NCBI GenBank assembly: GCA_003568945.1 | Contig: BDIP01000012.1 | Span: 1-48,186, forward strand | Direction of reading: 5' to 3' | Source of the DNA: Kipferlia bialata | Lineage: Eukaryota | DNA length: 48,186 nucleotides | Shown here: positions 1-48,186 of the stretch, piece by piece | Position numbering within the stretch: the stretch's first letter is position 1 | Layout: the number at the start of each line of letters is the position of its first letter | Made by a program: the position numbers and the translations under genes | The notes under the pieces: generated by a model | Databases searched by the model: none | Seen by the model: only the letters and a program-made list of their open reading frames with translations | What the model was told of the DNA's origin: nothing

Positions 1-142
1 TATATCTATACATACATATACATACCTAGTCCTGACATCGATGACTGCACTCTGCTCATGGGCATCGGTATATATATATACACTATCTATTGATATACAC
101 ATACACACATATATTAGACACTTAGTATATATATATACATAC

Positions 143-204
143 CTAGTCCCGACATTGATGACTGCACTCTGCTCATGGGCATCGGGGGCTCAGCAAGGGA
201 GGGC
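143..204 (-). CDS. Most 3' complete exon in window (PSLAEPPMPMSRVQSSMSGL)
   Basis: ctaaccctcttag| acceptor and |gtatg donor; phase matches the upstream exon at 452-513; a donor-side echo lies at ~26-67. Confidence 0.7.
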
Positions 205-3200
205 CTAAGAGGGTTAGTATATAAATATATATATAGGAAGTAGCCAGTGTCAGCGCGGTTAGTTAGCCATCCGAGGTCCTGGACTTGTGTCCCATACATA
301 CACGAAATATTGTATAATACAATATGAATACATATTCTTTGTAGTAAATACCTAGCATTCCCCGGCCCTGTCTCGATATCTCAGAACAGATGCCCATACA
401 CTCATGATACATACAGTGTGTATATACACATACTTATGTGTTATTGAATACCTAGCAATCCCTGTCTGTGTATCCCTTGTCAGAAGGGGGGCATCGTAGA
501 TATGGGTGGCATCCTAAAGTGAGGACATACGTACACAACAAAGAGAGAGAGAGAGAGAGCTCCTTGACATCCAAATCAGATGATCACAAACACATACCTG
601 TCCGTAGTGGACTAGGAACTTGCTCAGTGTCGTTATCTGCCTGAGGGTGAGATACCATTATATATTTAGTAATAATGCAATTATATAGTATTGTATTCAC
701 AGAATGTATCTATATGGTGTAAAATAGTATAAAATGAGAGAAGAACGTGTATAGTATATACTATTGCCGTGATCTGCCTGAGGGGTGAGATGAAGAGAGA
801 ATGTGTATAATATCATGTGCACATAAAGTACATTGTTATTCTACTTTTTTTTTTCTAAATTTTTCTTTTTTTTTTTTCTACATATTCTACATATATATTG
901 CATATACTATACACATTCTATCTCTCTCCCCTCTCTCCTATATATATATATGTATATATGTGTGTATACATACACTCATACCTTATGCATAGATCCACCC
1001 CGACCTGTGCCTCTAAGGCTGATGAGTGTTGTCTCTCTCTCCTATATATACTATACACTAAGTATTAGTGCTATACATTACCTGATACACAGGTCCACCT
1101 CGACCTGTGCCTCCAGGGCAGATGAGTGTTCTCTCTCTCTCTCCGTATATATATANNNNNNNNNNNNNNNNNNNNNNNNNNNNNNNNNNNNNNNNNNNNN
1201 NNNNNNNNNNNNNNNNTATATAAGTCTCTATATCTATACCTTATGCACAAGTCCACCCCGACCTGTGCCTCTAAGGCTGATGAGTGTGTACAGGCCAGGT
1301 GGTACTGTCTCTGCCCGAAGGAGAGGACCATGCCTGTCGAGTAAGAATATATGGATAGAAATAATTACATGTATATACATGTGTATGTATATATATATCT
1401 AGCCGAAGGAGACCATGCAGTTCACATAAGAAAGGAGAAGAGGAATCATGTATCAATATTGAACCCAAATGGTCAGAGACAAATAGTATACATTTGAACT
1501 GCTTTTCACTAATGTATATAGTAAGGCTTAATGTATACCTGACAGTATCCGCCTCATCCTTAAGCTAAAGGCAGGCGACACAAATGAGGGTATGGCAGGG
1601 GATGAGGATGACATATATATATATATATATATAGGGAATGTTGAATATACCCGATAGTATCCGCCTCATCCTTAAGCTAAACGCAGGCGACACAAATGAG
1701 GGTATGGCAGGGGACGAGGATGACATGAAGTGGGGGGTGGGGGACAGGGCCTCAAGGGTCACGGGGGGGATCTTCTCTGAAGGGTTAGAATCGTATCTAG
1801 TATCTAGTATCTACTCTATACTTATCATGATATTATTTAGTGAGTATCTCCAGGATCACGGGGAAATATCATCTCTGGAGGGCGTAAGAACCATAACCAT
1901 AAACGATACATAAATAAATGAGTGGAGGGTGTACTACGCCGCTATAATAGAGTACCAGTATTGGCAAAAATGATACGTGGAAAACACGTACCAAACGCCT
2001 TGGTCACAGGATGGACTTCCTCCGGCATTGCCAGCATGTACTGGCACTTCTTGAGATAGAAGTTCATGAAGGTCTGGTTGCCCTTGGAGTCGCCCCTATG
2101 GATTAGTCAAAAGATCACAACGAAACATGTTGAACATAGATTATTAATTGAAAACCATAAGAATATCGATAGAAGTTCATGAAGGTCTGGTTGCCCTTGG
2201 AGTCGCCCCTTAGAGTCAGTGAAAAGTACTGACATGTATACATACATGTTATCATGAATAGCAAAGAATTATTCATCTCAAGACAATGTCACAACTGACA
2301 CATATGCGTCCCTGACTCACAAGCAGTACAACCGTCAAGTGCTATATACATACTAGTATACAAATATATGAGTCAACATTAATTGTAGTACGCATGATAC
2401 ATACCTGACTCTGCGCTGCACCATCAGCACAATCTTCATTGGCTGCTGGAGCAAGGGGTCAGTCACCTCCAGGTGCTTGACCTGGTGCCAGTGCAGAATG
2501 GCTATGCTGATATAAGATTACATATATATATTACACGATATATATAGTAGAAATATAGTATATACTAAAGATAGTATATTATGCTTGATCTGGTGCCAGT
2601 GAATGGCGATGCTATTGTTAGGACCCACCCAAATATGTATAAAGAGTACTATAGAAGAGGAAGGAAGAATGCAGAATTAGAGAGAAACGGAGAATGATAG
2701 AGATAGAGAGAGAGCGCACTTCCAGTATAGAAAGATATTAGACATTTAGTGTGGAGAGAGAGAGAGAGAGAGAGGGAGAGAAAGAGCGCACCGATCTGGG
2801 GACATGCCGTGGTACAGGCCAAAGACAGGCTGGTGACCGGCCTAAGGGTGAGATACAATACCACATACACGATATACTATGTACACATTTTGTCCCATAC
2901 GAGTACTATATCTATATACGTATACATTAAACCTGCCAAAGACAGGCTGGGGACCGGCCTAGAAGTGAGAGACATAGGTATACTGTATACCGAAGGTATA
3001 CACAATAATCATGGGTGACTGAAGTATTATATAAGGTTGTGTGAAAGTTGATATCAAACATCCATATGAAGTGCACATACCTCCTTGATGCTCCTGATCA
3101 AGTGCAACTCCACGTCTGTGTTGAGGGGTGCCATCACTATGGCAAACACACTCTTCCTAGTACTAGCTAACACGTTGGAAACCAGCTCTCGGATGTCAAT

Positions 3201-6200
3201 CTAGGGTGAGAACTACGCGATCCATATTGGATGGATATTTACGCGATACCCTCTCTCACCTGCTCCTGTGGGATCTTTAGCGCCAGAGCGGTCCTTGCCA
3301 CCTCCTCGTCATGGGCCGCAAAGGCCTGGGTGTCAGCAATAACAGTCAATAGTATACAGAGTAGCATATATAGTAGCATATAGTAACATAGTAAGGCCTG
3401 GGTGTCAGTAGTACTGCAGATGCGCAGTATATATATATAGTACTGAAGACGTATGAGGAGCAAACAGCAGTGAGACAGGAGTATATACACATACAAATAC
3501 TAGTTTCAATACCTTGTGTGCACCCTCTAGTCCAGTTGCAGAGGACAGGGCACGGATCCAGCTACCAATCTGACGGTTAGTGGTCTAGTATAGAGTGAAT
3601 ATACACAAGTAGGTCTACAGTGGTGCAAACATGTAACAGTTACTAACCGATATCAGTGCCCCTGGGTGGTTGAGAGTGGCCAGGGCACCTATGTGGAGCT
3701 GAATGGTCCTATTGATTAGATAGTGTATATATAGAGAGAGAAACAGAGGGAGAGTGAGTGGCCAGAGCACCAATACTACTAGCAGCATAGTCCAAATATG
3801 TGAGGGTGTAGAGAGAGTATACATGTGGCATACCTGTCTGTAATGACTGACCCACAGCAGTCTGGCAGCCTGAGCTTCTTCTTGACCTTTCTACCTGGTA
3901 TCAGCATCTGTATCATGATACTCGACTATACTATATGAATCAATATGATTAATGGTTATGTACTATTTTGATACTGACCTGCCAGTATCGCATCCCTGAT
4001 AATGGTATAAGTATCATATAAACAGATATCAAAAAGAGTATATAATAATGATACTTATATGATACAATAGCATATATAATACTATGACACTGACCTGCCA
4101 GTATCGCATCCCTGTTGGGGTTGTTGCCAAGGAGGGACGAGAGCAGGGAGGTGCCTAGGGTGAGTGTAGGTAGTAAAAGCACAGGGAACTAGTTAACTGG
4201 TATTCAGTGAAACAGTGACTGAGGACATATATATATTGAGGAGGGACGAGAGCAGGGAGGTGCCTGGTGTCAGCATATGTATAGGAATAAGTATATTGGT
4301 ATATAGTGACATAGTGACTGAGGGGAGGTATATATAGGACTTCTGCATCATCAATATGTGAACGCAACTGCCCTATACAGGTATCTAAAGATTCCACCAA
4401 ACCAAGGAGGACGTGTCTAAATAGAGAGGTATATATGTCTATATACCTGCATCTAGGTCTGTACACACTAGAATGGCATCGGCAAAGGCTGCGTCGGTGC
4501 TCACCATGCCCTGAGTGGATTAGTCATATATACATATATATATGTATACTGGGCAGTTGGCCTCCAGTACTACGACAGTACAGTAGTATAGAGTAATACG
4601 TATACAATATATATATATATATACATTTGCACTATACCTCCACCAGTCCCTCATATGCTGGACAGTTGGCCTCCAGCACCGATGCTCTCTTGAAGGCAGC
4701 AGCTAGACCAGGGAACATGGCCATCTGGGAGGGCCTAGGGTGTAAGTTTCAATACTATACTGTATAGATACTGTATATACATATTATTATATACCTATAT
4801 ATGTATACATATATGAATAGATAGACCAGGGAACATGGCCATCTGGGAGGGCCTAGGGTATGAGTAACATAGTATANNNNNNNNNNNNNNNNNNNNNNNN
4901 NNNNNNNNNNNNNNNNNNNNNNNNNNNNNNNNNNNNNNNNNNNNNNNNNNNNNNNNNNNNNNNNNNNNAATCATATATGTATAGGTAGACCAGGGAACAT
5001 GGCCATCTGGGAGGGCCTAGGGTGTAAGTATCAATACAATAATTGTACTAAAGGTATATATATATAAATACTTATATATATTGGTGTATATATGGATAGA
5101 TAGACCTGGGAACATGGCCATCTGGGAGGGCCTAGGGTATGAGTATCAACACGAAATGAGTACAATGGGTATATATATAATGGTGTATATATGTATAGGT
5201 AGACCGGGGAACATGGCCATCTGGGAGGGCCTAGGGTATTAATGTATCATATATATATTGCAATTCATATAGTAATATATAGTAAGAGAGCTGTGTTCCA
5301 GAGCGATGCTGTAAACAATTGTGAATAATTGCAAATGTCAATATATTATGAACCCGGGCATATCATGTATATCTACATATACAAGCATGATATACCTGTG
5401 CTGGAAATGAAGTCATGTGAATATACTAACACTTATACTAGACCATCTAGTGTGTACCTGTGCTCCAGTGCGATGTTGTATATCCTCTCCACCACCTTGG
5501 GATCGGCAAGGGACGCCATACGCTCAAACTGATTGGACATGGCAAGCTACACGGTTAGGGGATGTATAGAAGGTATCGTGTAGGATTGAGAGTGTACTGC
5601 TATCGTGTAGGAAAGATAACATTTAGATATCGCGTAGGAATGAGAGTACGTACCGCGACCACTGCCACTGCCCTGGGGTCTATGGCCTTGGAGGACACCT
5701 GCTGGATCCAGTTGAGCAGGATGGTAAGGAGCTAGAGGGTTAGCCAGGATACTTATGAATGTAAATTATGGAAAGAGACTATATAGTATAGTATATGCAA
5801 TATCTATGTACAACACACTCACGTGTCCCTGCCCTATGTCAAAGAGTGCCCTTGGGTTGGCTGCACTAGTAATGAGTCTGTCGCATGTCTTGTAGTACAG
5901 TCTGCGCACAGTCTCCTGAGGGTGGGTATAAATGGTATACTCTATATATATACATAGTGTAGTATATATAGTCGCATATTTATATGTAGTGTAGAATGTC
6001 TTGTAGAATAGCATACGAACAGTCTCCTGATGGTGAGTATATACAGAAGTATAGTGAAATCAGTATTTGACTTTTAGTTGATTGACTACCTGGTTCAGCG
6101 AGGAGTAACCACTTGTCTCCATATATAGAAATATATGTAAATAGAGTATAGGATACACTATATATAGTAAACTTGACACTATATTGACACACCTGATTGA

Positions 6201-7847
6201 GTGACGAGTACCCACTAGTCTCGACATGCTCCTTGATGACATCAGACAGCAGACTCAGCTGCTTCTCAGCAGTACCAGCACCTGAGGGTAAGTAGTCTCT
6301 CTCTCCCGCATCTCAATGATTGAATGGAAGTGTAATCACTATAATCCAAAAGATAATGATACACTTGTATGTATACGAAAGCAATGGTATATATACTGTC
6401 ATTACCTCTCATCACAGGGTTGGGGAACCGCAAGGCAGTGCCAGCTATACATAATATATATATATATATACCATATATAAAATATAAACATTATTATAAT
6501 GGTATATTCAAAATACCTCTCATGACAGGGTTAGGGAATCGCAGGGCTGTCCCAGCTATGGTGTTGATACCAGCTGTCAGACCATAGTCTATGCCGGGCT
6601 TGCTCCACATGTTGGCAAGGGTCTTGTAGGAGGCAACGACGTCCTTGGCTAGACGCAGCATGTGGCCTTAGACGTTAGGGAATACGATGCACTGTATATT
6701 ACACATTACTATATACTATATACTCTATAATGATAAGAATAGTATACACCGTCCTTGGCAAGGCAGAGCATGTGGGCTGTTAGGTAAGTGCATACCCAAT
6801 GACTGCTTATACATGAAGTGATTACCTGTTCCCCGAATTAGTGCAGTGGACGCAGTGGCAGAGGGTGTTGTACTAATCATCCTTGCAGTCAGAGCTCTGA
6901 TATCTGTCCAGTACCTGTCCCTCAGCACTGCACAGGCCTCCTCTGCCTCTGCTGCCTGGGTATTAGATTAAGACATTACCATAACATGCAACTATATATA
7001 CTACTATTTCCTATACTAAGACATAGAATAATCGCGTAGTAATACGTCAAACTCACCTGCCGAAGCGGGCCAGTGTCGGACCCAGTGGCAGCGTCCTCAA
7101 ATACCTAGAGTGAGATAATGATATATGCACAGGCAACGTGTATAGTCTATATATCACTGATACAGAGAATCAGCTAAAAGAGAAGGATATCTTGATGTGT
7201 TGAGACACTGGCCATGCGTCAATAGATACTGAACACACTTAGATCTGCAATTGTGTGTCTAAAAGAATACAAATTTACACAGATGCATATACCTTGAGCA
7301 GCTGCACTGTGAGTGTTGGTCTCACTGGCAGACAGTCAAAGAGGGTGCAGCTCCGGACATAGTTGTCTGGGGTTAGAGGTATATAGACATACTGAATATA
7401 TATATATATGTAACAATATACACCAATACATCAAATAGTTGTCTGGGGGGTCAGTAGTACCTAGAGAAGGATACGTTCACATATATCCACACAGGATAAT
7501 GTACATAGAGTATATCGATTATGTACCTGGGTTGTCGCATATTGCTATGGCCATCTTGTGGATATAGTACAGCTGCATCTTGTGGATGGGCTGCTTGAGT
7601 CTGCAGGCATAGCGACCATCCTGAAGGTCAGCATTCCAGAGAGTAAGAAACCAATATTTGGAACCGCTGGGCAAACCTAAGAACAATCATTGTACATACA
7701 CTATACTATCCATACCTGGAACGTCAGGACCTGCCCTGCCCTGGTGGTCTGTTCACGGAAGTAGTCGGTGAGGAGGTTCTGGAGTGAGAATGAACATCAA
7801 CACTTCAAAGCACTGCGGTTATTAAACTTCACGTTATACTACATATG

Positions 7848-7893
<46 letters not shown>

Positions 7894-10800
7894 TACATAT
7901 ATACCTTGAAGTGGATGCCCTCTGGGGATGACACCACCCCTCCCGCTATGATGATGGGGTAGCCACCGTCTAGGGCCTGGGATCAGTGGACTAAATGAAT
8001 AGCTATATTTACAAAACAGAAGTATTGTTTAATATACACTATGTATATACCCAACGTCTAGGGTCTGGCATCAGTGGACTATGAATATACAGGGCGCAAT
8101 TATACTTTTCTACTCAAGAATATATATGCATACATACACTATAGAGATATCCTCTCACCTTCACCACCAGTGGGTAGAACACATGGCCCGGGACATTGAT
8201 GGGTTGATATATCTACAATTGACACTATATACACTATACATTATGGTATATATACACTATACAATATAGTACATATACTACAAACCTTCACCACTAATGG
8301 GTAGAACACATGGCCCGGGACATCGATAGGTACCACAGTGATGTTGGTGCGCTTGTACGCCGCAGCTAGCACTCTGGCGTTCTCAACCTGGCATAAGCTC
8401 ATACATGTGTTTATCATATGAATAATACATACAAGGTATTCAAGAATGAAATTGTGATAATCTAATTATCGTCCTAACCTTAGTGTTTGACGCCTTGAGC
8501 CCCTCCAGTAGACCAACATACCACAGCAACACACACTGCACAACCTGGGTATTAAGGGGGTAGGGGGGGGGAGGAATAGAGAGAGAGAGAGAGAGAGAGA
8601 GAGAAGGAGAGAGAAAGAACACACTACATACCTGCACACTATCTCTGTCCAGGTATGCATATATACTATACGCCATGTGTATATACTATTTACCATGTAT
8701 ATATATTACATACCTGCACACTATCCCTGTCCAGGTATGCATATATACTATACGCCATGTGTATATAGTATTAACCATGTATATGTATTACATACCTGCA
8801 CACTATCTCTGTCCAGGTATGGTATGCACCCTGGGAAGTGCACTAGAGAGTGGCACAGTCTGACACAGGAGAGCAGGGCAGAGTCTCTAGGGTGTGAGTA
8901 ATATATATCTATATATCAGTATACAATATATACATACTATACATATACTATATATATACAAGTGGCACAGTCTGACACAGGAGAGCAGGGCAGAGTCCCT
9001 GGCAGGTGAGAATAGTATATATATATATATCAGTATACTATATACAAATACTACACATATACTGTATATACTAGTGGCACAGTCTGACACAGGAGAGCAG
9101 GGCAGAGTCCCTGGGGTGAGGCTTTGTTCTTCCATGTGTATGTATATCCACACACACACACACACACACACACACCCATATATATATGTATATATACTAT
9201 ATAGTGGCACAGTCTGACACAGGAGAGCAGGGCAGAGTCTCTGGGGGGTGAGAGTAATATATATCTATATATATCAGTATACAATATATAAATACTATAC
9301 ATATACTATATATATACAAGTGGCACAGTCTGACACAGGTCAGTAGTGCAGAATCCCTGGGGGGTGAGGCACTATATACATTCCCTTTCGAACACGTACA
9401 ATCGGAAATCTCTCATTCATACTAGAGCTCCATAGCAGCATATTGGTATTATCACTATAACCGGAGACCTCTGATCGGACGGAGGATGAGTATATAAACC
9501 CATACCTGGGTGGCAGGGCCCCGGTCATCAGCCACAGGAAGGGCTTGGGCTGGGGGATACCCTGATAGGGTGAGAATTAGACCAAGTATATACTAATACA
9601 GTAAAGATAGCCTAAGTAGTAAGGGTGAGCAGCAGAGGTGAGATACTGAAAGTACAATACAAACTCAGAGACTAAGTACCACACATGTACCTTGAACATG
9701 AAGTGTCTACTATTACAAATATTTGTCTCCTCTCTCGTTATACTTATATATAGTACAATATATACCACGTCGGTCTATGTATATATACGTCTCTCAACAA
9801 GAATATATTTGTATAGTCATGTTGTACATTTGCCAATGTACCTTGAACATGAAGTAGTATGTGTTGGCCTGGGACACTGTCACAAGGGACGAGGACAGCG
9901 AGACCTGGAGTGAGAAGTGTATATATAGTATATATACTGCATAGTATACATAATATAAATAATATATAATATATACAGTATACATATAGTGTATGGCACT
10001 GTGACCAGGGACGAGGACAGGGAGACCTGGGGGTTAGTACATATATACTCTGTATATAGTATGTATAATATACATAATATACATAGAATACATGTAGTGT
10101 ATGTGCCACTGTGACAAGGGACGAGGACAGCGAGACCTGAGAAGTTAGGATATACATATATAATATAGTATTTATATATATCCTATAGACTACATACACA
10201 CATGTATTCATATAAATACTACAGTGCCACGGTGACAAGGGACGAATCAAGCGAGACCAGGGAGTAGGACATATAATCCAAATACTATACAAAATATGAA
10301 GATATATATACAGTACTGTCCCTATATATACCTTTGTCATGTCCTCTATGCCACAGAAGGGCTCTCTATATATGTACTCTATACACTATACTATACCATA
10401 CATTCCATATATACATACTATATACTGTATATATACCTTCGTCATGTCCTCTATGCCGCAGAAGGGCTCTCTATATACTATACCATACCATTCAAACTAT
10501 ACATACTATACACTGTATACACACCTTTGTCATGTCCTCTATGCCACAGAAGGACTCCAGCACACCCCTCATGCTCTGGAACTGGGGGTGAGACACTTTA
10601 GACACATGATACATATATAAATATATATATATACCATATACTGAAAATAGTACTGGAACAGAGTACCAATAGTATATATTTATACATACCTCATGCTCTG
10701 GAACTGGGGGTGAGATGGGTATACATATCATACTATATTATATATATATATATCATACTAATACATAATAATAACCTAGTAAACCTAGTAAAAGCACACC

Positions 10801-13800
10801 CCTCATACTCTGGAACTGGGGGTCAGACAAGTATGCATACTATACAGTACACTAACACCACATTAATACAAACACATATCTATCACTATTACTTCTGACA
10901 CGCATATACATCACATATAAATTAATACTGTATTTGTATATATGTATACCTGAGGCTCTGTGCCTGCAATAGAATTCTATATAGAACAGTCATACTAACA
11001 ATATATTGAATACTGCAATATATGAATATACAAATATATCCACTGTATACCTGTGGCTCTGTGCCTGCATGCTGCCAGAAGGGCTCAGTAGAGAATCCCA
11101 TACATAATAATATAGGTACTGTAACTATATATATATATATTCATATATACTATTTAATATATACTAGTCTATATACCTGGGGTTCTGTGCCTGCATGCTG
11201 CCAGAAGGGCTCGGTGGCTGTGAAGAGAAGGGCCACATTAGAGCCCCTGGGAATGAGAGGAATGCAATATCCATTCTACCATAGTAGTCTACAATGCTAC
11301 AATATATATTGTAGAACTTGAACACAAGCCTAGGCCTAATACACTAGAATGCGTTTACACAATGATACCTGAACAACAGCCTCCCAAGCTCCTCCGGGTC
11401 CTGTATCGATGCAGGCATCAGGACAGAGACACTCTCCCTGAGGTCAGTATCGTAATATCCTAACCCTATTTATGTATATATATCTGACACTGATGATATA
11501 TACAAATATCATTATACATACAAATAGTCAGTCATAGATCATTATACATATATATAGTCAGTGAAGTTGGTCTCAGCACAGAGACACTCTCCCTACGGTC
11601 AGAGAAGGGGATAGTAATATATATATGATGCAATAGTTGTACCAGTAAAGTTTACTTACCTAAGGTCATCTACGTAGTTGCATATGGCCCCATCTGTGCT
11701 GTCTAAGCATGCCTCATGCTTCTCAATCAGGGGCAGGAGCTTGTTCAGCACTGCTGCCTCGCTCCTTGACCTATTGTTACTATTTATTACTATATATATA
11801 TATAATTATTAGTAATTCTTTATAATACATTATATTATGCAATGAATTACAATTCATTGTCATATATTACTATATATTACTATAATACCTCTGGATGAAG
11901 AGACGGGACGTGCTGACACTATAGGATATGAACTGGTGCAGCTCAATGCCACGGTCGGGGTAGAGTCTGATATGAGTATAGAGAGACACACCTACTAACG
12001 TACTATATATACACATAATTGGATATAGAGCAGCTCAATGCCACGGTCGGGGTAGAGCCTGATATGAGTATAGAGTGAATCTCTACATCTGTACAATATA
12101 TATACGAGTATGAATGTACATATACGAGTATATATACACATGAACTGGTGCAGCTCAATGCCACGGTCAGGGTAGAGCCTAGGATGAGTACATATAGAAT
12201 CATATATACATATGTAATAGTATTATACTAATATATATATATGAGTATATATCATAAAAACTGGTGCAGCTCAATGCCACGGTCGGGGTAGAGCCTACTG
12301 TGAGTATAGAGAGAATCTCTACATCTGTACAATGTATATACGAGTATGTATATACATGAACATATGAACTGGTGCAGCTCAATGCCACGGTCAGGATAGA
12401 GTCTAGGATAAGCGTTTATTTGACAGACAGTAACAACATATTGTGCAATGTACCAGTATTGAATTATTCACTGACCTCATGATTGCCTGAAACTGTGCAG
12501 TGCACATATACCATTATCCAAGTACACTCATATTCATGTACTACAAGACATATATATATATAGTATATAGTATATAAATATCTATATATCTGAATATAGT
12601 ACTGACCTCATGATTGCCTGGAACTGTGCCGTGCATACCATGAACGTACACTTGTCATCCATAACTATGTATATACAGTATATATAGTATATATGGTGTA
12701 TATATATCCATCTGAAAGTATACTCTCCAAGTACCTCATGATCGCCTGGAACTGAGCAGTGCATATCTTGATGAATGTGTTGAACACCTCCTTGGGCTCG
12801 TTGGTGTTGTACCGGTTGGTCAGGTACCGCAGGGCACTGGTATCAGTATCAGTATATATATATACATATATATACTGAGACTATTCAAGTATCAGTATCA
12901 GTATCTATCATCTATGCTGATATACTAGTCCGGTATTAGTATCACTATCAGTATCAGTACCAGTAAGGTATCAGTATCAGTATCTATATGTACATGTATA
13001 TATACATATACACTGATACTAGTCAGATACCCACCTTGGTGTGGATGTCATTATTAGTATCAGTATAGATAGTATATAATAGTATATATATTGTACCTAG
13101 GTGTTGCAGTCATGAGGTCAGACACACCAGAGGGGTATGACATATTGACACTAGTCAGGTGTCAGTATCTATATATATACATAAATATATGTATATATAC
13201 TGATACTATTCAGGTACCTAGGTGTTGCAGTCATCAGGTCAGACACACCAGAGGGATAACTCATATTGACCCCTATGCACAGACGGGGTGGGGGTGGACT
13301 GCATGTGGTCACAATTACTGGGGTGAGGCACTCTCTAAACTACGCGATCGTAATAATTACGCGATATGCATATACCTGCGAGGTGCTGCGCCATCTTCAT
13401 AACAAGGGTAGCTGCATCTGGCTGCGGCAGAGAGTACTTCTCTCCCAGGGACAGGTAGATCTGGCCAAGGGCTGCCCTGACAATAAGGGTTTCGGGGGGG
13501 AGAGAGAGAGATAGAGCGTACAAGTGTTCACTGAAATATACATATATAATGAGTCCTTACGGATATTCACAATGTAATATAAACCACTATACTTAGATTA
13601 TACCTTGAGAACACAGGTGGCACTAGGCCCTTCCCGAATGCCACAAGACACTGCCTGAGGAGGGGGGACCGGCTGAGCATGTCACCTGGGGTGGTGAGGG
13701 GTATATATATATATCCTATATATTATATATATCATATATGATATACTAATATCATATATGATATACAAGAGCAAACAGGGCACACATACACACATGTGTG

Positions 13801-16634
13801 TACCTGGAATGTGCAGCAACACTCTGCTGAATAGTGTCCTCTCCGATGAGAACTTGGCGTGGATCTGGGTGTTGACCTCTCCAGCTGGGAAGACCTGGGG
13901 TTAGAAGGGTATATTCATACACTAGTAGCAACATACACAACTATACTACTTGGGCAAGAATACAGATGGAGGTACCACCATGTCTATGTCCTCCCCGTCA
14001 TTCCCCTCACAATAGTATAGGTATACAACAGTATATAATTGTAAATACACATAGGTATACTCACCTTGAATGGGGGTACCACCATGTCTATGTCCTCCCC
14101 GTCCTTCCTGTCTATACAGGATAGTATACACGAACTAGTGTATCAATATATATTTATATATATATATATACATAGATATGCACCTTGAATGGTGGCACCA
14201 CCATGTCGATATCCTCCCCATCCTTCCTGTCAGACAGGGGCAGCACAAGGCCAGAGGGAAGGCCACAGGCCACCAGGACAGCGAATCTACATGTGAGTAT
14301 ACACACAATATAGAAGTATGTATATATATGCGTATATCTAGACAAGGCCAGAGGGAAGGCCACATGCTACAAGCACAGCAAACCTATTAATCAGTACATA
14401 GAGTAGTAACACAGAGTATAGAGTAACTATCGAGAGGAAAGAAGAATATTAATGTGGGTATTTGAGCAGCACACCTCACAAATGCCGCAATCTTCTGGTC
14501 GAGGGTGGGCAGGGCAAGCGCGGCCCAGATGGCCTGGGGGTGAGGTATACTTCCCTCTCAATCTCTCCGGCTCTCAATCGATACATATATATGCACATGC
14601 GCCTTCAACCGTCAATACATACCTCCTGCATGGGTGACTCGTGTGCCTGTGACACCCCTAGGCCATGGAGGAGGAGGTTGAGGTCAAGGACAAGCCTGAG
14701 TTGAGTCTTATCGGGATACAATACTGAGATATTATAATATATGAATTAAGATATATATACATATATACATATATATGGAGGAAGAGGTTGAGGTCATTGA
14801 CAAGCCTAAGGTGAGCCTCTTCGGGACATGGTAATACACTATAGTCCATACAATACCTATGCAGGTATCTCTCGTGGTCAGAATGACGCACTGACTCTCT
14901 ATACTCATTCAAATATAAATACATATATAGTATCCCTCACCTAGGCAAGTAACGTTCATGGTCACTGCCAAAGAATGATGCGCTGGCCTCTGACACTGAC
15001 GACTGGGACTCACACTGGGACTGGTCAAGGGACATGGCACTTCGAAGGCTACCGTGTGACCTAGAGATCAGTTAGTAATATACCGCATTATATAATAATA
15101 TATTGAGCCACCCATATACAGTTCATATGGTCCGTCTCCTTATATTTGTACATGTTACACAATTGTGTGAGTAGTACCTGCGGCAATCGAGACTGCCTGT
15201 CTCCCACGCATCCTGTCTCTCTCTCTCTATATATATATGTGTGTGTGTGTGTGTGAGCAGTTACCTGTGGCTATCGAGACTGCCTGTCTCCCATGCGTCC
15301 TGTCTAGACCTAGACGAGGACATCCCCTTGGACTCCCTGCTACTGTCAACAGAGGAGAGGAGCACCTGCTGGCCCATGGCCTTCTGCCTAATTCTACGCG
15401 ATTGCTTCGCGTAGCCCGCAGAAGCGATCTGACTCAGGGTCACGTTGTAGGCTAGGACTTGGAAGAGGAGCTTGGCGGCCTTGGAGACCTATGGTCAGTA
15501 TCAGCAGAAGTTTTGATACATGATGTATCTGTGACATACACACACATATATACAAGCCTCTGTCTGATCGTGGTTGATGAATGACATGGTCATGGTGGGG
15601 ACAGTCATAAATATATATATATAAATATATATACTAATGTATCTAATATATTCTAGTACATATATATATATATATATATATACATACCTCTGTCTGGTCG
15701 TGGTTGATGAATGACATGGTCATGGTGGGGACAGTCAGCTGTCGGAGGCCACTCCCAATGCCTGATGATAAGTGATATATACAGGTGATAACGTCACTGT
15801 ACTGATATACTATACTATACCAATACACATATGAATCCATGCCTATATCTTCCACCGTCTGTGCCACTGTGTTGTTGACAGCCATATACACATACACAGT
15901 ATATATATATGCCCACTGTAAACTATTATCCATTAATATATATATATATATATACCAATACTCTACCTATGTCCTCCGCCGTCTGTGCCACTGTGTTGTT
16001 GACAGCCATCCAGCACTCAGTATATACACCCATTATACTATTAGCCATATATTTATATATATATATATATCAATAGTTACCTATATCCTCGACCGTCTGT
16101 GCCACTGTGTTGTTGACAGCCATCCAGCACTCAGTCTGGACAGCAGTGGAGAGGAGAGTAGGCACAATCTAGGGTGAGGATAGAGAATACATATATATAT
16201 ACATAGTATAGAGAAATATATGTAAGTATATCCAACACTCAGTCTGGACAGCGGTGCTCAACAAGGTGGGGACAATCTAGCATCAGGGAATATATGGTAT
16301 ATGCATGTATATATCATGGTATATGTATTACAATGTATGTATATCCAGCACTCAGTCTGGACAGCGGTGGATAGCAGGGTGGGGACAATCTAGGATCAGG
16401 GAATATATATATGGAGAGAGTATAGTATATGTATAGTATACATATAGAGAGAGAGGGAGAGTATGTGAATATCCAGCACTCAGTCTGCGATGCAGTACTC
16501 AATAGAGTGGGGACAATCTAGGATCAGTATATGGAGTATATACACTTCATAATAGATACATGCAATATAACATATACTCGCATACACCCACCTCTGGGTG
16601 TTCCACTTCCAGGTATATATCAATATACACACAC

Positions 16635-16670
<36 letters not shown>

Positions 16671-17018
16671 CCCCACATCAAGGTGGTCCAGCACCCCCCA
16701 GTAGTTTATCTTGTAGCCATAATTGACATATATATTGAGTAGTACAATACCTCTGGATGTTCCACATCTAAGTGGTCCAGCACATCCTTGAGAGGATACT
16801 GACTGTGCAAGAGGGGGGCAAAACAGTCACTGACGAAGTAATAAGACTGAGGTAAGAGATAGAGAGAAAATGAACGACTATATATAGTATAATGTATAAC
16901 GTATATACTGTACAGTATGTATGACTGTGCAAGAGGGGGGCAAAGCAGTCTGACACGAAATAGTATGACTGGGGTGAGGGTATATATGCATTGTATATAT
17001 AGTATATGTTTATGGCAA

Positions 17019-17051
<33 letters not shown>

Positions 17052-18891
17052 TAAATATATGACTGTGCAACAGAGGCGCAAAGCAGTCACTGACGAAGTA
17101 GTATGACTGGGGTAAGACGCAGACACTATATACATTATGAGAGTATATACTATATATAAATATCCCCCTTATTACCTTAGGCGCTGGTGCCCCAGGTCCA
17201 CTGTGCAGTGCGGTTAGGATGTCAGACCAGATACGCCTCTCATCGGGGAGCACAGTGATCCTGATGGCTTAGGACGCAATGTATATTGAATGTATCCCAT
17301 ATATATCCGATATACAGTTCATATTCTCTCATCTGATCCTGATGGCTTAGTATTCTGTCAATACATATTGCACATAAGGTATACTATATATAATCTATAC
17401 TGTCAACTCTACCTCAGTATCTCCTCCCTGCCACTTATCATATTACTATCTCAAATTTACTGACTGACGCTTGGTATCCAATACATATATACAATTTTGG
17501 TATCAATAATGCAGACTCCCTACCTCAGTATCTCCTCCCTGCCACTGACCAGGTGCCCGAGTCCTGCCTGGGGTCAGTTTAGACCTATGTATATACATAT
17601 ATGAATGTACATACATAAACACACGCATATTAATCAATGTATACATATAACTGACCAGATGCCCTAGTGCTGCCCGATGTCAGTGTCAGTGTCAGTGATA
17701 TGATATATATATGTCTATATATATAGATAGAGAGAGAGAGAGATAGAGAGACATGCCTTGAACATTGGTGCCAGACACTTGAGGGCCAGTACCAGTATCA
17801 GATGTATGTATGTATATATATATATATAGATACATATATATATATATATAGATACATATATATATATATACATATATATATGTATATATCTGATATATCT
17901 ACATATGTTTACATGCCTTGAACATGGGTGCCAGACACTTAAGTGCCTCCTTCTTCTCATCGGAGGAGAAGAGCTTCCCTGATATCCTCATTCCTGACAT
18001 TAAAATATGTACACACACACACACACATATATGTATATACATATATATATATACATATAACTGTTCTCATCGGAGGAGAAGAGCCGCCCTGAGATGCGCA
18101 TACCTGACGTTACAATAGGTTTAGATATATAGTACTATACTGTGGTAGGATATACGTGGAGAAGATACCACCACACCTGACACAAACAGGTTTGTGGCTG
18201 TGATGTAGTACATTCTGGGTATATATATGTATATACTAATATGCGTGTGTGTGTATACAAATAATCCATACTGAGGTACCTGACACAAACAGGTTTGTGG
18301 CTGTGATGTAGTACATTCTGGGGTCCTTCTTGGTAGCCAGTAGGCCCAGTCTCCGAACACTGTCTAAGATACGCAGGGGTGACATATCCAGGAAGTCACA
18401 CATAGCCAGCAGTACATTGAGCAATGCGCCTCTATAGGCAGGTGGGCTCTTGGGGTCCATGGGCATGGTGGCCAGGAGACTCTCCACTAGGCCAATGTCT
18501 ATAAGCTGGTCGGCGTTGAGAGTGACAGCGAAGGAGGCTATGCTGCGTACCAGGGGTGTCTTTGTGGATAGGTCTAGGTGTGTCTCTGCTAGGAGAGTGA
18601 TGCCCTCAAGTCTAGCGGGGGAGAAGGCACTGGCAAGTCCATCATTCTGATGTGTAAGTGAAAGCATATAAAATTACTTAGGAATATTTAGTAGTGATAT
18701 TACTTGGGAAGATGAGGAGAAGACACTGGGTTGGAACAATACCTGGTATATATATATAGAGAGAGAGCGAGAGAGAGAGAGTACCTGCTCAGTAGGCAGG
18801 CTCTTGGACCTAATGTCCCCCATTGACCAAATATCACTGCCAGTGTTGAGGTTGACAGCTGAGGCTGTACGAGATGCAAGGGTTCTGACTG

Positions 18892-18926
<35 letters not shown>

Positions 18927-21900
18927 AATGCTCAGGTTGACAGCTGAGGCTGTACGAGATGCAAGGGTCCTGAAAGTGAACTAGTAAACAAATACAAGCA
19001 TGAATATACATGCTAGTAAAATTGTACCTTATCACAGGGTGAGACAAGAGCTCCTCCACCGAGTGTACTTCATCCTGCAGACATATATATACATAGTGAC
19101 ACACATATATATGGAAGTACCTTATCACAGGATGCGAAAGCAGTTCCTCCACCGAGTGTACTTCATCCTGCAGACATGCCACCAGGCCATTGTATATATA
19201 TATATACATATATATATACACATATATATGATAGTTAGATACCTAATGACAGGATGAGACAGCAACTCTTCGACAGAGTGTACTTCATCCTGCAGACATG
19301 CCACCAGGCCATTGGCGAAGAGGGGCACGATGGACCCATCTGCTGCCCTGGTGACATGGTTGGACAGGCCATCAAGCCTAGGGTTAGTATATGAGTATAC
19401 CATATACATATATATACAGAGAGACCATCAAGCCTGAATATCAGTAGAATACTGTATGGTAACGTATATAGTGATATGTGTATTGTATGGATATCCATCT
19501 GCTGCCCTGGTGACATGGTTGGACAGGCCATCTAATCTATATATCAGTATACTGTATGGTATTATAGACCATCTAACCTGTATATCAGTGGATGGCAGTA
19601 TACTATATATGTATATATACATATGTAGTAATTAATATACATACCTTGAGTATAATAGTATTATTAATAATGAAAATAGCCTGGAATGAGATTGCATATA
19701 TTTATACTATTCATAACCTGAGTATATGAATATGTATATATGTATACATACCTCCCCCCACAGACACACCTATCACAGTCTGGTTCCAATATAGCAGTAC
19801 AACCATATACAATTCATATATAGAGAGTGTATCTGTATTTGTATATATATATGTATATATATGCATACCAAGAAAGATATACCTGGAATGAGATTGCATA
19901 TATGTATACAATATATACAATTCATAACCTGAGTATATGAATATGTACATGTTTATGTATATAATACCTTCCACCGACAGATACATCTGTCACTGTCTGG
20001 ATGTATGATGGCAAGTGAAGCATTGTGGGAGATACATTAATACATATACTGTGTGTACAATTACCTTCCACCGACAGATACATCTGTCACTGTCTGGATG
20101 TATGAGTATAGTATCAGTATTACACACAGAGAGATATACCTTCCCCCGACAGATACATCTGTCACTGTCTGTATGTATGATGGCAGCAGGTTGGTGGCTG
20201 CGGCACAGGCCCAGCTCTTGCCAACACTCCTGGGGGTGAAATGAGGGTGTAGGGTGAGAGGGGGGGGGGAGAGAGTGGGCATGAGGGCATAGGGGGAGAC
20301 GGATAAGATGAAACTATTGTTGATCTTCAGTAGAGAGGGAGGGAGAGAGAGAGAGCGCCGTACCCAGTGGAGTTGAAACTATTGTTGATCTTCAGTAGAG
20401 AGGGAGGGAGAGAGAGAGAGAGTCATACCTAGTTGAGTTTATGATACATGGCACTCCGAATGTCATGCATGCTGCCATGATATGGGCAAAGGCACGGTTG
20501 GTGGTGGTGATGACAGGGGCGATGCTCCATCTACGGGTCAGAGGCGGGAGAGAGAGGTGGGGGGAGAACGAGAGAGAGAGAGAGAGTGTAGATATATTAG
20601 TATATATATATATATATATACACCTTGGGTGTGTCATGAAGAAGTCGTCAGTCTCCATGGGGTCTCTAAGAGTGTATGTCTCCAGTTCACAGGTGGATGC
20701 GTTGTATCTCAGAGGCTCGTATGCACATGGGTCCAGGCCCTCGGGGAAGCACCGCTCCAGGGTCTGCTCCTGGGGTTAGGGATACTACTAATAGTACAAC
20801 TACGCTTAGGAATACTATATATATACATCCCGCAGATAGTATATAGTATACAATATACTACAGAACTGTATTTAAGGAAACACCGCTCCAGGGTCTGCTC
20901 CTGGGGTTGAAGATACATATACAACACTACACATATAGATAAATATAAATGTATATACCTATATAGTGTGTAGAATATACAATACCGGTCGAGGATCTGC
21001 TGCTGGGGATAGTAATTACTAGTACAATAGCTACTATATATAGTATATACCGAACCCACCTTCAGCATAGCAAACCCAGGGTGCACCGCCCACAGAGACC
21101 TCAGAGGAATATATACTATGCAGTATTTACGATACATGTACAATATATAGTGTATACTGAACCCACCTTCAGCATAGCAAAGCCTGGGTGCACGGCCCTC
21201 AGGGACCTCAGAGCATGCTCCTGGGAGGTTAGGGGTAGAGGGTTAATAGCACGTACTCATGCCTTCATATATACATATATACCATGATACATACCTGTGT
21301 GGTGATTCCCAGCATGTGCTCATACTCGCCGAGAGTCAATAACTATATATACATATATATACATTTACATACACAATCATATCTTCTGTAACATATACTC
21401 GTATTATATATAAATACTTACACAAACATATCTTCTATAACCTGTACTATGTATTCACCTGTGTAGTAATACCCAGCATGTGCTCATACTCCCCACCAAA
21501 GTCAATATATAGATGCCCAGCATGTGCTCATACTCGCCCCCAAATGCTGCCTGTACAGCAGTGAGCAGAGTGTATGAGGTGTACACAGTGGCAAACCCGA
21601 CCATAAACAGTGCGATTGTGTGTCCAAGGGGTGAGTTATCTCCATATGATGTGAAGAAGTCGGTGGAAGGGACAATGCTTAGGACTGGACCGACGTTGGG
21701 AAGACCAAAGAGTGTAGGCTCCACGTGTGGTTGGGATGCATGGATTACGCCCTCCTTGGCACGGGAGATGTCAATGTCAACCTTGTGTTATAGTATAGTA
21801 TATATAGTACAGTACTATAGTATGACATATACAGAATACATGATGACGCCCTCCTTGGCACGGGAGATGTCAATGTCAACCTGGGGTGTAAGGTCATATA

Positions 21901-23128
21901 ATACGGGTTTATACTATGTAGATATGTATGTCTTTACATATATGTATGTGTGTGTGAATATGGACTATTGTATACCTTTGTGGGTGTCAGTGTCATGATG
22001 CCCTGCTCATATATCTATCAATCTATATCGATATATACATGTGGATATATATGGATAGATGTATATGAAATATATATGAATGAAGATACCTTGGTGGGTG
22101 TCAGTGTCATGATACCCTGCTCAGACAGGAGCCACCACATAGCTGCCTGGGGTAAGCGTGGACATCGTGTAGAAAGGCAGACATTCCGTTGAAATACACA
22201 TATTTTACCTGTACGAAGGATCCCTCGCAGGAGCTCAGATTCACATCGAGAACCTCCAAGAAACGGCCAATCACACCGAAGAAGTACTTGACGGAGTCCT
22301 GAGGTATTAGATCATTACACAAACAACTACCAATACTCACAAAGGTAAATAAAAGAAGATACTGAGATGCATCTATATACATGCATTGATACCTGGCTGT
22401 TGAGGTCTGGCTGTTCCCCACTATAAATATATATATATATTTATAACAAATACACTGTTCTAATAGTAACAATACCTGGCTGTTGAGGTCTGGTTCCACC
22501 CCAGTGTGCAGGGCCAGTGACTGTCTGAATGCACCTGGTGTCATATATAGCTTGACAGTATGGATAAACTAGTTACTATACAAAGATTAATACATACCTG
22601 GTGTATACACCATGCCATAGTTAACCACCATGGTATGCAGCTTGAAGTAGGTGTGCGAGGGGAGACCCGTGCTGATGTAGACAGTACGCATAGGTGGGGC
22701 AGCCTTGCTCAGCATAGCTAGTCTCAGGTGATTCTCCTCCCCATAACCCCCTAATGCCTGACCCTTGGGGTCGAAGGACATGTCGAGCAGCATCCACTCA
22801 CGCTCCTCCCCACTTCCCTTGGCCCTATGCTTGAGAGAGCGCTGTGCCGCTATGGGGTCACGGTGGAAGGAGGTGGATGCGCCGCATAGCTTGGCTGCCT
22901 CCTCTACAATAGCCTTCGCAGTATGGAGACAGGGTGTGTACACCCACATAGACTCACCGGGGGCGTCGAGGAGAGCCGATAGCCACTTGGTGGCGTATAC
23001 GCCCTCACCTGTCAGTATGCCCTGTCCCTCACCAAAGTCAGGGGGTGGCTCATCCCTCTCATTGTCAATGGAGGAGCCAAAGGCGGCGCTGACAGCGCCT
23101 ACTGTTAGTACAACATATACAAACATGC

Positions 23129-23159
<31 letters not shown>

Positions 23160-23344
23160 TGGGGCTCATCCCTCTCATTGTCGATGGAGGAGCCAAAGGC
23201 GGCAGAGACTGCGCCTACTGTTAGTATATCATATGCATAATATAATATATAGATATATATAGAGAGAGAGAGATGGGGCTCATCTCTCTCATTGTCAATG
23301 GAGGAGCCGAAGGCGGCAGAGACTGCGCCTGGGGTTAGCCATAC

Positions 23345-23382
<38 letters not shown>

Positions 23383-23425
23383 GAGCCAAAGGCGGCGCTG
23401 ACAGCACCTAGTGTTAGTACAACAT

Positions 23426-23458
<33 letters not shown>

Positions 23459-26019
23459 AAGAGAGAGATGGGGGGAGTCTACCAGTATACAATGTATATA
23501 TATATACGTAGTACCTAGGACACCCTCCCTCTCGTATATACGTATATATACATACCTAGTACTCCCTCTCTCTCGTATGGGTTGAAGGACATGGCCATGT
23601 ACTTGTACACAGCAGTCTCGGGGGAGTCTCCCATGTCGATATCATCGTGTGACTCAGAGTCCTCGTCTGCTACGCGATCACCATCATCGCCCTTGTATCT
23701 AATAGCCATGGCAATGGCAACTGGGGGTGAGAGAGGAAGAGAGAGAGAGAGAGAGAACTCTGGTATCTGATGGCCATGGCAATGGCAACTGGGGGTGAGA
23801 GAAAGAGGGAGAGAGAGAGAGAGAGAGAGCTCTTGTATCTGATGGCCATGGCTATGGCAACTGGAGGTAAGAGAGAAGGGGATATAGAGAGAGAGGGAGA
23901 AGGAGAGTCAGACAGAGAGAGGGAACTATGAGACTCACCATCCGACGGGTCTAAGAATATGGATGGGTCTGCCTCTGCATATGTGGTTCTGAGGGCAAGG
24001 CAGGGCTTTCCAGTGACCTTGGGGATTAGTATCCTACTATATACATATGTATATTAATGTACTAGAAAAACTCTATATATACGTTCACATAGGTACCTTG
24101 GGGATGAACCTCAGCTTGTCAGGTGGCGGACGGACGTCAATGTATCTGGAGTGAGTACCATTATACATACATGAACTGTAGCATACATAATCTTGTGTTC
24201 CTTCCAGTCACATACTAGTAGATAGAATGCAATGTATACATAAGAGTTACTAGCATAGAACAAGTATAGTACAGTACAGTGTATCGATATACAAATATAC
24301 CTGATAGGTGTGTTTCTAGGCAAGTGGGGTGGCACAGCAAAGCTACCAGATGGCAGCACGGGTAGGAACAGGACCAGTCCACCTGAGGGTTAGTGCATAT
24401 GTAGTATATATATACATATACATATATAGGACCAGTCCACCTATGGTGTGCTCTGAGGCATGGGGGGTGGCAGAGCCCAGGGGGTTCCTGACAATGCAGA
24501 GATCGGAGTCAGCCACCTAGTGTGAGCCAGATAGAGAGAGAGAGAGAGAGAGGACATGGGGCGTGGCAGAGCCAAGGGGGTTCCCGACTATACAGAGACC
24601 GGAATCAGCAACCTGAGGGTTAGTGGTATGATCTATGTATACACAAATATATAAAAATATATAGGGAGAGAGAGAGAGAGATGGGGCTTGTCAGAGACAG
24701 AGGGTGACGATGCTGAGGTCAGAGTCTATGACCTCTGTTTGTGAATGAATGGTAAAGGTACGTACCTTAGAGTGTGGTGTATTGGGCCCACTTGCGTATG
24801 GCAGCTCTCCCCCTGCCTCCATCGTGTATGCTATGTCCATGATGACACTCAGATGGGCAGGGGAGGCATTCTCAGCACCAAGCAGATAGACAAGGTGTCC
24901 TAGGGTCATTGGAAGGAAGAATGGGGGATAATATATATATTCATATTTAGTATATATACAAATAGTTATGCTGAGGGGAGGCATTCTCAGCACCTAGGAG
25001 GTAGACAAGATGGCCTGGTATAATTGTATACAAGAGGCAGAAAACACGACACTCATATACTATATACATATGCTATATACATATACGTAATCAGACATTC
25101 TCGGCACCAAGGAGGTAGACTAGGTGGCCTGGGGTTAATCGGAAGTAGAACATAAGACTAAGTTGCCAATACACACTATTCATACCCTCTAACAGCATGT
25201 TTGATATGGCACATGCCATGGGCATCGGAGTATATACACATATACTGTGAATATAGAGATATATCCATACCTACAGTGATACCCTTAGCAACCAGTGCCC
25301 CCAGCTGTGCACTCGACCCATCGGTGTCAAGGAGGGGGGTCACCTGGTCTAGGTTCATAGAGGCAGCTGGGGGTGTTAGAGAGAGAGAGAGAGAGAGAGA
25401 GAGCTAGGTTCATAGAGGCAGCTAAAGTTAGTATACATTTTAGGAAGAACCAAAAGAGAATTGTATAGGTGTATCTAGCAAGGGTGTGACCTGGTCAAGG
25501 TTCATCTGGGCAGCTGAGGGGTTAGACAATGAGGTCTTAAGATAGTAATTACACCATGATATAGAGAGTACTATAAAGTATATCTATCTGCATCTAGGAG
25601 AGGAGTCACCTGGTCAAGGTTCAGAAAAGCGGCTGAAGGGGAGATAATGTACTGTAATACCTACACATACACACAATGTATGGTGAATATATACACCTTC
25701 CCGGTAGTTGAGTAGCTCTCTCTTCCAGTCAACATCTCTCTCTCTCCCTCTCTCCATATATATATGTGTATGTATATACATATATACCTTCACCGTAGTT
25801 AAACAGCTCCCGTGGGTTAACCCCTTCCATCCAGTCATGTACAGTGATATATATATATATATACATATATGTATACATATAAATACATAATTTTGTTATA
25901 TTAACACCAACCTTCACCGTAATTGAGTAGCTCTCCTAGGTTGACCCCTCCCATCCAGTCATGCACCACGTGTCTGTGATGTACACCTAGAGAGGAGAAG
26001 CAGAGAGGTGCCTAGGGTG

Positions 26020-26051
<32 letters not shown>

Positions 26052-29000
26052 AGAGTAGGTGTCTGTGATGCTCACCCAGGGAGGAGAAGCAGAGAGGGGC
26101 CTAATGTTAGAGGATAGAGAGAGAGAGAGAGAGAATATGTGTCTGTGGTGCACACCCAGGGAAGTGAGGCATATACGTATGATTAGGCTGGTATATGTAA
26201 CATACACATACCTTGTCCTTGAACATGTATCTGGACACACAGGGCATGTTGAGCACTGGCACATGCATCATGGACCCCTCTTCTAGGCCTGATGTCAGTA
26301 TCATACATATATAACAAGGCATATATATAGTATGTAAAACAAAAATATAGTGAATATAATACAAATATAGTGAATAGTACAAATAAATACATACTGATAC
26401 TGATACCTGCCAGTACTCTGTCACACCACTCAGGTACAACCACTCAGTATATATATATATAAATATACTACACTCTAACTATGTAATAGCTGATACTGTA
26501 TGTATCATATATATATATATAGATAGATACTATATAATGATACCTGCCAGCACTCTATCGCACCACTCTGGTACAACCACAGTGCTGAGGTACTGATACT
26601 GATACTGATACTATATACTATCAATATCATATATATATATACTATATAATTATACCTGATAGCACCCTGTCACACCACTCTGGCACAGCCACAGTGCTGA
26701 GGTACTTGGGACCAACACGGACACCCTCAGCTATGTCTGTTGGCAGTGCAGTCTGTGCCTTGACCTCTCTCACTGCCTGCTCTAGTGCTGATAGGCCCTC
26801 GCTGGATACAGTGGCCTTGCGGAGGGTGTCGTGGACCCACACGCTCAGACCTGGTATTAGTGTGTACAGAAAGGAGTAACATATATGTATACATATACGT
26901 GACTAGGTACTGAGCATGATAGGTATGCCCTGTCCAGAACTTGTCCATGTCCCCTCCAATTCATATATACATACAGATACATATGATTATATGTATATAT
27001 ATGTAAATACATTCATACCTATGTATTGGGCGTGGTATGTATGTCCAGTCCAGAACTTGTCCATGTCCCCACCCTCCAGGTGGGCTATGGCACTCTCGCA
27101 GTCACGTCTCACAGCCTCTCTCATGGGTAGACGCACATCCCTGGTGTTAGTATATATGAACCTATATGTATGCATATATATAGGTAACTACATGGACCCA
27201 CCTTGGCATGTACCGACAGATGGCAGTGGCACCCTAGTATAGCATATATACTCATAATACTATAGTGTACATATGTATACACATAACTATACCTTGGCAT
27301 GTACCCCCTGATAGCGGGTAGTGGCACCCTAGTCTTATAGCATAGTATCATAATGTGTATATGTATATATATATATATACATGCAATATATATGTATATA
27401 TGCAATATACCTTGGCATGTACCCCCTGATAGATGGAAGGGGCACCCTAGTATAGTATACATACAGTATATATCGTTATATATATATATGTGTGTGTATA
27501 TATGCAATATACCTTGGTATGTACCCCCTGATGGATGGCAGGGGCACCCTGGTCTTGAGTCTGAGCACATCTGCCATCCCAGTCTCTCTGGTCAGGGAGG
27601 TGATGGCTGTGATCTCCCACGTGTCCTCATCCTCTCTCTCTCCCTCTCCCTCTGCGCCATCACCATTATCCTTGGTCCCCTTAGAGCCCTTGGCGGGCTC
27701 AGTACTGCTAGGCTTCTTAGAGCTCTTCGCTGCTTTTGGCACCTTGGCCACTAGGAACCCATTCACGCTGAACAGAGGCAGGGGGATGATACCCACGAAC
27801 CTGTACATGAGAGATATTAGACTACAAGACTAAGTATATATACAAGATTATGCAGAACTATATAGAGCATGAAAATATATAGTTATACTTATACTTATAG
27901 AGAGAGACAGAATCAGACACACCTCTCTCCCTCTTCACTCATTGACTCAATGGTGGCAGTATGAGAGATAGTAAGAGGCATAACCAATTCCCATGTACTG
28001 ATACACATCCAGACACAATGACATACCTCTCCCCTTCCTCGCTCATTGACTCAATGGTGGCAGGGATGGGCTGGATCATAGGGGCCTGGGAGTGAGGGTG
28101 AGAGTAATACTGTTGTAAACAATAAATATTATGTATAATAATTGTATAAGGATATATGTATAAGGAATGGGCTGAATCATAGGGGCCTGTGAGTGAGAGT
28201 GAGAGTAGTACTGTTGTGAATAATAATTATGTATAGTATATGTATAAAGTAGTACAAGGAATCGGCTGGATCATAGGGGCCTGGGAGTGAGAGTGAGATG
28301 AGAGAGAGGAATGATCATGAGCCAAATACCAAGATAAGAAGTGCATTGGTTATGTTCAATGATATATTGAAGAAGTAATGGACATAGATCTGTAGTCAAT
28401 GGCAAATACCTGCAGGAAGCTGGGGTTGTTTGGCAGTGTCATCAGTCCCCTACAATATATATATATATAATCAGGTATATATAAATATATGTATGTGTGT
28501 ATACATAGCAATACCGGTAGGAAGCTAGTGACCATATATACATATGTGCATAATATACCTGAAGGAAGCTGGGGTTGTTAGGCAGTGTCATCAGTCCTCT
28601 ATACCCAGAGTCAGTCTTGTCAGACGCATGGAGGGACTCGTAGATGGGGCGCTGCTGGAGCTTCTGATGCATTAGAAGAAACTAGACTTGAGTGATGTTA
28701 AATATGTACACAATATGGATACTGAGGGACTCGTAGATGGGGCGCTGCTGCAGCTTCTAAGGCGTGAGAACATAGAGAAATCTTAATGTATGCATACAGA
28801 AACATGCATATATATTACACAAATAGCATGGATACTGAGGGACTCGTATATGGGGCGCTGCTGCAGCTTCTAAGGCGTGAGAAGAATGAAAAGAACGAGA
28901 AATGGAGGACAATCAAATAGTTTCTAATACGTGAGAAGAAATGAACTTCCGGGTATACTGCACTGACATATATGGATACTATGAAAAGAAGGAATCGACC

Positions 29001-32000
29001 ATTTCTTCCATTACAAGACTACAATTGAAACCAGTATAGGCTAGATAATGGTAATAATACGTACCAGGAGAGTGGGCACAATCCCACTGAGCAGGTTGTG
29101 CATGTGTATTCAAAGATATATATATATATATATATACATAGGATATGTGATATATAATAACTCTCTGCGTACCAGTAGGGTAGGCACAATGCCACTGAGC
29201 AGATTGTGGAGGTTGTCTGTGAAGTCTGAGTCGATCAGGACATCGAGGAGTCTGTTCTTGCACTTCCTCCTGACACTCTTCCTGATGCTGTACCACTAAG
29301 GTGAGTTTAGTTGTAATCAATATATATATATATATACAAAAACGACACTGTACTATAATCTGTACTGTATTACCAGTATAGTACCTTATCAACTCCACCG
29401 AGGTAGAATGCCCTGTGTTCTTCAGAGTGTGCCATCAGCAGCATAAATGTATATATCTATATAAACACAAATATATACATATATATACATATATAGTGTA
29501 TATATATATATACATATATAGTACCTTATCCACCCCCCCAAAGTAGAACGCCCTGTGCTCCTCAGAGTGTGCCATCAACATGACACCCAGGGCCAGGTAC
29601 TGCTGGACCATCCTGCAAGTGAGACATGTATATATATATATATATATGTATATGTATATATGTATATATATGTATATATAATACATCAACATGACACCCA
29701 GGGCCAGGTACTGCTGGACCATCCTGATAATGAGTCTACACGATAACTTGTCACGTATGGTGATCATGTTATACTATATCAAAATAGATGAGTATATGTG
29801 TACACCGGGGGTCAGGTACTGCTGGACCATTCTGACAGTTAGTTGCTAGAATAATCACATAGTGAGACATGATGACTCATATGATACTCATCCATATCTC
29901 ATATATACCTCAGGAGTGACCCAGAGTGCATGGCCCAGAGCATTGTCTACGATACTTCATATAGTATACAGTACAAACAGTCTTATTCCTATAAAGACAT
30001 ATATATATGCCAACCTCAGGAGTGACCCAGAGTGCATGGCCCAGAGCATGGTCTTCTCAACCAGTCTAGCCCTAGGGGTGAGAGGAAGAGAGAGAGAGAT
30101 ACCGCAGACACGAGATATAGTAATCAAGATGATCTACAGATGGGTAATACAAACAATACCTGGCAGTGATGGGTGCGGCATACTTGGCACCCACATCCCT
30201 CTGGACATACAGGATCATGCTCCTGAGGGGTCAGATATCATATCTATGTATATATATACTATATGTGGAAATAATGAATACATATAGGGACGACAAACAT
30301 GTAAATACTGATACAGGAAGGATCATGCTCCTAGGGGGTCAGAATCTCTCAAAGTAATAATATATATTTATATATGGGTATCTTAAGGTAACAGAGATAC
30401 AAATTGTTCAGAATAACACATGGACAAGAGACAGAGAGAGAAGATATTATACCTGATAGAGACAGAGACAGAGAAGAAATCCTACCTGAGGGTCTCGAAG
30501 AAGTTGGGTGGGATTGGGAATCCGCAGGTGGTAAACACATCCTCTTGGCGTACGATCCTGGGGAGTCAAAAACAAAGAGAGAGAGAGCATATACGAACAA
30601 TAGTGAAATACATGGATATACATATACATACCTCTCCCCCCAAACCTCACTGGTCCATGAGTTCATGGCCCTCTCACAGGCATCAAGCCTAGACTCAACC
30701 TGGAGTGAGTATTCTACGCGATTTTACGGGGTACAACTCACATACTGGCATATATAGGGTATATACATACCTGTGCCTCCTCGTCTCCGGTGTCCACTGA
30801 GAGTATAATAACAACCAGATCTACGTATGATAAATACTACAATCCTAGTCTCTCTCCCAATATATACATACCTGTGCCTCCTCGTCTGCCGTGTCCTGTC
30901 TATATTTCTATATATACCTAGTATAACGACAAATACTACTACATAACAGCTACGCGATGCTAGTCCTTATATATACATACCTGGGCCTCCTCGTCTGCCG
31001 TGTCCACTGCCAGTTGGATGGCAGGTAGGTTGTTGAGACCGCCTGCTTCAACTAGAGGGTTAGATGATTACCATACCACACAAGTCGAGCAACTATGTCT
31101 ACCGTACTCTGAGCCAACCTAGGTTGTCGGGTGATGATATACATATCCAATTTACTATGTTTACTATTGAATATATAAACTCTGAATAACTACGTATGTT
31201 ACCTCACCTAGGTTGTCTGGTGATACCAATACTATTTTCTATATATACTATACTATTGAATTCGTATATACAATATGACATATGGGCGTACCTAGGTTGT
31301 TTGGTGATATCTCTGTCAGTCTCAGCACAGGAAGACCAGTCTGGGACTCAAGCACATCGAGGTGCCTTATTGTAAGTGGCAAATTTATAATAGTATGTGT
31401 ATGTATGTGTATGTATAATGTTTGATATATATATATGCAGACCAGTCTGGGACTCAAGCACATCGAGGTGTCTTAATGTAAGTGGATATATATATATATG
31501 TGTGTGTGTATACTAATGAATGATACAATATATGTATATACATATATATGCAGACCAGTCTGGGACTCAAGCACATCGAGGTGCCTGGGGGAAAGTGGAT
31601 ATATATTATCGTATACATATTATAGTATACATATTTGTGACACAATACATATATGCAGACCAGTCTGGGACTCAAGAACATTGAGGTGCCTGGGGGTAAA
31701 GAAGAAATACACATAAGGAGTAAATAAGAGACAAGAGGTGCATTGCACCCATGATGCAGGTAGTGTACACATGGTGTATATATGGTGAATCAGCACTGTA
31801 TTGTACCTGTGGTGCAGTGATGGGGAGCACACCAAGGAGAGTAGCCCTATGGTAGGTCGCAGCTGCATCTCCTTCTGCCTCAGGGCCACAGGGAAGGACA
31901 GGTTGGGCACGTCCCTAAGAGGTTAGAGAGAGAGAGAGAGAGAGAGAGAGAGCCAGAGAGAGATGAGGGGCAGGTTGGGCACATCCCTGGAAGGTTATTT

Positions 32001-33617
32001 CACTGACAATTTTCAATATGGTCACCATATATATATACAATATAGAACAAGTTCGGGGCTTCCCTGGTGGTTACGACTACTGTCATACATTCATGTTGTA
32101 CACATCTCTCTATATACCTTAGAGCCGTGCACATATCCGCCTTCCCAGCCTCCAGTCCCTCCAGTGCATCCTTGGCCGCCTTGATGGGGGTGTTGGCAGC
32201 ACAAGACAGGACAAGACTGAAATGAGATGAAGCACGAGACACTATTAGTATGCGTCCTGACTATATCAGTGGGTATACCTTCTCATCTCGTCTAGCGTCC
32301 TAGTCAGTAGATGTATATTTATGTGTAATGGTGAGTGTACCTTCTCATCTCGTCTAGCGTCCTAGTCAGTAGATGTATATTTATGTGTAATGGTGAGTGT
32401 ACCTTCTCATCTCGTCTAGCGTCCTAGTCAGTAGATGTATATTTATGTGTAATGGTGAGTGTACCTTCTCATCTCGTCTAGCGTCCTAGTCAGTAGATGT
32501 ATATTTATGTGTAATGGTGAGTGTACCTTCTCATCTCGTCTAGCGTCCTAGTCAGTAGATGTATATTTATGTGTAATGGTGAGTGTACCTTCTCATCTCG
32601 TCTAGCGTCCTAGTCAGTAGATGTATATTTATGTGTAATGGTGAGTGTACCTTCTCATCTCGTCTAGCGTCCTAGTCAGTAGATGTATATTTATGTGTAA
32701 TGGTGAGTGTACCTTCTCATCTCGTCTAGCGTCCTAGTCAGTAGATGTATATTTATGTGTAATGGTGAGTGTACCTTCTCATCTCGTCTAGCGTCCTAGT
32801 CAGTAGATGTATATTTATGTGTAATGGTGAGTGTACCTTCTCATCTCGTCTAGCGTCCTAGTCAGTAGATGTATATTTATGTGTAATGGTGAGTGTACCT
32901 TCTCATCTCGTCTAGCGTCCTAGTCAGTAGATGTATATTTATGTGTAATGGTGAGTGTACCTTCTCATCTCGTCAAGAGTGCGTGTGAGTCCAGGTGCAT
33001 TGAATACTAATATATATCTATATACACATTGTATAGCATATATAGAAAGTCATACCTCCTCATCTCATCAAGAGTACGTGTCAGGCCAGGTGCATCCTGG
33101 TCTGCCACGGGTACCGAGGACAGAAGGACTTCAATGTCAGAGGCCACACGGAGGAGTTGCATGCACCTGCTGTTAGTATATATCTCTCTCTCTTTCTCTC
33201 TCTCTACATATATATATATATATATTATATTATATGTGTTTACAGTATTTATATGCATGCACCTGGGGTCAGCATATATATGTTCACAAACACATATGTA
33301 TGTCACATATAGAGATATACATATCGGATGAAGATAGTGCGTGTGTATATACCTGTGCACCATGTGTGGGTTGCCTGGGACAGATGCCAGGGAGGGGGAC
33401 ACGCTCAGACCCTGCATGCCTAGAAAGTGAGATTATACATGAATACATATATGTATGAAACCTCATATATACACAATATAGTATAACATACCTAGCAGTC
33501 CAGCCCACTCCTCTATCAGAGCCACCCCCCTCCTGCCAGCCTTGAGCAGTCTGAGTAGCTCGGCAGAGACAGCCTCAACTGAGACATCGCTGATAGTTAG
33601 AATAGAGAGAGAGAGAG

Positions 33618-33659
<42 letters not shown>

Positions 33660-35804
33660 TGGACAGCTTCCGCAGAAACACTGGAAATAGGAAGAGCACA
33701 TCTCCATGTGGATAGTATAATATACCACAATATATATATACCTCTTCTTCTGTGGTCTAGTGTACCCAACAAACCGGGGCAGGGGCTCAGCAGCAGAGAT
33801 ACTCTCTGTCTCTCTCTCTCCCTCTGTCTCTGTCTCTCCCTCTGCCTTGGTCTCTCTCTCTCCCTCTGTCTCACTGCCCACAGTACCTATAGTACCCATA
33901 GTTCCTATAGTGCCAGCTATAGTGGAGCTACTGGCCTTAGCCACAGCAGCAGATAGTACACTCTCGCATGTCTCTGCACCAGAGGTGGGTTGACACAGGT
34001 CTCTAGGCACAACGGGGAGACCAGTAGAAGCCTGAGAGGGTGAGATATGTATGATACAAACCATACACAGTGCAACGGCGTCAATTACTGCGGCATCACC
34101 AATACCGTAGGTAGAGAAGGAGAGAGAGAGAGAGAGAGAGAGAGACGGTACCTCAAATGCCACAAGGAGTCCGGCATCGCTGAGCAACTTCTCGACATGG
34201 TCATCGGTGGAGAGGCCTAGAGGTCAAACAGGAAGATATACACATTCACACATAGTTACCATCATACATATCCATACATAATTATGACATAATGCATATA
34301 CATTTGCATACCTGCCATGCTACCGTTAGTGTGCACCAGTGAGTCCGATGGGTAGGACACCTCGTTGAACAGATAGTCAAAGGTGCCTGGGGGTCAGTGT
34401 TTCTTGGTGAATACTAGTGACTACATATAGTTGTAAATACATCAGTAGTGTCTCAACAAATACTATATTAATTATATAATAATACGCATCATAGAGAGCA
34501 CTATGATAGAGTCCACCGTACCAGGTGGCTCATCGGCCAGTCTACTGGCGGCATCGCAAGTCTCTCTGTCCTCTCTTTCCTCGCTGTCCTGGTCTGCCAC
34601 TAAGGCTCCATGTGTATCTACCGACAGTCTCGTCATGCAGCGCAGTCTCTCCTGAATACCGCTGAAGTTAGTATACTTAGTGTATAGAGTTCGTATACTT
34701 AGCATATATAGATGGTATTAAACAAATATGTTATTCAGACAGTCTCGTCATGCAGCGCAGTCTCTCTTGAATACCACTATGGTTAATAGTATATGTATAG
34801 AGACGTGATAAAACATATATGTTATACAGACAGTCTCGTCATGCAGCGAAGTCTCTCCTGAATACCGCTGGTGTGAATGGTTGGTGTAAATACAATTTGA
34901 ACTTCTAAATATACTAAGATATACCTAGCCAGCGTGGATGTCCATGTGACCAGGCCATTCAGTTGTGTGCACATGCACCTATGGGCAGCCAGTCTCTCAG
35001 TCTGGAGCTGCTGGGGGTTAGATACAAATTATACAATATGAATGTACATAAATACATAAATTACTCCTGAACTACTATATATGGGCAGCAAGTCTCTCGG
35101 TCTGCAGTTGCTGAGGGGTTAGATGATAATTACCATTACAATTATTGTTACAAAATTCAGCATACAGTCTTGACCTATACCACAACTAATACAGGCAACA
35201 CATTCCAAGAGCCTGCAGTACCTCTGCGGCACTGACAAAAACCCACCATATAGTATGCTACACTAGAAATACTACTATATATACAGTATTTGTATATATA
35301 CAAAATACTACTGTCCCACCTTGAGCACCTCTGCGGCACTTGAGACAAAGCCAGTGACCCTGACCTGGAGGGTGAGAGGATACATATACACTTACATACA
35401 CAGTATAAACACATATTGACAGATATATACTATGTACACATCAATAATATGTATGCTAACACATATATACAATGTATATAAACATACTATATACATACCA
35501 TGTCGAGGTGTGTGTCCGTGGGTATGTAGCACCCAGCAGATACATGAATCTATCAGTAATTTGTATGCTAACACATATACAATGTATATATACATGCATA
35601 CCATATCCAAGTGTGTGTCCGTGGGTATGTAGCACCCAGCAGACAGAAGGGCATCGCAGTATGCAGTGAGAGCAGCGCCGCACTCCTGATATTTAGAGAG
35701 AGAGAGAGAGATATAGAGAGAGAGAGAGAGCATCGCAGTATGCAGTGAGGGCAGCGCCACACTCCTGAAGGTTAGGTATATATGGACATACCCATATACA
35801 TATA

Positions 35805-35839
<35 letters not shown>

Positions 35840-36389
35840 TAGGCAGTCAGGGCGTCTCCACACTCCTAATGAGGTATATAAGAAGATAGGAAGACAGAGG
35901 TGTTGCGGGGAGTATCCTACCTGCCACTGAGGCTCTGCCAAGTGTGCCTGTCCCAACAGTATATACACACTATATATATAGTATCTATCTATATATATAT
36001 ATTAATACGTATATAGTATATATCCGACCTGCCACTGAGGCTCTGCCCCCTGTGCCTGTCCCAGCAGTGTCTGGATCTGGACATACTGCTCGGGGGAGTA
36101 GATGCCAGCCATAAGGACCTAGAGGGTGAGATATTACTCCAATATACCTGGTATATTTGCTATGTATGTGTACTGTACGCTATACTATAATCAATATATA
36201 TATGTGTGTACATACTGCTCAGGGGAGTAGATGCCAGCCATAAGAACCTGTGGTAAGACGCTATACTATATTCAGTAACACACAAACCATAAGGCATTAT
36301 GTATCGCTATACACAATGATACCTTGAACCTCTTCACTCTCTCTAGCACACATGCCACTGCAGCAGACAGTATCTGTACATGGACGCCA

Positions 36390-36422
<33 letters not shown>

Positions 36423-36613
36423 GTCAGAGACTATACATAATATATACTCTATACCTCCTTGAACTTATAAATATATAGACACTGTACCTGCTTGAACCTC
36501 CTGACTCTGTTAAGTACACATGTCACTGCAGCAGACAGTATCTGTACATGGGTGTCCCTGGACACTGACAGGGCAGCATCGTACACTGTCTGCAGGGACT
36601 CCTAAGGGGTTAG

Positions 36614-36646
<33 letters not shown>

Positions 36647-36863
36647 GGAGAGGGACACTGACAGGGCAGCATCGTACACTGTCTGTAGACACTCCTAGAG
36701 GGTTAGATATATACATATAGAGATATAGAGAGAGCCAGAGAGAGCCAGAGAGAGACAGAGGGCGGCCTCGTACACGGTCTATATACCTTCGCATTGGTCA
36801 AGTGGGTGACCCCCCCTCCATAGTATGCAGTGTGGGGCAGAGACATACACATACACACACACG

Positions 36864-36898
<35 letters not shown>

Positions 36899-39068
36899 CA
36901 AGAAATATACACCATTACATTCGCATTGGTCAAGTGGGTGACCCCCCCCTCCATAGTATGCAGTGTGGGGCAGAGATAGGATGTATACATGTATATTTAC
37001 ATTGAGTGCATACAACGTAATATATATACCTTTGCATTGGTCAAGTGGGTGACCCCACCCCCATAGTACGCAGTGTGTGGCAGAGATAGGATGAACGCCT
37101 GGTACTCCCTCAGCACCTCTGACTCCTCTACAAAGAGATCGGGGCGCAGACAGAGAGAGACAGAGGGTGGGGGGAGGTACACAGCGTTTGAAACGCTCGA
37201 AGCGTCTGAAGCGTCTGAAGAAACCTCTTTGAATGTGTTGAGTATGCTAGTGTATGAGGTGTGTCCTGTAAGCCTCTCTATGGCCTCAGGTGGTAGTGTG
37301 ACTCTCTGGTTGAGTCTGGTGTCCATGACGTGTATCAGGGTGGAGTGGACTCGGAACATGTGGGGGATGAGGAAGCTGGCATTGCCTGACGGTAAGTGAT
37401 ACACATACTCACGATATTTACTACTGATATACACAGTGTTGAGTCTTGATATATGGGGGATCAGGAAAATGGCATTGCCTGCGGTGAGGAAATGTATGAG
37501 TATGCACCAGGTTCAATATCCTACTGTTATCCTTATTTGTATACATATGTACACACTTACCGAGCATCTGTGCAAAGTGTGGCAGCGTGATGTATATCTA
37601 TATACATCCGATACTTCAATGTAGTGTTAATATATCTATCATATATATATATTCATACCCAGCATCTGTGCATAGTGTGGCAGACAGACTATGGTCAGCC
37701 TCTCCTCATTGGGGGAGTGCACTATGGGGCTGTGGGTGCATGTCCACTGGCTGAAGCACTTCATAAGGGCTCTGGGTATCAGAAGGTATTAGAAGGTATC
37801 GTATATATATGTAATTATAGAGAGAGAGAGAGATAGGGTGGGTGCATGTCCACTGGCTGAAGCACTTCATAAGGGCCCTGAGTATAAGTATAGATATACA
37901 TATGAATAGAGAGAGAGAGAGAGAGAGAGAGTAGGTGTGACTGTGGGTGCATGTCCACTGGCTGAAGCACTTCATGAGGGCCCTGGGTATCAGTATTGAC
38001 GTAGTATCATATACATATATTTTCATAGGTATATTGAGACACATGCCATACCTCAGTCCATGTCTCTTCTGCTTAGTGACATCCTCAGCAGAGTACTCGC
38101 CATCCACCCTCCACTCTCTCTCCCCCTCTCTCTCCCCCTCAGGTACCCTACTGGCTACCAGTGGTAGTCCATACACAGGGAACCTGGGTGTTACACTTAT
38201 GAGAGAGTATATCTATAAATTCATATTTTAATATATATATATTTAATATATATATATATACATATCTAAATATACCCCACTGTCCACAAGGGATATACCC
38301 TACACTGGGAGCCTGGTGTGACACTATAACCATATGTATATATACACGTATAGCAGGGCCAGATCGTATACAGGGAACCTCGTGTTACACGTATAAGAGA
38401 ACACACATAAATATCAGTAGTCACTACAAGAAGTACTGTGTACCTAGCGTATGGCCCTATGGACACCTCTCCACTATAAATGTATATCTATATATATATG
38501 TATATGTGTTTGTATATTCGTATACATATTCATATATACCTAGCGTATGACAATACATATAGTTATGTGTACCTAGCGTACGGCCCTATTGACACTATGG
38601 GTGGTAGGCCAGGTGGGCCAGGGTTAACAACCTTCATGGAGTGGTTGCCCTGCAGTAAGACATCCATATATATATACATTACTAGATAGACACTCCATAC
38701 AGTGTATATATAGTAAGCATTGGGTATACACAAGATAGTGTGGGTATTGATGACCTTCAACCTTCATGGAGTGGTTGCCCTGCAGTTAGTATATATGCAT
38801 AAATATACACAATTAGTTAGACACTCTATACATTGCGGTGAGAGACATCCACACACTCCCCTCCTCCAGCAATCAACAATATATACAAGTATATATATCT
38901 ATACAAATACGCATATATGGAATATGTATATATATATATATGTATGTATATGATATATACCTGTACGTATGGCCATATGGACTGCACCCCCTTCTCCAGT
39001 GTGGGTAAATGGCAGACGGCTTGGCAACCAGGAGCTGGACGCAGACATCATCCTGAGAGTCAATATAT

Positions 39069-39104
<36 letters not shown>

Positions 39105-39146
39105 TTGGCAACCAGGAGCTGGACGCACACATCGTCCTTGCGGTTA

Positions 39147-39183
<37 letters not shown>

Positions 39184-42100
39184 TGGCTTGGCCACCAGGA
39201 GCTTGAAGCAGACTTAATCCTGAGACTTTAGAGCATGTACCATGCCATCAAATTGTGACATCAATGTGTGTATGTCTAAGTATATTTACAGATCTATATA
39301 GTATGATAGAGCATACCTTCTTGATAGGAGGAGCAACGCTATCAAGGTTCAGACAGTGCGGTGTGATGAACCTTGATGCCAGCATCTGATCATATATTAT
39401 ACATATTATATTATATATATATATAATATAATAATACATTATATATAGTATATGTATATATGTATAGTACCTTCTTTATAGGAGGTGCTACATCGTCAAG
39501 GTTGAGGCAGTGAGGTGTGATGAACCTTGATGCCAGCATCTGGTCTATCATGGCACACCAGGGCAGGGCATATTCTTCGCCATGACTAGCTAAGTGGTAA
39601 GTAACAATATACTACTCATCATGTAAACATACATATGTATATATACATGTATATATAATCATGGCACACCAGGGGAGGGCATACTCCTCGCCATGGGATG
39701 CTAAGGTGAGATATAGTACTATATATATAATATACTGTATATATATATGTATATATACTATATATATATATATATCTGATCAATTATGGCACACCAGGGG
39801 AGAGCGTACTCTTCCCCGTGCGAGGCTGAGGTAAGACATATATTTGTGATTGTGAGTGTATCCATTTGAGTGTATTACCTGGGAATGCCGCTGCCATGAT
39901 ACCAAGCATCTCTCTCCCTCTTTCTCTCTCTCCCCTCATATCCCTCATATATATATATATATACCATATGATATATATAAAATACCTAAGAAGGACGTCG
40001 CCATAATATCCAGCATCCTCAGCAGCCTCCTCGCCTTCTCCTTGACCTCCCCTAGGACCTGGCTCCTGACAGCAGCTCTATCGACCTTGAGACTCTGAGG
40101 GGTGAGTGGAAGTACACACGCATACATACATATAAGAGAGGTTGAGAGAAAGGAGATCAATGGCCACAGCTCTATCGATGTTTAGGCTCTGAGGGTAAGA
40201 GCAATGTGTATCTGTATACTAATACATGTGTGTCTACAAGTACATGTGTATAGAGAGGGCAGATATATGGATATGGACACCAGCGCTGCCGATATTGAGG
40301 CTCTGCTTGGTAAGCAGCCGAGATAATGAGAGTATACACTGAGGCTTACTCAATATATATATATATATATATATCTCTATATTAATCTAACTCTTCATAT
40401 TCTACTAACCTGGATCTTGCCGGGTCTAGACTTGCCACTGACCAGCTGTCTCATCTGCCTCCTCTCCATAGACAGAGAGATGGCATCGACACGGGCATCG
40501 ATGTTCTACAATAAGGGTCTAGAGAGAGAGAGAGAGAGAGATGGCATCAACACGGGCATCGATGTTCTATTATGAGATATAAATTAATGTATATGTATGC
40601 ATACATAGAGCGAGGGGAGGGGGGAGATGGCATCACCACGGCATCGATGTTCTATGATAAGGGTCTAGAGAGAGAGAGAGAGATGCCATCAACACGGGCA
40701 TCGATGTTCTATGATAAGGGTCTAGAGAGAGAGAGAGAGAGAGAGCGAAATGGCATCAACTCGGGCATCAATCTTCGGTAGCTATGGAAATTCCCTACAA
40801 AGTAGAAGAGAGTTATCAACATCAGTACCTCTCCCAGACTGACACTGAAGCACTTGTGGATGCCCTCCCTGACCACATCCTCCAGAATGGCATGGAAGGT
40901 GGTCTCAGTCCTGGAATTAGCAGACATGTATATTATACAGTGTATAGTATATATAGTATACAGTATATAGTATACAGTATATTTGTATGTGAGAAATTTA
41001 TGTATATCTGACCACATCCTCCAGGATGGCATGGAAGGTGGTCTCGGTCCTGGAATTAGCATACAATACGTATATATAACAATACTGTGTAGTATATACA
41101 TAGAGTATAGGGCATATTTGATATATATAGAGTATCTGACCACATCCTCCAGGATGGTATGGAAGGTGGCTTCAGTCCTACAGTCAGTGAAATAGTATAC
41201 ACTGTATAGGATATATACACATAGAGCATAGGATATGTATGATGTATATATATACTCAGAATACATCCTCCAGGATGGCTTGGAAGGTGGTCTCGGTCCT
41301 GAAATTTGCATGTATATATACATAGGACATCGATACAGTATATATATGACAGCATGACATAGGAATACATCCAATCAAATCTCCAGACACAATCCATGTC
41401 AATCCCATTGAAACATTCGATACTACATACACATCTTAGTATATCATGCGTCTATGAGTATTCCCTTGTGATTCAACAAATTGACATTATGGTATACCTA
41501 TACACTATACACACCTTGCATTGACGTCCAGACACTCATCCATGTCAATCTTACAAATATTTATACTTGGGATATCATCATACACCCTCAATGATAAGTA
41601 GTATGTCATGTATACTGATTGACACTTGTAAACACTATATTGATACCTTGCATTGACGTCCAGACACTCATCCATGTCAATATCTTAGAGAAACACAATA
41701 TATTCATATATTATACATATATGTATAACTATACATAAAAGAAAACACTATATATATGTACTCAACTATATATATATATATATATACCTAGCATTCACAT
41801 CCAGACACTCGTCCATGTCAATCTCCTTGAGGCCAGACTCGATGGGGTCTATGACTAGGTGCCTGACATCCTTGGACAGCTCAAACCTGGCAACCTATCT
41901 GTGAGTATTCCTGTAAATACTACTACATTTAGAATGCTAATATACTATTGCATGAAATATTTATGGTGCCTGACATCCTTAGACAGCTCAAATCTAGCGA
42001 CCTAGGGACTAACAGTGATAATACTAGATATTTACTATACTAGTAATCGCTTGAGATTATAAATAGAAAATCATGGGTGTGGGTACTGGTAATGAACATG

Positions 42101-48186: not shown

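What the first reader, a model, noticed from the sequence alone, without database searches (positions are those of the whole stretch)
9506..11970. Dynein-like protein apparently lacking the stalk and microtubule-binding domain
The segment RSRSEAAVLNKLL resembles the start of stalk CC1 (r.rl..GL.KL). GSNVALLFTATEPF resembles the end of CC2 (GD.LL.aa...Y.gpF). Only ~60 aa separate them, and W..GALP.RD follows ~70 aa later. In canonical dynein heavy chains this interval is roughly 300 aa of coiled coil plus MTBD. Inference: a non-motile structural or regulatory pseudo-dynein.
Basis: partly seen in the sequence, partly recalled or inferred. Interest (0 to 1): 0.7.

Follow-up and report, generated by a model that had tools for sequence, protein, structure and literature searches.

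The report
Stalkless non-motile dynein family in Kipferlia
This window holds a large spliced gene, one of at least eight copies in a free-living protist, whose product is predicted to be a dynein motor that has lost its microtubule-gripping stalk and most ATP-binding signatures, so it likely serves as a non-moving scaffold or regulator rather than a motor.

Summary
Confirmed. The interval lies in one minus-strand gene of about 136 exons (4,469+ aa) spanning the window; its C-terminal part is the public model KIPB_000121 of Kipferlia bialata. A spliced, RNA-like contig joins the stalk-slot exons directly, so no exon was missed. Seven paralogs share the short slot: 54-66 aa in 8 of 8, against 299-331 aa in 29 of 29 canonical dyneins. 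An AlphaFold model built without dynein sequences matches dynein AAA4-AAA5-AAA6 (Foldseek E 5e-9; VIA Z 12.4, 509 residues) and shows a confident three-helix stub where the stalk belongs. No canonical P-loop is conserved; AAA3 keeps S-x4-GK[ST] in 7 of 7. The AAA1-AAA3 model is low-confidence, and no relative was found outside Kipferlia. Best reading: a lineage-specific family of stalkless pseudo-dyneins, likely flagellar scaffolds or regulators; function is untested. Non-motile dyneins are known (DNAHX, DNHD1, class 12, DNAH12), so this is a new variant, not a new category. My paper searches and the scan's notes showed no earlier description.

The parts
143..47834 (-). Whole gene model: 136 exons, 4,469 aa, open at the 3' end (left edge of window); 5' part less certain
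   Evidence: Script model; 43% identical to paralog P0001 over model aa 115-4467
26656..33589 (-). Dynein linker region (DHC_N2-like); bounds approximate
   Evidence: hhalign probability 90.7 and 95.6 against 29 dyneins, reversed control 0.1; Pfam DHC_N2 in paralogs P0003 (E 2.7e-11, above cut-off), P0006 and P0001 (below cut-off)
23939..25366 (-). AAA1 slot, Walker A and B lost; about 52 aa present in paralogs are absent from the window between 25271 and 24899
   Evidence: By-eye alignment of 6 paralogs; low-confidence model; inferred
17913..20769 (-). AAA3 slot with conserved S-x4-GK[ST]W at about 20234-20214
   Evidence: 7 of 7 aligned family members; slot assignment by eye, not statistically significant
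12735..13894 (-). End of AAA4 large and AAA4 small domain
   Evidence: Model residues from about 200 align to dynein AAA4 end (yeast 2918, human 3095)
11889..11966 (-). Exon: start of the CC1-root helix
   Evidence: RNA-like contig loose end matches it; helix 258-294 in model
11660..11770 (-). Exon: CC1 root (SRSEAAVLNKLL) and turn of the stalk stub
   Evidence: Spliced join in X2; pLDDT 77-90
11369..11437 (-). Exon: cap helix of the stub, where about 250 aa of coiled coil and MTBD lie in canonical dyneins
   Evidence: Spliced joins on both sides; spacing
11177..11246 (-). Exon: CC2 root (GSNVALLFTATEPF)
   Evidence: Spliced join; helix 326-344; RG.N motif kept in paralogs
9842..10581 (-). Two exons (10581-10525, 9904-9842) completing the helical region before AAA5
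   Evidence: First exon's join shown by RNA loose end; second by paralog collinearity
7293..9561 (-). AAA5 large domain, starting at W..GALP
   Evidence: Model 408-611 aligns to dynein AAA5 (7mi8, Z 9.1) and to ClpA/ClpB AAA+ domains
6517..7104 (-). Shortened buttress, 74-76 aa against 89-92 aa
   Evidence: 7 of 7 family members that cover it; 29 dyneins; anchors set by eye; helices 632-663 and 681-700
1651..3200 (-). AAA6 slot
   Evidence: Alpha/beta domain in model 998-1112; dynein alignments reach only its start (about 1011-1079); assignment partly inferred from order

Best explanation
The window encodes a spliced protein of more than 4,400 aa, one of at least eight Kipferlia paralogs, that is predicted to be a dynein heavy chain whose stalk and microtubule-binding domain are cut back to a 54-66-residue helical stub, and that likely works as a non-motile scaffold or regulator in the flagellar apparatus. 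Shown: exon joins across the slot, the short spacing in all paralogs, the linker homology, and the absence of conserved canonical P-loops. Predicted: the AAA4-AAA5-AAA6 dynein fold, a stub of three helices, and packing of the stub against a shortened buttress. Inferred: with no stalk tip it cannot grip microtubules as dynein does, and with AAA1 Walker A and B gone it has no powerstroke cycle, so the ring would be a rigid body, perhaps holding a nucleotide at AAA3. It would dock through its tail and linker, and either fill a dynein-like slot on the axoneme or root cytoskeleton, or pair with a working dynein to hold, carry or place it. Probable ancestor: a single-headed inner-arm dynein (weak evidence).
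For: RNA-like contig joins the slot exons directly. Slot is 54-66 aa in 8 of 8 family members against 299-331 aa in 29 of 29 dyneins. Coiled-coil-like residues in the slot are 0-39 against 94-212 with my simple heptad score. Pfam finds DHC_N2 and no MT. AF2 model from family sequences only: Foldseek best E 5.3e-9, 41 of 44 listed rows titled dynein and the other 3 are long chains of axonemal structures; VIA Z 12.4, rmsd 5.7, 509 aligned, top 39 rows dynein; Foldseek-independent search of 48,161 chains puts five dyneins first, Z 9.4-10.5. Model 199-613 (415 aa) spans yeast 2918-3523 (606 aa). Four-helix-bundle matches spanning model 275-695 suggest stub and buttress pack together. P-loop pattern occurs 3-6 times in each of 29 dyneins and at no shared position in 9 family sequences. 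Open frames of 4,000-5,100 aa kept at 29-57% pairwise identity indicate long-term selection. Precedent for non-motile dyneins with ciliary roles: PMC11785096 and PMC11949491. Linker profile's best PDB hit is DNAH1, E 1.3e-5. My odds: about 0.9 for the stalkless non-motile dynein architecture, about 0.5-0.6 for a flagellar scaffold or regulator role.
Against: No sequence-profile support for any AAA module, stalk root or buttress; the only hint is a score of 13.2, probability 1.5, at the AAA4 end. The AAA1-AAA3 model has mean pLDDT 41.6, Foldseek E 3.7e-4 at best and Z under 8 with ambiguous register, so a six-module ring is not shown. The main model has mean pLDDT 63.8, pTM 0.46, and is poor in AAA4 large; its Z values are moderate and ClpB ties with dynein within about 1 Z, though over far fewer residues. 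Walker assignments are by eye. Nothing here bears on localisation or partners. Paralog gene models are public predictions, not RNA-checked here. The window's own copy lacks about 52 aa of AAA1.
Confidence: 0.62

Rival explanations
1. Same stalkless dynein-derived ring, but redeployed outside the flagellum as a cytoplasmic or cortical scaffold or nucleotide sensor (AAA3 binding ATP/ADP), in the manner of other stalkless six-AAA proteins such as midasin or RNF213.
For: Expansion to at least 8 copies at 29-57% identity; conserved AAA3 GK[ST] in 7 of 7; about 540-700 aa beyond AAA6 in paralogs; no localisation data.
Against: No MIDAS/VWA, RING or other effector family in full-length P0001 and P0006 (weak because Pfam misses the AAA modules too); the linker's nearest solved relatives are axonemal; described non-motile dyneins are ciliary.
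Confidence: 0.22
2. It is still an active machine: a slow ATPase at AAA3 or a rewired site, binding microtubules through the tail or a separately encoded binding subunit.
For: AAA3 keeps GK[ST] and usually one acidic residue at the Walker B slot; split dynein genes exist in fungi (PMC5100056).
Against: AAA1 Walker A and B absent in 6 of 6 paralogs; the stub is a closed hairpin within one transcript; no linker-swing cycle is expected without AAA1 hydrolysis (established knowledge).
Confidence: 0.07
3. Only the linker and the AAA4-AAA5 region are dynein-like; the protein is a chimera or the fold match is AlphaFold bias, and there was never a stalk here.
For: No profile-level match for the motor; poor N-half model.
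Against: No dynein was in the alignment given to AF2; spacing from linker to slot to AAA5 is collinear with dynein; even the poor N-half model ranks dyneins first.
Confidence: 0.05
4. Artefact: stalk exons were missed, lost in assembly or trans-spliced in, or the gene is a decaying pseudogene.
For: Introns are full of exon-end copies that mislead gene finders (15-aa error in P0010); one AAA1 segment is absent from the window; X2 is only guessed to be RNA and shares the sample with X1.
Against: Direct spliced joins; introns too small; seven paralogs on separate contigs agree; the contig's downstream length (4,256 nt = 2,644 in the model plus 537 codons, against 557 further aa in P0001) leaves no room for 750 nt more.
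Confidence: 0.04

Closest known systems
Canonical axonemal dynein heavy chains, nearest by linker DNAH1 / Chlamydomonas DHC2 (single-headed inner arm)
   Same: Size, linker (Pfam DHC_N2), order of AAA4 small domain, stalk roots, AAA5, buttress, AAA6; best PDB sequence hit DNAH1, E 1.3e-5.
   Different: Stalk and MTBD replaced by a 54-66-aa stub; buttress about 15 aa shorter; no conserved G-x4-GK[ST]; 7-13% identity in structural alignments, below profile detection.
DNAHX / dynein-X (sea urchin; preprint PMC11785096; abstract, passages and section 16 read)
   Same: Non-motile heavy chain with degenerate AAA1 and disabled microtubule binding; proposed regulator of other dyneins.
   Different: DNAHX keeps stalk and MTBD with insertions, keeps Walker B, derives from outer-arm alpha and is animal-specific; the Kipferlia proteins delete the stalk and form a multi-copy family.
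Class-12 dyneins (Kollmar 2016, PMC5100056; section 8 and passages read)
   Same: Described as having a stalk region with no typical microtubule-binding site and no coiled coil.
   Different: Holozoan class, still alignable as dynein; described as an unusual stalk domain. Its length and motifs were not compared here (supplements not read).
DNHD1 (class 11) and DNAH12 (PMC11949491, passages read)
   Same: DNHD1 is said to lack AAA1 Walker B residues; DNAH12 is said to lack the MTBD and to recruit DNAH1 and DNALI1.
   Different: Single genes in animals; DNAH12 is an ordinary classifiable inner-arm chain. I did not test its MTBD claim.
Midasin/Rea1 and RNF213 (recalled, not from a call)
   Same: Six-AAA single-chain rings without a stalk.
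   Different: They lack the dynein linker found here and keep active ATPase sites and effector domains; none detected here.

Membership tests
Dynein heavy chain (motile) | Linker domain before the AAA ring | tested here: met
   Pfam DHC_N2 in 3 of 3 long paralogs scanned, 1 above cut-off; hhalign probability 90.7-95.6 for the family including the window model
Dynein heavy chain (motile) | AAA4 small domain, AAA5 large and small domains in dynein arrangement | tested here: met
   Predicted model matches dynein over about 500-600 residues
Dynein heavy chain (motile) | Full ring of six AAA+ modules (AAA1-AAA3, AAA4 large, AAA6) | tested here: inconclusive
   N-half model pLDDT 41.6, dyneins rank first but Z under 8; no profile support; AAA6 only partly aligned
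Dynein heavy chain (motile) | Stalk: CC1, MTBD, CC2 (about 300 aa) | tested here: not met
   54-66 aa in 8 of 8; RNA joins; no Pfam MT, controls hit it at E 1e-44 or better
Dynein heavy chain (motile) | AAA1 Walker A (GPAGTGKT) and Walker B (DE) | tested here: not met
   No canonical P-loop anywhere at a shared position; slot read by eye in 6 of 6 paralogs has neither motif; the window's copy lacks most of this segment
Dynein heavy chain (motile) | Buttress hairpin in AAA5 | tested here: met
   Long helix pair in the model; shortened, 74-76 against 89-92 aa, anchors by eye
Dynein heavy chain (motile) | Microtubule-activated ATPase and minus-end motility | not testable with these tools
   Needs protein
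DNAHX subfamily | Stalk and MTBD retained with insertions | tested here: not met
   Stalk deleted here; DNAHX description
DNAHX subfamily | Descent from outer-arm alpha; heterodimer with another heavy chain | not tested
   No tree built; works-like comparison only
Class-12 dyneins | Stalk region without MTBD or coiled coil | tested here: met
   definition
Class-12 dyneins | Membership of the holozoan class-12 clade | not tested
   No class-12 sequence in hand; searches returned no non-Kipferlia relative
Midasin / RNF213 | MIDAS or RING/RZ effector domain, no dynein linker | tested here: inconclusive
   Pfam shows only DHC_N2 in P0001 and P0006, but Pfam is insensitive for this family; the C-terminal 550 aa were not folded

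The most novel reading that the evidence does not exclude
Kipferlia has turned a dynein into a multi-gene family of stalkless, ATPase-dead AAA+ rings that have left the motor business altogether and build a structure of their own, such as flagellar vanes, root fibres or a cortical lattice; stalk deletion and buttress shortening evolved together to lock the ring.
Probability: 0.25. Interest if true: 0.85.

Novelty: new variant of a known kind. Interest (0 to 1): 0.66.

Why it matters
It is a natural stalk-deletion experiment on the dynein ring, repeated in at least eight maintained paralogs. It makes testable what a dynein ring is good for without motility, how the buttress behaves without a stalk, and whether AAA3 is the last site to be kept. 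It also shows that dynein inventories built on Pfam or BLAST miss such proteins, since only a weak linker hit gives them away; similar families may be hidden in other protists. Non-motile dyneins were described from animals in the papers I read; this is an independent and more extreme case in a distant lineage.

Tried and rejected
No whole genome was held. Pfam on 23 single exons gave no dynein family. A word-based search with one exon found nothing among 1,503 candidates. An HMM from 29 dyneins (29 of 117 metagenome loci had ORFs long enough) did not hit six-frame fragments or the spliced model. Stalk-deleted and full HMMs scored no better than reversed controls. hhalign by domain, by sliding window and all-against-all was significant only for the linker. 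ESM Atlas gave no usable hit; phage tblastn gave no match. The AAA1-AAA3 fold was low-confidence. Midasin and RNF213 do not appear in the listed fold-search rows, but chains over 3,000 residues are partly left out, so this is not evidence. No relative outside Kipferlia was found by single-sequence searches (8 hits among 1.84 billion representatives, 6 Kipferlia and 2 weak unrelated; 3 of 1,247 and 5 of 7,990 candidates scored, all Kipferlia); no profile search of the whole library was run, so absence elsewhere is not shown. RNA was laid only on 11170-11780; other joins are unchecked. I could not test whether Kipferlia keeps a full set of ordinary dyneins. No complex prediction was run because no partner is known. 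Paper searches: Kipferlia + dynein, 6 papers (passages read in one, PMC6759080, no mention of this family); six accession numbers, 0 papers; stalkless and non-motile terms; the K. bialata genome paper has 0 occurrences of 'dynein' in its main text (supplements not read). The scan's notes had nothing on this genome and nothing holding all words.
Full report
Setting. The window is eukaryotic and intron-rich; no whole genome was held. A self-trained gene finder and curation by coordinates gave one minus-strand gene from about 47834 to 143: 136 exons, 4,469 aa without a stop, open at the left edge. Median exon 82 nt, median intron 226 nt. A public model, P0010 (KIPB_000121, partial, Kipferlia bialata), is 99% identical to its last 1,400 aa.

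The observation. VLNKLL to GSNVALL is 54 aa and GSNVALL to the W of W..GALP is 72 aa. In 29 dyneins taken from metagenome contigs (29 of 117 loci had a long enough ORF) the equivalent distances are 299-331 and 57-60 aa. Two of these controls hit all Pfam dynein families, MT included.

No exon was missed. In run X2, flagged 'RNA?' and from the same sample as DNA run X1, one 4,893-nt contig covers only the three exons in 11170-11780 and skips the 222-nt and 122-nt introns at GT-AG ends with no letters between. Its loose ends equal window 11891-11920 and 10552-10581, the neighbouring exons. This also shows that a 15-aa insertion in P0010 is an annotation error from exon-end copies. The slot introns hold open frames of at most 39 aa. 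Contigs drop rare isoforms, but the DNA has no room for one.

A family. phmmer with one exon against 1.84 billion representatives gave 8 hits, 6 from K. bialata; two word-based searches added 6 more, all K. bialata, one being the window's own model. Eight sequences cover the slot, the window's included; all have 54-66 aa there and align without a long insertion. Pairwise identity across the family is 29-57%. Full-length members are 4,500-5,100 aa. These are old, maintained paralogs. Their models are public predictions that I did not check against RNA. No relative was found elsewhere, by single-sequence searches only.

Is it dynein? By sequence, only the linker: Pfam DHC_N2 in P0003 (E 2.7e-11, above cut-off), P0006 and P0001 (below); hhalign probability 90.7-95.6; best PDB sequence hit DNAH1, E 1.3e-5. 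By structure: AlphaFold2 of P0010 151-1324 with eight paralogs and no dynein in the alignment (mean pLDDT 63.8, pTM 0.46) gave Foldseek matches at E down to 5.3e-9, 41 of 44 listed rows titled dynein. VIA-align gave Z 12.4, rmsd 5.7, 509 residues, top 39 rows dynein, and a search of 48,161 chains without Foldseek ranked five dyneins first (Z 9.4-10.5, 466-550 residues), ahead of single AAA+ domains that match model 410-612. The slot lies between the AAA4 small domain and this AAA5 domain: helices 258-294, 302-318 and 326-344 at pLDDT 71-90. Model 199-613 spans yeast dynein 2918-3523, 191 residues fewer. Matches to four-helix bundles across 275-695 suggest the stub packs on the buttress (inference), which is 74-76 aa against 89-92 (anchors by eye). 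The linker-to-AAA3 model of paralog P0011 was poor (pLDDT 41.6); dyneins rank first (E 3.7e-4, Z up to 7.8), which is weak support only.

Nucleotide sites. The pattern [AG]-x4-G[KR][STQ] occurs 3-6 times in each of 29 dyneins and at no shared place in 9 family sequences. In the AAA1 slot, read by eye, 6 of 6 paralogs lack GKT and DE. In the AAA3 slot 7 of 7 keep S-x4-GK[ST]W, so binding may persist there. The window's copy lacks about 52 aa of AAA1; a remnant of the missing exon's end with its donor lies at 25228-25187, which fits an assembly collapse but is untested.

How it most likely works. From established dynein mechanics, motion needs AAA1 hydrolysis, a linker swing, and stalk-buttress sliding to control the MTBD. 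The MTBD, most of the stalk and the AAA1 motifs are gone, so the protein should not step. The fold, linker and size are kept in eight copies, so the shape matters. I commit to a rigid dynein-shaped scaffold or regulator in the flagellar apparatus, docked by tail and linker, either filling a structural slot or holding and placing a working dynein. The architecture I put at about 0.9, the role at 0.5-0.6.

Comparison. DNAHX is non-motile with a degenerate AAA1 but keeps an insertion-laden stalk and MTBD, and is proposed to template inhibited dimers (PMC11785096; abstract, passages, section 16). The same paper says DNHD1 lacks AAA1 Walker B residues. Class-12 dyneins have a stalk region without binding site or coiled coil (PMC5100056; section 8 and passages; supplements not read). 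DNAH12 is reported to lack the MTBD and to recruit DNAH1 (PMC11949491; passages). So the kind is known. The Kipferlia proteins fail the tests for motile dynein and for DNAHX; class-12 membership was not tested and is unlikely on distribution. They work like these proteins at most.

Novelty. Searches for Kipferlia with dynein (6 papers), for six accessions (0 papers) and for stalkless or non-motile dyneins showed no description; the species' genome paper does not mention dynein in its main text. The library lacks most subscription papers. Verdict: real, a new variant of a known kind; interest 0.66.

Noticed in passing
window, introns throughout (e.g. 8960-9356, 10000-10136, 12140-12402): 62 of 135 introns carry near-copies of the start of the next exon or the end of the previous exon, usually with only one splice site; control with distant exons 0. 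These tandem part-copies mislead gene finders.
   Followed up: partly
window 24900-25270: About 52 aa of the AAA1 slot present in six paralogs are absent; only the end of the expected exon with its donor remains at 25228-25187. Assembly collapse or true deletion.
   Followed up: partly
window about 20214-20234: S-x4-GK[ST]W is kept in 7 of 7 family members at the AAA3 slot, the only P-loop remnant.
   Followed up: partly
window 143-16200 and beyond the left edge: The public model P0010 covers only the last 1,400 aa of the gene and has a false 15-aa insertion; the RNA-like contig runs about 1,600 nt past the window's end.
   Followed up: yes
window 32279-32911: Ten copies at 62-nt period, plus a partial one, of an exon end with its donor inside one intron.
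   Followed up: no
window 7527-7620: A short tandem duplication inside the exon adds 8 aa that paralogs lack.
   Followed up: no
window, acceptor sites: Most acceptors have a branch-point-like CTNAC a few bases before the AG; likeness to other fornicates is recalled.
   Followed up: no
window 33742-47645: The tail holds GA-microsatellite-derived ER runs and low-complexity inserts; no DHC_N1 hit in paralogs. The 5' end of the gene is uncertain.
   Followed up: no

What the first reader, a model, noticed from the sequence alone, without database searches (positions are those of the whole stretch)
16795..17116. Echo with a Ser AGT-to-TCA switch and no amino-acid change over 15 codons
Exon: tct tat tac ttc gtc agt gac tgt ttt gcc ccc ctc. 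Echo 1 (~16922-16968): tca tac tat ttc gtg tca gac tgc ttt gcc ccc ctc. Echo 2 (~17060-17107): tca tac tac ttc gtc agt gac tgc ttt gcg cct ctg. All encode SYYFVSDCFAPLLHS. Crossing between serine codon families needs multiple substitutions, which strongly indicates a long coding history for a sequence now lacking a usable donor.
Basis: seen in the sequence. Interest (0 to 1): 0.8.

Follow-up and report, generated by a model that had tools for sequence, protein, structure and literature searches.

The report
Silently recoded half-exon copies in introns
In this protist gene, over a third of exon ends have cut-off copies in the neighbouring intron that spell almost the same protein with different codons, likely because recombination between very different versions of the gene keeps stacking formerly used exon ends there.

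Summary
Confirmed, and much bigger than reported. The minus-strand exon 16846-16751 has two upstream copies of its first 47 nt, each with its own branch point and AG; all three encode SYYFVSDCFAPLLHS, and one has AGT>TCA. One DNA contig spans exon and echo 1 without a difference, and an RNA-type contig splices to the exon copy. The same pattern covers the whole giant dynein-heavy-chain-like gene (16 of 17 protein hits are paralogues, the 11 looked up all Kipferlia bialata): 134 splice-anchored half-exon echoes on 87 of 238 exon sides, in ~111-nt units, 0 of 357 in controls. Echo and exon differ at 329 silent versus 78 amino-acid-changing codons (pN/pS about 0.056), in near-saturated ~20-nt patches. 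Stacked copies share breakpoints, relate star-like, and outer copies are most decayed. So the copies were coding for most of their history. Best reading (0.55): arrays are re-stacked by unequal homologous recombination between deeply diverged haplotypes, each step demoting a working exon end. No donor haplotype was seen and only one gene was examined. Ten literature searches found no description.

The parts
16751..16846 (-). Spliced exon (SYYFVSDCFAPLLHSQYPLKDVLDHLDVEHPE), AG...GT bounded
   Evidence: RNA-type contig's 19-letter loose end after exon 17260-17176 matches this copy at 18 of 19 letters, echo 2 at 16 and echo 1 at 12 (compared by eye)
16922..16968 (-). Echo 1: 5'-half copy with own branch point and AG, Ser TCA, no donor
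   Evidence: on one DNA contig with the exon
17060..17106 (-). Echo 2: 5'-half copy with own branch point and AG, same inner breakpoint as echo 1
16847..16921 (-). AT/dinucleotide-rich spacer of unit 1 ending in the exon's branch point and AG (unit 122 nt)
16969..17059 (-). (TA)n-rich spacer of unit 2 ending in echo 1's branch point and AG (unit 138 nt)
16662..16694 (-). Decayed 3'-side echo of the same exon, donor lost to a (CT)n run (one of 13 unanchored echoes)
17176..17260 (-). Upstream exon, spliced to 17524 upstream and to 16846 downstream
   Evidence: joint 17259/17523 and loose end at 17176
16081..16168 (-). Next exon, with three 5' echoes (from 16276, 16389, 16517; TCC/AGC/TCC/AGT Ser and four different Leu codons in one column) and two 3' echoes (16021-15967, 15885-15843)
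   Evidence: X1 record 7 spans 16109-16613 with 0 differences; X2 record 9 uses the 16081 donor
143..44795 (-). 119 curated exons (12,543 nt) of one giant dynein-heavy-chain-like ORF carrying 147 echoes (134 splice-anchored); anchored units make up 33% of the span
   Evidence: two unresolved breaks (after 38961, at 21515); database protein P0016 is 98.7% identical over 1403 aa to the model

Best explanation
The echoes are half-exon copies that keep their splice site and differ from the exon almost only at silent sites; they are likely retired exon ends, stacked by unequal homologous recombination between deeply diverged versions (haplotypes) of the same gene. Shown: ~111-nt units of exon edge + splice site + intron piece; 5' halves always upstream, 3' halves always downstream; the spliced copy is the one joined to the rest of the exon (two junctions seen). 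Inferred: (1) a rare template-switch or alternative end-joining event first duplicates an exon-intron boundary; (2) because only exon sequence is alignable between haplotypes, crossovers and short conversions pair an exon end with an echo out of register, so that a working exon end of one haplotype becomes the echo in front of another haplotype's exon end with the same inherited breakpoint, and the reverse event pops a unit out; (3) turnover is fast relative to point mutation, so a copy spends only about 6-7% of its branch non-coding; (4) echo splice sites are ignored or their frame-shifted products destroyed, so the stacks are tolerated, not functional. A Dmc1-only, NHEJ-less repair system, reported for all fornicates examined, would favour such mismatch-tolerant exchange (from papers; not tested here).
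For: 147 echoes on 70 of 119 exons, 0 hits in 357 control exon-intron pairs, 1 hit in 234 next-but-one introns, 0 of 147 away from the adjoining exon edge. 134 anchored echoes, 1609 codons: 1202 same, 329 silent, 75 replacement, 3 stop; mismatches by codon position 4.3/2.5/21.7%; single-nt changes pS 0.272, pN 0.015. Private changes in 35 multi-echo arrays: echoes 69 silent:24 replacement, exon 43:5, implying about 6-7% of the echo branch non-coding. Outer copies carry more private replacements (16 of 382 codons) than inner (8 of 505; p=0.02). Breakpoints shared: 27 of 62 within-array pairs identical, 32 within 3 nt versus 19% at random; spacer identity 0.81 just beyond the breakpoint versus 0.30 background. 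Star-like patterns exon/inner/outer/all-different 44/31/37/7 versus 11-18 inner expected for a serial chain; up to four synonymous codons in one column. Silent changes cluster (107 adjacent pairs vs 85+-6; two-state fit: 36% of codons in ~6.5-codon patches at 0.46, saturation 0.57). Copy numbers 151/52/26/6/3 fit a geometric (p=0.46), not Poisson (p=0.0002). Host residue kept at 525 of 554 echo codons where paralogues mostly differ. Loss of Rad51A and NHEJ, two Dmc1 paralogues in Fornicata: PMC8516963 section 8; Dmc1 stabilises mismatched triplets: PMC6719624 abstract.
Against: No donor haplotype was seen: no allelic letters in the one DNA run (contigs drop variants, and that table also omitted paralogue differences, so this is weak); two metagenome scans gave 0 loci. 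The diversity required is extreme (patches at about 80% of saturation; Ser switches 5.9% versus at most 1.7% from two independent neutral hits at the mean 4-fold divergence). Intron flanks next to the splice site are barely more alike than background even for 18 codon-identical echoes (0.65 vs 0.61; rho -0.06 with echo divergence), which needs extra conversion or very fast intron turnover. The expected excess similarity near the breakpoint is only modest (182 vs 137 of 646 codons; sign test 44:36 of 113). One gene in one genome; comparisons share exons, so p-values are nominal; the detector misses decayed or short echoes.
Confidence: 0.55

Rival explanations
1. Echoes are used in place: frequent or programmed repeat-to-repeat deletion in DNA, or an unusual RNA splicing step between the direct repeats, puts an echo half onto the rest of the exon, so each copy is under direct purifying selection without any need for diverse alleles.
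For: Same low pN/pS, kept splice sites (AG 75 of 77, branch point 61 of 77 vs 103 of 119 in true exons), old unalignable spacers, shared breakpoints; needs no extreme population diversity.
Against: Both junctions seen in the RNA-type run use the exon copy; only 7 of 134 echoes contain AGGT (16 expected by chance), so the spliceosome cannot cut most of them out exactly; offsets mod 3 are flat (46/43/45) and 6 of 134 would be in frame and stop-free; 3 stops and 13 echoes that lost their site or carry indels. A heritable pop-out process alone would homogenise units (inference).
Confidence: 0.13
2. The silent patches are conversion tracts from paralogous genes of this expanded family rather than from alleles.
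For: Paralogous transcripts match one conserved exon core closely at the DNA level (7 of 62, 3 of 53, 2 of 47 differences) while flanking residues differ; tracts from old paralogues would be saturated and rich in Ser switches.
Against: Known paralogues are at most about 60-70% identical over short pieces and 24-50% over long ones; silent rate is the same at family-variable (120 of 554) and conserved (91 of 430) positions, the host residue is kept, and only 17 of 75 replacement residues occur in a relative; against P0001, 123 of 125 differing positions keep the host residue.
Confidence: 0.1
3. Echoes are frozen snapshots of one lineage's exon end, while the working exon end is hypermutated and filtered by selection.
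For: All copies would be once-functional; outer copies are slightly more diverged.
Against: Inner copies have 31 private silent codons against 11-18 simulated for a chain, and 7 three-way columns against 13-21; the reported locus would need AGT>TCA>AGT; no known process spares the echo but not the spacer.
Confidence: 0.05
4. Assembly artefact that stacks alleles or strains in tandem.
For: Unit length is close to a short-read length; microsatellite spacers are hard to assemble; the DNA run may be the source of the assembly; echo 2 is not bridged by a listed piece.
Against: Separately built contigs span exon + echo 1 (330 nt) and exon + three echoes (505 nt) with 0 differences at uniform depth; 0.94 of sampled 31-mers over 6 kb are in the run; strict geometry and shared breakpoints.
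Confidence: 0.04
5. Ordinary young tandem duplications decaying neutrally.
For: Geometry fits any duplication across a splice junction; a few units are perfect copies (62-nt array, 8739/8657).
Against: 310 of 366 single-base differences are silent against 24% expected; echo-private changes 69 of 93 silent.
Confidence: 0.01

Closest known systems
Internal tandem duplication / intron gain by duplication of an AG|GT-containing exon segment (Hellsten et al. 2011, as cited in bioRxiv 10.1101/051292, part 1 read; Rogers model recalled)
   Same: Short tandem duplication of exon sequence that ends up inside an intron
   Different: Here the unit contains an existing splice site plus intron DNA, creates no new intron, mostly lacks AGGT, and the copies differ silently near saturation instead of decaying
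Silent-cassette gene conversion (trypanosome VSG mosaics, Borrelia vlsE; recalled)
   Same: Non-expressed partial copies with mosaic patches that appear to exchange with the expressed copy
   Different: Cassettes diversify amino acids for antigenic variation; these keep the protein (pN/pS 0.056), lie in the gene's own introns and occur at many exons of a free-living protist gene
Tandem exon duplication with mutually exclusive splicing (Dscam type; recalled)
   Same: Tandem exon-like copies under coding constraint inside introns
   Different: Copies are half exons with one splice site, not frame-preserving, nearly identical in protein, and not seen spliced
Minisatellite / tandem array evolution by unequal crossover and conversion (recalled)
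   Same: Variable copy number, shared junctions, mosaic units, decayed outer unit
   Different: The last unit of each array is a working exon end, so purifying selection leaks into intronic copies
Divergent dynein-heavy-chain-like family of Kipferlia bialata (e.g. KIPB_000659, KIPB_000784)
   Same: Host gene aligns over most of its modelled length (35-50% with P0004); relatives carry DHC_N2
   Different: No AAA or other dynein Pfam family was detected in the six relatives scanned; whether their genes carry echoes could not be checked

Membership tests
Intron gain by tandem duplication (AG|GT model) | Duplicated segment contains AGGT used as new donor and acceptor | tested here: not met
   7 of 134 echoes contain AGGT, about 16 expected
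Intron gain by tandem duplication (AG|GT model) | Duplicate is purely exonic and creates a new intron | tested here: not met
   134 of 147 echoes include the existing AG or GT/GC and intron DNA
Mutually exclusive duplicated exons | Each copy has both splice sites and keeps the frame | tested here: not met
   Half exons with one site; offsets mod 3 46/43/45; 6 of 134 in frame and stop-free
Mutually exclusive duplicated exons | Alternative copies appear in mRNA | tested here: inconclusive
   Two junctions in one RNA-type contig set use the exon copy; contigs drop rare forms
Silent-cassette conversion systems (VSG, vlsE) | Silent partial copies with mosaic relation to the expressed copy | tested here: met
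   Patchy, star-like divergence
Silent-cassette conversion systems (VSG, vlsE) | Cassettes diversify the protein | tested here: not met
   pN/pS about 0.056
Silent-cassette conversion systems (VSG, vlsE) | Transfer into the expressed copy observed between clones | not testable with these tools
   Only one sample's contigs available
Introner elements | Near-identical intron sequences at unlinked sites | tested here: not met
   Self-BLAST of the window: 0 complex repeats 1.5 kb or more apart; rest of genome not held
Programmed DNA elimination between direct repeats (ciliate IES/pointers) | Excised form present in DNA | tested here: inconclusive
   None of 5 listed joints runs from one repeat copy to the next; contigs hide rare forms
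Dynein heavy chain | DHC_N2 linker domain | tested here: met
   6 of 6 long relatives hit PF08393 (E 2.5e-12 to 1.4e-6), 3 of 6 above the cutoff; the window's own spliced protein was not scanned whole
Dynein heavy chain | Six AAA modules with an intact Walker A in AAA1, stalk and microtubule-binding domain | tested here: inconclusive
   No such Pfam hit at E<=0.01 in 6 relatives; one degenerate GKS motif in the modelled segment scanned; no fold predicted

The most novel reading that the evidence does not exclude
This lineage runs a gene-wide exon-end swapping system: every exon edge can be replaced by a silently recoded version, either from a near-saturated pool of haplotypes or by in-cell use of the intronic copies, so that introns hold a readable archive of several deeply diverged alleles in a single genome, driven by Dmc1-only recombination.
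Probability: 0.35. Interest if true: 0.92.

Novelty: new variant of a known kind. Interest (0 to 1): 0.8.

Why it matters
Intronic DNA that cannot be translated should not show a tenfold-plus excess of silent change. If the best reading holds, one genome records the allelic diversity and recombination history of an unculturable-in-bulk protist population, implies sex or hybridisation and near-saturating synonymous diversity in a free-living fornicate, and shows what a Rad51-less, NHEJ-less repair system does to gene structure; it also gives a directly measurable system for splice-site choice among several perfect acceptors. If the copies are used in place, it is a new kind of gene processing. 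Practically, echoes mislead gene prediction: the database protein P0016 starts in one echo and includes another.

Tried and rejected
No whole genome is held, so nothing genome-wide was tested. The look-up of sequencing runs listed no holder on record as RNA; X2 is only guessed to be RNA, though it is spliced; its lack of cover over the echoes is not used as evidence. The read-laying covers 15000-17560 only; other arrays were not checked against reads. Two metagenome scans: 0 loci, 235 pattern matches with none confirmed. Pfam on 16 single ORF pieces and on P0001: nothing above cutoff. Rfam: 0. First automatic gene model took echoes as exons; a masked model was hand-curated; exons above 44795 were left out. 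One search failed to extend some echoes to the splice site and missed the reported Ser switch; one search corrects this and drops 13 of 147 echoes without a splice dinucleotide on the diagonal (listed). My early idea of a sharp identical tract next to the breakpoint is only weakly supported. A probability computed for a 24-nt paralogue match is not used, because one search does not show that match's mismatch count. The AGGT expectation was inflated by exon junctions and was redone. Literature: searches found no description of this pattern; some searches were background (listings only). One recalled paper on internal gene duplication is not held. PMC5874029 and PMC6679479: passages only ('duplicat' 0 occurrences in both); their supplements were not opened. 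Earlier scan findings: none.

Full report
The observation. On the minus strand, exon 16846-16751 is preceded by two copies of its first 47 nt (from 16968 and 17106), each behind a branch-point motif and CAG; all three read SYYFVSDCFAPLLHS and echo 1 has TCA for AGT. The 8 and 6 base differences are all silent, which random placement gave in 1 and 16 of 400,000 trials; splicing to either echo acceptor would shift the frame and meet a stop. A DNA contig covers 16681-17010 with no difference at the depth of the flanks, another covers exon 16168 with its three upstream echoes; an RNA-type contig leaves exon 17260-17176 into letters that match the exon copy (18 of 19), and another uses the first donor at 16081 (16 of 218 pieces shown, echo 2 not bridged by a listed piece; the DNA run may be the window's own source).

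The host gene. A curated chain of 119 exons (12,543 nt, 44795 to 143) has AG/GT ends except one GC donor and one exon without donor, and one unresolved phase break; the two long segments are stop-free over 1700 and 1828 codons. Database protein P0016 is 98.7% identical to the model over 1403 residues, which checks the frames of the lower part independently. One exon found P0001, named KIPB_007392 of Kipferlia bialata; P0001 found 16 proteins in 1.84 billion, the 10 looked up all K. bialata, and 6 of 6 long ones hit the dynein linker family DHC_N2, 3 above cutoff. So this is a divergent dynein-heavy-chain-like gene of Kipferlia or a close relative; motor function is untested.

The pattern is gene-wide. 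An ungapped search with equal weight on all codon positions found 147 echoes at 70 of 119 exons, 0 in 357 control pairs, 1 in 234 next-but-one introns, and none away from the adjoining exon edge. 134 sit on a splice dinucleotide (78 upstream with AG, 56 downstream with GT/GC); the 13 others were dropped from counts. Units are 111 nt in the median (10-90%: 84-136) and fill 33% of the span; echoes are 37 nt in the median. Copy numbers per exon side 151/52/26/6/3 fit a geometric law.

The copies were coding. Of 1609 codons, 1202 are the same, 329 silent, 75 replacement, 3 stop; single-base changes give pS 0.272 and pN 0.015. In 35 arrays with two or more echoes, changes private to an echo are 69 silent to 24 replacement, those private to the exon 43 to 5; this puts only about 6-7% of an echo's branch in a non-coding state, and trimming 2-3 codons at the breakpoint does not change it. 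The outermost copy has most decay (16 of 382 vs 8 of 505, p=0.02). Ser family switches occur in 8 of 135 comparisons at 5 of 100 positions, above the 1.7% from two independent neutral hits; silent changes come in patches of about 6.5 codons at 0.46, near the 0.57 saturation level. The reported switch itself could be a one-step 2-nt shift, so it is the pattern, not this codon, that carries the argument. Shared exons make the p-values nominal, and older decayed echoes escape the detector.

How the copies relate. Within arrays 27 of 62 pairs have the same breakpoint and the first 10 spacer bases stay similar (0.81, 0.71 vs 0.30), so units descend from one junction. Yet exon, inner and outer copy each hold private silent codons (44, 31, 37; 7 three-way), which a serial chain of snapshots does not give (11-18 inner), and one column holds four Leu codons: at least four lineages. 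They are not the known paralogues: the host residue is kept at 525 of 554 family-variable positions (P0016 among the relatives raises conservation slightly). Echoes do not look like alternative exons or new introns: offsets mod 3 are flat, 6 of 134 would be in frame without a stop, 7 contain AGGT. Against a simple picture, intron flanks at the splice site are near background even for 18 codon-identical echoes, and similarity rises only modestly towards the breakpoint.

Mechanism (inferred). Only purifying selection on protein reads codons, so each copy must have been a working exon end for most of its history; turnover within a single lineage fast enough to allow that would also homogenise the copies. 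The simplest fit is out-of-register homologous recombination between deeply diverged haplotypes whose introns no longer align: each gain demotes a working exon end behind the inherited junction, each loss promotes one, and short conversions make patches. PMC8516963 (section 8 read) reports that metamonads lack NHEJ and that all fornicates examined lost Rad51A and have two Dmc1 paralogues; PMC6719624 (abstract) links Dmc1 to stabilising mismatched triplets. That these enzymes make the echoes is untested. The donors were not seen, the diversity needed is extreme, and only one gene was examined, hence 0.55. In-place use (0.13), paralogue donors (0.10), snapshots (0.05), artefact (0.04) and neutral decay (0.01) follow.

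Novelty. The ingredients (tandem duplication, unequal exchange, conversion) are known; membership tests for AG|GT intron gain, mutually exclusive exons, antigenic cassettes and introners were not met. Searches found no account of protein-preserving half-exon stacks; passages of the K. bialata genome paper PMC5874029 and of PMC6679479 do not mention duplications, their supplements were not read, and most subscription journals are outside the library. Verdict: real, gene-wide, surprising; new variant of a known kind; interest 0.8.

Noticed in passing
window 32269-32980 (-): About 11.5 near-perfect copies of a 62-nt unit: a 21-nt 3' echo of exon 33166-33056 (RTLDEMR, recoded silently incl. CGT>AGG) with a branch point/AG before and GT after, i.e. 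a frame-keeping mini-exon; missed by the detector; copy number may be an assembly loop.
   Followed up: partly
window 21781-21295 (-): The long exon runs into its first echo without a donor (unit only 44 nt); either about 65 nt are missing from the assembly, or the gene is broken here, with two intact donor-bearing echoes downstream.
   Followed up: partly
window 16829: The RNA-type contig end reads Ser AGC where the window has AGT; one letter, two from a contig end: error, allele or editing not distinguishable.
   Followed up: no
window 16086-16147: Three paralogous transcripts match this exon core with only 7 of 62, 3 of 53 and 2 of 47 differences while flanking residues differ; hints at short conversion between old paralogues at the same tract where echoes break.
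   Followed up: partly
window 17916 and 15842 (-): GC donor needed for frame continuity at exon 17993-17917; 3 of 56 downstream echoes also carry GC.
   Followed up: partly
window 16768-17268 (-): Upstream exon, intron, echo 2 and echo 1 lie in one open frame of 166 codons; likely chance, as TA runs lack stops and offsets mod 3 are flat window-wide.
   Followed up: yes
P0016 vs window 16021 and 10703: A database protein of this locus begins inside a 3' echo and includes a 5' echo, showing that echoes mislead gene prediction.
   Followed up: yes
window 38961-38649 (-): Phase break in the exon chain; an exon is probably missing from my model.
   Followed up: no
P0002-P0017: A family of 4000-5100-aa dynein-linker proteins with hits only in K. 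bialata among those named; no other dynein Pfam family detected.
   Followed up: partly

What the first reader, a model, noticed from the sequence alone, without database searches (positions are those of the whole stretch)
19027..19315. Identity gradient within echoes: perfect at the breakpoint end, saturated synonymous change at the splice-site end
Echo 19121-19192 is identical to the exon for ~38 nt next to its breakpoint (aatggcctggtggcatgtctgcaggatgaagtacactc). It then differs at 9 of the next 11 codons, all silently (tcg gtg gag gaa ctg ctt tcg cat cct gtg ata versus tct gtc gaa gag ttg ctg tct cat cct gtc att). The second echo is a third recoding. The same polarity appears at ~9320 and ~16925, though not in every array. 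This fits an identical 'landing pad' used for crossover or template switching, followed by an interchangeable exon end.
Basis: partly seen in the sequence, partly recalled or inferred. Interest (0 to 1): 0.85.

Follow-up and report, generated by a model that had tools for sequence, protein, structure and literature searches.

The report
Silently recoded exon ends inside introns
Most introns of this giant gene, likely from the free-living protist Kipferlia, hold short extra copies of the neighbouring exon ends that differ mostly by silent changes and are skipped in the one transcript checked; they are likely leftovers of recombination with very different alleles, so one genome may record hidden diversity and sex.

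Summary
Observation confirmed: echo 19121-19192 matches the exon for 39 nt, then differs silently at 9 of 11 codons; echo 19028-19084 is a second all-silent recoding. The window is one 129-exon minus-strand gene whose named eukaryotic relatives are all Kipferlia bialata proteins. 82 of 128 introns carry echoes. Over 162 echoes dN/dS is 0.07; 76% of changed codons are silent, against 32-46% if only the exon were protected. Pooled polarity is real but modest (third-position mismatch 0.22 near the breakpoint, 0.33 near the splice site, z 5.6) and fits a step slightly better than a gradient. Replacement changes look like recent neutral decay and do not rise with silent divergence. In one tested 2.5-kb stretch (not the focal array) the spliced RNA contig skips all echoes, and DNA contigs carry them with no diverged copy. 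Best reading (0.55): echoes are exon ends and splice sites exchanged with strongly diverged alleles by homologous recombination, closed at intron microsatellites. The donors were not found. The scan noted junction echoes before in a sea urchin, where one-sided selection sufficed; here it does not. My searches found no description in print.

The parts
143..47834 (-). Host gene: 129 curated exons, about 4,486 codons, both ends outside the window; member of a Kipferlia family of giant proteins with a weak dynein-linker (DHC_N2) match
   Evidence: Open frame of 867 + 3618 aa with one phase break; aligns over residues 115-4484 with P0001 at 44%; names; PF08393 in three relatives
19243..19377 (-). 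Exon 74, the full exon copied by the focal echoes; branch-point/AG acceptor and GT donor
   Evidence: Sequence, gene model; its use in RNA was not tested directly
19193..19242 (-). Spacer 1: true intron start (GT) running into a TA-rich tract that abuts the breakpoint of echo 1
   Evidence: Sequence
19121..19192 (-). Echo 1: last 72 nt of exon 74; 39 nt identical (19192-19154), then 9 silent codon changes, then GT
19085..19120 (-). Spacer 2: GT plus TA-rich tract, not alignable by eye to spacer 1 beyond simple repeats
   Evidence: Sequence
19028..19084 (-). Echo 2: last 57 nt of exon 74; 24 nt identical, then 8 silent codon changes, then GT
18929..18969 (-). Acceptor-side echo of the next exon (75), preceded by AG, in the same intron and downstream of both donor-side echoes
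18785..18884 (-). Exon 75
19495..19536 (-). Acceptor-side echo of exon 74 (38 nt identical) in the upstream intron
16922..16968 (-). Acceptor-side echo of exon 80 with the same polarity, including a serine AGY/TCN switch
9319..9356 (-). Acceptor-side echo of exon 100 with the same polarity
20660..23120 (-). Stretch tested against public runs: 7 catalogued echoes skipped by the spliced RNA contig; DNA contigs carry echoes without other letters

Best explanation
The echoes are short intronic copies of exon ends, skipped in the one transcript checked, that were likely left behind when this chromosome recombined with strongly diverged alleles of the same gene. Shown: each echo is one exon end plus its own splice site, lies in the adjacent intron, ends sharply (often at a dinucleotide repeat), and differs from the exon almost only silently. 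Inferred: allelic introns are too diverged to pair, so strand exchange starts in exon sequence, preferentially in a stretch where the two alleles happen to be nearly alike (the 'landing pad'). Copying then runs through the partner's differently coded exon end, splice site and some tens of bases of its intron. The strand cannot return by homology and rejoins at a TA/CT microsatellite or a few matching bases, which leaves two versions of the exon end in tandem (unit about 110 nt). Later unequal exchanges inside the shared exon sequence likely add, swap or delete units. The silent differences therefore arose while both versions were working exons in different lineages (about 0.57 per fourfold site). 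The few replacement changes (about 0.03 per site) are predicted to be decay since a version became intronic. Exon definition and nonsense surveillance likely keep the extra splice sites unused. Which copy is the newcomer, the exon's end or the echo, cannot be told from one genome.
For: dN/dS 0.07 over 162 echoes. Silent share 427 of 565 changed codons, against 32-46% under one-sided selection. pN flat at 0.03-0.04 while pS runs from 0.06 to 0.74; slope 0.01 +/- 0.017. Replacements match random mutation in BLOSUM score and stop count. GC at changed third positions is symmetric, 266 exon against 253 echo of 496, so no drift toward the AT-rich intron. Mismatches cluster (160 adjacent pairs against 128 +/- 7) and a one-way switch fits best. 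148 of 162 echoes keep AG or GT; echo acceptors score like real ones (median 7.9 against 9.1, background -2.4). Splice-side intron flanks are unrelated to the exon's own in 147 of 162 echoes and in 27 of 29 near-identical ones. Breakpoints are shared within arrays (29 of 73 pairs against 14% by chance), with related breakpoint flanks but unrelated splice flanks. A dinucleotide repeat lies beyond the breakpoint in 75 of 162 against 24% background. Nearest echoes are less diverged than farthest in 29 of 41 arrays. RNA skips echoes. Metamonads lack NHEJ and fornicates have Dmc1 paralogs in place of Rad51A (PMC8516963, section 8 read). Yeast repair synthesis switches to 72%-identical templates and slips backwards (PMC12891019, abstract and passages).
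Against: No donor was seen: the DNA run shows no other letters over the stretch laid at 80% likeness, the closest paralogs found are only 30-55% identical over their aligned spans, and two metagenome scans found no relative. The required allelic divergence (about one change per fourfold site after correction) with a replacement ratio near 0.01 is extreme; I recall no eukaryote population at that level (recalled, not searched successfully). The focal exon end is poorly conserved among paralogs, which makes perfect amino-acid conservation less expected. Eight of 188 serine codons switch between AGY and TCN, which needs tunnelling or very deep divergence. Yeast template switching needs about 200 bp of aligned homeology (PMC12891019), whereas exons here have a median of 88 nt. 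The step model beats a gradient by only 8 AIC units. Echo donors score no better than background GT (median 4.7 against 4.5). Sex or cell fusion in this organism is not shown.
Confidence: 0.55

Rival explanations
1. Same DNA mechanism, but the donors were homeologous copies from one or more past hybridisations or genome duplications, since lost, and not alleles of a standing hyperdiverse population.
For: It explains deep silent divergence, serine switches and the absence of donors in the DNA run without needing extreme present-day diversity. A fairly uniform decay of about 0.03 would fit one episode.
Against: Arrays hold up to four echoes, and echo-echo distance equals echo-exon distance (0.25 against 0.24 at third positions), so several donors are needed. 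Per-echo pS spans 0 to above 0.65. Decay rises with rank in the array (pN 0.028, 0.041, 0.057), which points to a continuing process.
Confidence: 0.17
2. Echoes arise by tandem duplication on the same chromosome and stay translatable because frequent deletions or conversions move their ends into the live exon, so broken echoes are purged indirectly (a conversion load).
For: Young near-identical units exist (the 62-nt repeat at 32279-32961, the arrays at exons 97 and 100). Breakpoints are inherited within arrays. No outside donor is needed.
Against: Exchange fast enough to select would homogenise silent sites, yet dS is 0.48. pN does not scale with pS. Stops occur at the neutral rate. Only 2 of 29 near-identical echoes share the exon's intron flank. 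My reasoning is that cis-only exchange would leave the oldest, most decayed sequence at the breakpoint; replacements are 42 proximal against 54 distal.
Confidence: 0.12
3. Echo ends are used at low frequency in RNA (a template switch or non-canonical splice inside the identical pad) or in a programmed DNA swap, and are under direct selection as alternative exon ends.
For: Intact splice dinucleotides (148 of 162), very low dN/dS, and the identical pad in the focal array.
Against: The RNA contig has 0 other letters against the exons and no depth over echo-only bins. Echoes contain stops (4 observed, 3.9 expected) and some appear split by small indels. A swap that changes no amino acid has no obvious product to select.
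Confidence: 0.08
5. Assembly artefact: several haplotypes stacked in tandem through microsatellites.
For: The window has gaps and at least one collapse (21511/21512); breakpoints sit at simple repeats.
Against: Contigs of run X1 span echoes contiguously with 0 other letters (895 nt over 20660-21486, 1268 nt over 21853-23120) at similar depths of about 350-400. 0.94 of sampled 31-mers of 14000-23900 are held. An echo starts mid-exon after intron sequence, a junction that no normal allele contains. X1 may be the window's own source, so this tests the assembly and not the library.
Confidence: 0.03

Closest known systems
Human F7 intron 7 37-bp VNTR with silent 5' pseudo-sites (PMC1557585; abstract read)
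   Same: A repeat unit spans the exon-intron boundary, so the true donor is followed by intact but unused copies; the exon-proximal donor is chosen.
   Different: F7 is one minisatellite with pseudo-sites identical in sequence. Here most introns of a gene carry echoes, on the acceptor side too (where the last acceptor is used), spacers are mostly unrelated, and the exon parts differ by silent changes.
Template switching and short tandem duplication during double-strand-break repair in yeast (PMC12891019; abstract and passages)
   Same: A nascent strand switches to a 72%-identical template at a short perfect match, and can re-anneal up to about 40 bp behind its end; this gives chimeras and duplications.
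   Different: Those are rare engineered events needing about 200 bp of homeology, with duplications averaging 23 bp. Here units are about 110 nt, tied to splice sites and fixed in most introns of the gene.
Dscam mutually exclusive exon arrays expanded by staggered homologous recombination (search listing only; mechanism recalled)
   Same: Tandem exon-derived copies made chimeric by out-of-register recombination, with divergence shaped by coding constraint.
   Different: Dscam copies are whole exons with both splice sites, are spliced in and diversify the protein. Echoes are half-exons with one site, are skipped and keep the protein sequence.
Intron gain by tandem or internal gene duplication (Rogers model; PMC3265369 and PMC4974935 seen as search listings with abstract starts; Gao and Lynch 2009 recalled)
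   Same: Partial intragenic duplications survive because splicing removes the extra copy.
   Different: No new intron position is made in the stretch tested (joints fall at ordinary boundaries), and a plain duplication cannot give a 76% silent share.
Silent-cassette gene conversion (Borrelia vls, Neisseria pilS, chicken immunoglobulin pseudogenes; all recalled, no call)
   Same: Unexpressed partial copies lie beside the expressed gene with conserved stretches next to variable ones.
   Different: Those store amino-acid variety for programmed use in a few loci; echoes store silent variety and show neutral decay.

Membership tests
Exon-junction VNTR (F7 IVS7 type) | Unit spans an exon-intron boundary and repeats the splice site | tested here: met
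   176 of 189 matches reach an exon end; 148 of 162 keep AG or GT
Exon-junction VNTR (F7 IVS7 type) | Extra splice sites stay unused | tested here: met
   RNA contig skips the 7 echoes in 20660-23120; rest of gene and rare forms untested
Exon-junction VNTR (F7 IVS7 type) | Units are near-identical head-to-tail repeats, intron part included | tested here: not met
   Splice-side flank related to the exon's own in 15 of 162; a few young arrays are exceptions
Mutually exclusive exon array (Dscam type) | Each copy is a whole exon with acceptor and donor | tested here: not met
   Echoes cover one end only, median 37 nt, sharp breakpoints
Mutually exclusive exon array (Dscam type) | Copies appear in mature mRNA | tested here: not met
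   No RNA depth over echo-only bins; contigs cannot show rare isoforms
Intron gain by tandem duplication (Rogers model) | A new intron position forms between the two copies at an internal AG/GT | tested here: not met
   5 of 6 RNA joints are ordinary GT-AG at modelled boundaries; the sixth is the collapsed exon end
Silent-cassette gene conversion systems | Cassettes store amino-acid variation | tested here: not met
   dN/dS 0.07; replacements neutral-like
Silent-cassette gene conversion systems | Regular transfer into the expressed copy within a clone | not testable with these tools
   Only contigs were served, no raw reads
Homeologous recombination or template switching in break repair | Mosaic of low- and high-divergence blocks with a switch point | tested here: met
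   Clustering and one-way switch model; margin over a gradient is 8 AIC units
Homeologous recombination or template switching in break repair | A diverged donor sequence exists | tested here: inconclusive
   None in DNA run X1 over the stretch laid, none in metagenome scans; no other isolate was available
Homeologous recombination or template switching in break repair | Microhomology at the illegitimate junction | tested here: inconclusive
   Dinucleotide repeats beyond 75 of 162 breakpoints against 24%; exon 4-mers at breakpoints not enriched for alternating or pyrimidine runs (23 and 10 of 141); parental intron unknown
Homeologous recombination or template switching in break repair | About 200 bp of aligned homeology, as required in yeast | tested here: not met
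   Median exon 88 nt, echoes 22-56 nt; requirement from PMC12891019

The most novel reading that the evidence does not exclude
This protist routinely rebuilds its introns by copying an exon end, its splice site and an intron stub from deeply diverged alleles, and keeps the displaced versions in tandem. A single cultured genome would then hold on the order of 100,000 fossil allele fragments (extrapolated from this one gene to the 124,912 introns in PMC5874029): a readable record of sex, conversion tracts and bacterial-scale silent diversity in a free-living fornicate, with old ends able to return to use by deletion through the shared pad.
Probability: 0.35. Interest if true: 0.9.

Novelty: new variant of a known kind. 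Interest (0 to 1): 0.72.

Why it matters
Intronic sequence with dN/dS of 0.07 that is not in the message should not exist under ordinary duplication and decay. If the echoes are captured allele ends, one genome gives a measure of population diversity, recombination tract length and the occurrence of sex in a fornicate, a group whose sexuality is an open question (recalled) and whose break repair lacks NHEJ and Rad51A (PMC8516963). The architecture is also a large natural test of splice-site choice: dozens of intact branch-point/AG copies per gene are passed over for the last one. In practice it misleads gene prediction; my own gene finder took many echoes for exons, so annotated intron counts may be affected.

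Tried and rejected
No whole genome was held, so the genome-wide frequency and near-identical paralogs could not be searched directly. The first read-laying over a stretch that included the focal array gave no result, so RNA and DNA evidence covers 20660-23120 only. Two word-based protein searches with exon 65 found nothing; the HMMER search found the paralogs. Pfam on 35 single exons gave no match above a curated cut-off. Two metagenome scans found no relative; this is no evidence of absence. An apparent exon without a donor at 21512, which looked like a case needing an echo to complete the message, is better read as an assembly collapse: a DNA contig runs on with 30 other letters there and the RNA has 6 extra bases. 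Hidden continuation of echoes past the breakpoint was rejected (identity 0.20-0.28 at all codon positions 4-18 nt beyond). Trimming bias as the cause of polarity was rejected. A deamination bias is unlikely: 228 of 496 third-position changes are transversions. Echo replacements are not enriched for residues seen in paralogs (13% against 14%). The test of breakpoint against splice-site anchoring was inconclusive (log-likelihood differences 2.7 and 1.4 in favour of the breakpoint). The posterior classes (80 low-low, 61 low-high, 20 high-high) cannot show high-low by construction and are not used as evidence. Literature searches listed no paper describing such echoes in Kipferlia; I read only parts of the genome paper (passages and section 12), none of its supplements, and most subscription journals are not searched. 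Searches for hyperdiverse protists and minisatellite polarity gave nothing usable.

Full report
Setting. The window is intron-rich eukaryotic DNA with TA and AG microsatellites. A gene finder trained on the window, then curated by hand, gives one minus-strand gene of 129 exons and 13,458 nt. All acceptors end in AG; donors are GT except one GC and one collapsed end; the frame is open for 867 and 3618 codons with a single phase break. The spliced protein aligns over residues 115-4484 with P0001 (44%) and with five more proteins. All six are Kipferlia bialata hypothetical proteins; the two weaker hits of the 8 were one unnamed and one bacterial protein that did not align to the full protein. Three relatives carry a weak dynein-linker match. 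The organism is therefore likely K. bialata or a close relative (inference). The branch point close to the acceptor fits what PMC6679479 describes for diplomonads (passages).

The observation. It holds as written: 39 identical bases, then 9 silent changes in 11 codons in echo 1, and a 24-nt identical run with 8 silent codon changes in echo 2, with no replacement in either. The sites near 9320 and 16925 show the same pattern.

The catalogue. Aligning every exon to its two flanking introns gave 189 matches. I dropped 13 that do not reach an exon end, 11 identical copies, 2 at the collapsed exon end and 1 overlapping an exon boundary, which leaves 162 (89 acceptor-side, 73 donor-side). 82 of 128 introns carry echoes (80 after the exclusions). 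In the 24 introns with both kinds, donor-side echoes always come first. Randomly assigned exons give almost no matches. Echoes are 22-56 nt (5th-95th percentile), at most 76 nt even for the 66 echoes of exons of 100 nt or more, with few below 20 nt. Echo plus spacer has a median of 111 nt (quartiles 99-122, n = 158). Identity falls to background just past the breakpoint.

Silent bias. There are 513 silent differences on 1445 sites and 157 replacements on 4597 sites; dS 0.48, dN 0.035, ratio 0.07. Simulated here, that model gives 32-46% silent among changed codons; 427 of 565 (76%) are silent. So both versions of most changed codons diverged under coding constraint. The replacement component behaves differently: it stays at 0.03-0.04 across echoes whose pS runs from 0.06 to 0.74, and its BLOSUM mean, conservative share and stop count (4 against 3.9) match random mutation. 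I read this as two layers: old divergence as working exon, then short decay as intron. Some replacements may be alignment edge effects, since alignments were ungapped and extended to the exon end.

Polarity. Third-position mismatch is 0.22 in the breakpoint half and 0.33 in the splice-site half after removing the first 6 nt (170 and 252 of 769); z is 5.6 by permutation within echoes, for both sides separately too; 84 of 138 echoes lean this way and 46 the other. Simulating uniform mismatches through the whole detection step never reached the observed difference (0 of 200 in each of 6 settings). It holds with one echo per array (z 5.5, 87 echoes) and without exons 74, 80 and 81 (z 4.3). Mismatches cluster. 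A model that starts low (0.16 per fourfold site) and switches once to high (0.57) at 0.07 per codon fits best, with the reverse rate fitted at zero; a smooth gradient is 8 AIC units worse, a flat model 52.

Flanks. Echo acceptors are as strong as real ones; echo donors are not distinguishable from background GT. The intron sequence next to an echo's splice site is unrelated to that next to the exon's in 147 of 162 cases, and in 27 of 29 echoes with at most one difference; fast microsatellite slippage could hide some relatedness. Echoes of one array often share a breakpoint (29 of 73 pairs); their breakpoint flanks are related (mean score 7.9 against -0.3 +/- 5.4; 5 of 29 above the 99th percentile, shared simple repeats may contribute) and their splice flanks are not (0 of 29). 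This is the pattern expected if exon end, splice site and intron stub are exchanged as a block while the breakpoint side stays.

Public runs. Two runs hold the stretch. Over 20660-23120 one contig of X2 covers only the modelled exons, with 0 other letters and six joints, five of them GT-AG; echo-only bins have no depth. X1 contigs carry the echoes contiguously at similar depth and show no other letters. So in this stretch the echoes are in the DNA, the main message skips them, and no diverged allele is present in that sample.

Mechanism. Shown: anatomy, silent bias, neutral-like replacements, block-like polarity, unrelated splice flanks, skipping in RNA. Inferred: recombination with diverged functional alleles, started in exon homology and closed at intron microsatellites, then expansion and contraction by unequal exchange. 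The repair background is permissive: metamonads lack NHEJ and fornicates lack Rad51A but have two Dmc1 paralogs (PMC8516963, section 8). Yeast shows such switches, though with a homeology need of about 200 bp that these exons do not meet (PMC12891019). The weak point is the donor: none was found, the implied diversity is extreme, and the focal exon end is not conserved among paralogs. I give this reading 0.55, past hybrid genomes as donors 0.17, cis duplication with conversion load 0.12, rare functional use 0.08, assembly artefact 0.03 and ordinary decay 0.02. If an echo splice site were used, 146 of 162 would bring a stop, 8 more a frameshift and 8 an open in-frame insert, so nonsense surveillance could remove most errors (inference).

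Known systems and novelty. The closest anatomy is the F7 intron 7 repeat (PMC1557585, abstract); the closest mechanism is homeologous template switching. Each named family fails at least one defining test (see membership table). Searches listed no description for Kipferlia, and the genome paper's passages and overview section that I read do not mention it (supplements not read). I rate it a new variant of a known kind, interest 0.72: the ingredients are familiar, but a coding-selection signature in skipped intronic copies across most introns of a gene is surprising and can be tested with more isolates.

Noticed in passing
window 32279-32961: A 62-nt unit repeated 11 times almost perfectly (part of a 12-copy family), each holding a diverged donor-side echo of exon 40: a young amplification of an echo unit; copy number may be an assembly estimate.
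   Followed up: partly
window 21511-21512: Exon 69 lacks its last codons and donor in the window; DNA and RNA contigs go on with other letters there, so this is likely an assembly collapse.
   Followed up: yes
window 38961-39052: The only phase break of the gene lies inside exon 24; paralogs support the second frame for its 3' part. One-base assembly error, collapse or true frameshift not decided.
   Followed up: partly
window 17917 and 17757: Exon 77 has a GC donor, and its donor-side echo also ends in GC; two other echoes have GC where the exon has GT (15843, 15558).
   Followed up: no
window 42413-42600: The start of exon 17 is uncertain: two strong acceptors upstream lead into sequence only loosely like it, and paralogs differ just before it.
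   Followed up: partly
window 16592-16694: A donor-side echo of exon 80 appears split in two by an inserted CT and TA repeat block.
   Followed up: no
P0001, P0003, P0005, P0006: Kipferlia holds a family of 4,500-5,100-residue proteins, 30-44% identical to this one; in the three long ones scanned the only Pfam match is a weak dynein heavy chain linker, with no motor domains listed. Function not studied.
   Followed up: partly
echoes of exons 23, 65, 80, 81, 91: Serine codons switch between AGY and TCN at five sites (8 of 188 serine codons), a change of two or three bases with no amino-acid change.
   Followed up: partly
X1 record 4 at window 21463-21511: A separate 461-nt DNA contig matches 49 nt of an exon 69 echo with 6 differences; it may be a further echo in the piece missing from the window.
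   Followed up: no

Follow-up and report, generated by a model that had tools for sequence, protein, structure and literature searches.

How did a 58-nt intron come to begin with the same letters as the exon that follows it? The question is raised by a gene on the minus strand of a contig of Kipferlia bialata (BDIP01000012.1, positions 1 to 48,186, assembly GCA_003568945.1); the whole stretch of 48,186 nt that was analysed is referred to here as the window, and the features on which the argument turns are collected in Table 1.

The 58-nt intron and its host gene

The claims that the intron starts with nt 1-13 of the following exon, and that a 15-bp direct repeat is formed in this way, were both confirmed by sequence comparison on the minus strand, where the two identical copies (24370-24384 and 24428-24442) read AGGTGGACTGGTCCT and are separated by 43 nt. 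When 58 nt are cut from the repeat, GT...AG ends result in only one of 16 registers, 24440-24383. With GT...AG ends, a branch point near the 3' end, and presence in DNA and absence from RNA, the intron has the features of a U2-type spliceosomal intron, ACTAAC being the probable branch point in view of the YTNAY consensus. Its donor is the 10th weakest of 127 and its acceptor the 6th strongest of 127. Removal of the intron leaves the frame open over six exons, and its retention leads to a frameshift and a stop.

Table 1. Coordinates in the window of the host gene, the 58-nt intron and the elements related to it
Feature	Position	Strand	Description
Host gene	143..47834	minus	About 128 modelled exons, 126 introns, 13.0 kb coding; both ends may lie outside the model
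Probable template: intron tail and unused acceptor of the preceding intron	24611..24665	minus	9-nt head CCTATATAT and 13-nt end plus GT common with the 58-nt intron
Dead partial echo of exon A	24553..24612	minus	Behind the unused acceptor; 60 nt with 9 differences, of which 6 are synonymous
Exon A (upstream)	24441..24516	minus	76 nt
Intron	24383..24440	minus	58 nt, GT-AG, phase 1; splits a Gly codon at model residue 2163.33
Repeat copy 1	24428..24442	minus	Last AG of the upstream exon plus intron nt 1-13; gives the weak donor GTGGAC
Intron 3' part	24383..24430	minus	CCT, TA-rich DNA, branch point and acceptor; probable copy of 24665-24613
Branch-point motif ACTAAC	24389..24394	minus	Predicted branch A at 24390; just before the acceptor AG
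Repeat copy 2	24370..24384	minus	Acceptor AG plus nt 1-13 of the downstream exon
Exon B (downstream)	24301..24382	minus	82 nt

In order to examine the locus in independent material, contigs from two public runs, X1 (DNA) and X2 (RNA-like), were aligned to 21000-27250; that X2 represents RNA is a presumption, but its contig skips introns. X1 record 4 covers 23867-24519 with no differing letter and no gap, and therefore the repeat was not introduced by the assembly of the window. X2 record 9 (4,433 nt) consists of exons only, and from its piece at 23720 to that at 24764 there are 284 intervening letters. The exons 24516-24441, 24382-24301, 24145-24097 and 24017-23939 total 286 letters, or 284 after subtraction of two shared letters, so that the contig has exactly the intron-free length and the 58-nt intron is spliced. 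Likewise, the depth in the bin containing the intron was 41.1, where 41.1 is expected for a spliced and 62.2 for a retained intron, and all five depth bins computed matched the spliced model. The check in cDNA suggested with the original prediction thus agrees, in both length and depth, with splicing at 24440-24383, a junction inferred from the length arithmetic of X2 record 9 with no junction read sighted; junctions beyond 21000-27250 rest on the gene model and on colinearity with paralogues. Six of the seven homologues aligned here (P0002, P0003, P0004, P0005, P0007 and P0008) cross the junction without an indel, and the seventh, P0006, starts just past it. The 58-nt intron is a real, used intron. 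The assembly of the window is faulty nearby, about 52 codons being absent between 25271 and 24899, and on this ground an assembly artefact or an unused junction might be suspected; however, the unchanged DNA contig, the exactly spliced length of the RNA-like contig and the homologues that cross without an indel refute this explanation for practical purposes, and its probability is negligible.

The host gene was delineated by means of a self-trained exon model with filters against echoes (partial exon copies), in which the donor at 24440 was allowed as a candidate. The model is approximate, a few of its exons being echoes or missing; at 21-27 kb it lies within three letters of the RNA pieces in 10 of 13 bins, and it is colinear with homologues over residues 115-4037. 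Eight named homologues (P0001-P0008), 30-54% identical, are all from Kipferlia bialata. Named paralogues of this species include KIPB_000659, KIPB_000784, KIPB_001238, KIPB_000871 and KIPB_003653. Four of the eight gave a weak match to DHC_N2, one of them above the Pfam cut-off, and the host gene is probably a divergent dynein-heavy-chain-like paralogue. A protein search with the exon 23096-22597 among proteins of 292-2000 aa gave no match, Pfam searches with 13 single-exon queries and P0001 gave none above the curated cut-off, a PDB sequence search with P0001 returned two matches with E of about 0.7, and an atlas search yielded no usable match. As P0001-P0008 show, K. bialata contains an expanded family of divergent dynein-heavy-chain-like proteins of 4,500-5,100 aa, with no match outside Kipferlia among the named records searched. 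Three full-length members of this family fit contigs of 27-33 kb, and consequently contain far less intron DNA than the host gene.

With 9.7 introns per kb of coding sequence, the host gene is only modestly above the average of the K. bialata genome, about 7.2 per kb as computed from the genome table (PMC5874029). The process that generates echoes had been proposed to be linked to an extreme intron density of the gene. Given this small difference, and since the signature is found in one of the 126 introns and repeats of at least 9 bp in three, the link is unproven; one case cannot explain the intron density of the host gene.

Probable sources of the two intron ends

Among the 126 modelled introns, the 58-nt intron is the only one whose start matches the next exon over more than 4 nt (13 nt), and in 15,750 non-self pairings no such match exceeds 6 nt. 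Its boundary repeat of 15 bp compares with a maximum of 10 bp in 15,750 non-self pairs, and boundary repeats of at least 9 bp occur in three of the 126 introns, when 0.12 are expected. The exon copy also differs in position from the other acceptor-type echoes of the gene. The 75 that are at least 18 nt long are all 49 nt or more away from the donor, 72 of them with an AG of their own, and 10 other short echoes (11-17 nt) likewise carry their own AG; the copy in the 58-nt intron lies at distance 0 from the donor and has none.

In the Rogers model of AGGT tandem duplication, as presented in PMC3443670 and PMC3265369, the entire intron is duplicated exon, and its 3' part should therefore copy the end of the upstream exon. 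The 58-nt intron is bounded by AG|GT on either side, and its 5' part is identical to the start of the downstream exon, but its 3' part agrees with the upstream exon end over 2 exact nt (the AG) and in 6 of 15 letters, with an alignment score of -5 when the mean of 93 exon ends is -0.5. Accordingly, the gain by AGGT tandem duplication that was originally put forward stands in one part and falls in another. It was right in taking the exon's own AG|GT as the donor, and a gain is the likelier history of the intron; the mechanism fails, given that the 3' part is unlike the upstream exon and reaches a score of 55 with a neighboring dead acceptor. One might still suppose a plain duplication of an AGGT exon segment in which the 3' part later decayed past recognition, as the AG|GT ends and the 5' part would fit and this mechanism works in cells according to PMC3265369. 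Nevertheless, the asymmetry between a perfect 5' part and an unrecognizable 3' part largely refutes this history, a better source exists, and we regard it as quite improbable. In its working the 58-nt intron is comparable to a gain by break repair in which the insert is templated, and it does not belong to the plain Rogers class.

Two other introns of the gene have boundary repeats of a mirror type. A 79-nt intron (24018-24096, minus strand), which is absent from P0005 and whose splicing is supported by RNA arithmetic, has an 11-bp repeat, and its 3' end copies the upstream exon end, itself branch point-acceptor-like; it fits the 3' side of the Rogers model better than the 58-nt intron does. 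A 63-nt intron (22535-22597, minus strand) has a 9-bp repeat. The three introns with repeats of at least 9 bp are all short and lie within 2 kb, and no neighboring donor source was found for the two of mirror type.

The dead acceptor that resembles the 3' part of the 58-nt intron is located 230 bp upstream, at 24612. In a comparison with 272 other acceptor-like sites it has the longest end match to the intron, 13 nt plus GT, the next best being 8, and its alignment score of 55 is the best (mean 20, s.d. 14 over the 272 sites), tied with that of a distant tail at 10026. The 13-mer at the intron end occurs in only two places in the window, the intron itself and 24612. The 9-nt head, CCT followed by ATATAT, is present in four of the 272 tails, including that of 24612, and the homology to the upstream tail sets in with CCT, the three letters that close the exon copy, exactly where that copy stops. 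Ends of at least 13 nt are common to 7 of about 36,100 distant unrelated pairs, so that the chance is about 0.002 when the 10 sites up to 600 nt from the intron are considered; over the 750 near pairs of the whole window about 0.15 would be expected by chance, and the comparison is a post hoc one. About 10 of 50 aligned columns differ between template and copy, in DNA of low complexity, and the microhomology is short at both joins, comprising the 3 bp of CCT (weak) at one and 4 bp of AGGT at the other, or the 7 bp of TAGGTGG if the functional acceptor of exon A is considered. No RNA contig aligned on 21000-27250 covers 24553-24761. Copying from the upstream tail into the new intron would be the preferred direction, because the reverse leaves the 13-nt exon copy unexplained and makes the CCT boundary a coincidence. 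As 18 of the 36 unused exonic AGGT sites score higher as donors than the one in use, the imported acceptor is plausibly the limiting part. By eye, a second and older echo of exon A can be recognized at 24681-24732 (minus strand); it has the same end point as the echo at 24612, and a CT run follows each.

Competing histories, polarity and exon echoes

Based on these comparisons, we hypothesize, with a probability of roughly 0.6, that the 58-nt intron is a new intron in a once-continuous exon, created by a microhomology-primed templated insertion in which an exonic AG|GT became the donor and the preceding intron provided the branch point and acceptor. A DNA end that had broken or stalled 13 nt beyond the AG|GT would have primed on the upstream intron tail through the common CCT, about 50 nt would have been synthesized through branch point and AG|GT, and the end would then have rejoined the exon at AG|GT, where the microhomology is 4 bp, or 6-7 bp with a template that had the present start of exon A, leaving 15 bp duplicated. 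An equivalent route in two steps would start from an ordinary echo duplication, after which a deletion at microhomology removed the second copy of exon A. In either case the strong imported acceptor may have allowed a weak exonic donor to be used, with the protein unchanged. Ku, DNA-PKcs and Ku-dependent end joining are reported in PMC8516963 to be absent from metamonads, and a-EJ is described there as complete in part of the group but only partial in other members. In PMC7407515 the signature of alt-EJ is given as templated insertions with repeat motifs, and in the rice data of that paper the insertions were often copied from DNA at most 200 bp from the break. A test for microhomology at the other echo ends was weak, the following 10-mer being found in the echo's own upstream tail in 5 of 75 cases, compared with 2.5% of control tails.

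The main rival to a templated gain is an old intron of which only the donor is new. From an acceptor echo in which the old intron was followed by 13 nt of exon B, then by an intron tail and exon B, AG|GT microhomology or conversion by cDNA would have removed the first intron precisely, and the echo would have been left as the donor. Acceptor echoes are indeed common in the gene and 10 others are as short, 25 of the 126 introns have AG|GT at both ends, and the steps required are no more numerous than in the two-step route of gain. However, the match to the dead acceptor of the upstream exon is not predicted by this history, cDNA-templated events are not evident, since the 1.5 kb around each modelled junction contain no free-standing copy of a spliced one, and one paralogue lacks the intron; an old intron therefore appears unlikely. 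An introner-like small mobile element inserted with a 15-bp target duplication would likewise produce a 43-nt insert flanked by direct repeats at AGGT, but no terminal inverted repeats were seen by inspection and the window holds no other copy beyond the 13-nt end at 24612, which makes this origin highly improbable. Intron transposition by reverse splicing, in which a whole intron is copied together with its donor, does not fit, as the donor half is derived from the exon.

The paralogue in question, P0005 (KIPB_016107, Kipferlia bialata, 240 aa), is 54% identical to the host protein, covers residues 2139-2396 and is colinear across the junction of the 58-nt intron. It is encoded on a contig of 739 bp, with 19 nt to spare; the K. 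bialata assembly is described in PMC5874029 as genomic scaffolds of at least 500 bp with AUGUSTUS models, and with so little room on a genomic scaffold P0005 has no intron at this site. In fact, all five introns of the host gene in its span are missing, namely the 58-nt intron and the next four. Consequently, either the host gene gained five introns or the paralogue lost a block, and a block loss through cDNA also fits; the absence is support for a gain, not proof. P0005 begins exactly at the start of exon A, but this carries little weight, being one of 10 termini examined, each with a chance of about 9% of falling within one residue. Metagenome scans revealed no orthologous DNA or second isolate: a scan with the neighboring exon of 166 aa gave 96 pattern matches, none of them confirmed, and one with a 26-nt donor-side pattern gave none. 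As no orthologue was found, the gain is an inference.

The raw material for the 58-nt intron is supplied by the echo process. Echoes amount to 156 segments in 78 of the 127 gaps between modelled exons (143-47834, minus strand), and echo and exon are found on the same DNA contigs (records 7 and 8). Relative to the exons, 21% of third, 4% of first and 2% of second codon positions are changed in the echoes, with similar values when the ends are trimmed, and the resulting pN/pS of 0.10 should be read with the proviso that several echoes share one exon and that detection favors similar copies. Simple decay after duplication is expected to give a pN/pS of about 0.5 or more, and it would therefore seem that the echoes acquired their differences as coding sequence, for instance as alleles that were captured in the course of unequal repair. 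This almost exclusively synonymous divergence may be more surprising than the 58-nt intron itself. It also lends some credit to the intron being a recombinant of diverged alleles, one intronless (exon A and 13 nt of exon B) and the other intron-bearing (tail and exon B), the gain or loss having occurred earlier in another lineage. Such a recombinant would nevertheless leave the origin of the tail, with its match to the upstream acceptor, to be explained, and no second allele was present in the contigs at 92% likeness, a level that a more diverged allele would escape; we consider it improbable.

Several irregularities of the window were also noted. The codons missing at 24900-25270 are present in the RNA contig, as a gap of 153 letters, and in P0003, P0004 and P0007; the deficit is likely an assembly collapse at an echo, and a donor echo of the missing exon probably persists near 25190-25230. 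A second collapse at an echo is likely at 21512, where DNA contig record 2 and the RNA contig both stop matching inside an exon without a donor. At 32279-32919 (minus strand) eleven near-perfect tandem copies of a 62-bp unit contain an exon end, a donor and an acceptor-like site, and their number may be an estimate of the assembly.

Comparison with known routes of intron gain

Very few gained introns have a known source sequence, according to the accounts in PMC3443670, PMC4683709 and PMC3629103. For the 58-nt intron a candidate source lies within 250 bp for each of the two halves, and the probable source pieces are both still visible, which makes it a rare case. The main obstacle to creating an intron in one step would be overcome by importing a branch point and acceptor that already function, and the chimeric signature provides a test that can be counted genome-wide. 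For the intron wealth of K. bialata, the genome paper favors an ancestral origin and leaves independent gain open (PMC5874029); the 58-nt intron bears on this choice as one case without phylogenetic polarity. Extended to the genome, it would mean that Kipferlia makes introns by recycling splice sites, the error-prone repair that captures exon ends from diverged alleles also dropping branch point-acceptor units behind exonic AG|GT, and that a sizeable share of its approximately 125,000 introns is recent rather than ancestral; we offer this generalization as a speculation and hold it to be doubtful. In the literature searched, to which subscription papers did not belong, no description was found of a chimera between an exonic donor and a neighboring acceptor.

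Each of the known routes shares part of this pattern. The AGGT gain of Rogers, exemplified by ATP2A1 in PMC3265369 and reviewed in PMC3443670, is likewise described as precise at an AG|GT proto-splice site, with an exonic donor and an unchanged protein; in contrast, the branch point and acceptor of the 58-nt intron match the 3' end of a neighboring intron, and just 15 bp of exon are duplicated. Intron transposition and partial copies, as treated in PMC3443670 and, for DDB_G0275263 of Dictyostelium, in PMC4683709, also give a new intron that resembles an existing one, of which Dictyostelium copies part. Unlike in that account of DDB_G0275263, where flanking direct repeats are not found, the 58-nt intron has such repeats and copies only the 3' half, from the adjacent intron of the same gene. 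Gain by break repair has in common with the present case an inserted sequence that acts as an intron between short direct repeats; the examples given in the review involve mitochondrial sources and NHEJ, whereas here the probable source is an acceptor at a distance of 230 bp, and Ku is reported to be absent from the group concerned (PMC8516963). Finally, the insertions of alt-EJ and synthesis-dependent MMEJ, together with the patch duplications of rice, resemble the 58-nt intron in their repeat motif, probably in their nearby template and perhaps in the microhomology at the joins, as set out in PMC7407515; the creation of an intron by such an insertion is not among the cases described there, and in this respect the 58-nt intron differs from them.
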